Origin: Mobula hypostoma
Lineage: Eukaryota
Direction of reading: 5' to 3'
Assembly (NCBI RefSeq): GCF_963921235.1
Contig: NW_026948255.1
Coordinates: forward strand, 124,001 to 188,000
Length of the DNA stretch: 64,000 nucleotides
Shown: piece by piece, positions 1 to 64,000 of the stretch
How positions within the stretch are numbered: position 1 is the first letter of the stretch
Layout of the letters: each line of letters begins with the position of its first letter
Notes under the pieces: generated by a model
Seen by the model: the letters and a program-made list of their open reading frames with translations, nothing else
What the model was told of the DNA's origin: nothing
Databases searched by the model: none
Program-made: the position numbers and the translations under genes

Positions 1-811
1 TAAACCCACCCACCCACACCCGGAAAAGACAAGCGATCCACAATGGAATTCAAAGCTAATGACTGCTCTGTCTGTGTTTTCTTTCCCTCCCCCCAGTTAG
101 AAAAAAGTAGAGTGTCCTTGTGAAAAAGACAATAAAGTCTCAGGGAAAAGGTATTTACACTCCATCGACTAATAAACAAGAACCAAAATAATGTTACCTC
201 TTCGAGAGGAAAAATAGCGCCATGTTTAAGTTTAATATTATTTTCCTAAAACGCTTTAAATTCAATTATAAAATGTTATAATAAAACAGAAAAAAAATAT
301 ATAAAAAGCCCCAGTAGTAGGAAAAAAGCTACCAATTAGCTGCCAATTATTAAAGGAACAAATCGCCTTATCTTCTTCCCTCAGTCATAAAATGTCCAGA
401 GATCATTTGAGCAGAGATACTTAAACCATAAATCTTTTCAAAGGAAAACCAATAATATGCAATAAAGAACAACTCTCCGTGTTCTTTAATTAGTCTCTCG
501 ATGAAATATACAAGTGACCTTCATAAATCTTCTTTCCAAAATGCGAATAATATACAAATAGCCAAACAGCCTTTCAGATGGATCATTCAACAGCGGCGTC
601 GGTGCCAGCGGCAGGTAAAGCCTGAACAAAATCCAGTGGATCTTTTGGATGAAAAAAAGTACGAGGAGGAGAATCAGCAGGGAAAATTTTAATTCTTGTC
701 GGGTACCTCAAAGACAGGAAAAGATTCTTATCATATGTTTGTTTCATTACCAGGGCAAATTTTGATCTTTGTTCCATTATCTCTCTTGGATAATCTTCTG
801 AAAATGATAAC
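1..811 (-). mobile_element. L1/Tx1-type LINE fragment: ORF1 C-terminus plus AT-rich downstream spacer
   Basis: ORF 583-837(-) LSFSEDYPREIMEQRSKF...LSLRYPTRIKIF...TFFHPKD resembles the L1 ORF1 (Transposase_22) C-terminal domain. It abuts the truncated Gypsy LTR at ~812. Confidence 0.6.
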
Positions 812-960
812 TTCGGAAGTCCAACAGTTTTACACATTCAATTGGGAGAGACTTCTCTGGTGAACGATTTCTTCACCGACGCACCTTTACTGCTGGTTCT
901 GTCCACAGGATTCCCGATGCCGAAAATAAACAGTTTAAATCAACTGACCTTAAATTCCTT

Positions 961-998
<38 letters not shown>

Positions 999-1500
999 AC
1001 CATTTTGGATGAACTCATTGCCCTATTGCAAGAGTTATCTCAATGCAGGTTCTCTTCAACGAAGACTCAATAGGGTCGATTCTTTATTAAACTGCCAAAC
1101 GATGCCGACTTCTCTCGCTCCTTCACTTCGACGAATTCTTCACTCTCCCTTCAAAACTGTCGGAATTGAGTAAATTGGCACTTCCAGCCACATATTTCCA
1201 GTGCAATAATACAACATCTTGTAAGAGAACGCACCTTCCATTTTAAAAATGAAACTGCGTCACAAAAAAACAAACACGCAATAGAAACGGAGACACAACA
1301 CGTTCTACCTGGAAATCCACAAACGCAAAAACTAACTGCGTCACCTGAGTCGACCTTTATATAGTCACGGGGGAGGGCGGGGGGGGCGCGCACAAGTCAT
1401 CACGTGACCTCACATCGGCGGGAAAATCACATCAGGTGACCTCCAAAAGACCATTACATCATTCTCTCAAAAAAAAACAGATCTCCTTGAGCATGTAACA
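812..1500 (-). repeat. 3' LTR of the Gmr1-like element (distal end truncated)
   Basis: On the minus strand the PPT GGAGGGAGG (1501-1509) is followed by TGTTACA starting at 1500. 812-1440 aligns with 6665-7253. Contains an expanded (GA)n at 963-997. Confidence 0.85.
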
Positions 1501-1692
1501 CCTCCCTCCAAAAAAAAGGTCTCTTGAAGAACAAGATTTTAACAATTTATACAAAAACTACAAAGGTATAAAATACACAAAATACACAATATATTCAATC
1601 TTATCTTTCAGCCCTTTACAAACTAATGTACAGTCGGAGTGTTACAAATGATAGAATATCACTCCGAAAAAAAACAAATTTTCATTGTACAT

Positions 1693-4600
1693 TTAACATC
1701 TAGACGGACAATCAGTGATCACATTGTCTTTACCCTTAATATGAGTGATCAAAATATTGTACTCCTGTAACATTAAACTCCAATTTAATAATCTTCTATT
1801 TTTGTTTTTCATCTTACTTAAAAACACTAATGGATTGTGATCGGTATGAACTGTGAGTGGTTTATGCGTAGAATAAACATACACTTCAAAATGTTGCAAA
1901 GCTAAAACAAGAGATAACAATTCCTTTTTTTTATTGTTGAACAATTCATTTGATTTGCATTAAATTTCTTAGAAAAGATAAGCTACCGGACGATCAACTT
2001 CATCACCATCATCTTTTTGAAGCAACACTGCTCCTGCAGCTTCATCACTAGCATCTACAGCTAACGAAAATGTTTTTTCAAAGTCAGGAGATTTAAGTAC
2101 AGGTTGACGACATATTATAGCTTTCAATTTATCAAATACCTCCTGACAAAACTCTGCCCAAAGAAACTTCTCATTTTCTTCAAGAGATTAGTTAATGGGA
2201 GAGCAATGTTTGCAAGATCCTTACAAAACGTTCTGTAATATCCCACCATACGCAAGAATCTTCTGAGGGATTTTCTACCAGTGGGAGTGGGCACTTCCAA
2301 AATTGCCTGAACTTTTGCTTGAAAAGGTGCTAATTTTCCCTGCCCGACAACATAACCAAGGTAAGTCACTGTGGCATGCCCAAATTCACTTTTAGATAAG
2401 TTAATAGTTAAGTTAACTTCTGGAAGTCTCTCAAATAATTTCTCCACCGCCGCAATATGTGCTTTCACATATTATTCCCTGTAACCAGATCATCAATATA
2501 GGCATGGGTATCTTTTAATCCCTGAATCACGCTATTAATCATCCCCTGAAAAGTACTTGGTGCATTCTTCATCCCAAACGGAAGAACAAAATATTCGTAT
2601 AACCCAGAGGGGGTTACAAATGCTGAAATCTCTCTGCCTCTATCCGTCAATAGAACACACCAATAACCTTTTAACAAATCAATTTTTGTAAGGAATTTGG
2701 CCTGTTCAACTTTATCCACACAATCTTCTACTCTAGGCATTGGATATGCATCGATCTTTGTCACAGCATTCACTTTTCTGTAATCCATACAAAACCTAAT
2801 ACTATTGTCTGGCTTAGGCACCATAACACACGATGAACTCCAATTCTAATTAAAATGTCGTATAATATTATTTTCTAACATGTACTTAATTTCCTGTTCA
2901 GCAAGTTCACATTTCCCCCTGTTCATTCGATATGGATGTTGTTTTATAGGTTTTGCATCTCCCACATCTACATCATGAGTAGCTACGGTGGTTCTTCTAG
3001 GGACGTCTGGAAATAAATCTCTGTACTTAAAAAAAAAATGACTGTTTCATCTGTTCTCTCTGCTCCGGCTGTAAATGAGCTAATTTTTCATCAATGTTTT
3101 CTAGAAGTTTTGAATTTGGTAACCTGGCTGGAATAATGTTGGGATTAAAATGAGTTTCAGATGAATCCTCCATTAAGTTTTTATCAAGATCAGACTCATT
3201 ATTAATCACAACAGTCATAGTAGCAGCTTCTCTCTCATAATTTGGTTTTATCATATTTATATGACACAGCTGTGTTGCCTTTCTCTGATCTGGGGTTTTT
3301 AGCACGTAATCTACATCATCTACCTTAGATTTAATCTCATAAGGACCATGAAATTTGGCTTGTAATGGGTTCGTTTGCACTGCAAAAAGAAACAACACGT
3401 TATCTTCAGACTTAAATGACCTCATCCTAGCTTCCTTATCATACCAAGTCTTCATCTTCTCTTGAGCCAATTTTAAATTTTCCTTGGCCAAGCTACAAAC
3501 GTTATACAATCTTTCTTTAAATTTTGAAACATAATCTAGCAAATTAGTGTGTACTTATTTATTAATCCACTGTTCCTTCAACAAGGCCAAAGGTCCTCGA
3601 ACTCTATGTCCAAACACGTTCAAAAGGATTAAAACCTAATGATTCCTGTACTGCCTCCCTTACTGCAAAGAGTAGTAAATGTATACCTTCATCCCAGTCC
3701 TTTTCATTTTCCACACAATATGTCCTAATCATAGTTTTTAGTGTAGAATGAAATCTCTCCAAGGCTCCTTGTGATTCTGGAAGACAGGCTGAGGAAATAA
3801 CCTGTTTTACTCCCAGTTTATAAACTACCTGCTGAAACAATCCCGACATAAAATTACTACCTTGATCCGATTGTATTTCCTTACGCAACCCAAAATAAGT
3901 AAATAATTTTATGAGAGCCTTTGTCACAGAGTTGGCTGTTATATCCCTAAGAGGTTCTGCCTGTGGAAACCTAGACGCTGTGCACATAATGGTTAATAAA
4001 TATTGATGTCCAGTTTTAGTTTTTGGCAAAGGACTTACACAGTCTACAAAGATTTTTGAGAACGGCTCACCGAATACTGGAATTGGTTGCAGTTGGGCCA
4101 CTGGAGTAACCTGATTAGGTTTACCCACAATTTGACACGTATGACACGTTCTACAAAATGACACACATATTGTCTTAAACTAGGCCAATAAAAATGTTTA
4201 CAAACTTTGTTCATAGTTTTCTTCACACCTGAATGACCACCCAAAGGAATACTATGAGCCATTGTCTTTAATATCATTTCGGTAAATTTTAGGAACTACT
4301 ACCTAATGAATAACTTCCCATTCCTCACTAGCAGGAATTGTAGGGGATCTCCACTTTCTCATTAATACCTCCTTTTCTAAATAATATCCTACTGGTACTT
4401 TTTTAATTTCACTATCTGGAAGAGCTTGTTCTTTTAATTTAACTATCTCAGGATCTCTACCCTGCTCTGCTATCATTTCCTTTCGCGATAAAGACTAATC
4501 ATCCTGATCAGACTTACCACCAAAATCCTGATCAAATAATGTGGGTAAGAAAGTTTCTGATACATCCTCGAAATTCGAATCTTGATTTGAATGATCATGG

Positions 4601-5177
4601 GTAACAACTTCATTCTTTACATCAGTCTTGTTAGCCATAGCTCTTGTTACAACACAGGAAGAATCTGTGTTAGAATCCCTCTGTGGTTCCTCAAAGTTTG
4701 AATTTATTGGCAAATCCATTTCAGGAAAAACCTGTCCACCCGCTAAATCATTCCCTAACAAAAGAGAAACATCGTTCACAGATAAACTGGACTGTATTCC
4801 TACTTTAACAACCCTTGTAACTAATCCTGACCTTAAATTTATTCCATGTAAATATACTGGCATAAGGGCACTCCCAACTCCTCTTATATAATTCACCTCA
4901 CTAGTGTCAGACTCACCACTAACCTTTAGCTACTGTCTAATATTAGTGATTGAGAAGCTCCAGTAATTCTAAGCATCCTTATTGGTACTGAATTGGATTC
5001 CTTGTTCAAGGATACAACTCCTTCTGTTATAAAAGTTTCATATCCCTTCTTAACTTGGTCAGACTCTGACACATCTTCATTAGTATTTTCTGAACCCTGT
5101 TGCTTTACAGGTTTTTCAATATGCTGCACACAAGCATCGGGGACCACTTCTTTCTCTTCCTTTTCAATCGGAAGCAA
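1693..5177 (-). pseudogene. pol: pol pseudogene of the Gmr1-like element (protease, integrase, RT, RNase H)
   Basis: ORF fragments: 4926-5177 and 4495-4896 (PR), 4044-4277 and 3604-4164 (IN), 3027-3542 (IN C-terminus, GPY), 2465-2824 and 2124-2468 (RT), 1693-1944 (RNase H). Confidence 0.88.
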
Positions 5178-5181
5178 TTAG

Positions 5182-6323
5182 CTACTGCATGTCCAGGTGT
5201 CCTACAATAATTACTAATAATACCAGAATGTTTTTCCCTCCCATGTCTCCCTTCATCCTTACTTTTCTCACTAACTTCAGGTTTAATTTCTGGTTTACCT
5301 TGACTCTATGTGCTATTTTTCCTTTTAAGAATTTTACCTGGAGAAAATTTATTCTTGTGAATTCAAAAATACTCATCAGTTAATTTAGCAATCTCCTGCA
5401 ATGTAGCAGTGTCCCTTTCATTTAAATATGTTCTCGCTTCAACGGGAATGCTTCTTTTAAATTCTTCCAGTAAAATCAACACTTTTTAATTGATAATGCT
5501 CCCCATTCACATTTCTAGAGGAAACCCATCTCTCAAAACACATTGATTTCTCATAGGCAAATTCCCAATAAGTTTTTTCCACCGATTTCTTTAAACTTCT
5601 GAATCTTTCTCTATACGCTTCCGGAGCCATATCATATGTCTTTAATATATGCTGCTTAACAATATCATAATCCAGTGCTTGCTCAGCATGTAAAGCTGTA
5701 TAAACTTGCTGTGCCTTCCCTTTAATTACACTTTGTAACATCACTGGCCATTGGTCTTTCGGCCACTTTAAACTCAGAGCAACAGTTTCGAAATGCTAGA
5801 ACTATTTCTCCACTTCAGCTTCATTAAATGGAGGAGTCAAAATAACCTCACGACTAGCAATAAACTGTTTCGTAGAACCAGAAGACTGATTCCCGGACTT
5901 TAATTTCTGCATCTCCAGCTCAAATTTCCTCTGTTTTTCAGCTTCTTTTTCTTCAAATTCCCTTATTTTAATAGCCTCCCTAGCCTCGAATTCCTTCTGT
6001 TTATTTACAGCTTCTGACCGACACTTTTCCAAATCAGCTTCTAATTGTTTTAAATTTATTTGTTCAAGATGTAACTGCATTTCCAGCTTACTCATTGGAA
6101 ACTTATCTAACACCTCCTCATCAAACAATTTCAAATTAATATAACGCTCAGCGATTTGTCTTTGTATGAAATACTTCGTGGAATTCTTGCTAATTCCTTT
6201 AATAACAAACTTCCTAGCAATCTCCAATACCTCAGGTTTCCTCGCATTCTCTAAAGACCCCGAGTCAGATGTTTCCATAAACCCGTCAATATCAATTGTT
6301 GCTGAATACCAGTCACACACCAA
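5182..6323 (-). pseudogene. gag: gag pseudogene of the Gmr1-like element (coiled coil, SCAN-like capsid, zinc knuckle)
   Basis: ORF 5802-6323 is a charged coiled coil ending PPFNEAEVEK. ORF 5457-5744 reads LQSVIKGKAQQVY...DYDIVKQHILKTYDMAPEAYRERFR. Degenerate knuckle SNYCRTPGHAVANC near 5175-5220. Confidence 0.8.
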
Positions 6324-6411
6324 TCAAACCAAAAAAAAAAAAAAAAAATCGCATATTTCCCTTTGCCAAATCAAAATGGCAATTACCAGCACTTTAACTC
6401 AAAATCGGAAC

Positions 6412-6429
6412 ATCTCCCGCGAGCCCCCA
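6412..6429 (-). promoter_or_regulatory. Primer-binding site resembling the tRNA-Pro PBS
   Basis: The minus strand reads TGGGGGCTCGCGGGAGAT just inside the LTR end (...TAACA). The canonical Pro PBS is TGGGGGCTCGTCCGGGAT. Confidence 0.7.
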
Positions 6430-6436
6430 CAGATTT

Positions 6437-7253
6437 TGTTACGTAACCGGCAAGAATGAAAATCAATCGAGACAGGTTATATAAAAACAACCAAACATTT
6501 ATTAAACACGGATCAACGGTTAAAAAAAGAAAGAAAACTTTAACTGGAAGTTAACCGCTATGCAGCTGTTCAACAAATCGTCACTCGGTCCTGGCTCTTA
6601 AAGCATTAAGTGCGAAAACAGTTCTTAAAGCGATAAAGTCAGATATAGTTCTTAAAATGGTATGTTCGAAAGTACAACAGATTTATACGTTGAATTGCGA
6701 GAGACTTCTCTGGAGAAGGATTTCTTCATAGACGCGGCTTTCCTGTTGGTTCTGTCCACAGCATTCACGATGCAGTAAATAAACAGTTTAAAACAACTGA
6801 CTTCAATTTCTTTTAGAGAGAGCAAACCTTTGCATGAACTCTTTGCTCTTTTGACAAGAGTTACCCTGGATGCAGGTCTCTACTCCTTCACCGAAGACTC
6901 AATAAGGTCGATCCTTTGTTAAACTGCCGAACGATGCCGACTCCTCTCAATCTTCGGTCCTGTACTTCGATAAAGTGTTCACTCTCCCTTCTACTGCTGG
7001 AATAGGGTAAATCAATAGATCTAGCCAAAAATTTCCAGTCCAGTATTATTGAATCTTGTAACAGAACGTACAACCGTTTTAAAAAGTGAAACTGCGTCAT
7101 AAAAACACATACACAACAGAAACGGAGTCACAGTACGTTCTACCTGGAAATCTAAAAACTAAAAACTAACTGCGTCATCTGGGGTCGACCCTTATATACT
7201 CATGGTGCACATGTCATCACGTGACCTCACATCGGCGGGAAAATTACATCAGG
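6437..7253 (-). repeat. 5' LTR of the Gmr1-like element (outer ~65 bp missing)
   Basis: Begins TGTTACG at 6437 on +. Homology to the 3' LTR stops at ~7253, where a different LTR fragment begins. Confidence 0.85.
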
Positions 7254-7259
7254 AGAAAA

Positions 7260-7641
7260 TTACTTGTCGTTGTTTGTTTTGTCGTTACATGTCCGAGTCC
7301 CGGTTCTGCATCCAAGTTTGAGTCCAGGCTCCGTGTTCGATTCCGAGTTCAGGCTTCGTGTCCAAGTCCAGGTCCAGGGTCCGAGTCCAAGTCCAGGCTC
7401 CGTGAACATGACGAAGTCCAGGCTCCGTGTTCAAGTCCAGGCTTCGTGTTGAAGTCCAGGCTCCATGACCAAGTTCCGGGTCCAGGCTCCTCCGGTTTGT
7501 TGTCCAACGTTCACGTCCGCGTAAGCATCTAATCCTCGCTCTCCGGCCTTCCTTGCAACTATTAATAAACATACTTCTGCTAATGCTACCTACGTGTCTA
7601 TGTCCTGCACTTGGGTCCGCTTCCAGTCGCTGATTGTAACA
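7260..7641 (+). mobile_element. LTR fragment (3' part) with ~20-bp tandem repeats
   Basis: Repeated GTCCAGGCTCCGTG-like units at 7290-7500, AATAAA at 7564, then TGCACTTGGGTCCG and a terminal TGTAACA. The same U5-like motif occurs in the solo LTR at 48913-49923. Confidence 0.6.
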
Positions 7642-9139
7642 GAATCATTCAGAAATAATTCACGCGGAACATGTTTTCGGAGAAAACGTGGAAAAAAAAA
7701 ATAAAATCATCCCTACTCATAATTTCAGCAGGAATAAAATTCAGCAGAAAAATAAACAAAAGTGTATCACTTCTTGTGGTCTGCTCCATATAATGATGGA
7801 TTTTACACGAACGAGAAACACCCTGTAATAACGCAATACCTCACAACGGTGGTGCACCTCAAAATAACACAGAAGCTGTCACACTTTACCAATCAGGCTA
7901 TTTCAGCTTCTGGAGTGGTAGTAACGTATCAGCAAATTTCCAGAAATTTATAATCAGTGTCCCACAGAGCAGGGTATCAGATCCTAATGCAAATAGCAAT
8001 GCAGTGCGACAAAGCAATGGCGACCAGACGGAGCAATGCCGAAAACGCTTTTAGTATCTTCAGCTAAAAATATGCCTCCAGCACCGCGGACCGATAAAGC
8101 GTATCTGATTATGAATTATTTCAGTCTGGCTTTCAACACGAAAATAATAAAACATCACGGAACAACAAACAAAAATGTGTTATGTTGAAGAGCCAACATA
8201 TCCCCTTGCCACTGAGAACTTGGATCAAACTTCCCAAATGTCGAATGGTTCTTTTCCTGCCACCCACTGTCGAAAGTAGCGCTGCATTCAATTCGAATGG
8301 CCCATTTAGAAAACAAATCATATCTGGAGTGATACCTAGAATATGAGGGAGTGTTTTTCACAACTAGAAATTTCAGCCAATTTTCTAGCTAGCGTGCAGG
8401 GAAGTATTTTGCAACAGCAACTGTAAATTATGGGCAAATCACCCTGAGTTTCTCATGTACAAGTTAACATAATTTGCATTCGAGGTAAAACTTGCAAATG
8501 ACTGGATTGCAGATTGAGCAGAGAACCAATCTGGATTGTAAATGGCATAATCCGTGTCGCGAATACAGTTGTCCGTGTCCCACTTCCGCTGTAACGACGT
8601 GGGATACATGAAACAGGGGGCAAATGAATGGGGTGCATTGGAGCCAGATGGATACGAACATAATACCACAATGTTCAAACCAAGGGAGCAGTGTTTTCAT
8701 TATATTTAATAGTCAATCAGATATAGGTTTGAGGGGGAATCTCTTCACTGTGACGCAGTAACGGGAACCCCATGTTTCACACAGTAAGCTTCACTAGGGG
8801 ACCAGAAATTTCTGTTTTGGCCCGATTAGTTCCGAGGGTGGAATTGTCCGCAATCCAGACACCCATCGCACTAGTTTCATCACGTGATGCCCGAACTCAG
8901 GTGCCTGATTCACGCTCCATGCAGAAAAGCACGGAGAGAGTTGGTCGGTAAAGTAAAGTCGGTGCATCATACCAACTTCCCCCCATGTCTACACGTTACA
9001 GACAGTCGATTATTCCTCTGTGGCTTTTCTTTACTTTCACATTCTACAATGCCGTCTCCGAAAGTGACAGGATTTCCTGAACTATTGGTATTGTAGGTCG
9101 ATTCTTTGTTTTCCCGGTCACAGCCTGTAATTCAGAGAG

Positions 9140-10075
9140 TATCCTGGTGAAGCACTCTTACAAAAGCTGCCGCATACTCGTTTGCCATAGGAGTAGTACC
9201 AGACGACTGGAGGGTGACAAATGGTATTCCTCTGTTCAGGAAATGTGGAGAAGATAACACTGAGAATTACAGACCAGAGTCTTACTTCAGCGGAGGCTGC
9301 ATTACTGGACAGACAGGATTTGCCAGTATTTGGATAAATATAGTCTGATTAAGGATAGTCTACATGGATTTCTAAGGATCAAGTCACGAAACACGAGCCT
9401 GACAAATTCTGTGATGATGTGACGAAGCACAATGATGAAGGTAGAGCAGTGGATGTGGTGTATATGGACTTTAGTAAGGCGTTTGATAGGGTTCCCATTG
9501 TAGAGTCATCATAAGCTCTGGGGGCACGCGAGCCGAATGTCTGGCTGTGTGCATACAGAATTAGCCTTCACAGAGAAGTCCGAGGATAGTGGTATTTGGA
9601 GAGTATTCCGCTTGGAGGTCTAAGACCATTGGTGTCTTCAGGGGAATCTGTTCTGAAACCACTGTACTTTGCAACTTTTAAAAATGGCTTGGTTGGGGTA
9701 GTCGGGGCGAGACTGGAAGTTTGCAGACGATACGAATGTTGACTGAGTCATCGTTGGGGTGGAGTATTATTTTAGTTGGAGCGGAACATTGCTGATCGTT
9801 TAGAGCATCAACGGATATGGCGAGAAGACAGGTGAATGGGGTTTAGTGGGATCTGGGATCAGCTATTATGGAATGGCAGAAATCACTCAGTGAGTTGAAT
9901 GACTTGATTCTGTTCCCATGTCTTATGGTCTTTTGGTCTATACAGGTCTGTTGGAGGCACGTTCGTTGCACAGAGAATAGTGGGAGCGTGGAACGTTCTG
10001 CTGGGCTTGTTTGTAGAAGCAGATATTTTAGGGGTATTTAAAAAAAACTCTTAGTTAGGCACATTGGTTATATAA
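9140..10075 (+). mobile_element. Old, degraded CR1 LINE fragment
   Basis: Remnants of DWRV..., NYRP, MDFSKAFD and FADDT coding sequence plus a CR1-type 3' tail (CTTATGGTCT). Confidence 0.7.
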
Positions 10076-10079
10076 ATGT

Positions 10080-10415
10080 TAGGCAAAAGACGGCAACTTA
10101 ATTATGAGCACAGAGTAAATCCTAAACAGATGGACAGAATACATAAAAGAGCATTTTGAAGACCGAAGAGGAGAAACACCGAACATAAAGAAGAATCTTG
10201 AAGGACCTAACAACCTAAAATCAGAAATTCGAACAGCCATAAATAAAACAAAACATAACAGAGTAACTGGTCCAGAAAACATCGCTGTTGAAATGATACA
10301 GGCTTTAGAAGATTTTGGAATAGAGAAAATAACAGAAATAGCAAATGAAATCTATGATAATGGGGAGATGCCTGGTGATTTAAGTAAATCAGTGTTCATC
10401 ACACTTCCAAAGAAT
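10080..10415 (+). mobile_element. RTE-clade LINE fragment (ORF2 region upstream of RT)
   Basis: Translates as AKDGNLIMSTE*ILNRWTEYIKEHF...KSEIRTAINK...TGPENIAVEMIQALEDFGIEKITEIANEIYDNGEMPGDLSKSVFITLPK, typical of RTE ORF2. Confidence 0.65.
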
Positions 10416-11274
10416 AAGTTTGTATAAACGCGGGGAAAAAGACGTAATATAGCTCACGGGTAACGGAAGGCACTGTGTAGCGATCCTGCAGGTGCCTGAA
10501 ACCCAGACATGTTCATGAATTCCTGCTACCCTTATTATGTGTTTGTAAAGAGAATGTGATGTCCCCAATCACACCTTACACCCCACCAAGAATATATGTT
10601 GATGTCACAACACAGAGGATTAACGAGTGACAAAGACATCATTGATGCCTGCACATGCATAAGAGACCATGACGTACAGCACACATTTTGGATTCAGCCG
10701 ATTTTTTTTTTTTACATACAACAAAAAGATAAGCAAGTCAGACACCATCTATGGAGAGGAATTTGCAGTTGTGACTCCCGATCTCATTTGAAATGGAAAA
10801 GAAGTTAACAGAGGTCAGACTAATGCAATGTGGTTGGATTCGAGACCACATATTGCAAGGTTGTATTGCAAGTACATGCATAAAAGTTCCCCCAGATTTG
10901 GCAGTTAAACTTTTACAAACTTCTACAGGACACAGTGGTTTGTACATTTTGTCTGCTTTTGCATGTTCATTGTCGTATCTCGTGTCATCGGCGTACCTAT
11001 TTTATAAAATTACTTTCATATTTAAACTTTATCATTCTAAGTTCTGAGTTTCAGTTCCTCATCTACCACACAGGAGTTTAATCTAATGTTATACGTATGA
11101 ATAGCCACGTGGTGCGCAAAGATAATAATCGCATTGTTGCTGCTGGTAAAGTTTCTGTGCAAAGCAGTAGGTTGTAGAGTGAAAACTGAAATCGGTGTGG
11201 CACTAAACAGAGATACAAAACAAAATTCTACATATTTATGGCAAAACACAATTAGGGATAATTGCATTTGTATT

Positions 11275-14103
11275 TTATTTACAGAGCTTCCCATTTAGTG
11301 TAAACAGGTACGTCGCCCCATTCTTCAGCTCCTCCCTGAATTTCCTCTGTGTCAGTCCATAGATACACGTGTTGGTGCAGGAACTGAGCAACATCAACAT
11401 ATACCCAGACTCTTGTAGGATAAATGTAGGTGTGTTGTAATATTTGTCAGTGAAAAACACGTTTACCGCTGCCCAGGTCATGGACTGCACAATATTGGTT
11501 ATCCACAATAATACGAAATTAGCAGATAGAGCGAACAACAAAACCATTGACTTTCTGCGGTTCTTAACCTCTGGATCACTTTGGCTGTCAGTATTTCTCC
11601 GAAGTCCACGGCGAACCATATTCGCTGCTATAATATATCTGGTGGTTAAAACATTGAACAGCAGAATTAAACCAAGTGGTAATAATGGGTTCATGATGGT
11701 GTCAAATTACTCGTAACCTCTCCACAGGGATGATGTATAGTACTCGGGTTTTGGAATGCACGTCCCTGGTTGAGCTGCAAAGTAAAATGGAAATGTCTGA
11801 ACACAGCTGCCTATGACCACTGCCACGATCACCACGGTCGCTGTTCTCTCCGGACAATATCGCGTCCGCAGCTTCTGAAGGCAGATCGCGACATAGCGAT
11901 CGAAAGTGAAAGCGACGGTCAGCCAAACGGAACAGTCCATGGCGGCAATAGTCAGAATAGGTCCCACACCACACAGCGGGGGTTTCACCAAAAAATCAGC
12001 ATACAGATAGAGAGCATTGATTTTATCCAATACAACACCAAAGACAACGACCATCAGATCTGCTGCCGCCATGGCCATGAGGTAGCGAGTGATACATTTG
12101 GACAGCCCACAGTTTCTGCGAGACAGGATCACAATTGCCGCTAAATTAACTGAGAAAAGACAGAAAAAAAAAGAAACATTTATTTCTTAATGTGTCTGGA
12201 ATAATCAGTGTGACTTTTGCTTGCAATGGGAAGGCTGGCAGTCCATATCGTGCCGTTTAGATAACAGTCCGCACTATTGTTCGTTTTACCAAAATGCATT
12301 ATCGTACATTTCCCAATACAGTATTCCATCTGTCACCTGTATTTCCATTATTCCAATATGTCTAAGTCCTGCTGCAATCGCATTGCTTCCTCAGCACAAC
12401 CTACCCCTCCACCTGTCTTTGTATCATCAGCAAATTTTGCCACAAAACCTTCAGTTAAATAATGGTAATCCTTGATGGTAGGAAGAAGGAAACCATGGCG
12501 CAAATTTGTTTCTTGGATGGCAAGTCAGCTAATAGTGATTTGTTCAGTGATCTTTGCTGGGCCAATTGTTGTGTGTCATATATGTCGAAGATTTGGATAA
12601 CAAAGTGCAAGACCCGGGGAATAAATTTACAGACAACAATATATGCCTAGTGGAGAGCGAGATCAGCTATCAAAAAGTAGATTGTTATCTTCATCAGTTC
12701 CGTAAGTTGGTCAAAGAATGGAATGGTAGAGTTTAATTAGGACACATGGAGGGTTATTTTTTCTGAAGGTTAAGCAAGGTAGGAGTTTCTCAGCGAACAC
12801 TGGGGCTCCGTGGAGTCTTTAGTATAGAGGGATCTTGTATTTCAAGAACTTGGTTCACTGGAAGTGGAATATAAGGTAGACAGGGTGGTTATGAAGCTCG
12901 GATCGATAGGTTTCATCAGTGACGGAACTGAGTAGAAAAGTTTGGATGGAGATGCAAATGCGCACGTCTCTGTTACGCTTGTTTCCCAGAACTGTGAGTG
13001 TTCTGGACGCCTTGTAGTAGGAAAGGCTCACACTGAATTAATCCAGAAACAATTTACCAGAATGTTTCCAGGATTTTAGAAACTGATATGCAGAGAGAGA
13101 TTGATCAGATCCGGACCATATTCGCTGCAGCACAGGTAGATGGGAGTTAATCACACAGAAGCACAGAAAACCACCAGGGTCAGAGACAGCATGAATTCCC
13201 CCAGTCTATTTTTTTACAGGGTTCAGGAATCCTGATCCTGACAGCGCGGGTATAAATTGAGTTGGAAAGGTTCAATAGGTATCTGAGGGGTAACATTTAA
13301 CCAAATGGGGCAATTAGGTGAAATATGCTGCGCGATGATGTGGCTGCGGCAGGCCCAATAATAAAAGGCAGTTGGACGGGCAAACGGTTATGAAGCGTTT
13401 GTAAGGTTGGGAGGCGAACGCTGAAACATTGTGCAGCATCTTATTTGGCATGGAATCTTTGGATCAGATATCTCTTTTCCGTGCTGCATAACTCTATCCC
13501 TCCAAAATAAATTATTATTCTTATTAATCCTAAATTCAGGGTATTTCCATAGAATACTTTTCCCTCTGGGTTGTTTTTACTTTTCCCCTGTATCCCCGAT
13601 GACCCTTCAGATAACAAACTCCAGTAGCTTGATAACCAAGGCAGCACATACCCTTTGGCTGAATACATAGGACAGCCACCATAACTATTCCAGGCAGAGG
13701 ACATCATGAATCAAACGCAATCACTTTGCATTAGAGTCTGAACCAGACTCAGGTTTATTATCAGCGGCAAATGTCGTGAGGGTCATTACAACCGAAACAT
13801 AAACGTGTAAGGTTATGATAAAGTACATTAAAGCAAACAAGAATAAAACAATAAAGGCGTCAAAGTCACGTAAATCATATTTTAAACAAATCCATGAAAC
13901 GCGCTTCTATTTTCATTATTTCCTTATTATGAGTTTATACTAAAAGACGCGAATAGCAACGTCCGCTCTAAATTGCAGCGCATAATTTAAAGACTACAGC
14001 ATGTCACACATCTCGGCATTTCCACGACCTTACCTGGAATAGCAACGGCTGCCAGTATGGGATAGTAAATAGAGACAATATAATAAATTGCTGAATATCC
14101 CAT
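11275..14103 (-). pseudogene. gpr139-like: GPR139/GPR142-like class A GPCR, probable pseudogene (exon 1 14034-14103, exon 2 11275-12149, in-frame TAA at 11707-11709)
   Basis: Exon 1 encodes MGYSAIYYIVSIYYPILAAVAIP and is followed by GTAAG. A pyrimidine-rich CAG acceptor sits at 12150-12152. Exon 2 reads VNLAAIVILSRRNCGLSKC...MAAADL...FDRYVAIC...SSCTNTCIY...FREELK. ORFs 11707-12132 and 11275-11694 are in the same frame, separated by one stop. Confidence 0.88.
12450..13460 (+). mobile_element. Degraded CR1 LINE 3' half inside the GPCR intron
   Basis: Remnants of LGxLL, xDD and FxRMxPG coding sequence and a CR1-like 3' UTR. Confidence 0.6.
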
Positions 14104-14144
14104 TTTCTGCCAGTAGCGGCGATCAGTCGTACGAAATGTGCCAA

Positions 14145-14231
14145 CTGTCCAGAAGCGCTGGTTCAATGAGCTCTTATACACCAGGAGCAATGTCCCTTTA
14201 GTTGCATTAGTTACAGGAGAGTGAACAAACA
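14145..14231 (-). promoter_or_regulatory. Core promoter of the minus-strand GPCR: bipartite element, TATA-like box and downstream motif
   Basis: Minus strand: TGTTTGTTCA-ctctc-CTGTAACTAA (14231-14207), GTGTATAA (14181-14174), CAGCGCTTCTGGACAG (14160-14145). All three motifs are shared with the paralog promoter. Confidence 0.7.
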
Positions 14232-14369
14232 ACCACTGTTTGTTTTGGTCTATTTGTACTCATTGTGACAATGGGTAACACAATTAACTCTTCGCGGGGA
14301 ACGACGAACAATGGATTCGATGTTCATTCAATGTAATTTAGAGGAGTCAGGGAAATAGTGTACCACAGC

Positions 14370-17300
14370 AAAAAAAAAAACTGGACCCATCAAATTCGTG
14401 TCAAATTCTGCCTGGACTTCCATACCGTTACATTCACGTACTTACCCAAATTTGTCTTAAATGTTACATCAAACCCATGTCCACCACTTTCGCTGGCAGC
14501 TAGTTGCACACTCTCCCCACTCTTAGAATAGAGCTTCCCATCAGTTTTCCCTTAAACATTTCACTTTTCACCCTTAACCTATAAACAATAGTTTTACTCT
14601 CACCCAAACAGTGACGAAAGCCTGCTTTTCTATACCCCTCATAATTTGTATGCCTCTCTGTAATCTCCCCACATTCTCCTACGCTCAAAATAACCTATTC
14701 AACCATTCCCTGTAAATCAGGTCTCCAAGTTTCGACCAAGACCTTCTAAACTTTCTCTGTATTTGTTCACTCTCAGTGATTTATTTGTGCAGGTAGTTGA
14801 TTAGAACTCCACACAATACTCCAAATTGATCCTCACCAAGGTACAGAGCAATTTCAGAATTACATCCTCAACTGAACAGTCTGATTTATCAATGCCTAAC
14901 TGCCCAAAATCTGCTTTACGACCCAATCTACCTACGGCGCCACCATCAATGAATAATGGATCTGTGTTCACAGTCCCTTTTGTTCCACTGCACAACTTAG
15001 TGCCGTACTATTCCATGTTTACGTCCTCCGCTGGTCAGTCCTCCCAGTGTGAAACATCCCACACGTCTGCACTAACAACAGAGCCAGCAGTGATCAGTGC
15101 AGTACTCAACTACTTTGAGGCCTCCATTCAGAGCAGCAACCATATAACTTCACTCTCTGGCTTCTACCGTAGTCATGTTGAATCCGGTTCACTACATCCC
15201 ACTGACAGAAAGGGACTGAACCGTTTGGACTAACCTCCCATGTGTGGTTTGTCAAAAGCCTTGTTAATGTCCAAGTCAACGAGATCCATTGACACGTCTT
15301 AGACCATAAGATCATAAGACAAAGGTGCAGAAGTCGGCCTTTCGGCCCATCGAGTCTCCTCCGTCATTTTATCATGAGATGATCCATTCTCCCATTTAGC
15401 CCCACTCTCCCGCCTCCTCTCCATAACCTTTGAAGCCCTGGCTACTCAGATACCTATCAATCTTTGCCTTAAATACACCCAATGATTTGGCCTCCACTGC
15501 CGCTGGTGGCAACAAATTCCACAGATTCACCACCCTCTGGCTAAAAGAAAACTTCGCATCGCTGTTCTGAATGGGCACCCTTCAATCCTTAAGAAATGCC
15601 CTCTCGTACACTCCCACACCATGGGAAACAACTTTGTCACATCCACTCTGTCCATGCCTTTCAACATTCGAAATGTTTCTATGAGGTCTCCCCTCATTCT
15701 TCTAAACTCCAAGGAATACAGTCCAAGAGCGTTCCTCAAACGTTCCTTATATGTTAACCCTATCATTCCCGGAATCATTCTAGTGAATCTTCTCTGAACC
15801 CACTCCAACGTCAGTGCAACCTTTCTTAAATAAGGAGCCCAAAACTGCACACAGTACTCCAAGTGAGGTCTTACCAGTGTCTTATAGAGCATTAGCATCA
15901 CATCCTTGATCCTATACTCTATTCCTCTAGAAATGAATGCCAACATTTTATTCGCCTTCTTCACCACCGACTCAACCTGGAGGTTAACCTTAAATGTATC
16001 CTGCACGTGGACTCCCAAGTCCCGTTGCATCTCAGAATTTTGAATTCTCTCCCCATTTAAATAATAGTCTGCCTGTTTATTTCTTCTAGCAGAGTGCATA
16101 ACCATACACTTTCCAACATTGTACTTCATTTGCCACTTCTTTTCTTATTCTCCCAATCTATCCAAGTCTCTCTGCAGACTCTCTGTTTTCTCAGCACCAC
16201 CGGCCCCTCCACCAGTCGTTGTATCATCAGAAAACTTAGCCACAAAGCCATCGATTCCATAATCCAAATTGTTGATGTATAACGGAAAAAGAAGCGGCCC
16301 CAACACGGACCCCTGCGGAACACCACTGGTAACCGGCAGCCAACTAGAATGGGATCCCTTTATTCCCACTCTCTGTTTCCTGCCAATCAGCCAATGCTCT
16401 ATCCACGTATGTAACTTTCCCGTAATTCCATGGGCTCTTATCTTGTTAAGCAGCCTCATGTGTGGCACCTTGTCAAAGGCCTTCTCAAAATCCAATACAC
16501 AACATCTACTGCATTCCCCTTGTCTAGCCGACTTGTAATTTTGTCAGATAGGATTTTTCTTTAAGGAAACCATGCTGAGTTCTGCCTATCTTGCCATATG
16601 CCTCCAGGTCCTCCGTAACCTCATCCTTGACAATTGAATCCAACAACTTCTCAACCACCGATGTCAAGCTAATAGGACTATAATTTCCTTTTTGCTTCCT
16701 TGCCCCCTTCTTAAATAGCGGAGTGACATTTGCAATCTTCCAGTCCTCCGGAACCATGCCAGAATCTATTGACTTTTGAAAGATCATTGCTAATGCCTCC
16801 GCACTCTCCACAGCTACTTCCTTCAGAATACGAGGTTGCATTCCATCTGGTCCAGGAGATTTATCGACCTTTAGACTATTCAGCTTCCTGAGTACTTTCT
16901 CTGTCGTAATTGTGACTGCGCACACTATTCATTCCTTGGGCCCTTAAGTGTCCGGTGTACTGCTGATGTCTTCCTCAGTGAAGACTGAGGCAAAATACGC
17001 GTTCAATTCCTCCGCCATCTCCTTATCCCCTATTACAATTTCTCCAGCATCATTTTCTATCGGTCCTATATCTACTCTCACCTGTCTTTTACTCTTTATA
17101 TATTTGAAGACGCTTTCAGTATCCTCTTTGATATTATTTGCTAGCTTCCTTTCATAGTTCATCTTTTCTATCTTAATGTCCTTTTTAGTTTATTTTTGTA
17201 AGCTTTTTAAAACTTCCCAATCCTCTGTCCTCCCACTAATTTTTTGCTTCCTTTTATGGCCCCTCCTTTGCTTTAACTTTGGCTTTGATTTCCCTTGTCA

Positions 17301-17720
17301 GCCACGGTTGCATCCTTATTCCATTCGAAAATGTCTTCTTTTTTGGAATATATCTTTATCAATTTTCTGGCTAACTCCTAGAAAAAGAGTTTGTAAGATT
17401 GGTTAGACACTCCGTAACACCCACAACAATAATTCCTTGTCTATCGAAATCCCGAACATTTATATGCTGTCCCTTCGAGTACCTTGAAATAATTAACCCA
17501 CTGCAGGCGTCAGACTCACTGGTCTATAATTTCCCGACATAATCCAAGCCCTTTCCGAGCAGAAACAATGACAATACCTGTTCTCCAGTCACCTGGCCTC
17601 TTAACCGTGATTAAGGATATTTTAAACATTTCAGCGGATACCCCAAAAATTAATTCACTTTCCTCTCGCAAGATTCGCGTGGACAACTTTTCAAGGAACT
17701 GGAAATTAGCCACCATAATT
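14370..17720 (-). mobile_element. Older CR1 (14370-15300 and ~17430-17720) interrupted by a younger CR1
   Basis: Degraded 3' end and LEYCV, KAFDK and NYRPVSLT remnants lie on both sides of the younger insertion. Confidence 0.6.
15302..17390 (-). mobile_element. CR1 LINE, 5'-truncated ORF2 (RT)
   Basis: ORFs with [47 protein letters not shown] and RPHLEYCVQFW. 3' tail of 8-bp repeats (ACCATAAG on +) at 15303-15320. Confidence 0.92.
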
Positions 17721-17739
17721 TGACTGATTACAGATTTAT

Positions 17740-18918
17740 CGGTCTATTTGTCTATATATCTGCCTATTTCTCTTTTTATTNNNNNNNNNNNNNNNNNNNN
17801 NNNNNNNNNNNNNNNNNNNNNNNNNNNNNNNNNNNNNNNNNNNNNNNNNNNNNNNNNNNNNNNNNNNNNNNNNNNNNNNNNNNNNNNNNNNNNNNNNNNN
17901 NNNNNNNNNNNNNNNNNNNNNNNNNNNNNNNNNNNNNNNNNNNNNNNNNNNNNNNNNNNNNNNNNNNNNNNNNNNNNNNNNNNNNNNNNNNNNNNNNNNN
18001 NNNNNNNNNNNNNNNNNNNNNNNNNNNNNNNNNNNNNNNNNNNNNNNNNNNNNNNNNNNNNNNNNNNNNNNNNNNNNNNNNNNNNNNNNNNNNNNNNNNN
18101 NNNNNNNNNNNNNNNNNNNNNNNNNNNCTGACTACCTAATTCCCCTTCAGGATTTCTGCGGGAGCAACATCATGACAGGTTTTAAAACTGCTGATTTCCC
18201 TCTTGTGTTCTCTTGAATGTTGTATACTCCTCNNNNNNNNNNNNNNNNNNNNNNNNNNNNNNNNNNNNNNNNNNNNNNNNNNNNNNNNNNNNNNNNNNNN
18301 NNNNNNNNNNNNNNNNNNNNNNNNNNNNNNNNNNNNNNNNNNNNNNNNNNNNNNNNNNNNNNNNNNNNNNNNNNNNNNNNNNNNNNNNNNNNNNNNNNNN
18401 NNNNNNNNNNNNNNTCTGACTACCTAATTCCCCTTCAGGATTTCTGCGGGAGCAACATCATGACAGGTTTTAAAACTGCTGATTTCCCTCTTGTGTTCTC
18501 TTGAATGTTGTATACTCCTCCCGTTTGTTATACATCTATCAATCTATCTGTCTATCTATCTATCTATCTATCTATCCATCCATCCATCCATCTATCTATT
18601 TTACTATCTATCTATCTGTCTATATATATGCCTATTTCTCTTTTTATTTATCTGNNNNNNNNNNNNNNNNNNNNNNNNNNNNNNNNNNNNNNNNNNNNNN
18701 NNNNNNNNNNNNNNNNNNNNNNNNNNNNNNNNNNNNNNNNNNNNNNNNNNNNNNNNNNNNNNNNNNNNNNNNNNNNNNNNNNNNNNNNNNNNNNNNNNTC
18801 TGACTACCTAATTCCCCTTCAGGATTTCTGCTGGAGCAACATCATGACAGGTTTTAAAACTGCTGATTTCCCTCTTGTGTTCTCTTGAATGTTGTATACT
18901 CCTCCCGTTTGTTATACA
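17740..18918. repeat. Tandem repeat: three near-identical ~105-bp units separated by (TCTA)n-type tracts and N runs
   Basis: The unit CTGACTACCTAATTCCCCTTCAGG...GTATACTCCTC starts at 18128, 18416 and 18800. TCTA/TCCA repeats are visible at 18535-18654. Confidence 0.9.
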
Positions 18919-19089
18919 GCCCCGTCTGCCTAACCAAAGTAAATATACCCCTTGAAACGGAAAGTACCGTAACAATGGTGGCCGTTTGAGGTTCTGGTGA
19001 CGTCATCGTCCAGAATCCACAGCTCCTTTGGAAAAATGCATCTTTTGCCCTGTTAATCCATCAAATATAAGGTCTTTCGAAAAGATCTT

Positions 19090-19385
19090 TCACAACGGAA
19101 GAAATATCGGGATTTATACTGTTCCCGAAGGAGCGGAGGAGTTGTTGATGATGGAGTTTGTAGAAAAGTTGCCGCGGAAAGCGCTGGAGATTTCCTCGAC
19201 TATGGAGACTGAGATTGAGAGGGCGCATCGTGCGCTCGTCCCGAGGCTTCCCCAGGACGGAGAAAGTAAGTCGCGGTCCATGCTACTTAGATTCCTTCGA
19301 TTCAAGAGAAAGGCGGAGATTCTGCGAAGGGCCTGGGGTAGGTAGAGGGCGTTTTGGAAAGAGAATTTAATACATTTCGATCAAG
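19090..19385 (+). mobile_element. L1-type LINE ORF1 fragment (RRM region)
   Basis: NIGIYTVPEGAE...EFVEKL...EIERAHRAL...RSMLLRFLRFKRKAEILRRAW matches the L1 ORF1 (Transposase_22) pattern. Confidence 0.75.
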
Positions 19386-19669
19386 ATTAGTCCCCTTAAC
19401 CTGCTGATTTATTTTGAGTCCATAAAAGTGAATTACCCGCAATCCAATGTGCTTATCGGATTTTTTTTTACATTCCACCTGCACCACATTCATCAGTTCC
19501 CAATTTCCATCTGTTTATCCATTTCCGAACCCACGCGGACTCTGGCAATGCTGTTGTTGCTGTCCATCCAGTCCTGTGGGTAGGGATGTTGTGTCTAGGT
19601 CTGTGTGTTTCCCTGCAGGATCCTGTGTACAGAATACAATGGAAAGATTGACTGTTTGTGGTTCAGTGT

Positions 19670-19934
19670 AACAGTTCTATTGGAAATCTGTGTCTGCATC
19701 TCGGGCTTAGTGTGGGACTGAATGTCTCTGCTGTCTGAGAAGGTGGAACTAAAGAGCGGCTGGTCTCTTGGTGCTCTGTAACGCACCTTGTGTGTTCTGT
19801 ACCTTGTCCCTGGACAGGAGTGAATAACGGATTTGAATGAAGCCTTTCCCTGTGGGTAGGAGAGGAAATAGGGTGAGTGAAGGACAGGGAAACGTTAGAC
19901 GGCTGTGTGAAGCGGCCGGTGCAGCCACTGTTAG

Positions 19935-19981
<47 letters not shown>

Positions 19982-21560
19982 CACATAACACAGCACACAG
20001 ACACGCACACACACAAACAGATCTAACGTTGTCATTCACTTCCAGCCATCCTATATGTATTTATATCCAGGTTAGAGTAGATTGTTTTATCACTTAACCT
20101 GTCTGTCCATTCCATTGAAGTCTAAAACATTTCATCTCAATTTTCGTTTGAACTCTGGCAGATTTGAGACGTTCATCAAATTCTATGACATCAGCAACAT
20201 CAGAAACTGCTGGAGGAACTCGGAAGAGATTTTCAGCACAGTTTGTCTGTTGACTTGCAATTCCAGCATCTGCACATTTTTAGTGTCTGTACACCAGCAA
20301 CCGGTTTTATATCGTGACTAACACGTCCTTGTTCTGTCCATTGTATTTCTGTCCGTAGCTGTGTTTCCGTGTTGTGTCTGTGTGTCTCCGAGTGAGTCTG
20401 TGTGTGTGTGTCTGTGAAGGAGTTGAAGCAATGAAGGACAGTTCATACTGGGAAACCGCAGGGCAGATGTTGGAATCGGTCGGACTGTGTTGGCGATCTC
20501 CGTTTACAGATGTGTAATTAGCCAACAGAAACCTGAAATCTGTAAATGCGGCTGGTACGTGACAAAGCTCATTGGAAATGTATGTCTGGGTTTGGGCTCA
20601 TTACGGGACTGACTGTCTCTGCTGTCTGAGTCTGCGGAAATGGTGACCTGCCAGTATCGCTGTGCTCTGTATCACACCCTGTGTGTGACAGAAGCGGCTA
20701 CTCTGTCCCTTGGGCCTCACGGGAGGGAATATCGGAGTTGAAGGAAATCTTTGTCTGTGTGTAGGAGGAGGAAACTGGGTTAGTAGGGGAGAGGTAAATG
20801 TCAGACGGTTGTGCGAAACCAGTGCNNNNNNNNNNNNNNNNNNNNNNNNNNNNNNNNNNNNNNNNNNNNNNNNNNNNNNNNNNNNNNNNNNNNNNNNNNN
20901 NNNNNNNNNNNNNNNNNNNNNNNNNNNNNNNNNNNNNNNNNNNNNNNNNNNNNNNNNNNNNNNNNNNNNNNNNNNNNNNNNNNNNNCTTGTCATTCACTA
21001 TCAGCCATGCTGCATCTGTTCATCTCCCAACTGAGAGGACTATTTGTCTTATTTAAGCTGTCAGTCCATTCTTTTGCAGATGAAACATTTTTGGTTCAAT
21101 TTTCATTTGGCTTCTGTCTGATTTCAGACGCCCATAGTAGTCTATTACATCAGTAGCATCACAAAAGGCCGGAGGAGTTCAGTAATGTGNNNNNNNNNNN
21201 NNNNNNNNNNNNNNNNNNNNNNNNNNNNNNNNNNNNNNNNNNNNNNNNNNNNNNNNNNNNNNNNNNNNNNNNNNNNNNNNNNNNNNNNNNNNNNNNNNNN
21301 NNNNNNNNNNNNNNNNNNNNNNNNNNNNNNNNNNNNNNNNNNNNNNNNNNNNNNNNNNNNNNNNNNNNNNNNNNNNNNNNNNNNNNNNNNNNNNNNNNNN
21401 NNNNNNNNNNNNNNNNNNNNNNNNTGGAGGGGAGATGTTGGAGCAATTGGAAATTGAAGTTCTAAATGGGAAACCGCAGAGCAGCAGTTTGCGTTCGATG
21501 GTTCGCCAAATATAAACGTGAAATCTGTAACTGCAGCTACTCCGTGACAAAGCTCAGTCT
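19670..21560. repeat. Old tandem duplication (two ~0.9-1.0 kb units) upstream of the intact GPCR
   Basis: Collinear matches: GGGACTGAxTGTCTCTGCTGTCTGAG (~19714 and ~20605), TTGTCATTCACT (~20029 and ~20988), GGGAAACCGCAG (~20450 and ~21468). Microsatellites or N runs sit at equivalent positions. Confidence 0.75.
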
Positions 21561-21686
21561 TTGACATTAGAATTTAGACATGATTCCACCAGACGAGTCA
21601 TTGCTGAGGTAATGCTCAGGAATTTTGATATGTTTGTCTTGAATCGGCCGAATACTTACATCAGAGACAATAGTGTTGAATTAAAG

Positions 21687-21805
21687 TGTTTGTTCAAGTA
21701 ACTGTAACTAAGAAAGTTAGTCAGGGGTATATCCGTATCTCTGGAGACCGATCCAGTGTATAAATCAGGGCCGTTTAGAATGCATCAGCTCAGCGTTTCT
21801 GCCAG
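21687..21805 (+). promoter_or_regulatory. Core promoter of the plus-strand GPCR: bipartite element, TATA box and downstream motif
   Basis: TGTTTGTTCA-agtaa-CTGTAACTAA (21687-21711), GTGTATAAA (21756-21764), CAGCGTTTCTGCCAG (21791-21805); ATG at 21850. Confidence 0.72.
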
Positions 21806-21849
21806 AGCTGTGAATTCGGGAGTAACATACGTCGCAGGTTCTCACTGAA

Positions 21850-23388
21850 ATGGTGAATACTGTCATCTTCCGAATAGAAGAAGTTTACTATCCTTTAATT
21901 TCAGTCTTTGGAATTCCCGGTAAGCCACAGAGGCAGCTTCCGTTGGTCAGAACTGAACTTCAATTCCAATGTTGTTATTATTTCTGTCGCTCTCAGGGGC
22001 ACTTCGAGAACAATTCTGAGAAGACTTTAACTGTTTTTCCACATATTCTGTTTTGCCTGGATGGGTGTTTCCGCGCATTCCATGTTTCTGTTCCGTCCTT
22101 CGGTGTCCTGTCGCTGACAGGGAGAACCATGGAAGTTTATGATTGTCTAATGGAACAATCCCTCTATCACCGTCCGGATTTATTCATTGCAACTAGATGA
22201 GACGGCGAAGGCGTCGGTAGAAAATATTTAATTCACTATCGATTCCGAGGAGGGTATACACAGTTACAGATTTTCGCTCTCACTTTTTATTCCGGTAATC
22301 AGTAAGAAATCGGGATTCAGATCATATTGACTTTAGTTTACCGACCAAACTCGTTTTTCTACGCCGCGTGTGCACGCCAGCTAAATGCAACAGAAAAGTG
22401 GAAATAGTACAGGACCCCCTCAAACCGTTGCATTGACTTTTGCTCAGGAATTTCTCAATTTGCCGTTCCCTCTCTCTCTCTTCCAGCGAACTTGGTGGCG
22501 GTTATGATCCTGTCCCGGGGAAAATGTGGTCTCTCCAAATGTGTCACTCGCTACCTGGTGGGAATGGCAGCGGCCGATCTCCTGGTCGTTATCTCGGATC
22601 CACTGCTGAGGTGGACTGCAGAGATTTATTTTCCCCGATCATTCTTGTTCATCACTCCCGTGTGCAGACTCCGTCAGTGGCTGATTTTTGCGAGCACTGC
22701 GACCTCCATCTGGCTGACTGTCGCTTTCACCGTCGATCGATTTGTAGCGATTTGCTGTCAGAAGATGAAAACAAAATATTGTACCGAGAGAACGGCGGCT
22801 GTGATTATGGGGACAGTGAGTGCGCTGGCCTGTTTGGAGACTGTCCCCTGGTACTTTGCATATGAGCGTAGAGAAATAATTGATGGTGTTCCCTGGTTTT
22901 GTGTTCTCTCATCGAGCTACAAAATCTCTCTATCATGGGCGGCATTTGAGATGTTTCACCGTATTTTAACCCCCTGTGTCGCTTTCTTTCTGATTTTGCT
23001 GTTCAATATTCAGACTGTCAGGAGGATTCTGGCAGCCAGTCGAGCCCGCAGGGGGCTCCGGGGACAAAAGAGTGGAGAGAATGACAAGGACCGGGAGATG
23101 GAGAGCAGACATAAATCCATCGTTTTGCTCTTCAGCGTAACCGCTAGTTTCATACTGTTGTGGGTAACACAGGTGGTATTTTATATCTACCAACGGATTT
23201 CAAAGAGTTTTATTTATTCTGCCACTGACCCCCGTTACATCACAGTAAAGACAGCAGGAATGCTGCAAGTTCTGAGTTCCTGCACCAACACGTGTATTTA
23301 CGCCCTGACTCAGAGCAAATTCCGAGAGGAACTCAAGAATGCGTTGAAATATCCATTGAATCGGATTTTGAAATTCATGAAACGTTAG
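21850..23388 (+). CDS. gpr139-like: GPR139/GPR142-like class A GPCR, intact, two coding exons (21850-21919, 22487-23388), 323 aa
   Basis: Exon 1 encodes MVNTVIFRIEEVYYPLISVFGIP, donor GTAAG at 21920, acceptor TTCCAG ending 22486, phase-1 join gives P-A-N-L-V. Seven hydrophobic segments with MAAADL, VDRFVAIC, TM3/ECL2 cysteines, SSCTNTCIY and helix 8 FREELK. AATAAA at 23390-23395. Confidence 0.92.
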
Positions 23389-23544
23389 AAATAAATACTG
23401 CAAAGAATTGCGGTTCAGCTGATATCTCATGCTCCCTATTTTGTACCCTCAGTGGTGGGTAAATGGAAAAAATGTGATGAACAGAGTTACCAAACTAATA
23501 ACAGACAATATACCGATGCTAGAAATACAAAACAACACACACAC

Positions 23545-23655
23545 AATCAGCGCCCTGATGAAGACTGGCGGCCCGAAACTTCCAGTGTTTACTCTCATCC
23601 GCTTCTGCTGCCTGGTCTGCTGAGTTGCTCCAGCATCATGTCTGTGTTGCCTTAG
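23545..23655 (+). mobile_element. Penelope-type terminal-repeat fragment with a degenerate hammerhead core
   Basis: CTGATGA...GGCCCGAAAC followed by TGCTGCCTGGTCTGCTGAGTTGCTCCAGCAT...TGTGTTGC. This resembles an abundant elasmobranch repeat as recalled, not searched. Confidence 0.55.
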
Positions 23656-24229
23656 CGTTACAAAACTGCTTTTTTACAGCTGATACCGCAGCATCACTCA
23701 CATCAGCTCCCATAAAAATCCCAGTTGCACCTCACCTCCCCCTCGATTAAATTGAAGATTAAGGCGAACCTGCCACCCCAGCTTCCCGGTTCTGACAAAA
23801 CTGCCTGATATTGGAAAATATTTTCGTCTGCAGCAAACACTCCTGCTTCCGTTATAATCCGTCATGTCCTTTACCCCCTTTTGCTCCTATTTCTTTACAT
23901 ATAGTTTGACCTTCTCTCTGACACCTTGAACTAAGTTCTAGGAACCAAATTTAAATTGTTTTACAAATGGAGACAGAATACCANNNNNNNNNNNNNNNNN
24001 NNNNNNNNNNNNNNNNNNNNNNNNNNNNNNNNNNNNNNNNNNNNNNNNNNNNNNNNNNNNNNNNNNNNNNNNNNNNNNNNNNNNNNNNNNNNNNNNNNNN
24101 NNNNNNNNNNNNNNNNNNNNNNNNNNNNNNAGTCTGGACAAGCCGGTAATGGATGAAATGGGCAAACTGACAGATTTCAAACAGACAGAGAGCCACGTGG
24201 AAAACAGCGGAACAACGGTTCAGTTAATT

Positions 24230-26870
24230 TTATTATCACACAAGTGGGAATTTTGGGTTTCTCCTCAAACAAACACGAACGACATTATTAATTATGTAGA
24301 AATATGACGAGAAAAGTAGCAGTTTTGTAGTGAGAAACTAGCCACTCAAGATGAAGCTAGTTTGAGGAATGTTCTCCAGGCTCTTCAGTCAGGGGACTTT
24401 TCTTCACCATTTGGTCACTGGAGCTCACTCAAGTTCATCCAGACCGGACAATATCAAAACATGAACACTACATATAAGCTTGATCAGGAAAGGTAATAGA
24501 TAAGAGCCCGTTAACCCCGTCAACAGTGAAATAAACAGTGACTCTTGCATGAATTGAGGCTGGACTATTGGAGATGATTCATCGAGACGGGATTGATGAG
24601 TAGTTGCAGATGCATACAGTAAATAGAGTAAGAGGTGTCAATGGCAGCGACAAATTAAATTCATGAGGGGAGAACACTGAATCGAGTAGGCGTTCGACAG
24701 GAGTTCAATAACAGTAGATCAAACCGTATGCTTGTGGCAACTTGGCTGACTGTAAATGAAATGGCGTGAGACTTTTGACAAGGGTTCCTATAATACACTC
24801 ATTCAGAAAATCAGGAGGAACGGGATCGATGGACATTTAGTTTTCTGAATATGGAATTATCTTGCCCAGTGAGTGTGTAACTGTCAGTTAGTGGAGCACT
24901 TCCAATATATCTGTTCTGTTACCCTGCTGTTCTTTTTTTTCTGTTTCTTTGTAAATGACTTGCAACGGGAAGTGGAAAGGTGGGCTGGTTTGTTGTTGGT
25001 TTGGCCGCCACGGAGTTTAGTGGCTAGAGTGGCGCTATTCCGCCTCAAGGCAATAGAAGTCGCAGTTTAATGCTGGCTTCTTCTGTAAGGTGTTTGTTCA
25101 TTCTCTCCTTCATATGTGCGAGGTTTTCTCCCAAGCGCAAAATCACTAGAGTTATAGGTCATCATACATTGTCCTGCTATTAGACTCGGGTTAAATTGAG
25201 TGTTCTGGGCTCTGCGGCTCATTGTTCCTCGCTTCATCTCTAAAGAAATAAATGACACAGGGGCTGGTGTCGTTGAGGATGGCCCAGAATGTGTTCATAG
25301 GTTGCAATGGAACATCGGCACGGTGCAGGACTGCGCTGAGAAGTGGCAGATGGAGTTTCACCGGGAAATGTGTGAGCTGATACAGAATGAGAAATCAATC
25401 TAGATTACAGAGTACCAATGGCAGAATTTATCGCCGTGTGTTGGAACAGTGGGGTAATGCTATGTAGGTCCATATACACACATCCCCACCCATAATTTCC
25501 AAGCAAGTCATTTGGGTGCTTACGAAGGCCAATGGCTTACGAAATAGTCACGCTGGGTGGGAATCTCAGGATTACTTCCGGTTTCACATACTTGCTATTT
25601 TAGAAATTGTAAGTTAGTACAGTTAATCGTGAGGCTAATGATCTGGTGCAGGAGGGAGGGCATCAACGTATACGGATCATCGGGCTCTCTTCCAGGACAT
25701 CTGGGACTGGCATAAAGAGGATGGGCGACACGCGTACTGGAGCGGAACTAATATTCTCAGAGGGACGTTTGCACGAGTTACCCGGGCAGAGCTTTAACAT
25801 GGGGCAAACGAAGTACGGAGTTGGAATCAGAGCTACAGGGTCAGCAAGTAGGATGCGGAACGGTCACAGGATATCCACATGGGGCCACGCTAATGACCAC
25901 TGTGGCATCGAGAAGCTGAAGTGAATTTATTTCAGTGCAGGCTTTCTTAAGGTCCGGATTAGTTCGTGACACAGTGATTCAGCCATTACAGAGATCTGGT
26001 TGAGAGACGGGCGGGACTGGTAGCTAAACATTACAGATTTCAGACGATACAGACATTTCAGCTGGGTGTAAAGGAAGTTGTGTAATTACACTGCTGATCA
26101 GGCAGAAAGTCAGGGGCAATGTCATCTCACAGGCTCATCTTGTAAGGCTATGTAGGAAGAGCTCGAAAATAAGAAAGATGCAATCACTCTGTTGGTATCA
26201 TACCGGCAGGCCTCGCAATAGCCACTAAGGGAGAAGAACATTTATGTTGGCAGGTTATGGACTGAGTTGAAAACAATGGAGTAGCTGCAATTGCTGCTAA
26301 ATATTTGCAGAATAGCGGGGATTCTCTTACAGTATCAGGCTCCGATGGGGCATTATTTGTTAGAACTGTTGAGAGAAGTTTTCTGAAACTGTATGTAGAC
26401 AGCTCACCAGGGAGGGCGCATATTTAACTTCTAATTTGGAGTTTCAGTAGAAAAGTTTTAAGGATTATAATTATGGACGTTTTCAAACGGTCACTGATAG
26501 GGATAAGACTGGACCTCTAGGCAGTGTCAATTTGGCGAATGCTAATTCAGCAGGATTGGGCAGGAATCGTAGAAAATATAGCGAGAAGGGATGTTGCGTG
26601 ATACGTCCATATCTGTCACGTGAGAGTCACGTACAGTGCAGCTGGTCGGAAGACAGGAGTTCCCTGACCTGGTAAGGAACGTGGTACAGGATGGGGACGA
26701 TCAGGAACTAAGGATGATGAGAGATATGGTCTATAGTTAAAGAAAAAAAGTAAAATGAGTTGGATGTCAGATTTAGGAAGCCACAATTGAACTGAGTGTT
26801 GGACGAACATAAAAGAAGTCAGAAAGAAACATAATGTGAATCAGGAGAGTGAACTACGTCCAGGAAATGT
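24230..26870 (+). mobile_element. Patchwork of heavily degraded CR1 fragments (RT, ORF1 end, endonuclease)
   Basis: Remnants such as AEKWQMEF (25335-25360) and AITEIWL (25980-26000). Confidence 0.55.
25005..25255 (+). mobile_element. tRNA-derived SINE (HE1/V-SINE-like), degenerate
   Basis: A-box-like TAGTGGCTAGAG, a central V-domain-like block CTGTAAGGTGTTTGTTCATTCTCTCC...GTGCGAGGTTTTCTCC, and an A-rich end. Confidence 0.55.
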
Positions 26871-27639
26871 CCTCAGCTCCAAAATGGAGGAACACAGACC
26901 CTAACAACCCCAACACTGCCCCGTGTTCCCACAGATTTCCAGCACCAGCCCAATTTCCATACACATAAAAACATGGCAAACCTTACATTACACTGAGAAA
27001 TGGTAAACCTTACATTACACTGAGAAAATACAGCTGAACAACAGCCACCTGCAACATTGGAAGATCACAGACCTGCACAAACCAGCTCTGGACTGCGTTG
27101 TCACTGCGTTGTATATTTCCAGCACCGCGCAGGGAAGGAGGTGGGCAAATAGAAACCACACAAGGTCCTGCAGTGTCACAAGTTGCTACAAATCAGTATG
27201 GTGAGGGATGGGAGAGGGTATCCACTAGTGAACAGCTGTGATTAGTTACATTCATACCTGACCTGTGGGGTTATTCAGAAACAAGTGTTTCAGAATGAAA
27301 ACTGTTCTGTCTGGGGGGAAAAGACAAGGATACAAGTTATGAGAACAGTGGATGATCAGAGATGTTGTAAATACCTTCGAAAAGGAAAAGGAGCCATAAT
27401 AATGGTTGTTGTTGTTGAGTGTCATCCAGTCGTCCCTGACACACGGCGATCCAAAGGATACTTCGCGAGGCGACTTGTGTGCCAGTAGAACTCTCATTCG
27501 ATAGGATTAAATATTCTCCTTTCAGCCTGATAGAGCTAAAAAGCACAGCTGCTTCCAAGGTCACTACAGTCAACAAAAATATCTTAGTACGCTTAATCGA
27601 ACTATCGCTGTTCAAACCGGGCGGAAACAATGCCAATGA

Positions 27640-28470
27640 TGGACGGACTCCTCGCCGGGTTCCACGCAGGAAACGTGGCTTCAGGGCAGGGATACAAGTG
27701 CGCTGAAGGAAACGGGCTTTTAAACTCGCTGCACTGACTGTCTCGCTGGCAAACGTGCAGTCTCTGGTAAATAAAATTTATGATCTCAGAGCTAAGGTGT
27801 CTAAATAGACGGAAATTAGGACCGCGTGTGCTCTTTTACACTGAATCCTGGGTAAACTCTTCCGGATACAGCGATTCATGTCGACGGGTTTACTATACCC
27901 CGTCAGGATAGATCTACAGAGTCTCGCAAAAGCAGAGGTGATGGAGTTTGCCTCATGATTAACTCTTCTTGGTGCACAAATATATCAGGTTTTCCGAATT
28001 CTGCTCACCAGACCTGGAACAGCTAGCAGTCAAGTGCCGTCCATTTTACCTACCACGGGAGATTTCTGGGGTCATTTTGGTGGCGGTATTCATTCCAGCT
28101 CACGTCTATGTCAATCAGGCTTTAGATGATCGGAGCGGTGGTATCAACGTGCACGAAACAGCACACTCGAACGCTTTCACCATCGTTTTGGGGGATTTTA
28201 ACCAGGCCAGTCTGAAAAAAAAAATCACTAAGCAATTTCCATAACAGATCACTTGCAATACTAGAGGAAACAACACAATGGATCACTGTTTCACCACAAT
28301 GAAGAATGTCTACCGACCTATTCCACGCCCTCACTTCCGGACGTCCGATCACCTGGCTGTACTTCTACTACCTGAGCATAGGCAGAGACTGAAGACTGCA
28401 ACATCAGTAGTGAGGAACAAGAAGGTTTGGACTAGGGAAGTATAGGAGCGCCTACAGGATTCAGCTGAAC
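27640..28470 (+). mobile_element. Rex1/Babar (L2-related) LINE, endonuclease region
   Basis: LANVQSL, GxGVCL, LAVKCRPFYLPRE...VILVAVFIP, GDFNQ and SDHL motifs. Confidence 0.75.
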
Positions 28471-28679
28471 GAGGAGATGGGGATTCACTTACTCAGAGAT
28501 GAAGATTATTCCTCGGGGATGTAGATTCTTACTCAGGGATCGTGATGTGTTTAGGGATGATTTTCCTCAGATACACTACAAGAGAACACAATGAGCTTTG
28601 TTTTCTTTTTGTTAGTGGAGGGTAAGGGAAACGCAGTGGGTGTACACACAGCTATTTACTAGACATTTATTACGAGGCC

Positions 28680-30700
28680 GCTTTCGAAAATGTCCTGTTC
28701 ATTCTCGAAGAATTATCGAGGAATGGAACGGGGATGACTCTGAAAATCATATCCCAGTGAGTCACACTTCAGCGGTCGGTGAACTGTTGGAGAAAATCAT
28801 AGATGCAGGATGTATGGGAATTTGAAGAAGCAGATCCTGATTGGGAATTTTCGGTATGACTTGGTAAGGGACAGGTGAAGCCTCAGCAGTTTGGTTGAAT
28901 TCTGTGACGATGTAAGCACAGTGATAAAGGTAGAGAAGGTGATATGGTATAAACAGACTTTAGCGAGGAATTTGATACGATTCCCCACGGTAGGCTTTTT
29001 TCAATAGGCATGGTATCTGCGGATATCTGTTCTGGGATCTCTATTTTTGGCGATTTTCATAAGTGATTTGGATGAGGAAATGGAAGTGTGGTTTATTGTG
29101 ATTGCAATGATATTGACTTTGATGTAGATCTGGACAGTGCTGACGGCTGTCGTGTGTAACAACAGGATATTGACAGGATGCAGAGCCGAGCTGAGCAGTG
29201 GCAGATGGAGTTCAACTTTAAAATATATGAAATTATTCACTTGTGAAAGACGAATATGAAGGCCGAATACGGAGATATTACCAGTATTGTTGATTGGGAA
29301 CAGCTACTGTATTTCTTGGTAAATCAACACACTGTCTGTGGGAGCTTCAAAGACCATCTGACCAGAGTAGTGGACGGGTATGTTCTAGTCAGAAGGAAGG
29401 ACCAAGATGGCAAGGTAAGAGAACTGTGGATGTCGAGAGAAGGCATGAATGTCGTAAAGAAGGAAAAGGATAAGTATGTGAAGCTCAGAAACCTCAACTC
29501 AAACAGAGCACTGGCGGAATATATATATATTTAAAAAGCAGCATGAAAGGACTCAAAAAAGGAATGAGGCAAGCCAGAAGGGGCAGGGAAAAGTCCTTGG
29601 GAAGTAGGATAAAAAACCCCAATACATACATCAGGAGCAGGAGGATAACTGGGAAAGGGTGGGACCACACAAGGATGAAGAGAGCCACACGTGTTTGTAT
29701 GTGAAGGATGTGAGTGAGGTCTTTAATGAGTACCATACATCTGTATGTACTAAGACGGATGTCGAGAATGGGGAGAATAATGTTGAGAGTATTAATATGC
29801 TGGATATTTGTAAATAAAAGTAGTATTGCATCCCTTAAATAACATTGAATTGAAAATGTACCAGGTTATTAGGAAAGGCAAGTTAAGAGATTGCTAGGGC
29901 CTTGCCCCATAACTTTGTGTCCTCCCCAGCCATAGGCAAGGTCCCAGAAGACTGTGAGAACCGAACGTTGATCCATTTTTCAGAAAGGGATCCAGGGATA
30001 AACCTGGAAACTACCGACCAGTGGGTCTCACATTAATGTCCAGGAAAATACTGGAGGGAATTCAATGATAAGGAATTTACGAGCGTTTGGAAAATCATGG
30101 CCTAATTAAGAAGAGACAGCTTAGAGCAAGACAAGTCTTATAAGCTTGTTTGGAAATGTTGACGATATGACAAGGACGAATGATGAAGGTAGAGCTATAG
30201 ATATTGTTTACGTGCATTTTACAAAAGCCTTTTGACAGTGTCTCATAAGGATGAAAGGAAAATGCTATAATGAGTGGCAGGCCAAAATGTATGATTTTCT
30301 CGCGAGCGTCAGAGGCTGAAGGTAGATCTGGTAGAGATTGATAGGATTAACAGAGGCATAGACAAAGTTCACACACAGTATCTCTTTCCCTGTGTAGAAA
30401 CGTCTCAGACCAGATGCTGTGCTTCTAATGTGAGAAGGGCTGCACTCAAAGGAGATGGGCGACGCAAGTACTTATACGCAGAGATTGTTGGATCATTAGA
30501 ACCCATGCCTGGGGTAGTGGTGGAGACGGATACAATCAATAAATTTAAGGAACACGTAGATAGGCACATGAATCTGAGGCAAATGACGTATATGGACATT
30601 ATGCAGGCATCAGATAATAGTTTGTTAGCCATTTGGTGAGTAATTTATTTGACTCCCATCCCGTGCTGGACTGTTCTATGTTCACACTCTATGACTTTGT
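28680..30700 (+). mobile_element. Degraded CR1 fragments
   Basis: WQMEFN, NYRPVGLT and 3'-end (FKxHxDRHMN) remnants. Confidence 0.6.
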
Positions 30701-30754
30701 TATAACTACAGTGTTTTAATGTGATTTTCGGTTCTGTGTGTTGTTTTACCATAC

Positions 30755-30928
30755 CGATCCAGAACGTCTTTCAGCATTTTTTGTCCAACATTGCCAACAC
30801 ATTCCTTATTTCCACAAATGATTCCCACATCATTCCCTGGGACCAGGAGAGACATTCCCCATCACCAAACTGAGGTTGAGTCGGGAGCCCTCTGTTGGTG
30901 TTCCATCTTCTGTGAGTTTGGTTATTTC
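30755..30928 (-). pseudogene. Orphan exon resembling the N-terminal domain of chondrichthyan NLR (NLRP3-like) proteins, frameshifted copy
   Basis: TTTACAG acceptor and GTATGG donor. Reads EITKLTEDGTPTEGSRLNLSLVMG (frameshift) MWESFVEIRNVLAMLDK. Paralogous to 48571-48742. Family assignment is from recall of shark/ray NLR sequences. Confidence 0.55.
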
Positions 30929-31121
30929 CTGTAAATAGTGAGCTTGTTGAGTGACAGACTGAGTGAAATAGAATGGATTTTCACGTTTCAAAACACATTT
31001 ATTACCAAAGATTGTATAATTTATAAAATTGTAACTCTCAGGCTCGCCAAGCTCGTGTTCGTCTTGGGGAAAATAGCTTTTGGCCCCGCCAAACTGAGAA
31101 ATCACGTTTTTGTGGATATTG

Positions 31122-31621
31122 TGTAATGCACTGCCCAGTAACAAACCCACAATGCAAGAAACTGTATCAGACAGTAGACAACATGCAATTAAATGATTGA
31201 ACCTTTTCACTCGTAATCTGAATATAGTGTTAGTAATGAATATAAAAAGGACCCAATTCAAGGACAAGTCAGAAGTTCACGGTGGAGCTCATTCATTCGG
31301 CATTCTTCCACCATTAATCTCCTCCGAGCGTCGCCGACCTTCGAACCCTCAGATGCCAGTCCACTCCGCCCGGTGGTCTACCAGCTCTCTCCACACGCGT
31401 CTGCCCTTTTCATCTCTCCTCGACCAAGACCGTGAAGAACCTCCTTCCAGATTCACAAGACAGAACAACAATCTCTGATTGGCTAACATGCATACCACAG
31501 TCCTGTTATCTCCAGTCATAACCCGAACATTGCTGCTACAGAGAAACTGTTACCTCAGCAGTGAACATTACAGAGAAGCTATTACATTAGTCTCAGCAGT
31601 GGTTCCTTACAGCGCGTTACA
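31122..31621. mobile_element. Probable solo LTR (~500 bp)
   Basis: TG...CA ends with an imperfect 12-bp inverted repeat (TGTAATGCACTG / CAGCGCGTTACA). No target-site duplication is visible. Confidence 0.5.
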
Positions 31622-34554
31622 CACTTAACTAAAACAGTTACCAGTTATTCCCTAGTAAATGTCCGCGCTCACCCTGTCCATTACTGTATGATTTATGAGG
31701 ATCTACTCAGTGATGGTTCCGAGGAGGCAACACGTTTACCTGTGGGGTGAATGATAGATCAGGAGGGAACATAACACCCCCGGCCTGGTATCGTATGCTG
31801 CGGCAGTGATTAGGCAGATCCAGCAGAATGTGGTTCATATCTCTCCCCAAACGTAAAGCTCTCTGTATTCGAACCTCAGACATTTCTCTGCTATTCGAGT
31901 GATAGATGGATTTATACTTTATTACAAGATATTTTGAATAAGCGCAGGCCCCACTGGTTTGCCTTTGGTTAAATAGTCCCTCCATGTATCAGGTCCGATG
32001 GTTCGCCTTTAGGTGTATTTCATGGCCGAGTATGATCAAAGCAACATCGAGATTGAAATTTCAACCATTGTATAGTTTTATATGTAACACGTAGGAATGC
32101 AAACCCTTCTCTCCGTAGAAGCAAATCTGCAAATGAGCAAAGTTTCTATCATCAGCTTACATTATCTTCAATTCTTCATCGCACAATTGATACAATGTTA
32201 CATCCATTGTTGATTATTCCATCTCATTTGTAGTATGCAGTTTGGTGCCTAATCGATATTAAAATAATGATGAACGTCTTCTGGCAAATGATAATCCATT
32301 AGATGCGCCTAAGGAAATGGAAGACGCAAAATCAAGGTCACTGCTCCTGCTATTGGTTTGTTTTTGACAGCCGCGCCGACTAAATATTGCTCAGAGTCGC
32401 ATATTTTTAAAGCCCCGGGGCTCCTTGTTTATTTATTTATTGTCATCTGCACACTCTGAACGTTTAGAGTGAAAATAGAAAAATCACATACTTTGATTTC
32501 ATTTATTAATTGACGGGTATAATGAAATATAATACAACAAATAAAATCTTCCACATTTCGAAAAAAAAACTTTTTCTAACTGGACAGGAACAGAGGTTAC
32601 GTGCGCAGGAGTATTTCAGTTACTGAGCGATGGCGCACCCGTGCGGTTAACAGGGAACAGTGTAAATTAAGAAGCAAGTTATTGTACTGGGTGGGTAATG
32701 AAAGTATATTTTGCTTCTAGTTGCGATTCGGTTGAAGAAGTAACCTAGGAATTAATCATATTACTGCATAATTTCCTACATTTTATCTTGGCTAATATCG
32801 CAACGCTGCTCGGCGGACAACAAGTGAGATGGATAACGACCTGTTCAGGATCGCTGGATACAGTTTGTTGACGCTGTTCAGATAGTTCATTGGTGTCAGG
32901 TGATTGCAGCGATCACACGGGATGTATGCTCAATATCAAATGAGCCTACAAAGTCAGTGTCATTGGTGTGTTGTATTAGGTATTACTTTGACAGAGTGGT
33001 CAACAGTGACATGTCATCTCTGCTGAGAGATGGTCCCAGAAAAAAGAAGTAGGATAACATCAGAGTTGTCACTGTTCTTATAAAACGCAGACTGTTCTGT
33101 TTATTGAACTGAAGAATGTCTCTTAGACGATAAAGCTACGCGTGTGATGGCTCACACCTTCCAGCTTTGCATCCACGTTGTTTGATTCCTGTACTTTCCC
33201 AAGACCGAATCACACAAGTGCGGTTAGTGTGTTCAGTGGAGAATATCTGCAGATGAAGCACGCTTTGCTGCATCCCTTCTGAAATGTATAGCTCCCTTTA
33301 TTCGGTGCCTCAGAAATATGTATGTTTCTCTACAAGTATCTGTGTTTGTACTTTTATTTCTAAATAATTAAAATGATGTGTCTTATGTTCATACCACACA
33401 AACAAGTGAAGGTGTATGCTCGAAGCATTCGAATACTGAAGTCCAACAGCTTAACCGCATCTCTTCTGCACTGTAAATAATCTCACGTGCATTATGCCTT
33501 AATTGTCCCTCGCTGTCCTCGATACCACACAAACAGCCGCAATTTTTCGCAGCATTCAGCAAAATGACGGCATTTGTATTCGTAGCGTTCATCAGAACGA
33601 GTTCAATATATCACAATCACGGATTCCGCAGTGCGGTAGCTACGGATATTGAGTTTGTTAAGATGCAGGTGTCAGCTAATTATTATTTCATTGTGATAGT
33701 ATTTAACTCCATTCATTCCGTCGTGGAATTACTCGAGACTTGAACACAGCGATACTCCCTGCTGGCTTGCATTCGGGCTCGCCTGAGAAATTGGACTGTC
33801 TGGTCAACTGACCGTGAAGACCAGCGGTATTCGTTTTATAATTAGGTGTTTTTATTTTATTTTCAGTCTCAGTGAAAGCATCGTTTTCGATTTGACAGTT
33901 TTAGTTAACGGCTCTGTTTGACCGAGTGTTTATTGTTTTCTTTTCGCTTTAACACTGTTCGCATTAAAGTCTTTGAAATATCGTCCCACGTCAGTGTCTC
34001 TCACTCGGCGCTTGGGTCATGTCCGAACCCGCTTTGGAGGCCAAGTCTCTATGTATATTTCAGGCATAGATTGGCAGGTTATTGATTGGTCAGGGCATGA
34101 AGGGATACAGGGACAAGGCATGAAAATGGGGCGGAAAGGAAAATTAGATCAAATTGGATGATGAAATAGCGGAGCAGACCTGATGGGCAAAATGGCCTAA
34201 TTCTGCCCGTATATCTTATGGCCCATGATTTAATATAGTGGCTTTGCAAGATATTGATCAGACAGCACTTTGAGTACAGTGAGCAGTTTTGGGCCCCTCT
34301 TCTGAGAAATTGTGTGTTGGGATTGGAGAGCTGTTCCCTCCGAGCAGTGCAGGTGTGTGTCCGGGCAGTAGTTCAAATGTTCCCACGCATGTAGCCTTTT
34401 TTGCTGCGCAACTTGAATTTTCTTTTTTTTTTAAATTATTGTGTAATGTTCATTTAAAGCGCTGAACATTTTTCAGGCTATATAAGAATTTCCAGCTCAG
34501 AGGAATTGTTGGCCCGGACAGCAGAAAAAAAGAACAAAGGGATCTAGATCATGA

Positions 34555-36050
34555 GCCCTGGCAGAAATATTTAAAATGTCGCTGTCTATGGGTGAAGTGC
34601 CGGAGGATTGGAGAGTGGCTCATGTTGTTCCGTTGTTTAAAAAAGGATCGAAAAGTAATCCGGGAAATTATAGGCCGGTGAGTTTAACGTCAGTAGTAGG
34701 TAAGTTATTGGGGAGTACTAAGAGACAGAATCTACAAGCATTTGGAAGAGGGGCTTATTAGGGAGAGTCAACATGGCTTTGTGCGTGGTAGGTCATGTTT
34801 GACCAATCTGTTGGAGTTTTTCGAGGAGGTTACCAGGAGAGTGGATGAAGGGAAGGCAGTGGATATTGTCAACATGGACTTCAGTAAGGCCTTTGACAAG
34901 GTCCCGCATGGGAGGTTAGTTAGGAAAATTCAGTCGCTAGATATACATGGAGAGGTGGTAAATTGGATTAGACATTGGCTCGATGGAAGAAGCCAGAGAG
35001 TGGTGGTAGAGAATTGCTACTCTGAGTGGAGGCCTGTGACTAGTGGTGTGCCACAGGGATCAGTGCTGGGTCCATTGTTACTTGTCATCTATATCAATGA
35101 TCTGGATGATAATGTGGTAAATTGGATCAGCAACTTTGCTGATGATACAAAGATTGGAGGTGCAGAAGACAGTGAGGAAGGTTTTCAGAGCCTGCAGAGG
35201 GATTTGGACCAGCTGGAAAAATGGGCTGAAAAATGGCAGATGGAGTTTAATACAGACAAGTGTGAGGTATTGCACGTTGGAAGGACAAACCAACGTAGAA
35301 CATACAGGGTTAATGGTAAGGCACTGAGGAGTGCAGTGGAACAGAGGGATCTGGGAATACAGATACAAAATTCCGTATGAGTGTCGTCACAGGTAGATAG
35401 GGTCGTAAACAGAGCTTTTGGTACATTGGCCTTTATTAATCAAAGTGTTGAGTATAAGAGCTGGAATGTTATGATGAGGTTGTATAAGGCATTGGTGAGG
35501 CCGAATCTGGAGTATTGTGTTCAGTTTTGGTCACCAAATTACAGGAAGGGTATAAATAAGGTTGAAAGAGTGCAGAGAAGGTTTACAAGGATGTTGCCGG
35601 GACTTGAGAAACTCAGTTACAGAGAAAGGTTGAATAGGTTAGGACTTTATTCCCTGGAGCGTAGAAGAATGAGGGGAGATTTGATAGAGGTATGTAAAAT
35701 TATGATGGATATAGATAGAGTGAATGCAAGCAGGCTTTTTCCACTGAGGCAAAGGGAGAAAAAAAAACAGAGGACATGGGTTAAGGGTGAGGGGGGAAAA
35801 GTTTAAAGGGAACATTAGTGGGGGCTTCTTCACACAGAGAGTGGTGGGAGTTTGGAATGAGCTGCCAGACGAGGTGGTAAATGCGGGTTCTTTTTTAACA
35901 TTTAAGAATAAATTGGACAGATACATGGATGGGAGGTGTATGGAGGGATATGGTCCGTGTGCAGGTCGGTGGGACTAGGCAGAAAATGGTTCGGCACAAC
36001 CAAGAAGGGCCAAAGGGCCTGTTTCTGTGCTGTAGTTTCTATGGTTCTAT
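34555..36050 (+). mobile_element. CR1 LINE, 5'-truncated, young
   Basis: ORFs 34576-35978 cover DWRVAHVVPLFKKG through RPNLEYCVQFW and the C-terminus; tail TTTCTATGGTTCTAT. Confidence 0.93.
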
Positions 36051-36465
36051 GCATTGTTCTTCACAAAAAAGATTCCAGGACTAAAGAGGGTGAGGAATGT
36101 TTGATGCCTCTGGGCCTGTAATCACAGGAGTCTGGAAAACTGAGGGGACATCTCATTGAAACCTACTGAATTTTAACAGTCCTAAAGTCCTAAATGAACT
36201 GGATATGACTAGCTTACGTGCTGTATGACTTTATGAATCTATGGTATACCTCTCTGCTGATGGAAAGATAAACTGGCGTAAATGTCTGATTTTGTTCCAA
36301 CAAGCATAACGCATACTGCTGAACAATGTAAAGTTCTGCATTCAATAACCAAATTCTAGCTCCAAAGCAACAATGAAATGCTTGTGCAGCTTTCAAACAT
36401 AGGTGGATATTGGTAAACAATGCTGGTATCGTGTAAAAATAGCAACATTTAAGTGGTGTTCAAAG

Positions 36466-37435
36466 CATAAGACCATAAGACATAGGAGCAGAATTGGGCC
36501 ATTGGCCCATCGAGTCTGCTCTGCCATTCAATCATGGCTGATCCTTTTATTTCTCCTCCTCAACCTCATTTCCTGGCCTTCTCCCCGTAACCTTAGATTC
36601 CATGTTCAATCAATAAGCTATCAATCTCTGCCTTAAATACACCCAACAACCGGCCCTCGACAGCTGAAGGTGGTAACAAATTCCACAAGTTCACCGCCCT
36701 CTGGCTACAGAAAATTCTCCGTATTTCTTTTTTGAATGGACGCCACTCCATTCTGAGGCTGTGCCCTCTTGTCCTGGATTCTCCCACCTGGGGAAACATC
36801 CTTTCCACATCTACTCTGCCTAGGCCTTCCAACATTCGAAAGGTTTCAGTGAGATCCCCCCTCATCCTTTTGAATTCTGGCGAGTACAGACCCAGAGCCA
36901 TCAAAAGCTCTGCGTATGATAACCCTTTCATTCCTGGATTCATCATTGAGAACCTCCTATGGACTCTCCCCAATGCCAGCACATCTCCTCTAAGATGAGG
37001 AGCCCAAAACTGTGCTCAATAATCAAACTGAAGCCTCACCAGTGCCTTATAAAGCCTGAGCATCGCATCTCTGCTCTTGTATTCTGGGCCTCTCTAACTG
37101 AATGCTAACATTGCATTTGCCTTCCTCACCATCGCCTCAAACTCCAGGGTAATGGTTAGGGTGTTCTGCACAAGCACTCCCAAGTCCCTTTGCATCTCAG
37201 ATCTTTGAATTTTGTCTCAGGTAAAAAAAAATAGTCTGCACATTTATTTCTACTACCGAAGCGCATGACCATGCATTTTCCAACTTTATATTTAATTTTC
37301 CATATCGCTGCCCATTCACCTAATATGTATAAGAAGTCCTTCTGCATGCTACATGTTTCCTCAACAGTACCTGTACCTTCACCAATCTTCATATCAACTG
37401 AAAACTTGGCAACAAAGCCATCTATTTCATCATCA
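36466..37435 (-). mobile_element. CR1 LINE 3' fragment
   Basis: Tail CATAAGACCATAAGAC on +; ORFs 36593-36982 and 37156-37521 encode the RT C-terminus. Confidence 0.85.
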
Positions 37436-38412
37436 GGCATGCAAATATTTACTTTACTAACTTGGAAACTGTCATGGAGATCTGTCAAGGAATAGTGTTG
37501 TCTGCATTCAATTCTGAACATACATTGGAGACTTAATAGTGTCTAGGCTGACACAGGAGACTTTAGACCAGACCTGTCTTGTCTGGTGATGATGCAGGGC
37601 TGTGGTCAAGTTACAACAGGACTTACGTTTTCCCATTCTGCAGAATCTGGGAGCACAGATCCAAGGCAGAACAGGAAGCCATGGTTTGCTGAGAACATTA
37701 CTGATCTCTCAAAACCGCATCTGAAGAAATGACATTCATATGGCCCCTAATTTCTCTCTGCACAGTTTCTGCCTGCCTTGCTGATGTTTCTGATTGTCTG
37801 TCTTTATAATTTCAGCGTTATACTATTCGGGTTATTTTGTCTTTCAGTCACTCGGGAAAAATGTACCAATTTTCTCTGTGGTTATTTGAGATGGATGTGC
37901 AGAACGTGAATGCCCAGGTTACACGCCACTGGCTGCATCATCAGATTTTTTTTTCAGGATCACTAGCTCGGTTGAATAGGTTTCCTGGAAGCTGCATCTG
38001 ACTGAAAGCCAATGGGCACCCTTCACCTGAGCTCCATGCTTGCCGACAGACAGAAACAACTTTCTATTTAAACATGCGAGCCATTACACGTGACATTTGA
38101 TCAGTTTGCTCTTTTCATCAGGTGCCAAAGCAAATTCTTCTCACCCTCTATGAACCTTTTTTTCACAACCTCTGTCGTCCTTTCATATTTCATCGCGGGA
38201 TTATCGCAGATTCCGAACATCTGCGATATATGTCTATTTTCAAAGAGACTTTCAGGGATCCAGAGCGGTGACATTGTCGGCAGTGTGTTCCTGGCTGGGC
38301 GTCACAGAACACTTCAGCTGACATGCAGGGGTTAAACTGTCCACGTGATCAGACAACGCGACGTCAGCTCAATACGACAAGCACACAACCCTTCTCCCCA
38401 ACCCCTGCCCCG

Positions 38413-38413
<1 letters not shown>

Positions 38414-38455
<42 letters not shown>
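38414..38455. repeat. (CA)n microsatellite
   Basis: Uninterrupted CA run. Confidence 0.95.
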
Positions 38456-38457
<2 letters not shown>

Positions 38458-38954
38458 TACTAAAGAGTTAATATGATTCAAACGCGGGATGCAAGAATTC
38501 AGTTTGTGACTGGGAATGCCGTACCGCCCGGTCACTATTGATGTCACATCAGGTTTAACATAAAGGAATACTAAACGGAAATAAGTGAAGAAATTTAAAT
38601 AACTCCCGTATGAAAGAGTAGTTCCATTTTTAGAGGTAAATTGGCGTAATCATGCGAGATGTGAAAGTTGGGCTGAGCCGGGGACACTCGGCCTCGGGTT
38701 CCACACCCACAAGCACCCTCGATCTTATTTTGCCAGCCAGCCGACGCCTTTCCGGCAAGATCCCATAGTAAATAAAGGACAGGGTCATCCTATGAATTGG
38801 CCAGCACTTCCCGATCAACAAAAGATAAACCTTCAAGACGTTAGTGACTCGCGGTGAAACAAATTAAATTGGACAGTAAAGATAGAACACAGGCAAAATG
38901 AAAAAAAAAGAAGCCCTACAGTAAATGAGGGAACGAGACCAGCGTCTCACTTAC

Positions 38955-39521
38955 CAGTGACTTCGAGAGTGACGGTCGCTGAGGTTTGTGAGCCGCTGGT
39001 TGGGACCATGTTCACATGGTATTCCCCACTGTCTGACTTCTTCACCGACATCAGCAGTAGCGACCCGTTGGAGGTGAATAGCTCAACTCGCGATGTATAA
39101 GAATTATCAATAGACACGACTTTACCGATCCACTGACAGACAGTTTTCTCTTTAAAAGTCCAGCTTCCACTGGCGATCTTGTCCGATGGCCGCACTGCAA
39201 ACAACGCATTTCCCCCGACGGGTTCCTTTATCTGACTGCGGTCTACGTTGATGGTAAAATCCAGAGACTCGCCTGAAAAAGAGAAAATCGTATGAGTGTA
39301 AAGCGACAAAGGTGGACAGACGGAAGAAACGTGCGTAGATCAGTCAGTACAGATAGTTAAGATCTGTACCCGACTCAATAAGATCGTTTTTTATAAACTA
39401 ATCTTCTTTCCTGCATCCACCCGCCGCTCTGTTGATTCTCTGACCACTAACCGTCCGAGAGATCCTCACCGGCAGTTATGAAGAAACACAGAACAAGCGC
39501 TGGAAACGGCAGCAGCGCCAT
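38955..39521 (-). CDS. Ig-superfamily gene, CEACAM/HEPACAM-like: signal-peptide exon 39470-39521 and IgV exon 38955-39272; downstream exons not identified
   Basis: MALLPFPALVLCFFITA followed by a GTGAG donor (phase 1). TTTTCAG acceptor, then a 318-nt phase 1-1 exon GESLDFTINV...VGGNALFAV...GSWTF...RVELFTSNGSLLLMSVKKSDSGEYHV...ATVTLEVT and a GTAAGT donor. V-set R/D salt-bridge pattern present; B- and F-strand cysteines absent. Confidence 0.85.
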
Positions 39522-39559
39522 ATCGAGAGAACAGCATCCGCCTTCTGTTACACTCCGAG

Positions 39560-39720
39560 GCAGAAACCCACTTCCGGGTCTCCGGGCCGCATTTTTTGAA
39601 TCGTCATCAGGAGCTGCAGAGCTCATTGGACCAAATTTCCAGCGAACAAATCTGCTTGCGCGGACACACCCACCCACACATGCGCGCGCACCCCCCCCGC
39701 CCCCCCCCCGCCACACGCGT
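39560..39720 (-). promoter_or_regulatory. TATA-less, CpG-rich promoter of the Ig gene
   Basis: ETS site CCGGAAGTG (39577-39569), CCAAT (39629-39625), palindrome TGCGCGCGCA (39681-39690, NRF1-like) and GC boxes (39691-39712), all 50-190 bp upstream of the ATG. Confidence 0.6.
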
Positions 39721-40912
39721 TGCTGTCATGTAAAACCCTGGTTTTCCTGGTGCAGTTTTTAATCCGAGTCTGCTTGCAAGTCGTTCTACACTAGTACCTG
39801 CGCCTCCGGTCTTTCAGCACCTTCCCATCTCAGAATCAGAATCAGGTCTATTATCACCAGGCACTTGTCGTGAAATCCGCTACTCCATTGCCGTTACTTA
39901 CGATTTATTAGTTTCATGTAAGATCCTGACTGTGGTGCTAGTTGGGGTCGGGTAGCGGGAGGAACGTCTACGGGCTGATATTCAGTATTTTCAGCCGAGA
40001 CTGAAGATTGTTTGGACTTCTTGGAATTAATGCTGAAGGTTATGCGTATCGGAGCATGGACGTGAGACGAGGGTCAGTTTAGCCTTGATCGTGTCGCCAG
40101 ACGGAGCGGAACCGGGAGCCACACGTTCTGTCCCACGCTCTCATGTTTACAGATCTGAGTAACGACCGTTTCCCAAGCCCGGATTTCGAACTTAGAAAAG
40201 AGGCACTGGAAGTCCAAACTGCCACTATCTACCTTGTCAATCTCTCTCAGCATTTTTACACATGATTACTGACTATCCATGGGCGCGAGAACTCAACGCT
40301 TGTCTGCCCTAATCTTGACATTATGTACGCTGGATTTCAGCGTAATTTTGCCCAAACCCTGTGCAGTTTAAATTATATTTCGGACCTTGATGTTCCAAAA
40401 TCGTTGTTATCAGACTACCATTATATATGTCTTCTGAACATGCTATAGTTTCATGTCAAGTTAACGGCATTCCCCATATTTACTCACCAAAATCCTCCTA
40501 TCAGCATTAACAAAACAAACACCCTTTCATCATTACTTCTGCAAAGTAGATTTTTCTCAGTGTATTCGTGGAAACTGTGACTGTTGCTGCATATCTCTTG
40601 AAGATCTGCATCAATAAACAACGACTTCAGTTTTAATTCTATGGAACATATAAAGATTAATGTATTCATCATTTAGCTGCCGAGACCATGGCACATTATG
40701 GTCCAACATAAATGGCTGTTTTCTCCCAGCGCCTCTCTGTTCTGGAAATGAAGGCAAAAGTATTGTGAAAGGTCAGATATTTCTGATGTTATCTCCTCTT
40801 GTAATCGGTTCATTCACCACTGACCAAACACAAAAATGTGCGTTCTCTCCAACAACTTTCCATGTAGATAATGTTTCATGTAGTTTCCCTTCTGCAAAGA
40901 GAAAGATATAAA

Positions 40913-43900
40913 AAACATAGAAAAACTATAGCACAGAAACAGGCCTTTTGGCCCTTCTTGGCTGTGCCGAACTATTTTCTGCCAAGTCCCACTGACCTGC
41001 ACACGGACCATATCCCGCCATACACCTCCCATCCATGTATCTGTCCAATTTATTCTTAAATGATAAAAAATAACCCGCATTTACCACCTCATCTAGCAGT
41101 TCATTCCATACTCCCACCACTCTCTGTGTGAAGAATGCCCCCCAATGTTCCCTTTAAACTTCTCCCCCTTCACCCTTAACCTATGTCCTCTGGTTTTTTT
41201 CTCCCCTTGCCTCAGTGGAAAAAGCCTGCTTGCATTCACTCTATCTATACCCATCATAATGTTATATACCTCTATCAAATCTCCCCTCCTTCTTCTACGA
41301 TTCAGGGAATAAAGTCCTAACCTATTCAACCTTTCTCTGTAACTGAGTTTCTCAAGTCCTGGCAACATCCTTGTAAACCTTCTCTGCACTCTTTCAACCT
41401 TATTTATATCCTTCCTGTACTTTGGTGACCAAAACTGAACACAATACTCCAGATTCAGCCTTACCAATGCCTGACACAACCTCATCATAACTTTCCAGCT
41501 CTTATACTATATACTTTGATTAATAAAGGCCAATGTACCAAAAGCTCTCTTTACGACCCTATCTACCTGTGATGCCACTTTTAGGGAATTTTGTATCTGT
41601 ATTTCCAGATCCCTCTGTTCTACTGCACTCCTCAGTGCCTTACCATTTACCCTGTATGTCCTACCTTGGTTTGTCCTTCCAAAGTGCAATACCTCACACT
41701 TGTCTGTATTAAACTCCATCTGCCATTTTTCAGCCCTTTTTCCAGCTGGTCCAAGTCCCTCTGCAGGCTCTGAAAACCTTCCTCACTGTCTACTACACCT
41801 CCAATCTTTGTATCATCAGCAAACTTGCTGATCCAATTTACCACATTATCATCCAGATCATTGATATAGATGACAAATAACAATGGACCCAGCACTGATT
41901 CCTGTGGCACACCACTAGTCACAGGCCTCCACTCGGAGAAGCAATTTTCCGCTACCACTCTTTGGTTTCTTCCATTGAGCCAATGTCAAATCCAATTTAC
42001 CACCTCTCCATGTATACCCGTATACCCAGCGACTGAATTTTCCTAACTAACCTCCCATGCGGGACCTTGTCAAAGGCCTTACTGAAGTCCATGTAGATAA
42101 CATCCACTGCCTTCCCTTCATCTACTTTCCTGGTAACCTCCTTGAAAAACTCCAATGGATTGGTCAAACATGACCTACCACGCACAAAGCCATGTTGACT
42201 CTCCCTAATAAATCCCTGTCTATTCAAATGCTTGCAGATTCTTTCTCTTAGTACTCCCTCCAATAACTGACCCACTACCAACGTCAAACCTACCGGGTTA
42301 TAATTTCCCTGATTACTTTTCGATCCTTTTTTAAACAACGGAACAACATGAGCTACTCTCCAATCCTCCGGCACCTCACCCGTAGACATCAACATTTTAA
42401 TTATATCTGCCAGGGCGCCTGCAATTTCAACACTAGTCTCCTTCAAGGTCCGAGGGAATACCCTGTCAGGTCCTGGGGATTTATCCACTTTAATTTGCCT
42501 CAAGATAGCAAGCACCTCCTCCTTTTCAATCTGTAGAGTTTCCACGATCTCACTACTTGTTTCCCTTAATTCTGTAGACTTCATGCCGGTTTCCTTAGTA
42601 AATACAGACGCAAAAAACCCATGTAAGATCTCCTCCATTTCTTTTGGTTCCGCATATAACCAACCACTCTGATCTCCTAGAGGACCAATTTTATTCCTTA
42701 CAATCCCTTTACTCTTACTATACCTGTAAAAGCTCTTTGGAGTATCCTTCACTTTGACTGCCAAGGCAACCTCATGTCTTCTTTTAGCCCTCCTGATTTC
42801 TTTCTTAAGTATTTTCTTGCACTTTTTATACTCCTCAAACACCTTATTTACTCTCTGTTTCCTATACATGCCATACAACTCTCTCTTCTTCTTTATCAGA
42901 GTTGCAATATCCCTTGAGAACCAAGGTTCCTTATTCCTATTCACTTTGTCTTTAATACTGACAGGAACATACAAGCTCTGCACTCTCAAAATTTCTCCTT
43001 TGAAGGCTTCCCACTTACCGATCACATCTTTGCCAGAGAACAACCTGTCCCAATCCACGTTTTTTAGATCCTTTCTCATTTCTTCAAATTTGGTCTTCTT
43101 CCAGTTCAGAGCCTCAACCCTAGGACGAGGTCTATCTTTGTCCATGATCAAGTTGAAACTAATGGTGTTATGATCACTGGAACCAAAGTGCTCCCCTACA
43201 CACACTTCTGTCACTTTTGCCCTAACTCGTTTCCTAACAGGAGATCCAATATTGCATCCCCTCCAGTTGGTACCTCTATATATTGATTTAGAAAACTTTC
43301 CTGAACACAATTTACAAACTCTAAACTATGTAGACCTCTAACAGTATGGGAGTCCCAACCAATATATGGAGAATTAAAATCCCCTACCACCACAACTTTA
43401 TGTTTCCTGCAGTTGCCTGCTATCTCTCTGCAGATTTGCAACTTCAATTCTCGCTGACTATTGGGTAGTCTATAATACAACCCCACTAATGTAGAACATA
43501 GAACATAGAATAGTACAGCACAGTACAGGCCCTTCGGCCCACAATGTTCTGCCGACCCGCAAACCATGCCTCCCATATAAGCCCCCACCTTAGATTCCTC
43601 CGTATACCTGTCTAGTAGTCTCTTAAACTTCACTAGTGTATCTGCCTCCACCACTGACTCAGGCAGTGCATTCCACGCACCAACCACTCTCTGAGTAAAA
43701 AAACCTTCCTCTAATATCCCCCTTGAACTTCCCACCCCTTACCTTAAAGCCATGTCTTCTTGTATTGAGCAGTTGTGCCCTGGGGAAGAGGCGCTGGCTA
43801 TCCACTCTATCTATTCCTCTTATTATCTTGTACACCTCTATCATGTCTCCTCTCATCCTCCTTCTCTCCAAAGAGTTAAGCCCTAGCTCCCTTAATCTCT

Positions 43901-45545
43901 GATCATAATGCATACTTTCTAAACCAGGCAGCATCCTGGTAAATCTCCTCTGTACCCTTTCCAATGCTTCCACATCCTTCCTATAGTGAGGTGACCAGAA
44001 CTGGACACAATACTCCAAGTGTGGCCTAACCAGAGTTTTATAGAGCTGCATCATTACATCGCGACTCTTAAACTCTATCCCTCGACTTATGAAAGCTAAC
44101 ACCCCATAAGCTTTCTTAACTACCCTATCCACCTGTGAGGCAACTTTCAGGGATCTGTGGACATGTACTCCGAGATCCCTCTGCTTCTCCACACTACCAA
44201 GTATCCTGCCAGTTACTTTGTACTCTGCCTTGGAGTTTGTCCTTCCAAAGTGTACCACCTCACACTTCTCCGGGTTGAACTCCATCTGCCACTTCTCAGC
44301 CCACTTCTGCATCTTAGCAATGTGGCCAGACATTTCCTGTTTCTCAGCTCCACCCATAAGGACTCAGTAGATAAACCTTCTGATCTGTCCTGCCTGAGCA
44401 CTGCTGTAACATTTTCCCTGACAAGCAGTGCTACACCCCCGCCCCCGAACCTTTCATTCTCTGCCTCGATCACATCTGAAACTTCGGAACACTGGAATAT
44501 TAAGCTGCCAGTCCTGCCCCTCCTGTAGCCAAGTTTCACTAATTGCTATAACGTCATAATTCCACGTGTTAATCCACGCCCTCAGCTCGTCTGCCTTCCC
44601 CGCGATACTACTAGCATTGAAATATATACAACTTCAGAAGATTTTTACCACCACTCACAACATTTCGATTTGCCGCTTTGCTTGAACTTTTAACATAATT
44701 TATTTTCACCCCAGCCACACTGTCAGCTCTGGCACTCTGGTTCCCATCCCCCTGCAAATATAGTTTAAAGCCTCCCCAACAGCACTAACAATCCTCCTGG
44801 AAAGGATATTGGTCCTCTTGTAGTTCAAGTGTAACCCGTCTCTCTTGTACAGGTCCCACCTGCCCCAGAAGAGGTCCCAATGATCCTGAAATCCGAAACC
44901 CTGTTCCCTACACTAATTCCTCAGCCACTTGTTCATCCTCCAGAGCATCCTATTCCTACCCTCACTGGCACGTAGCACAGGTAGCAATCCTGAGATTACT
45001 ACCCTCGAGATCCTGCTTTTCAACTTCCTCCCAAGCTCTCTATACTCACTGTCCAGGACCTCCTCACTTTTCCTTGCTATGTAATTGGTACCGATGTGCA
45101 CCACGACATCTGGCTGATCACCCTCCCACTTCAGAATGTCATGCAAGCGATCAGAGACATCCTTGACCCTAGCACCCGGGAGGCAACAAACCATCCTAGA
45201 TTCTCTGTCACGACCACAGAACCTCCTGTCTGTACCTCTAACTATAGAGTCCCCTATCACTACCGCTCTCCTCTTTTTCCACCCTCCCTTCTGCACCGCA
45301 GAACCAGATTCAGTGCCAGAGATCTGGCTGCTGCAGCTTGCCCCAGGTAAGTCTTCCCCCCACCCCCCCCAACAGTATCCAATGCGGTATACTTGTTGTT
45401 GAGGGGAATGGCCACAGGGGAACCCTACTCTGCCTGCCCTTTCCTCTTCCCTCACCTGACAGTGACCCAATTTCCTGTGCTCTGCTCCTTTGGCGTAACT
45501 ACCTCCCTGTAGCTACTATCTATAATCTCCTCAATCTCCCAAATG
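40913..45545 (-). mobile_element. Near-full-length CR1 LINE (ORF1 esterase, ORF2 endonuclease-RT) with a nested CR1
   Basis: ORF1 AVVIGDSIVRG...PGARVKDV...VVVHIGTN (SGNH esterase, 44913-45470); endonuclease GDFN and SDHN; RT 41093-43310; tail AAACATAGAAAA. Confidence 0.93.
43493..44318 (-). mobile_element. CR1 3' fragment inserted into the endonuclease region of another CR1
   Basis: Has its own AGAACATAG tail and is flanked by AATGT at 43488-43492 and 44319-44323. The host sequence rejoins when it is removed. Confidence 0.88.
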
Positions 45546-45606
45546 ATCTGCTACCAGTTTTCTGAATAAATTATGAAAGAAAATAAAACAATGATGCTGA
45601 GTGGTT

Positions 45607-46183
45607 CATAGAAACATAGAAACATAGAAAATAGGTGCAGGAGTAGGCCATTCGGCCCTTCGAGCCTGCACCGCCATTTATTATGATCATGGCTGATCAT
45701 CCAACTCAGAACCCAGCCTTCCCTCCATACCCCCTGACCCCTGTAGCCACAAGGGCCATATCTAACTTCCTTTTAAACATAGCTAATGAACTGGCCTCAA
45801 CAGTTTGCTGTGGCAGAAAATTCCACAGATTCACCACTCTCTGTGTGAAGAAGTTTTTCCTAATCTCGGTCCTAAAAGGCTTCCCCTCTATCCTCAAACT
45901 GTGACCCCTCGTTCTGGACCTCCCCAACATCGGGAACAATCTTCCCGCATCTAGCCTGTCCAATCCCTTTAGGATCTTATACGTTTCAATCAGATCCCCC
46001 CTCAATCTTCTAAATTCCAACGAGTACAAGCCCAGTTCATCCAGTCTTTCTTCATATGAAAGACCTGCCATCCCAGGAATCAATCTGGTGAACCTTCTTT
46101 GTACTCCCTCTATGGCAAAGATGTCTTTCCTCAGATTAGGGGACCAAAACTGCACACAATACTCCAGGTGTGGTCTCACCAAG
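45607..46183 (-). mobile_element. CR1 3' fragment, young
   Basis: (CATAGAAA)n tail; LVRPHLEYCVQFWSP...GRSRTRGH uninterrupted. Confidence 0.9.
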
Positions 46184-46229
46184 GGATGGGCAGTGAGGGA
46201 ACCCAGTGATTGAAACATGACTTTTTCAG

Positions 46230-46510
46230 GGAGCCAATCCTCAAGAAGGCGTCGGTGATCATTAAAGACCCGCATCAGGTATTGCCCTCGTCTCGTTGCT
46301 GCAATCAGGAAAGAGATAAAGAAGCCTGAAGACACACATTCAAAAATTCAGTAACAGCTTCTTCTCCTCTGCCACCCGATTTTTGAAAGGGTATTGAACC
46401 CATGATCACTACCCCAGTACATTTTTCACGGCATATGCTGTTGCACCTCATTCTGATTCTGACATAAGGAGATTCACAACTGCACGCTGTGATGAATACC
46501 ATCGGTGATA
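46230..46510 (+). mobile_element. Rex1/L2-like LINE 3' end
   Basis: KKASVIIKDPH...LLQSGKR*RSLKTH...NSFF remnant. Confidence 0.6.
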
Positions 46511-47389
46511 ATACAATAACGGCCGTACTTTCAGTGGCCCGGTTGAAAGAGCAACAGCACAGATCGCAGGTGAGAGCACTGTACTACAGGAGGACAGTGT
46601 ACAATCAGCGGGCCCGGGGTCATTATGGAAACAATGGTCACTTGCATCGCCAAGCCGTCTCCACCTTGCAGATGCGTCCGATCTGATCTCGCATCTCGGC
46701 TTCTCTCTCTCTACAATCTCTACGCTCGCCTTAATGACGGTACGCGACCACTGCTCCGTAGCATCTTCCTGCCCAGTGTACATTCACGAGTGAAGGTCAT
46801 AGGGGCGAGGCGTAAGATCGCTGATACTGGAGGGAAACAAGTGATTGTTGTGTTTTCTGTTTCACTGAGACACTGCTCACCTCTAACACTCAGTCTCAGT
46901 CCACCAGATGGGCCGGTCGGTGGCATCAGGTCAGAACAGAGGCGGCGGCGGCGTCCGCTTCGCATTAACTGATCATGGCGCTCGGACATGGCGCTCTTGT
47001 TTCATTCTTGTTCAGAAGACATGGACCATCTAGCGATTAAGTGCCGACCATCCTTCTGACCGAAAGAGTTCCGCGCCCTGATCCTCGCTGCAGTTTGTAC
47101 ACTGCTAAACGCAGATGTCAAGCAAGCACGGTGTGTATTAATGTCATTGTAAAGAAACAGGAAATGACATACCCCGAGGGCTTTCATGCCTTTGCCGGAC
47201 ACCAGGCTAGCTTGCATAAGTCTCTGCCCAGCTACCTCAGCACATCAGCTGCTCAGCCGACCCAGCACACTCGACGACTGCTGCAAAAGGCCTATCGCTT
47301 CACCCTAGACAGCGGCAGATCTGACCGTCTGACTGTCCTCCTTCCACTTGCACACAGGCAGAGACTAAGGAGCCAGGTTGATTGACAAC

Positions 47390-48500
47390 GATTGAGCTAC
47401 GGATGGCGTCTGCATGGATTTTAGTGAAGCGCTTAGCAAGATCCCACATACGGCACTGATCTGAAAGATTAAGATGGATGGGACCCGGGGTGAATTGGCC
47501 ATTTGAAGTCAGAACCGGCTTGGCCACGACAACGGGTGTTAGTCAAGTGGACTTATTCTGACTGGAGGTCTGTGATTAATGGAGTTCCGCAGGGATCTGT
47601 GCTGGGTCCTCTGCAATTTGTGATGTATATAAATGTCCTGGATGAAAATGTACATGGGTGGGTTAGTAAGTACGCAGGTGAGACAGAGCTTGGTGGTGTG
47701 AATAGCGTGGAAGACTGGCAAGGTAAACTGTAGATAAATTGCAGATATGGGTGCAGAAATGGCTGATGGAGTTTATCCTTGTCCAAAGTGAGGTGCTGCC
47801 CCTTGGTAGGTCAAACGTAAAGACACAACGTTGATGACCAGAAAGATCTTGGGAACCTCCCTGAAAGTGGCCATACAGATTGATAGGGGGGTTACGAAGG
47901 AATATGGCTTCCTTGCCTTTACTCGTCCAGCTGCTGAGTTCCAAAGTCAGGAAGTTATGTTGCACCTTACACAACTAGTTCGGTCACATCTGGGGTATTG
48001 CATACTGTTCTGGCTGCCCATTCTAGGAAGGATGTCAAAGAGTTGAAGAGGGTGCAAAAGAGGGTTACGACGACGTTGCCTGGATTAGTGGACATGTGAT
48101 TGGACAAATTGGGTTGTTTTCTCCGGAGCGGTGGGGACCGAGCGGAGTTATGATAGTTAAAGTTTATGAAAGGCATAGGTAGAGTAGACAGAAATCATTT
48201 TTCCCAAAGTTTGAAATATCTAACATCAAACGGTATGCATTTAAAGTGACAGGCATATTTTTACACCGAGACTGTTCCTGGAATGTGCACCTGGGGTGGT
48301 GGGAGAGACAGATACATCCGAGACTTTGAAGAAATGCTTCGAGGGGCACAGGAATGTGAGAAAATGGAAGGATATGGACATTATGTGGGCAGAAGGGATT
48401 AATTTAGTTGGCCATTTGGTTACTAATTTATTTAATTCAGCTCAATATTTTGGGCCGAAGGTCCTGTCTATGTTCTATACTGTTCTATGTTCTAGGTCTA
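47390..48500 (+). mobile_element. Degraded CR1 3' half
   Basis: [18 protein letters not shown] and LKVAxQIDR remnants; TTCTATG tail. Confidence 0.75.
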
Positions 48501-48570
48501 TGTTCCATAACATTGTTCAGTCTGCAATGTGTCAATGTGATTTTCAGTTCAGTGTATTGTTTTACCATAC

Positions 48571-48742
48571 CGAGCTCCAGAACTTCTTTCCGCATTTTGT
48601 CCAACTTTTCCAGCCCATTAGTCATTTCCTCAAAGGATTCCCACATCACTCCCTGGGACTGGGAGCCTTTCCCCATCCCCAGGCTGAGGAAGAGCGGGGA
48701 ATCCTCTGTCGGGGTTCCTTTCTCTGTGAGTTCTGTGATTTC
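48571..48742 (-). pseudogene. Orphan exon resembling the N-terminal domain of chondrichthyan NLR (NLRP3-like) proteins, open frame
   Basis: TTTACAG acceptor; 172-nt exon encoding EITELTEKGTPTEDSPLFLSLGMGKGSQSQGVMWESFEEMTNGLEKLDKMRKEVLEL; GTATGG donor. No NACHT exon in the window. Confidence 0.6.
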
Positions 48743-48912
48743 CTGTAAACTTGTTGAGTGACAGACTGAGTGAAAGAGAATGGGTAAGACAATATCTGCT
48801 CAGCGATGGTGATAGAGTAGAGGGATAGGTATAACACAGATGATGGGTATAACCGAATATGGTTATAGACTAACCAAAGAAGCATTCTGAGGCATAACTA
48901 AATATGGGTATA

Positions 48913-49923
48913 TGTCATGGTCCGGTCCGTGAAGTCCGTATTCCGGTTCACGGTCCGGTCCATCGACCCTTGCTCCAGGTTTTCCTGTCTACCCTGTTTC
49001 TGTTCTTGTTGAGCTCTAATTGAGGCAGCTGATGCTCGTTGGGGCTGGCTGCATGAATACCTCCAGAGACCAGGGCGTGGCTGCTGGATTGTTCTTGTCC
49101 TTACCCCTTGTATCCCTTCGTCTGCCTTCTGTTTCCTCGCCTGAAGCCTTGCCGGTAACTCTAGCCTCGCCTGAAGTTCTAGTTTCGCCTTGCATTGCCT
49201 GAAGCCTTGCCTGGTCTTGCGGGTAACTCTTGCCTCGTCTCGCCTGCAGTCTTGTCCTGGAACTACCCCGTTCCTAGCTCCCTTCCTGTCCCTTGCCTCC
49301 GCTGGGTAAGTCTGGCCATCTTGCCATTACCCTGCGGTTGATTGTGTCCCTTCCTGTCCCTAGCCTCCGTCGGTTAAGCCAGGCCATATTGCCGTTATCT
49401 ACGGTTGGTTCTGTCCCTTCCTAACCCGTGCCTCCGTCGGTTAAGCCAGGCCATATTGCCGTTATCGACGGTTGGTTCTGTCCCTTCCTAACCCGTGCCT
49501 CCGTCGGGTGCTGATCCGCGCCCTGCTCAGGAGCACCGCGCCCTGCCCAGGAGGAGCCTCCAGCCAAGTCTCTAGCCTCTAGTATCAAGCCTGAAGACTC
49601 CAGCCTCCTGCCTCCTGCCAAGCCTCGCCTCAAGTCTCTAGCCTCAAGCCTGAAGACTCCAGCCTCGTCCTGCCTGCCAGCCAAGCCTCGTCCTTGCCTA
49701 GTTCTGGGGTCCGAGCCAGAGGCAAGACACAGGTACTGGGTCCTTGTCCTGTCTCTGGCTCGGAGTCCAAGCCCGGGCTCCTAGCTCTCTTGTCCAGTCC
49801 TGTTCCGGGTTCCCGGTTTTAGTGTCCATGTCCTTGCCCTCACCCTGTATCCTAGTCCTGTCCCTAGTACTTCAGTGTCTGTGCCTTGCACTTGGATCCG
49901 TTCCGAACTACCGCCTTATGACA
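48913..49923 (+). mobile_element. Solo LTR (~1.0 kb) inserted in the ERV LTR
   Basis: TGTCA...TGACA ends with an exact 5-bp TSD GTATA (48908-48912 and 49924-49928). Internal ~67-bp tandem repeats at 49296-49510. Confidence 0.88.
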
Positions 49924-50405
49924 GTATAGAATGATTGAAGGGACATCTTGAGGTATAACTAAATATGAGAAGGATAGCAGAGGGAACAGAATGTTCTACA
50001 GAAAAGGGGAAGGTGTCCGCATGAGGAACTGATGGGTCAGCTTTTGGTGGAAAATAATTATAAATAACCAATAATGATTTTATATCTCGGCTACCTTTGG
50101 CAACAAATAATTATGACTCACCAATGATGATTTGTATCTAACAGTATCTTAACATGTGATTGAAACTATTCTAAAACTGTATTAACTTGTGTCATTGTAA
50201 GATTTCCTGCGCACGTGATGATCAATGTTATAAATTGTGAAGAATTGTGATTCGGGTGAGGGTTGTGTCCGGACTGGCTCTTTGGGAGATCAGTCTGTAA
50301 ATTCCCCCATAGCATTCTATGAATAAAGAGTAAAGTTTAATCAAGCATTGCGTGTCTTATTGTGGTACTTGTGTTCTTGCATTGGGTCGATCCGCCTTGA
50401 CATTC

Positions 50406-50423
50406 TGGCGAGCCAGCCAGGAG
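50406..50423 (+). promoter_or_regulatory. Primer-binding site complementary to tRNA-Arg(ACG)
   Basis: TGGCGAGCCAGCCAGGAG(TC) is the reverse complement of the vertebrate tRNA-Arg(ACG) 3' end including CCA; it lies 3 nt after the LTR end. Confidence 0.85.
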
Positions 50424-51265
50424 TCCAAGACGAGGCATCCCCGTGAGACGTTGTCAGTGATCGGCTCGGTTGCGGTGACCTGAGACGGATGGGCCCACAA
50501 GGTAAGATTTACCTTGATCTCTCTCATTAGTTGTCCACCTTGAATATCTCTTCGTCTGGCGGGTAATCCTCTGACGGACTCCTTCCGAAACATGAGTCGA
50601 GAATCGCCAGAGTACCACAGGTCAGAAGAGGGTGTAACAGTGGTCCTGACTGGAAATTGTGAGTATTAAAGTTTGCGAGGTACTGTGAGTATTTAAGTCT
50701 GTGAGAGCTGAAGAATTGGGCAATGGATCATCAACAGTGATCTATTACATTTTACTTTGGATGCGTCACCGCGATTGGCAGTGGGTTAGCGGCAGGAACC
50801 TGTTCCATTTTCAGGCTGGTGACCATTCCAATTGACGTGGGGGAGGCGGTGTACATAGCGCGATAAATTGACCAGCACAGGACAGAGCAGACATTTGGCC
50901 GAACACAGGGGAACAGGTTCTCCCCTGCAGTCTATCCGGATGTTGTAAATACGTTTGGGGGTAAACTTATGATAATTTGCCTGTCTCAGCAGCCAGCCTT
51001 ACCGGTTGTTAAGAGGGGAAATCCCCCACGTAAAGGTCAGGAACCTGAAGTGGGTGCAGAGAGACACCGCACAAGATTAACGGGGATACGTGCTCAAGAT
51101 TAACGGGGAGTAGGGTTTATAGGTTAAAAGGTGGTAAAGCCGCACTCTGAAGCATCAGCATCCAGCCTTATACCGGTTATTAAGAGGGGAAACATCCCAC
51201 GCGAAGGTCAGGACCCTGAAGTGGATGTGAGAAAAGGAGGCGGCTGACCCACCCGACTAGGAAAT

Positions 51266-51535
51266 ATTGGGCAAACAGTAGATAAGTCCGGGAATAATAC
51301 ACCATTATTTATACTCTCCAGAGATGACCCTGAAAGAGAAAAAGGTTACCGAAAGTTATCGGCATGCCTAAATCAGGAATTGGGTAGTGAAATTTGGCCT
51401 TTGGGTGGGATCTGGCACTTAGATAAATGTATGAAGGCAGAAGAAGCAATTTGGAAACGTTATGCCAGACAAAAATGGAAGGTTTTAATGTCCAATTGGA
51501 GAAAAACGACCGAAGAATTAAATAACAGATCTAAG
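51266..51535 (+). pseudogene. gag: Retroviral gag N-terminus (matrix-like), start codon mutated, cut off by a Gypsy LTR
   Basis: Open frame (ATT)GQTVDKSGNNTPLFIL...SEIWPLGGIWHLDKC...W: an MGQ myristoylation-type start and a WPxxG motif as in gamma/epsilon-like matrix proteins. Confidence 0.6.
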
Positions 51536-52208
51536 TGTACGGGGTCTTTCTTTATTTTTGTTAAATTTAAAATGGCTTCTTTGTTATGTTGTACTGGGGA
51601 ATGCTGAGAAAGTCTCTAACTAGACAGTTGCTTGGGTTATTAGAGATAGCAGGATTTAGAGATAGCAGGATGCTATTAACCAATGGGTGGTCATATATCG
51701 TTTTGTTTTCGGATATAATGCTGTCTCTTATGACTGTTAAAGGGTTTTTGGCGGGGAGTCGGAGGAGAGACGGGGAGGACAGTGGACGTGCGGAAAGGCT
51801 CCGGTCGATCACTTCGGGTGATTCCGAGCCGTGAGTTGACAGGATCCGGGTGGTCGTCAGGAATTGATTGAGCTCCAACGGTTGCGCATGAAGAACTTGG
51901 ACTTTGATAAGTCTTGGCGCCTTTTTTTTCATTACTTCCTTTTCTGTATCGAATTTATATTAATGTCATAGAATTAGTAATATCTATAAAGTGTACTTGT
52001 TAAAATTTACCGGGCGTGCTGGCTGATGATTGATATTTGGTCCGATTCGGGCGGGCACCTACTCTGTGGGAAGCGTTGAGGCAGGTGTTGGGTGGAATTT
52101 CCCCTAGACATATACAAACCAATATATCTGAACGTTACAAGTGGAGACTACCGTCCGGATCTGGATTTTCGGTAAAGCTGTATAGTCGTTGCGTTAAGTA
52201 GTGCGAAG

Positions 52209-53523
52209 ATGGATCGAGATAAGATTGTAAATTGATGTGAATTAGAGGATGTATCGGTGAATCGTGCGTGCGTGCTAAGTGGGGTCGATTTTCGCATTTC
52301 GGAAGATACACTAGTGCGAGGGTTGAGTTTGATTAAAGGTATCGGGCAGGTAGAACTTATAGCTAGAAGGTGTGGAAAAGAACTGGAGTCCAGCTGGACG
52401 TTGGTGCGGACGAGTGCCGACGTCATGACGTTGGAACTACCAGCGTCAGTCTACGTCCACGGGGAGGCGGGGCCGTGGGGTCTCCTTACCCTCCCGGAGG
52501 ACGAAAGTGAGGAGGTGCCGGAGGGGGAGCTAGATGAGGCCCCAGGGGAGGTGCCAGTAGCCAGGGGTGGAGGGTTGGAGTGGGAAGGCTTGGCCAGGCC
52601 CCGTCACCCAGTTAGGGCTGAGACCTCCGAGTTAGCGGCTGCCATTACCTCCCTGGCGAGAAGGGTTGAGGGGCCCCGCCCGAAGCTGAGAATTTTCTCG
52701 GGAGACATTCCCACCACGGAAGGGGAGGACGAATATGAGGCCTGGGTTGAGGATACGTCCCAGTTGTTAGAAGTGTGGCCAGTTTTGGATGAGGAAAAGA
52801 GACAGCGATTGGTGGAAAGCTTAAGGGACGAGGCGGCCCGTGTAGTCCGCGAGTTGAGAGCGGAACGCCCTTCGGCTTCCCTGTCGGAGTGTTTGGACGC
52901 TTTGGAGGAAGTGTTTGGACTGTCAGGAGCTCCCTGGCAACATTTAGCGGAGTTTCAACAGATGGGATAGGGAAGAGTGGGAAAGCTCTCAGAATACTTT
53001 TTCCAGCTGGAAGGGAAGCTTACGGGGCTGCGGCGCTGAGGGATAGTGAAGGCGGACGAAGTTGCGAAGTTGAGGATGAGCCAGATATGTAGAGGTTCCC
53101 GGGAGGATGACAGGGTGGCTTGGAGTATCCGGGAGTCACATAAGAGGAGCCCCCCTCCATCATTCGGGCAGCTGATTAGAGAGGTACTGGCGGAGGAGAG
53201 TGCTTCGGGCCGAACAGGCGACTCGGACCCCCGGGACGGTCTTCAGCGGTTCAGGAGGTGGTAGTGGGGTGAGATCAGAGAAATCCAAGGGGTCCCCGGG
53301 GGGGCGGGCGTAGCGGGAGGAGAGAGGCGGCGGTAGCGGGTGCTATAACTGTAGGACAGAAGGGCATTTCCGGCGGGAATGTGAGTGGCCGGTGCTGTAC
53401 TACAGCTGTGGGGAAGTTTGTCACTTGCGGAGGGATTGTGAGAGACGAGATGCTCCGAGGAGGGAGGGCCCCCGGGCCACTAAGAAGCGAGAGGTGTCGG
53501 GAAACTTAGGAGAGGCTCAGTGA
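52209..53523 (+). pseudogene. gag: PNMA-like gag pseudogene with two CCHC knuckles
   Basis: KLRIFSG...GEDEYEAWVEDTSQLLEVW...EKRQRLVESLRDEAA; CYNCRTEGHFRREC at 53341-53382 and a second, degenerate knuckle. Several stops. Confidence 0.85.
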
Positions 53524-53559
53524 GGGAACGGACTGGAGTCTCGGGAGGAACACGTTCCC

Positions 53560-56500
53560 AGAAAACAGCTATGGAACCCCAGAAAGTACAAGCCCTTATT
53601 CCGGATGGACTGGTGGGACCCCGTTCCAGGTGTTCCTACGGATAGAGGGAATCTTTGCAAAAGCCATCCTTGACACCGGATTGCAGGTTACCTTACTGTA
53701 CCGATCGTTCTACAACAAATATCTGAAGCATTTGCCAGTAACCCCGTTTAATTCACTGGAGATTTGGGGCATAAGTGACGGTGATTACCCGTACAATTGA
53801 TACCTGTCAGTGAGATTGGAATTCTCGGAGGGCGATGTGGGAGTGTCGGAAGCCTTGAGACGCTGGTGTTGGTCTGTCCGGACCCGGTGGAAACCGGTGG
53901 TGCTGCCCTGCTGGTGGGGACTAACTCCCCTCTGTGCGACGGCTCTTGGAAGCCTGTAAGAAGAAGGCGGGGGAGAACTTTCTGGAGACCCTCTTGGTAC
54001 CCCCAGAGTTCCGAGCGGTGTACGAAGGAGTGGGTGACCCCAGGGGCTGGATCCTGAGTGCAAACGAGGGACGGTGTGGTGTACTCAGGCGAGGCCTTAG
54101 GTGATACGGCCAGGGGAGGCGGCATTAGTGATGGGGACCCCCAGATTCCCCGGAGTACCGGCGGGCGAGGCCCTGCTAGTAGACGCCCCAGCCGACCTGG
54201 AAGCGGAGTCCCGGTTCACGGCTGGGGCGCTAGTGAGACCTGAATTGAAGAGGTCCTCAGCTGTACAGGCACGGCGGATGGGGGTGATGGCAAAGAACAT
54301 AACGGCGCGGGAGATCACCTTTAAGCGCGGGATGCCCCTTGTGCACTTGTTCCCGGTGACGGTGATGTCCAGCGCCCCCGTGAAGCCAACTGGAGGAGAA
54401 CTATTGGAGAACGGGGGGCGGCTGACCGTGGAGGCCTTTAATTTTGAAAACTCCCCTGTACCGCCGTAGTATAAGAGCAGGCTGGTGGAGAAGATGCTGA
54501 AGCTAGGGGGTGTCTTTTCTCGGGGCGAGTTTGATGTGGGATATCCCAAGAGCACTCGGCACACTATCCGGGTGACAAATGACACCCCGTTTAGAGAGAG
54601 GTCGCGGCGGTTGGCCCCAGCAGATGTGGGAAATGTGCGGCAGCACTTGCGGCAGTTGAAGGATGCGGGGATTATCGCGGGGTCCCGAAGCCCCTATACG
54701 TCCCCCATAGTGGTGGCAAGGAAGAAAAATGGGAAGGTGCGCATGTGCGTGGACTACAGGACCCTGAACCGACGCACTGATCCCGACCAATATACGGTCC
54801 CGAGGGTGGAAGACGTATTAACGTGTTTGAGTGGGGCGCAGTGGTTTAGCGTATTGGATTTGCGGAGTGGCTATTACCAGATTCCGATGAGTGAGACCGA
54901 TAAAGAGAAGACCGCCTTTATCTGCCCCCTAGGATTTTTCCAGTTTGAACGAATGCCCAGGGGCCCCAGCCACCTTCCAGCGGCTCATGGAGAGGACAGT
55001 GGGGGACATGAACCTGCTCGAGGTGTTGGTGTACCTTGACGACTTGATAGTGTTTGGATCTACGTTGGAGGAACATGAGGAGCGGCTGAAGGAGGAAGGG
55101 TTAAAACTTTCCCTGGATAAATATCAGTTCTGTAAGACGTCGGTCAGTTAGATCGGGCACATAATCTCGCGAAATGGAGTGGCCACTGATACGGCTAAGA
55201 TAGCCGCAGTAACCACCTGGCCGAGACCCCAGAACATGGGCTCATTACGCTCGTTTTTTGGGTTTTGCGGATATTACCGGCGACTCGTGAAAGGATATGC
55301 GAAAATGAGTCACCCATTGAACCAGCTGTTGTGTGGTTATGCACCTGTGGGGAAGAAAAGGATGGGAGACCGAGGGCCAGAGGTAGGAGGATACTTGAAC
55401 CCGGGGGAGCCTTTTGGATAGAGGTGGGATGCTCAATGTGAACAGGCGTTCCAATATCTAAAAAGGGCGCTGACTCAGGCCCCAGTGTTGGCTTTTGCTG
55501 ATCCCCGGAAGCCGTATGTTCTGCACACTGATGCCAGTGACGAGGGTCTGGGGGCTGTTCTGTACCAACAACAGGGCAATGGATTGAGGCCGGTGGCGTT
55601 TGTCAGCCGGACCTTGACGCCATCTGAGAGAAACTATCCCACTCACAAGCTGGAGTTCTTGGCGTTGAAATGGGCGGTGGTGGACAAGTTGAGTGACTAT
55701 CCATACGGGTCCCACTTTGAGGTGAGCACTGACAACAACCCCCTCACTTATATCCTGACCTCGGCAAGGCTGGACGCTACTGGGCACCGGTGGTTAGCGG
55801 CCTTGTCTGCCTATGAGTTCAGCCTGAAATACCGCCCGGGGAGTCGGAACATCGATGCAGATGCCCAGTCTCGTCGGGCGCACGACGAGTCGGGCACGGC
55901 TGAGGAGTGGAAGAGTGTCCCTGCCCAGGGAGTAAAGGCCATGTGTCAAGTTGGGAGCGACGGGGAAGTAAGAGCCCAGATAGGAACGGATCGGGTAGTA
56001 GATCATCTGGGGGTTGACGATAACGCACTACCCACTGTTTACTGTAATTTGACTGCTCTGAGGAACAGGCAGCTGCCGGAGTTGAGCCCCCAGGAAGTGG
56101 GGGCGGTTCAGCGTGATGACCCGAGCATTGGCACTACCTGATACGCGGTTAGCCGGGGTGATATGGGGCAGCTGGAGAAGGCAAAACATGCCTCCGTGCC
56201 CCTACTACTGAAGGAGTGGCCTCGGTTGAAGCTGAAGAACCACGTCTTGTACCGGGTCACGTCGCCTCCGGACCACCCCCGGCGCTGGCAGCTGGTCATG
56301 CCTGAGAAGTATCGGAAGACTGTGCTCCAGGCTCTACATGATGATTCCGGGCACTTGGGGGTAGAGAAGACCTGTGGATTAGTCGAGGACCGGTTTAACT
56401 GGCCCCGGATGAGGGGGGAGTTTGAAGAATACTGTAAGACATGCAGTCGTTGCGTCAGGAGGAAGACCTTGCCTGCGCCGGCTGCTCCTTTGTCCCACTT

Positions 56501-59500
56501 ACAGAGTGCGGGAGCCATGGACCTGGTGTGGATGGATTTCCTGTCTATTGAGACAGACACCAGCAACACCGCGAATGTCTTGGTCCTCACGAATCACTAC
56601 ACTAGATATGCGAAGGCGTTTCCCACTAAGGACCAGAAAGCGACCACAGTGGCAGAGGTGTTATGGGAGAGGTACTTTGTTTATTATGGCCTTCCCCGGC
56701 GGAGCCATAGTGATCAGGGACGGGACTTTGAGAGCAGACTTATCCATGAATTACTGGGTATGCTTGGGGTTGAGAAATCCAGAACCACCCCTATAACCCG
56801 CAAGGTGATCCTCAGCCCGAGAGGTTTAACCGGACCTTACTGGATATGCCCGGCACTTTGGAGATTGGACAGAAGAGTAAGTGGATTCAGCACATCGGCC
56901 ATTTGGTTCACTGTTGCAAATGCACGCGCAATAATGCTACGGGGTACTTGCCCTATTATCTGATGTTCGGACGGGAAGCGACGTTGCCCATTGACCTGTG
57001 TTTTAGAATATAGGACATAGAATAGTACAGCACAGTACAGGCCCTTCGGCCCACAATGTTGTGCCGACCCTCAAACCCTGCCTCCCATATAAGCCTCCAC
57101 CATAGATTCCTCCATATACCTGTCTAGTAGTCTCTTAAACTTCACTAGTGTATCTGCCTCCACCACTGAATCAGGCAGTGCATTCTATGCACCAACCACT
57201 CTCTGAGTAAAAAACCTTCCTCTAATATTCCCCTTGAACTTCCCAACCCTTACCTTAAAGCCATGTTCTCTTGTATTGAGCAGTGGCGCCCTGGGGAAGA
57301 GGCGCTGGCTATCTACTCTATCTATTCCTCTTATTATCTTGTACACCTCTATCATGTCTCCTCTCATCCTCCTTCTCTCCAAAGAGTAAAGCCCTAGCTC
57401 CCTTAATCTCTGATCATAATGCATACTTTCTAAACCAGGCAGCATCCTGGTAAATCTCTTCTGTACCCTTTCCAATGCTTCCACATCCTTCCTATAGTGA
57501 GGTGATCAGAAATGGACACAGCACTCCAAGTGTGGCCTAACCAGAGTTTTATAGAGCTGCATCATTACATCACGACTCTTAAACTCTATCCCTCGACTTA
57601 TGAAAGCTAACATCCCATAAGCTTTCTTAACTACCCTATCCACCTGTGAGGCAACTTTCAGGGATCTGTGGACATGTACCCCCAGATCCCTCTGCTCCTC
57701 CACACTACCAAGTATCCTGTCATTTACTTTGTACTCTGCCTTGGTGTTTGTTCTTCCAAAGTGTACCACATCACACTTCTCCAGGTTGAACTCTATCTGC
57801 CACTTCTCAGCCCACTTCTGCATCCTATCAATGTCTCTCTGCAATCTTTGACAATCCTCTACACTATCTATAAAACCACCAACCTTTGTGTCGTCTGCAA
57901 ACTTGCCAACTCACCCTTCTACCCCCACATCCAGGTCGTTAATAAAAATCACGAAAAGTAGAGGTCCCAGAACAGATCCTTGTGGGACACCACTACTCAC
58001 AATCCTCCAATCTGAATGTAATCCCTCCACCACCACCCTCTGCCTTCTGCAGGCAAGCCTATTCTGAATCCACCTGGCCAAACTTCCCTGGATCCCATGC
58101 CTTATAACTTTCTGAATAAGCCTACTGTGTGGAACCTTGTCACATGCCTTACTAAAATCCATATAGATCACATCGACTGCACTACCCTCATCTATATGCC
58201 TGGTCACCTCCTCAAAGAACTCTATCAGGCTTGTTAGACACGATCTGCCCTTCACAAAGCCATGCTGACTGTCCCTGATCAGACCATGATTCTCTAAATG
58301 CCTATAGATCCTATCTCAAAGAACCTCTTCCAACAGCTTTCCCACCACAGCCGTAAGGCTCACTGGTCTATAATTACCCGGACTATCCCTACTACCTTTT
58401 TTGAACAAGGGAACAACATTCGCCTCCCTCCAGTCCTCCGGTACCATTCCCGTGGACAACGAGGACATAAAGATCCTAGCCAGAGGCTCAGCAATCTCTT
58501 CTCTCGCCTCGTGGAGCAGCCTGGGGAATATTCCGTCAGGCCCCGGGGACTTATCTGTCCTAATGTATTTTAACAACTCCAACACCTCCTCTCCCTTAAT
58601 ATCAGCATGCTCCAAAACATCAACCTCACTCATATTTTCCTCACCATCATCAAGTTCCCTCTCATTGGTGAATACCGAAGAGAAGTATTCATTGAGGACC
58701 TCGCTCACTTCCACAGCCTCCAGGCACATCTTCCCACCTTTATCTCTAATCGGTCCTACCTTCACTCCTGTCATCCTTTTTTTCTTCACATAATTGAAGA
58801 ATGCCTTGGGGTTTTCCTTTACCCTACTCGTCAAGGCCTTCTCATGCCCCCTTCTTGCTCTTCTCAGCCCCTTCTTGAGCTCCTTTTTTGCTTCCCTATA
58901 TTCCTCAATTGACGCAGCTGACCCTTGCTTCCTAAACCTCATGTATGCTGCCTTCTTCCTCCTGACTAGATTTTCCACCTCACTTGTCACCCATGCTTCC
59001 TTGACCCTACCATTCTTTATCTTCCTCACCAGGACAAATTTATCCCTTTCATCCCGCAAGAGATCTCTAAACATCGACCACATGTCCATAGTACATTTCC
59101 CTGCAAAAACATCATCCCATTTCATACCCGCAAGTTCTAGCCTTATAGCCTCATAATTTGCTTTTCCCCAATTAAAACTTTTCCTGTCCTCTTTGATTCT
59201 ATCCATTTCCATTATAATTATAAAGGCCAGGGAGCGTTGGTCACTGTCCCCCAGATGCTCACCCACTGAGAGCTCTGTGACCTGACCCGGTTCATTACCT
59301 AGTACTAGATCTAGTATGGCATTCCCCCTGTTCGGCCTGTCCACATACTGTGACAGGAATCCATCCTGGACACACTTAACAAATTCTGCCCCATCTAAAC
59401 CCTTGGAACTAATCAGGTGCCAATCAATATTAGGGAAGTTAAAGTCACCCATGAAAACAACCCTGTTATTTTTGCACCTTTACAAAGGTGGACTGAAGCG

Positions 59501-60372
59501 GGTGAATTACCTTCGAAGCCCTGTCTGAAGTATGTGTCCGATGTGAGGAGAGACTTGTACGAGTTGGCTGAGGCGGCGGCCACCAAGCATAATCAGAGGA
59601 ATAAGAGGAGGTATGATCAGAAAGTAAAGTTTGCCCAACTATTGCCGGGAGACCGGGTCCTTATCCGGAATTTAGGACTACCTGGTGAGCACAAGTTGGC
59701 GGGATGCCGAATCTACCTGTTTACCGGGTGAGACCAGAGGATGGGAAGGGGTCTGTCAAGGTACTCCTTTGGAACCACCTGTTGCTTCTGGGTCGAGAGG
59801 TGAAGGTGGACACAGAGCCCGAATGGGAGTCTATGCCTAGTACAGGGACTCTCCAAGGGCGCGGGGCGAGGGAAGAGCCCGCTACGAAAGAAACCGGGCC
59901 GGTCCCCACCCCGAAAAGGAATACGTCATCGGAAGATGATGATTTGGACGTGTGGTACCTGTTTCCATTCGCTGATTCCCCGGTGCGGGGAGAAGAGACT
60001 CCTGGCCCTTCCCTCACTGAGTTAGGGGAACCGAGGGAGGGTGTTGCAGAGCCACCGGTAATACAGCCAGGATTGGGGGAGGACAGGGTGGAGCCAAAAC
60101 CTAAGGCAGAGGACTCAAAGGTGCTCAGGGGTCCCGGTGACGGGGAGGGTCCGACAGATAGGCCCGGGGGGTCACTTGAGGTGTCTGAACAGGGCGAGTC
60201 AGCAGAGGAAGTCCAGAGGCCTCAGAGGAGTAGGCATCCCCCAGGAGAGGTTGACCTCTACAGCGCCAGGAGAACAGGGTGTGATCTCTACTGCCCTGGA
60301 AAGTTATGTCACTGCTTTATGCACCTGGGTTGGGTTTTGTGTTTTGCAAGGAGCACTGGTGAACTCTGTTAA
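53560..60372 (+). pseudogene. pol: pol pseudogene (PR, RT, RNase H, IN) split by a CR1 at 57005-59480
   Basis: ILDTG (~53665), CVDYRTLN, YLDD, TDASDEGLGAVL, TDNNPL, HDDSGHLG...CxxC and HSDQGRDFES; the frame resumes at ~59490. Confidence 0.9.
57005..59480 (-). mobile_element. CR1 LINE (part of endonuclease plus RT) inserted in the Gypsy integrase
   Basis: ORFs 58316-59452, 57911-58255, 57506-57844 and 57185-57484; same 3' UTR and tail as 43493-44318. Confidence 0.93.
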
Positions 60373-61189
60373 CGTCATGAGGGCATGACTTTTATTGGTG
60401 GGGGGAGAGTGTACGGGATCTTTCTTTTTTATTAAATTTTAAATGGCTTCTTTGTTATGTTATACTAGGGAATGCTGAGAAAGTCTCTAACTAGACAGTT
60501 GCTTGGGTTATTATAGATAGCAGGGTTCTATTAGCCAATGGGTGGTCATGTATCGTTTTGTTTTCGGATACCATGCTGCATCATATGACTGTGCACGGGG
60601 TTTTGGTGGGGAGTCGGAGGAGAGACGAGGAGGACGGCGGACGTGCGGAGAGGCTCCGGTCGATCACTCTGGGTGGTCCCGAGCCGTGAGTCGACAGGGT
60701 CCGGGTGGTCATCTGGAATCGATTGAGCTCCAACTGTAGCGCGCGAAGAACTTGAACTTTGATAAGTGTTGGCGCCTTTTTTCCTCATTATTTCCCTTTC
60801 TGTACCGAATTTATATTAATGTTATAGAATTAATAATATCTATAAAGTGTACTTGTTAAAATTTACGGGGTGTGCTGGCTGATGATTGATGTTTGGGCTT
60901 GATTCGGGCGGCAACCGACCCTGTGGGGAGCGTTGAGGCGGGTGCTGGGTGGGATTTCCCCCAGACATATACAAGCCAATATAACGGAACGTTGCACATG
61001 TTTTTGTGTTTTTTACCAGCTCCACTGTGGAAAAAAATGGAGCATGTGATTCACAAATAACAATTCTCAGTTAAATTGATCAAAATCTCTGGTTGTATTA
61101 CTCCTATCTGTGAACAAAGGTTTGGGTGTTGAAAACTTTTAGAGGGTACTGCAGTTAAATAGATCAATATATAATACTGAGACGATGAA

Positions 61190-61560
61190 CTGTGGAATTT
61201 TTGGAAGTGTGTCCTTAGGTTGTGGGTTCAGTTTATCATGAGGTGAGTGAAGTTATCTACACTGGTTCAGCAGCCTGATGGTTGAAGGGAAGTAAATGCC
61301 CTTGATCTGGTGGTGTGAGACCTCAGGCTCCTGTACCTCCTGCCCAATGGTCTGAATAGTGAGGTCCTTCATGACGGACGCACTTTCTTGTATCAACGTT
61401 CCTTTAGATGTGTTCAATGTTGGGAACAGCTTTTCCTGCAATGGAGTGATGGCCCAGCTTGAGGGGCAGGGGGAAGATCTTTTGCTTCGATGTGTTGTCT
61501 TCTTATATCATGAGGTAGGAGGGGTCAAAGGAAGTAGTTCTAGAGCACAGTGTCCTGGTT
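61190..61560 (-). mobile_element. Rex1/L2-like LINE 3' remnant
   Basis: GRRYRSLRSHTTR and YFPSTIRLLN remnants on the minus strand. Confidence 0.55.
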
Positions 61561-62524
61561 TCTTTCCAGGTATTGATCAAGAGATTAAATGACTGCAGGA
61601 AACGGCCTCCAGGGGAATGTGGAGACAATAACGTGGGATTAAAGTAGGATCATTGGCAAAGGTATCGATGGCCAGCACATACTCAGTGAGCCAAAGGGCC
61701 TGTTTCTGTGTTGTATGACTCTATGACTCTCTCACCCTTCCACACTCACCTTCGCTGCCTTGCACTCTCATGCCCTCCACATTCTCCACACCCCATCCCC
61801 CGACACCTCAGACTGTACCAACATCTCATGCTTCAAACTGAGACACAGTGGAAGGCAAATGCTGTGAAAACCCCTCTGATCTCGATCTGTGTGTATGTGA
61901 TGGCAAACAGTGAGAACAGAACAGGGCAGAATTTACCAGAGGGATGTTCCTATTAGAAGCAAGAGTGAATCAGTTGGAATGTTTTGCAGAGAAACAGAAT
62001 ATTCAGCCGGAAAAACTACGCTTGTAAATGGCATCACTCTGACTCTGTTACGCAAGCGCCCCCACCCCCCCCCCGCCCAATTTTGTTTACCTTTATCCAG
62101 CTCACCACACTATTCCAGGAACTCTGTCTGTGAGCGAATTTGCATTTGTGGCTTTCAACATGTGATACCTGTATGATAGAAATGAACAGACCTTTGTTCT
62201 CAGTCTGTGTGTTTTCTGTTGTCTACAATTTCCTGTCTTTTGCCTCCCACTCTTCCTAAGGAATGGAGTGACATTTGTAATTTTCCATTCCTCTGAAACC
62301 ACTCCAGAATCCAGTAATTGTTGAAAGACAATGCCTTAAATTATTTCAGGCACCTCTTTCAGAACCTTGGAGTTTACTCCTCCTGATCCAGGGGACATCT
62401 ATTTTCAGAACTTTCGACCACCCGAGCAATTTCTTCGTAACAGCAACTACACTCACTTCTGCCCCAACATTCAAAATTCTGGCATAGTGGTGGTGTCTTT
62501 CACAGTGAGGATCAACACAAAACA

Positions 62525-64000
62525 AATGAGGTACTTGAAGAGTATAGAAAATGTTAGAAAATACTAAAGAAGGAAATCAGGAAGGCAAGAAGAAGACATG
62601 AAGTTGCTTTGGCAGATAATGTGAAGGTAAACCCCAAGGGTTTCTTCAAGTATATTAAGAGTAAAAGGATAGTAAGGGACAACATTTTTCCCCTAGAAGA
62701 TCAGAGTGGTTGTCTATGTGTGGAGCCTCACAAGATGGGGGAGATCTTAAAAAGTTTTTTTTTTTTTTTGCAGCTGTATTTACTCAGGGAACTGGGATAG
62801 CATATATGGAAGGAAGAGAACATATAGAGATTAAAGAGGTGGAGGTGTTTGCTGCCTTACAGAGAATAAAGGTAGAAAAATTCCCCTGGCCTGACATGAT
62901 ATTTCCTCAGACCTTGAGAGAGACTAGTGTACAATTTGCAGGGGCCCTGGCAGAAATATTTAAAATGTCATTAGCCACGGGTGCGGTGCTGGGGGATTGG
63001 AGGGTAGCTCATATTGTTCCGTTGTTTAAAAAAGGCTCCAAAAGTAAACCAGGTGACTAGTGGTGTGCCTCAGGGATCTGTGCTGGAACCATTGTTGTTT
63101 GTTGACTATATCAATCAACTAGATGATAATGTGGTAAATTAGATCAGCAAGTTTGCTGATGACACTAAGATTGGAGGCATTGTGGACAGCGAGCAAGGCT
63201 TTCAAAGCTTGCAGAGCGACCTGAACCAACTGGAAAAATGGCCCAGAAAATGGCAGTTGGAATTTAATGCAGACAAGTGTGAGGTGTTGCATTTTGGAAG
63301 GACAAGTCAAGGTAGGACATACACAGTAAATGGTAGGGCACTGAGGAATGCAGAGGAACAAAAGGATCTGGGAGTTCAGATACATAATTCCCTGAAAGTG
63401 GCGTCACAGGTAGACAGAGTTGTAAAGAAGGCTTTTTGCATCCTGGCATTCATAAATCAATGTATTGAGTATAGGAGTTGAAATGTTATGGGGAGGTTGT
63501 ATAAGACATTGGTGAGGCCAAATTTAGAATATTGTGTGCATTTCTGGTCACTTAACTATAGGAAGGATATCAGTAAGATTGAAAGAGTGCAGAGAAGATT
63601 TACTAGGATGTTGCCGGATCTTCAGGAGTTGAGTTACAGGGAAAGATTGAACAAGTTAGCACTTTATTCCTTGCAGCATAGAAGAATGAAGGGAGATCTG
63701 ATAGAGGTTTACAAAATTATGAGGGGAATAGATGGAATAAATGTGAGTAGACTCTTTCCACTTAGAGTAGGAGATATAAATATGAGAGGACATGGCTTTA
63801 GGGTGAAAGGGGAAAGATTTAGGAAGAACATTAGGGGAACTTCTTCACACAGAGTGTTGGGAGTGCGGAATAAGCTGCCATCTGATGTGATAAATGCGGG
63901 CTCACTCTTAAGTTTTAAGAATAAATTGAATAGATACATGGATGGGAGAAGTCTGGAAGGTTATGGACTGGGTGCAGGTCAATGGGACTAGCGGAATAAA
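62525..64000 (+). mobile_element. CR1 LINE with an internal deletion, running to the window end (a short minus-strand CR1 piece at ~62210-62510 precedes it)
   Basis: ORFs 62609-63991. FKKGSKSKPG joins directly to VTSGVPQGS at ~63055, so roughly 370 bp are missing relative to the copy at 34555-36050. Confidence 0.9.

What the first reader, a model, noticed from the sequence alone, without database searches (positions are those of the whole stretch)
11275..23388. Head-to-head GPR139-like pair with features of an expanded receptor repertoire, possibly chemosensory
Seen: two divergently transcribed paralogs 7.7 kb apart with identical architecture (70-nt exon 1, phase-1 intron in TM1, very short N-terminus). 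Cytoplasmic-side motifs are conserved (CGLSKCxTRYL, WLTVAFTxDR, YCxERTA, SSCTNTCIY, FREELKN). The outer halves of TM2, TM3, TM6 and TM7 and the extracellular loops are almost wholly different, and one copy is disabled. Established: mammals have single GPR139 and GPR142 genes activated by aromatic amino acids (L-Trp, L-Phe), and cartilaginous fishes have few classical olfactory receptors. Inference: clustered birth-and-death paralogs with variable pockets could form an uncharacterised amino-acid or peptide sensing system, either sensory or immune.
Basis: partly seen in the sequence, partly recalled or inferred. Interest (0 to 1): 0.75.

Follow-up and report, generated by a model that had tools for sequence, protein, structure and literature searches.

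The report
Ray orphan-receptor gene pair, expanded family
Two back-to-back receptor genes in a devil ray, one working and one just broken by a single stop codon, belong to a very large receptor family found only in sharks and rays, whose ligand pocket varies greatly while its signalling side and promoter stay fixed; this is the pattern of a sensing repertoire, but where the genes are expressed is still unknown.

Summary
The window holds two divergently oriented two-exon class A GPCR genes, with the same 70-nt exon 1 and the same phase-1 intron just before N1.50.

- **Plus gene (21850-23388):** intact, 323 aa.
- **Minus gene (14103-11275):** one in-frame TAA at 11709-11707, yet it keeps all 71 family-conserved residues, both splice sites and its promoter.
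- **Gaps:** the five N runs lie in the spacer, not in either gene.

The genes are not GPR139 orthologues (45 bits, about 25% identity to human GPR139). They belong to an elasmobranch-only expansion: 2101 clusters at 90% identity and about 110 at 50%. The tree places this family as sister to a single-copy amphibian and sturgeon gene, though an AU test does not exclude one alternative.

Findings I did not see in the earlier notes of this scan:

- Pocket positions are nearly invariant in the single-copy sister gene but the most variable part of the expanded family.
- In two recent skate paralogue pairs, 30% of amino-acid changes fall in 10% of codons.
- A fixed promoter module (TGTTTGTT, then TATA, then ATG) marks all seven family gene starts that I could inspect.

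Expression could not be tested, and the GPR139 amino-acid-binding residues are not conserved. This scan has already reported the family on other DNA of the same genome (25 notes). I found no paper describing it.

The parts
21687..21711 (+). Plus gene: conserved upstream promoter element TGTTTGTTCA-N5-CTGTAACTAA (forkhead-like core), 163 nt before the ATG
   Evidence: The exact 25-nt pattern occurs only twice in the window, 0.01 expected by chance. The same module at the same spacing is present in skate genes L002, L005, L007 and L008.
21757..21763 (+). Plus gene: TATA box TGTATAA, 93 nt before the ATG
   Evidence: The TGTATA core is invariant in the three-gene alignment A2.
21850..21919 (+). 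Plus gene exon 1 coding part (70 nt, 23 codons plus 1 base; N-terminus and first half of TM1)
   Evidence: ATG, then GT donor GTAAGC; the spliced frame is open.
21920..22486 (+). Plus gene intron (567 nt, phase 1)
   Evidence: GT...AG with a polypyrimidine tract. DNA contigs of public runs cross it unspliced.
22487..23388 (+). Plus gene exon 2 (rest of TM1 to the stop); intact 323-aa receptor
   Evidence: Open frame. 7tm_1 at 5.8e-21. 94-95% identical to a Mobula hypostoma protein, P0001.
14207..14231 (-). Minus gene: the same upstream promoter element, 128 nt before the ATG
   Evidence: Same spacing class as skate gene L004, its nearest relative with DNA.
14174..14180 (-). Minus gene: TATA box TGTATAA, 77 nt before the ATG
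14034..14103 (-). Minus gene exon 1 coding part (70 nt)
   Evidence: ATG, then donor GTAAGG.
12150..14033 (-). Minus gene intron (1,884 nt, phase 1), holding a reverse-transcriptase-like LINE fragment
   Evidence: Acceptor TTTTCTCAG. RT-like reading around 12280-12460 (judged from the sequence).
11275..12149 (-). Minus gene exon 2; same frame throughout but interrupted once
   Evidence: 7tm_1 at 2.5e-12 on the first piece. Keeps 71 of 71 family-conserved columns.
11707..11709 (-). Premature TAA in the minus gene, at the top of TM5 (position 5.43)
   Evidence: It is the only defect found.
14232..21686 (.). Intergenic spacer: LINE remnant (RVT_1 at 16145-16495, minus strand), direct repeat units of about 0.9-1 kb, microsatellites and five N runs. 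No shared bidirectional promoter.
   Evidence: N runs are at 17781-18127, 18233-18414, 18655-18798, 20826-20986 and 21190-21424.

Best explanation
[quoted passage not shown] One is intact. The other was disabled very recently by one stop codon.

**Origin.** The family arose from a single ancestral jawed-vertebrate gene. The survivor of that gene in bony vertebrates is most likely a single-copy orphan found in amphibians and sturgeon. The whole group belongs to the wider GPR139/GPR142-related clan. The clan shares a phase-1 intron one codon before N1.50 and lacks Pro7.50.

**Likely mechanism.** Each gene has its own short TATA promoter with a fixed forkhead-like upstream element. Each encodes a receptor with almost no N-terminus, so ligand recognition must lie in the transmembrane pocket and extracellular loops. 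These are exactly the parts that differ between copies. The DRF/DRY motif, ICL2, the cytoplasmic end of TM6, NTxIY and helix 8 are held constant, so all copies presumably feed one signalling pathway.

**Reading.** This is a ligand-diversified receptor repertoire that gains and loses genes. Its most likely use is as chemical sensors in a dedicated cell type.

**Shown:** gene structures, family size and taxonomic range, the pocket/cytoplasmic contrast, the reversed constraint relative to the single-copy relative, and the promoter module.

**Inferred:** G-protein coupling, one shared cell type, and chemosensory use.

**My odds:**
- A real, functional, ligand-diversified repertoire: about 0.85.
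- Chemosensory in the broad sense (nose, mouth, gill, skin or solitary chemosensory cells): about 0.45.
- The confidence figure of 0.55 is for the statement as a whole.
For: **Structure and family**
- Gene models and splice sites.
- 7tm_1 domain.
- AlphaFold model of a 68%-identical family member (P0034): pLDDT 92.9, pTM 0.88, seven helices, an ECL2 hairpin and helix 8.
- 2101 clusters at E<=1e-10, nearly all from elasmobranchs.
- 111 representatives at 50% identity with E<=1e-30, then a score gap.
- The most divergent members are all sharks, rays or skates.

**Origin**
- In the tree the family is monophyletic (95/80) and sister (98/90) to the amphibian and sturgeon single-copy gene.
- The same intron site and phase occur in four skate genes, the Xenopus sister gene and a teleost gene of the P0240 group.

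**Diversification**
- Entropy at 31 canonical pocket positions against inner transmembrane positions:
  - whole family: 2.33 vs 1.22 bits
  - recent Mobula paralogues: 1.07 vs 0.35
  - amphibian orthologues: 0.12 vs 0.52
  - P0240-group orthologues: 0.65 vs 0.93
- In two independent recent skate pairs, 30% of nonsynonymous changes fall in these 10% of codons (p 3e-6), while synonymous changes do not (p 0.40).
- One pair has outer-half dN/dS of 1.62 against 0.36 for the inner half.

**Promoter**
- The exact 25-nt element occurs twice in the window, once before each gene, with 0.01 expected.
- A composite pattern (TGTTTGTT, TGTATA[AT], ATG plus a 70-nt exon plus GT) hits exactly seven places in 224 kb on both strands. 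All seven are family gene starts, with spacing fixed within each subfamily.

**Recent loss of the minus copy**
- 0 departures at 71 conserved columns.
- Its branch is no longer than those of its sisters.
Against: - No expression evidence of any kind. No RNA run holds the locus. The four small holder runs are unspliced DNA. A Logan contig that looked like a transcript is unspliced genomic DNA.
- The catshark sensory atlas reports no GPCR among the 50 most specific genes of its 'brain & olfactory epithelium' library (PMC11979771). This is weak evidence, because receptor genes are lowly expressed.
- A variable outer half with a conserved inner half is common to many GPCR paralogue sets.
- dN/dS exceeds 1 in only one of four recent pairs. 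In another pair synonymous changes are also concentrated in pocket codons, so patchy gene conversion may contribute.
- The N:S contrast between pocket and the rest is marginal (Fisher p 0.06).
- The AU test does not reject grouping the family with the P0240 group instead of the amphibian gene (p 0.12).
- True GPR139 and GPR142 sequences could not be put in the tree.
- The factor that binds the promoter element is unknown.
Confidence: 0.55

Rival explanations
1. The repertoire serves internal or mucosal and immune signalling rather than external chemosensation. In this reading, diversified receptors on leukocytes, epithelial cells or somatosensory neurons detect host or microbial peptides and metabolites, in the manner of formyl-peptide, chemokine or MRGPR expansions.
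For: - The predicted fold, with an ECL2 beta-hairpin, resembles peptide and chemoattractant receptors such as C3aR, C5aR, SSTR, opioid, CCK and FPR as closely as it resembles GPR139.
- Catshark ORs, TAARs and ORAs are reported to be expressed mainly outside the nose (PMC11979771). Receptor families in sharks therefore do not always follow their bony-vertebrate roles.
- Pocket diversification fits an arms race equally well.
Against: - As far as I know, no vertebrate class A family used mainly in immunity reaches roughly a hundred or more genes per genome (general knowledge).
- No expression data point to either reading.
Confidence: 0.2
2. The family is a set of neuronal neuropeptide or metabolite receptors like GPR139 itself, acting in the brain. 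The expansion would reflect many diverged endogenous ligands.
For: - GPR139 is the nearest named protein by sequence and by fold.
- The clan shares the intron site and the lack of Pro7.50.
Against: - The single-copy relatives keep their pockets almost invariant, whereas the expanded family does the reverse.
- GPR139 agonist determinants are not kept.
- Frequent pseudogenes and dN/dS of 0.34-0.85 are atypical for endocrine or neuropeptide receptors (earlier notes of this scan).
- No matching ligand gene expansion is known.
Confidence: 0.1
3. Most copies are evolutionary by-products. Duplication in transposon-rich DNA would spread a gene whose copies drift under relaxed constraint, and the pocket variability would be mostly neutral.
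For: - The window is dense in LINE and LTR elements, with a LINE remnant between the genes and another inside the minus intron.
- One of the two copies here is dead.
- dN/dS is fairly high.
- In one pair synonymous changes also cluster in the pocket.
Against: - Seventy-one columns stay at least 85% conserved across sharks, rays and skates.
- Inner-half dN/dS is 0.29-0.65, and below 0.5 in four of the five pairs.
- The promoter module, the 70-nt exon and the splice sites are kept across two ray orders and two subfamilies.
- Nonsynonymous but not synonymous changes are enriched threefold in pocket codons.
Confidence: 0.1
4. The genes are lineage-specific copies of GPR139 or GPR142 proper and sense aromatic amino acids. 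This is the starting point of the reader's inference.
For: - Databases name them 'probable GPR139'.
- GPR139 is the top Swiss-Prot and PDB sequence match.
- The plus copy keeps F at 3x33.
Against: - Only 45 bits and about 25% identity to human GPR139, barely above bradykinin and neuromedin receptors.
- Closer relatives exist that are themselves not GPR139.
- H5x43, R6x51 and N7x38 are replaced, and those positions are hypervariable in the family.
Confidence: 0.03

Closest known systems
GPR139 (human; structures 7VUG/7VUH/7VUI/7VUJ, 9M42)
   Same: - It is the nearest named protein by sequence (E 9e-11) and by fold among Swiss-Prot entries (23-24% identity).
- Both are class A receptors with DRY-type motifs, W6.48 and N-x-x-x-Y without Pro7.50.
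- The residues around the intron site look alike (GLP-A-N in GPR139 as I recall it, GIP-A-N here), but the intron in GPR139 itself was not checked.
   Different: - Only about 25% identical.
- The extracellular N-terminus is much shorter: about 4-8 residues here.
- The family lacks Pro6.50, which GPR139 has.
- The agonist determinants H5x43, R6x51 and N7x38 are not kept.
- GPR139 is single-copy and highly conserved (PMC12208981). This family has dozens to hundreds of copies per genome.
Single-copy orphan of amphibians and sturgeon (P0226 group, annotated 'probable GPR139')
   Same: - The closest relative outside elasmobranchs: 32% identity, E 8e-33.
- Sister to the family in the tree, with support 98/90.
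- Same phase-1 intron at the same codon (73-nt against 70-nt exon 1).
- Very short N-terminus and no Pro7.50.
   Different: - One copy per genome, 66-74% identical across frogs, salamanders and caecilians.
- Its pocket is nearly invariant (0.12 bits) where the family's is hypervariable.
- It keeps Pro6.50 and an invariant K6.51 (HWLPK).
- The promoter module was not found within 260 nt upstream of its annotated ATG.
Conserved single-copy orphan of sharks, ray-finned fishes, coelacanth, amphibians and reptiles (P0240 group). It probably corresponds to the 'GPR210' subtypes of PMC6504862, but I could not verify that mapping.
   Same: - Belongs to the GPR139/142-related clan.
- Same intron site and phase.
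- No Pro7.50.
   Different: - Sharks have their own orthologue of it (P0276, 66% identical to the coelacanth protein), so the expanded family is a separate lineage.
- It carries ERF, no W6.48 and R6.51.
Vertebrate chemosensory class A repertoires (OR, TAAR, ORA/V1R, T2R) and the MRGPR and FPR expansions
   Same: - Large lineage-specific gene families that gain and lose copies and carry pseudogenes.
- Hypervariable pocket with a conserved signalling face.
- Shared proximal promoter logic within the family.
- Short N-terminus, with ligand binding in the transmembrane bundle.
- This is a resemblance in how the family works.
   Different: - No sequence membership in any of these families.
- The coding region is split by an intron in TM1, whereas OR, TAAR, V1R and T2R coding regions are usually single-exon (general knowledge).
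- The promoter element is not the O/E plus homeodomain pair of OR genes (general knowledge).
- Expression in sensory cells has not been shown.

Membership tests
Rhodopsin-like (class A) GPCR | Seven-transmembrane fold matching Pfam 7tm_1, with a DRY-type motif, D2.50, N1.50 and the C3.25-ECL2 disulfide cysteines | tested here: met
   - 7tm_1 at 5.8e-21 over the full profile.
- AlphaFold model with seven helices plus helix 8, pLDDT 92.9.
- N25, D54, DRF, C83 and C162 are present and near-invariant in the family.
Rhodopsin-like (class A) GPCR | CWxP (Pro6.50) and NPxxY (Pro7.50) micro-switch prolines | tested here: not met
   W6.48 is kept, but 6.50 is T in both copies and variable in the family. 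TM7 reads NTCIY. This is atypical but not disqualifying, since GPR139 also lacks Pro7.50.
GPR139 orthologue | High sequence identity to GPR139 across vertebrates (a highly conserved gene) | tested here: not met
   - 45 bits and about 25% identity to human GPR139.
- Closer non-GPR139 relatives exist.
- Conservation of true GPR139 is taken from PMC12208981.
GPR139 orthologue | Agonist-site residues F3x33, H5x43, W6x48, R6x51 and N7x38 (PMC5430874) | tested here: not met
   The plus gene has F, E, W, Q, G and the minus gene has I, E, W, N, Y. Family entropy is 3.1-3.4 bits at four of the five positions.
GPR139 orthologue | Placement inside the GPR139 clade in a tree that includes true GPR139 and GPR142 | not testable with these tools
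   No true GPR139 or GPR142 sequence could be brought in by reference.
GPR139/GPR142-related clan (including the P0226 and P0240 groups) | Phase-1 intron splitting the codon before N1.50 in TM1, after a [FY]YP...G[IM]P motif | tested here: met
   Found in both window genes, skate genes L002, L004, L005 and L007, the Xenopus gene L006 and the teleost gene L009. Not checked in GPR139 or GPR142 themselves.
GPR139/GPR142-related clan (including the P0226 and P0240 groups) | N-x-x-x-Y in TM7 without Pro7.50 | tested here: met
   NTCIY in the family, N[MV]CIY in the P0226 group, NMYLY in the P0240 group and NFFLY in human GPR139.
Chemosensory receptor repertoire (a functional class) | Large lineage-specific family that gains and loses genes and carries pseudogenes | tested here: met
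   One of the two copies here is disabled. Earlier notes of this scan report further broken copies.
Chemosensory receptor repertoire (a functional class) | Diversifying evolution focused on ligand-contact positions | tested here: inconclusive
   - Pocket entropy is highest in the family and lowest in the single-copy relatives.
- Nonsynonymous changes are enriched threefold in the pocket (p 3e-6), and one pair has omega above 1 there.
- Other pairs do not, and the pooled N:S contrast gives p 0.06.
- No site-model test was possible.
Chemosensory receptor repertoire (a functional class) | Expression in sensory cells, sparse or one receptor per cell | not testable with these tools
   No RNA run holds the locus; the holder runs are DNA. 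No paper in the library reports expression.

The most novel reading that the evidence does not exclude
Sharks and rays are known for tiny OR, TAAR and ORA repertoires. The most novel reading is that they built their own large chemosensory receptor family from a single ancestral orphan GPCR of the GPR139-related clan. In this reading the family is driven in a dedicated sensory cell type by a fixed TATA promoter with a forkhead-like upstream element. That would make it a fifth major vertebrate chemoreceptor family, specific to elasmobranchs.
Probability: 0.35. Interest if true: 0.9.

Novelty: new variant of a known kind. Interest (0 to 1): 0.62.

Why it matters
Cartilaginous fishes are famous for their sense of smell, yet they carry only a handful of OR, TAAR and ORA genes and about 35 V2Rs (PMC11979771; PMC10116579). 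A class A receptor family with dozens to hundreds of copies, confined to elasmobranchs, could fill that gap. The family has a hypervariable pocket, a fixed signalling face and a shared promoter. Alternatively it could reveal a different ligand-diverse system, for instance mucosal, immune or somatosensory.

- **A natural control.** The single-copy relative in amphibians and sturgeon has a frozen pocket, which makes it an entry point for finding the ligand.
- **A handle on regulation.** The 25-nt promoter element and its fixed spacing can be used to find the regulator and the cell type.
- **Correct gene models.** The true gene start is a 70-nt exon that public annotations often miss or replace with transposon-derived or intron-derived sequence (P0001, P0030, P0113). 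Repertoire counts and expression quantification therefore need corrected models.

Tried and rejected
- **Expression.**
  - The look-up of sequencing runs (rna) returned no RNA holder (the first try failed as busy).
  - The four small runs laid on the plus gene are low-depth DNA contigs that cross the intron-exon boundary unspliced. That used the only read-laying run, so the TAA of the minus copy could not be checked against reads.
  - The 1,071-nt Logan contig of P0030 looked like a possible transcript, but its N-terminus is read-through of the acceptor region, so it is genomic.
- **DNA of close relatives.** No orthologue dN/dS for the window genes was possible, and dN/dS was done on skate relatives instead.
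- **The minus copy as a query.** It could not be searched full-length, because references through a stop are not accepted and the pieces are too short for the length filter. Its relatives were found by local BLAST against fetched proteins instead.
- **True GPR139 and GPR142.** P0258, a candidate, turned out not to be GPR139. No true GPR139 or GPR142 sequence could be brought into the tree.
- **Shared bidirectional promoter.** Rejected. Each gene has its own TATA module, and the spacer is transposon and repeat DNA.
- **Third copy in the window.** None found by tblastn.
- **Fold searches.** They do not discriminate among peptide-type class A receptors.
- **Literature.** Six searches found no description of the family. 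The supplements of the catshark atlas are not held.
- **Earlier findings.** Searching them for the promoter motif gave nothing usable.
- **AU test.** It did not reject the alternative sister group (p 0.12), so the origin claim is stated as favoured, not proven.
- **The repeat finder family D1.** It is an artefact of N runs matching each other.

Full report
**1. What is in the sequence**

The region holds two class A GPCR genes in head-to-head orientation.

The plus gene has a 70-nt first coding exon (21850-21919, donor GTAAGC), a 567-nt intron and a second exon (22487-23388, acceptor TTCCAG). Together they give an open 323-codon frame.

The minus gene has the same build:
- Exon 1 lies at 14103-14034 (donor GTAAGG), followed by a 1,884-nt intron that contains a LINE reverse-transcriptase fragment.
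- Exon 2 lies at 12149-11275. The gene is 314 codons in a single frame.
- One TAA at 11709-11707 interrupts it.

Both introns are phase 1 and split the codon just before N1.50.

Pfam 7tm_1 matches at 5.8e-21. tblastn finds no third copy in the 64 kb.

**2. The gaps**

All five N runs named in the finding lie in the intergenic spacer (17781-21424). None touches an exon, intron or promoter. The nearest gap ends 263 nt before the plus promoter element.

The 7,746-nt ATG-to-ATG distance includes 1,069 N and is therefore an estimate.

Around the last two gaps, the order of three repeat blocks is the same as in the preceding ungapped repeat unit, with similar spacing. This argues for continuity there. 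The gaps appear to replace microsatellites such as the (TC)n and (ATCT)n runs seen nearby. Continuity across the first three gaps cannot be tested here.

**3. The family**

The plus exon 2 finds 2101 protein clusters (90% identity level) at E<=1e-10. Nearly all are annotated 'probable G-protein coupled receptor 139'. They come from Mobula, Hemitrygon, Hypanus, Narcine, skates, Heptranchias, Heterodontus, Pristiophorus, Rhincodon, Scyliorhinus, Carcharodon and others. Sixteen distinct Mobula hypostoma proteins are at least 74% identical to the plus gene alone.

Against 1.84 billion representatives at 50% identity, there are 111 hits at E<=1e-30. Full-length members reach down to 39% identity, and then there is a gap. 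Ten of the most divergent representatives, plus those nearest the minus copy, are all from elasmobranchs.

The minus copy belongs to another subfamily. Its nearest relatives are P0128 from M. hypostoma (58%) and P0169 from Rhinoraja (57%).

I did not verify the species.

**4. Relation to GPR139**

Human GPR139 is the best solved-structure match by sequence, but at only 45 bits (E 9e-11, about 25% identity). That is barely above bradykinin, neuromedin and GPR15 receptors. It is also the top Swiss-Prot fold match, at 23-24% identity, with GPR142 at rank 8.

Just below the family in the representative search come two other groups:
- A single-copy gene of salamanders, frogs and caecilians, whose members are 66-74% identical to each other, plus a sturgeon copy at 46% (P0226 group).
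- A broadly conserved single-copy orphan present in sharks (P0276), sturgeon, teleosts, coelacanth, amphibians and reptiles (P0240 group).

Neither group is GPR139: they score 53 and 70 bits to 7VUG. A published survey had already noted extra GPR139/142-like orphans in coelacanth, gar and fishes and named them GPR210A and GPR210B (PMC6504862). I could not map these names onto my groups.

A maximum-likelihood tree (77 rows, LG+C20) gives these results:
- The elasmobranch family is monophyletic (95/80).
- It is sister to the amphibian and sturgeon gene (98/90).
- The P0240 group is separate (100/99).

An AU test does not reject the alternative grouping of the family with the P0240 group (p 0.12), so the sister relation is favoured but not proven.

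Gene structure supports common descent of the whole clan:
- Exon 1 is exactly 70 nt and phase 1 in the skate genes L002, L004, L005 and L007.
- It is 73 nt and phase 1, at the same junction (P / A / S), in the Xenopus sister gene.
- It is 79 nt and phase 1, at the same junction (GIP / S / N), in a teleost gene of the P0240 group.

All groups, and GPR139, lack Pro7.50.

**5. Where the copies differ**

An AlphaFold model of the full-length family member P0034 (68% identical to the plus gene) is confident, with pLDDT 92.9 and pTM 0.88. It fixes the helix boundaries.

On that topology, the pair is 26% identical in the extracellular halves and loops and 59% identical on the cytoplasmic side (p 1.8e-9). 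Family-wide entropy is 2.41 against 1.35 bits (p 1.6e-21).

Such a contrast is common among GPCR paralogues, so I compared it with orthologue sets. The table gives entropy at 31 canonical pocket positions and at inner transmembrane positions.

| Set | Pocket (bits) | Inner TM (bits) |
|---|---|---|
| Whole family | 2.33 | 1.22 |
| Recent Mobula paralogues | 1.07 | 0.35 |
| Amphibian orthologues of the sister gene | 0.12 | 0.52 |
| P0240 group | 0.65 | 0.93 |

So the pocket is the best-conserved part of the single-copy relatives and the least conserved part of the expanded family.

**6. Codon evidence**

DNA of five skate genes was.

Nei-Gojobori dN/dS over exon 2 is 0.34-0.85 for four recent pairs.
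- **P0113/P0115 (dS 0.063):** the outer half has omega 1.62 against 0.36 for the inner half. The 31 pocket codons carry 10.8 nonsynonymous and 0.2 synonymous differences (Fisher p 0.023 against the rest).
- **P0053/P0054:** omega is alike in both halves, and synonymous differences are also concentrated in pocket codons. This hints at patchy gene conversion.

Pooling these two independent pairs gives the following:
- 30% of nonsynonymous differences fall in 10% of codons (p 3e-6).
- Synonymous differences do not (13%, p 0.40).
- The N:S contrast is marginal (p 0.06).

This argues against uniform purifying selection. It is not a formal demonstration of positive selection.

**7. The promoter**

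The two window genes are only 45% identical as proteins, yet they share an exact bipartite element, TGTTTGTTCA-N5-CTGTAACTAA. It lies at 21687-21711 (+) and 14207-14231 (-). These are the only two matches in the window, even when up to 3 mismatches are allowed, with 0.01 expected by chance. Each element is followed by a TATA box (TGTATAA), 93 and 77 nt before the respective ATG.

A composite pattern (TGTTTGTT, TGTATA[AT], ATG plus a 70-nt exon plus GT) hits exactly seven places in 224 kb searched on both strands. All seven are family gene starts. The spacings fall into two classes:
- Element to ATG 160-163 nt and TATA to ATG 91-93 nt, in the plus gene and the four skate genes nearer to it in sequence.
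- Element to ATG 128-138 nt and TATA to ATG 77 nt, in the minus gene and its skate relative.

The TGTTTGTT core looks like a forkhead-type site. That comes from my own knowledge; binding is untested. The module was not found in the 260 nt before the annotated ATG of the Xenopus gene.

I tested this independently and give the element and its spacing.

**8. The disabled copy**

The minus gene keeps its promoter, its exon 1, both splice sites and all 71 columns that are at least 85% conserved in the family. Intact members depart at a median of 4 such columns, and the plus gene at 6. Its branch is no longer than those of its sisters. The stop sits at position 5.43, at the top of TM5.

It is therefore a very recent loss, a segregating null allele or an assembly error. 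I could not check it against reads.

**9. Function**

The receptor has almost no N-terminus, a conserved C3.25-ECL2 cysteine pair, an ECL2 hairpin, DRF/DRY, W6.48, NTxIY and a conserved helix 8. Ligand binding in the transmembrane pocket and loops, with signalling through a common G-protein interface, is the natural inference.

The GPR139 agonist residues (PMC5430874) are not kept. The plus gene has F, E, W, Q, G and the minus gene has I, E, W, N, Y at 3x33, 5x43, 6x48, 6x51 and 7x38. Nothing therefore points to aromatic amino acids.

No expression evidence could be obtained. No paper in the searchable library describes the family. The catshark sensory atlas considered only the four classical olfactory families, and it reports no GPCR among the top 50 genes of its 'brain & olfactory epithelium' library.

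**10. Verdict**

- A large, elasmobranch-only, pocket-diversifying orphan receptor family is real.
- The label 'GPR139-like' is only loosely right.
- The amino-acid idea is unsupported.
- Sensory versus immune use is open.

This scan has already reported the family on other pieces of the same genome (25 notes), so this pair adds two members rather than a discovery.
- the single-copy sister gene with a frozen pocket;
- the shared intron site across the clan;
- the explicit promoter module;
- the first codon-level evidence.

Noticed in passing
window 3027-4164 (-), 54485-56963 (+), 34742-35806 (+), 41093-46335 (-), 58316-59452 (-), 63488-63991 (+): The window is dense in transposon coding remnants. 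There is an integrase (rve) at 3604-4164, RVT_1 hits at 54485-55039 and 41997-43310, and several LINE-type reverse-transcriptase C-terminal fragments that repeat the same 'LEYCVQFWSP...RVQRRFTRM' reading. No other host gene was evident among ORFs of 130 aa or more.
   Followed up: partly
window 19703-21556: The spacer holds direct repeat units of about 0.9-1 kb. The block pairs are 19703/20594, 20029/20988 and 20524/21509. Two of the N runs sit where the previous unit has a (TC)n microsatellite and its flank. The last unit ends about 130 nt before the plus gene's promoter element.
   Followed up: partly
P0001, P0030, P0113, P0115 (relatives); L002 2967-3036, L008 9894-9963: Public gene models of relatives often miss the true 70-nt first exon. 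P0001 starts in a reverse-transcriptase-like peptide. P0030, P0113 and P0115 read through the intron's acceptor region. The real exon 1 and its promoter lie upstream in L002 and L008. Repertoire counts and expression estimates based on current annotation will be affected.
   Followed up: partly
window 22494-23361, run X4 (organism B): Short contigs of a DNA run from another organism pile up on conserved parts of exon 2. Their summed depth is 40-260, against 3-9 at the edges of the gene, and they are mostly 90-95% alike. This is the look of many collapsed paralogues in that genome.
   Followed up: no
L003 1-2940 (Leucoraja erinacea): No exon 1 or promoter module was found in the 2.9 kb between the contig start and exon 2 of P0081. 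The first exon may lie beyond the contig end, or this copy may lack it.
   Followed up: no
L005 and L007 (Rhinoraja longicauda, same chromosome, about 190 kb apart): In the paralogue pair P0053/P0054, synonymous differences are also concentrated in pocket codons (dS 0.32 against 0.13 overall). This suggests patchy gene conversion that homogenises the rest of the gene while sparing the pocket-coding stretches.
   Followed up: no
P0240-group orthologues (alignment): The conserved single-copy P0240-group orphan has ERF instead of DRY and lacks W6.48 (LS[VI]TR), while keeping R6.51 as in GPR139. This is an unusual micro-switch set for a receptor conserved from sharks to reptiles.
   Followed up: no

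Follow-up and report, generated by a model that had tools for sequence, protein, structure and literature searches.

The 64 kb window (the whole stretch of DNA analysed) carries two head-to-head "GPR139-like" genes, hereafter designated gene A and gene B, which lie in inverted orientation with about 7.5 kb between them. In each of them, a two-part sequence element (hereafter the box) is followed by a TATA box and then by the first coding exon. Gene A lies on the minus strand, where the first half of its box (TGTTTGTTCA, with a forkhead-type core) occupies positions 14222..14231 and the second half (CTGTAACTAA) positions 14207..14216, after the spacer CTCTC (14221-14217). Its TATA box (GTGTATAA, 14174..14181) is placed 50 bases past the motif start; GTGTATAAGG is retained too in a skate relative of gene A (L008). 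A likely, initiator-like start-site region is predicted at CAGCGCTTCTG (14150..14160), which aligns with the TCAGAG/TCACAG blocks of other promoters. Coding exon 1 (14034..14103, ATG at 14103 and donor GT at 14033) and exon 2, encoding the 7TM body (11275..12149), follow on the same strand, and because of an in-frame TAA at 11709-11707, gene A in this assembly is not an intact receptor gene.

Gene B, on the plus strand, has an exact copy of TGTTTGTTCA at 21687..21696 and of CTGTAACTAA at 21702..21711, separated by the spacer AGTAA (21697-21701). The TATA box (GTGTATAA, 21756..21763) contributes TATAAAT from position -91 of the ATG, as in the skate and whale-shark promoters, and the likely start-site region is predicted at TCAGCGTTTCTG (21790..21801). 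Coding exon 1 (21850..21919, ATG at 21850) and exon 2 (22487..23388) give an intact spliced product of 323 amino acids with a Pfam 7tm_1 match. The succession of GTGTATAA and CAGCG(C/T)TTCTG before the ATG, described in a first-pass annotation of this DNA, is indeed found in both genes, at 14181-14174 and 14160-14150 and at 21756-21763 and 21791-21801, respectively. Five assembly gaps (17781-21424) all fall inside the intergenic spacer separating the two promoters, the closest one stopping 262 bases upstream of the gene B motif, so that motifs, TATA boxes and exons are untouched and the uncertainty is limited to the distance between gene A and gene B. DNA contigs of a related species gave a mixed signal near 21677-21681, with pile-ups and joints, where similarity among paralogs may begin at the box.

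Identity of the box in two diverged promoters

The window contains two exact copies of the pattern TGTTTGTTCA-N5-CTGTAACTAA, one at 14231-14207 (-) and the other at 21687-21711 (+). Gene A and gene B agree at each of the 20 flanking bases, whereas the spacers CTCTC and AGTAA differ at all five positions; coordinates and letters thus agree with the first-pass annotation, which had described the same bipartite element at both genes. The chance expectation for the two-part pattern is 0.01 matches in the window, and none of 100 shuffled windows contained two matches. A third copy was sought in the 64 kb with up to three mismatches tolerated, and none was found. A further exact TGTTTGTTCA, at 25091 (+), has neither a second half nor an exon 1 downstream.

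The genes around these copies are deeply diverged. The two proteins, previously judged by eye to be about half identical, share 45-46% of their residues, and fourfold sites are the same in 43% of cases, which is near saturation. Over 100 bases on the 5' side of the motif, ungapped identity is 23%, about as in random sequence, and the box alone is matched in inverted orientation between gene A and gene B outside the coding exons (pair I7). The other flanks, in which the first-pass annotation saw no similarity, are not wholly unlike: when more sequences are aligned, further conserved blocks emerge across the whole proximal promoter. Since the box-to-TATA distances differ between gene A and gene B, a MAFFT alignment of the two promoters overlooked the box, and it was replaced by an anchored comparison.

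Occurrence of the box in other shark and ray promoters

The family was sampled with 11 promoters out of hundreds of genes, namely, the two in the window and nine others from skates, sawfish and whale shark. The box is present in the same orientation in 9 of the 11 elasmobranch promoters (devil ray, three skate species and whale shark), with the first-half 10-mer or a one-base variant of it at each. The first-pass annotation had read the shared sequence as a conserved composite element of this receptor family and had considered, as the contrary outcome, that most other paralogs might lack it; on the sequence evidence, the former reading is supported, as orientation and spacing are recognisably kept at seven of the nine further promoters (skates and whale shark). 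The box reads TGTTTGTTCC-ATCAA-CTGTAACCAA in Rhinoraja L003, TGTTTGTTCA-AGTTG-GTGTTACTAA in Rhincodon L004, TGTTTGTTCC-GTGA-GTGTCACTAA in Amblyraja L005 and TGTTTGTTTA-AAGTA-CCATAACTAA in Leucoraja L009b; it is present in both Rhincodon L006 and L007, and Rhinoraja L008, a member of the gene-A clade, combines an exact first half with the second half CTGTGGCTGA. The two promoters in which the box was looked for and found absent are those of sawfish L002 and of a divergent skate paralog (L009a), and it was not found upstream of one teleost GPR139-like relative either. At Leucoraja locus L001, no first exon was found within 2.9 kb, and more distant, pseudogenised paralogs in L004, L006 and L002 have no readable first exon.

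In the anchored comparison, the first half (consensus TGTTTGTTC(A/C), 10 bases) is nearly invariant, with a mean pairwise identity of 0.93, the spacer stands at 0.31 and the flanks of the box at 0.28-0.41. The second half (0.59; consensus nTGTnACTAA) has several variable positions, all four letters occurring at its fifth base, and the "bipartite" reading therefore has its main basis in the constant spacing and in ACTAA. The exact match of the second halves within the window overstates how conserved this half is across the family.

The placement of the box is also kept. It is always oriented towards the gene, and, counted from the ATG, six promoters representing three orders have the motif start at -159 to -164 and the TATA box at -91/-92, leaving about 70 bases from box to TATA box as compared with 50 in gene A; in the gene-A clade, both the box-to-ATG and the TATA-to-ATG distances are shorter. 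Moreover, by unbiased word counting, the most widely shared 8-mer is TGTTTGTT, found in 8 of 11 promoters and outranking the TATA box, whereas in control sets made up of 11 random 250-base pieces no word recurred in more than four. When 580 kb were scanned on both strands with a two-block matrix, the nine promoter sites scored 24.7-33.0 and no other site exceeded 18.9; as the matrix derives from those nine sites, the separation is partly circular. Within these 580 kb, the element is thus not equally frequent away from these genes, as it might be if it were part of a repeat, an outcome that had likewise been envisaged beforehand. One extra candidate site, in L006 at 3461 (-), is followed by no exon and was discounted as a chance match.

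Age of the box and affiliation of the family

In a protein tree, the elasmobranch genes group together with 100/100 support, and the GPR139-like proteins of teleosts and coelacanth fall outside this clade. Both the gene-A clade and the gene-B clade, the latter with genes of ray, skate and whale shark, include carriers of the box; one deeper-branching skate gene carries it too, and by this spread the box predates the split of sharks and rays. The family has more than 2000 database relatives, of which the best 120 among the matches listed are all from sharks and rays. Although the database label is "probable GPR139", the family is a shark-and-ray clade that is not closest to vertebrate GPR139. 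Neither the family nor the motif was found described in the GPR139 literature on sharks, elasmobranchs and cartilaginous fishes.

Forkhead-type core of the first half

The consensus sequences published for FOXD3 (NAWTGTTTRTTT; PMC8369840) and FOXJ1 (WDTGTTTGTTTA; PMC4168999) both include TGTTTGTT, and this core is shared by the first half of the box. The forkhead core consensus TRTTTRY / TGTTTGTT is matched, with TGTTTGTT exact in eight of nine sites. The box differs from the FOXD3/FOXJ1-type sites at position 9, where eight of nine sites have C instead of the consensus T, and its 5' flank lacks a clear W-D preference. The first half thus fits a putative forkhead-type site of the FOXD3/FOXJ1 type, in line with the forkhead-type core suggested by the first-pass annotation, and an HMG/Sox-type factor (TTTGTT) may be another candidate binder. 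For the second half, a homeodomain TAAT in ACTAAT, an RFX half-site, Myb, SIX and a nuclear-receptor half-site were considered and rejected, as none gave a consistent fit.

Origin and role of the box

We regard the box as probably a cis-regulatory module kept by selection in the proximal promoters of a receptor family whose expansion is confined to sharks and rays, a reading drawn from comparison of sequences. This has to be weighed against a block that is itself transcribed or intronic, belonging either to a 5' leader or to the 3' end of an intron after a non-coding first exon, and acting at the RNA level or as an intronic enhancer. An acceptor-like pyrimidine run with CAG stands right before the ATG in L004, L005, L006 and L007, and the public gene models of the family have no 5' UTR; as YnCAG precedes the ATG in many promoters, some transcripts may start further upstream, in which case the box would be intronic. 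On the other hand, the TATA box is fixed at -91/-92 and an initiator-like TCAGAG block lies downstream of the motif, there is no Rfam match, and gene B and L002 have no AG before the ATG. We therefore consider a transcribed or intronic block improbable. Sequencing runs guessed to be RNA gave low-depth contigs that cover the upstream DNA too and run unspliced across exon-intron borders; for this last reason, they say nothing on transcription.

The genes are paralogs and their promoters hence homologous, and the stop codon in gene A means that a dead gene may lie behind at least one of the boxes. The box might then be a functionless leftover of the duplicated ancestral promoter, its identity in the window genes being due to luck or slow decay. 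Such decay, however, would have had to spare a first half at 93% identity while flanks and spacer fell to the 23-31% of random sequence, among paralogs older than the shark-ray split and in genes whose fourfold sites are near saturation, and to keep the spacing to TATA box and ATG in three orders; the explanation is very unlikely.

A short gene-conversion patch between the head-to-head neighbours could also have made the boxes identical, as suggested by their inverted arrangement about 7.5 kb apart and by the 20/20 match, copies in other species differing by 1-4 bases. But a conversion tract would carry the spacer along, and five of five spacer bases differ; the gene A and gene B promoters have no other match, and both copies equal the family consensus, independently present in skates and whale shark, all of which makes conversion highly improbable. 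That the box is part of a dispersed repeat or transposon fragment lying near the genes by accident can practically be dismissed, since, even though the window is rich in retroelement pieces (RVT_1 and rve matches) and a skate repeat contains TGTTTGTTCC as well (in L003 and L008, and again 100 bases from the L008 promoter), that repeat lacks the second half, the window and about 226 kb of other loci contain no further two-part box, and a first coding exon follows each real copy at a constant distance.

Returning to the selected promoter module, we infer that the box lies upstream of the start site and is bound by protein, and the identity of this protein and the expressing cells are likewise proposed here; the box would thereby co-regulate the receptor family. 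Presumably, a forkhead-class factor would occupy the first half and a partner the second half at fixed spacing, and the pair would recruit or license a TATA-dependent start complex. Transcription would begin at a probable TCAGAG-like start site about 25-30 bases past the TATA box, with the ATG about 60 bases beyond, and the whole family would share one cell-type-specific expression programme, comparable to that attributed to the pair of sites in olfactory receptor promoters.

Discussion

Sharks and rays have hundreds of "GPR139-like" receptor genes that are undescribed within the GPR139/cartilaginous-fish literature. A 10-base core kept almost unaltered in a fixed place since before the shark-ray split, in promoters otherwise randomised, would point to one transcriptional control, as far as sequences can tell. 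The box could be used as bait for the binding factor, and the minimal promoter in reporter lines to reveal the expressing cell type; as a sequence tag, the box could help genome annotation to tell live from dead genes.

Sharks and rays possess strikingly few classical odorant receptors (PMC11979771). A more speculative extension, which we hold to be possible but doubtful, is that sharks and rays possess an undescribed sensory, probably chemosensory, set of receptors whose shared promoter code is the box, to be read by a terminal selector of the forkhead class and a partner at fixed spacing. If so, the selector would act in a single specialised cell type to switch on, or help to choose among, GPR139-like genes numbering about 100 or more; this receptor set would compensate for the very limited numbers of OR, TAAR and V1R genes in these animals, and the motif would offer a handle on the cell type and its factor. 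We know of no expression of the ray receptor family in olfactory tissue.

Bona fide GPR139 is an orphan receptor of the brain and habenula. It has in common with the ray family a rhodopsin-class 7TM fold and a short first coding exon, but the relationship is only distant, the ray family being a shark-and-ray expansion and the teleost GPR139-like relative lacking the box. A likeness in promoter design is offered by the olfactory receptors, whose promoters combine an O/E-EBF site with a homeodomain-Lhx2 site, thought to tie the family to one cell type. In both cases, a huge, fast-evolving 7TM family has unalignable promoters with two short sites near the start, which is predicted in the present case. 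The sites themselves differ, however, being an O/E site and TAATTA there and TGTTTGTTCA and TGTnACTAA here; the ray-family box has a rigid 5-base spacing and TATA distance, and its receptors are not of the OR type. Vomeronasal V1R promoters contain blocks conserved over long stretches among fairly recent duplicates, and recognisable blocks survive duplication there as in the ray receptor family. In the ray family, by contrast, what is kept is a 10-base core, shared between 45%-identical paralogs and between sharks and rays, amid flanks that have become randomised.

A shared two-part box upstream of two diverged receptor genes

The two genes of the window belong to the rhodopsin-type receptor class (Pfam 7tm_1) and are arranged head to head, gene A on the minus strand (coding exon 1, 14103–14034; exon 2, 12149–11275) and gene B on the plus strand (exon 1, 21850–21919; exon 2, 22487–23388). 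The spliced product of gene B is intact, with 323 aa. Exon 2 of gene A is open apart from one in-frame TAA (11709–11707, minus strand), where a skate relative has CTG (Leu); therefore, either gene A as assembled is a pseudogene or a null allele, or the stop is an assembly error. The consensus promoter box is kept in gene A despite this stop. The proteins, which the first-pass annotation judged about half identical, share 45–46% identity. Fourfold sites at identical amino acids carry the same base in 43% of cases and the 100 bases 5' of the box are 23% identical without gaps, pointing to old duplicates whose neutral sites are nearly saturated.

Upstream of the TATA box of each gene lies the pattern TGTTTGTTCA-N5-CTGTAACTAA, at 14231–14207 (minus strand, spacer CTCTC) in gene A and at 21687–21711 (plus strand, spacer AGTAA) in gene B. 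Even at three allowed mismatches, the window has no other match (0.01 matches expected). The annotated identity of both halves and the difference at all five spacer bases are confirmed. The box is followed in both genes, as had also been noted, by GTGTATAA (14181–14174, minus; 21756–21763, plus) and then by CAGCG(C/T)TTCTG (14160–14150, minus; 21791–21801, plus) ahead of the ATG, which are the TATA box and the probable start region, respectively. The claim that the flanks lack similarity held for this pair, the box being the sole inverted match outside exons, but not for the family, where further conserved promoter blocks emerged once more sequences were compared.

All five listed assembly gaps (17781–21424) fall between the two promoters, the closest ending 262 bases ahead of the gene B box, and bear only on the stated distance between the genes. 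Elsewhere the window consists largely of retroelement debris, with reverse transcriptase and integrase domains matched in four of six open reading frames tested; fragments are dense at 3027–6323, 15527–16129, 34742–35380, 41997–46335 and 54485–59452. The open reading frame at 15527–16129, between the receptor promoters, gave no Pfam match.

Occurrence of the box in other family promoters

Family members for comparison came from the smaller available assemblies, and the short first coding exon of each locus was located by M..YYP..IPG followed by GT. The box was found (distance from its first base to the ATG in brackets) in Rhinoraja L003, TGTTTGTTCC-ATCAA-CTGTAACCAA (-162); Rhincodon L004, TGTTTGTTCA-AGTTG-GTGTTACTAA (-159), L006, TGTTTGCTCA-ACTTG-GTTTTACTAA (-160), and L007, TGTTTGTTCA-AGGAG-TTGTGACTAA (-164); Amblyraja L005, TGTTTGTTCC-GTGA-GTGTCACTAA (-162); Rhinoraja L008 of the gene-A clade, TGTTTGTTCA-GTGGC-CTGTGGCTGA (-138); and the deep-branching Leucoraja L009b, TGTTTGTTTA-AAGTA-CCATAACTAA (-143). 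Including the window genes, the box is present in 9 of 11 elasmobranch promoters. No recognisable box was present in the sawfish promoter L002, where MAFFT places TCTTTGATGA, or in that of a divergent skate paralog (L009a), and the teleost GPR139-like gene (L010) has none. Motif discovery by a word count without prior assumption, covering 250 bases upstream of the ATG, gave TGTTTGTT as the most widely shared 8-mer (8/11 promoters), ahead of TATA words. In 300 control sets, each made of 11 random 250-base pieces of the same DNA, no word occurred in more than four pieces.

The spacing is stereotyped: counted from the ATG, six promoters (ray, skates and whale shark) have the first base of the box at -159 to -164 and that of the TATA box at -91 or -92; both distances are shorter in the gene-A clade. 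A TGA(C/T)GTAA-like (bZIP-type) word, immediately 5' of the box in the gene-B clade, occurs as TGACGTAA, TGATGTAAT or TGACGCAA (L003 9825–9838; L004 9829–9841; L006 9828–9840; L005 9117–9125; L009 9803–9813). It is also seen in the divergent skate paralog without the box; at its place gene B has TGAATTAAAG and gene A nothing similar. TCACTGGAG, located between box and TATA box, and CTCTATAAAT are conserved as well; an initiator-like TCA(G/C)AG block follows CTCTATAAAT by about 25–30 bases, and AGAA immediately precedes the ATG. Rfam gave no match in the region. In many family promoters, a pyrimidine run and a CAG lie immediately 5' of the ATG (window 14104–14110; within the 20 bases preceding the start codon in L004, L005, L006 and L007).

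Origin and nature of the box

This run, in several promoters a possible splice acceptor, means that the box could be intronic if the main transcript starts at an upstream non-coding exon; the fixed TATA and initiator blocks speak against such an arrangement. A neutral leftover is ruled out by the contrast between box and flanks: in a comparison anchored on the box, with one near-duplicate omitted, mean pairwise identity was 0.93 in the first half, 0.31 in the spacer and 0.59 in the second half, against 0.28–0.41 in ten-base blocks on either side. Gene conversion between the neighbouring genes is excluded by their wholly different spacers and by independent box copies in other orders. Nor is the box a repeat, being rare and fixed in position: scores from a two-block matrix run over both strands of the window and all loci (580 kb) were 24.7–33.0 for the nine sites and 18.9 for the runner-up, although the matrix, built from the same sites, makes this partly circular.

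The runner-up is a skate repeat that contains TGTTTGTTTGTTTGTTCCTGAAC(T/C)(A/C)CAGCCAA (L003 17634; L008 13477 and 9766, minus strand) and therefore carries the first half alone; in L008, one copy comes to within about 100 bases of the promoter box, upstream of it and on the opposite strand.

Most likely, the box is a selected, family-specific promoter module. It occurs in the gene-A clade (ray and skate), in the gene-B clade (ray, skate and whale shark) and in one deeper-branching skate gene, and these three placements put it in the promoter of the subfamilies' common ancestor, before sharks and rays separated, with loss or degradation in a few lineages since.

The first half is the core of the published FOXD3 (NAWTGTTTRTTT) and FOXJ1 (WDTGTTTGTTTA) sites except at position 9, which is C in 8/9 sites and T in the consensus of both. 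For the second half (nTGTnACTAA, in many cases with a T after it), no known factor gave a confident fit. Because the 5-base spacer is rigid in length and free in sequence, two proteins, or two domains, would read both halves together. The earlier proposal of a composite site co-regulating the family is supported within the limits of sequence evidence; what the box would imply for binding, cell type and start site is inference.

An elasmobranch receptor family

A database search with gene B returned more than 2000 relatives, the best 120 listed being all from sharks and rays; most bear the name "probable G-protein coupled receptor 139", many per species, and the top match (95% identity) is from Mobula hypostoma. 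In the tree, the elasmobranch genes form a single clade (100/100 support), separate from teleost and coelacanth GPR139-like proteins. Next to intact genes, whale shark and sawfish have decayed copies of the family interrupted by numerous stops and frameshifts (L004 6043–6904 and 20469–21094, minus; L006 19521–20374, minus; L002 7143–8021, plus), which fits birth-and-death turnover. Public models of several members use unusual first or terminal exons and leave out the short canonical first exon (L002 10001–10063; L005 10001 onward; L008 30756–30989), which we found at L002 10867 and L005 9288; in the model of L008, a 78-residue tail is appended from 15 kb downstream. Annotation error is the probable cause in these cases.

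The scarcity of classical olfactory receptor genes in sharks is emphasised in a paper on a catshark genome (PMC11979771). Our literature search found no paper on the present receptor expansion, and the motif is, as far as could be found, undescribed. It adds a new case to the promoter elements known to be common to the members of a multigene receptor family, and it is chiefly valuable as a way into a large receptor repertoire of sharks and rays that is unstudied.
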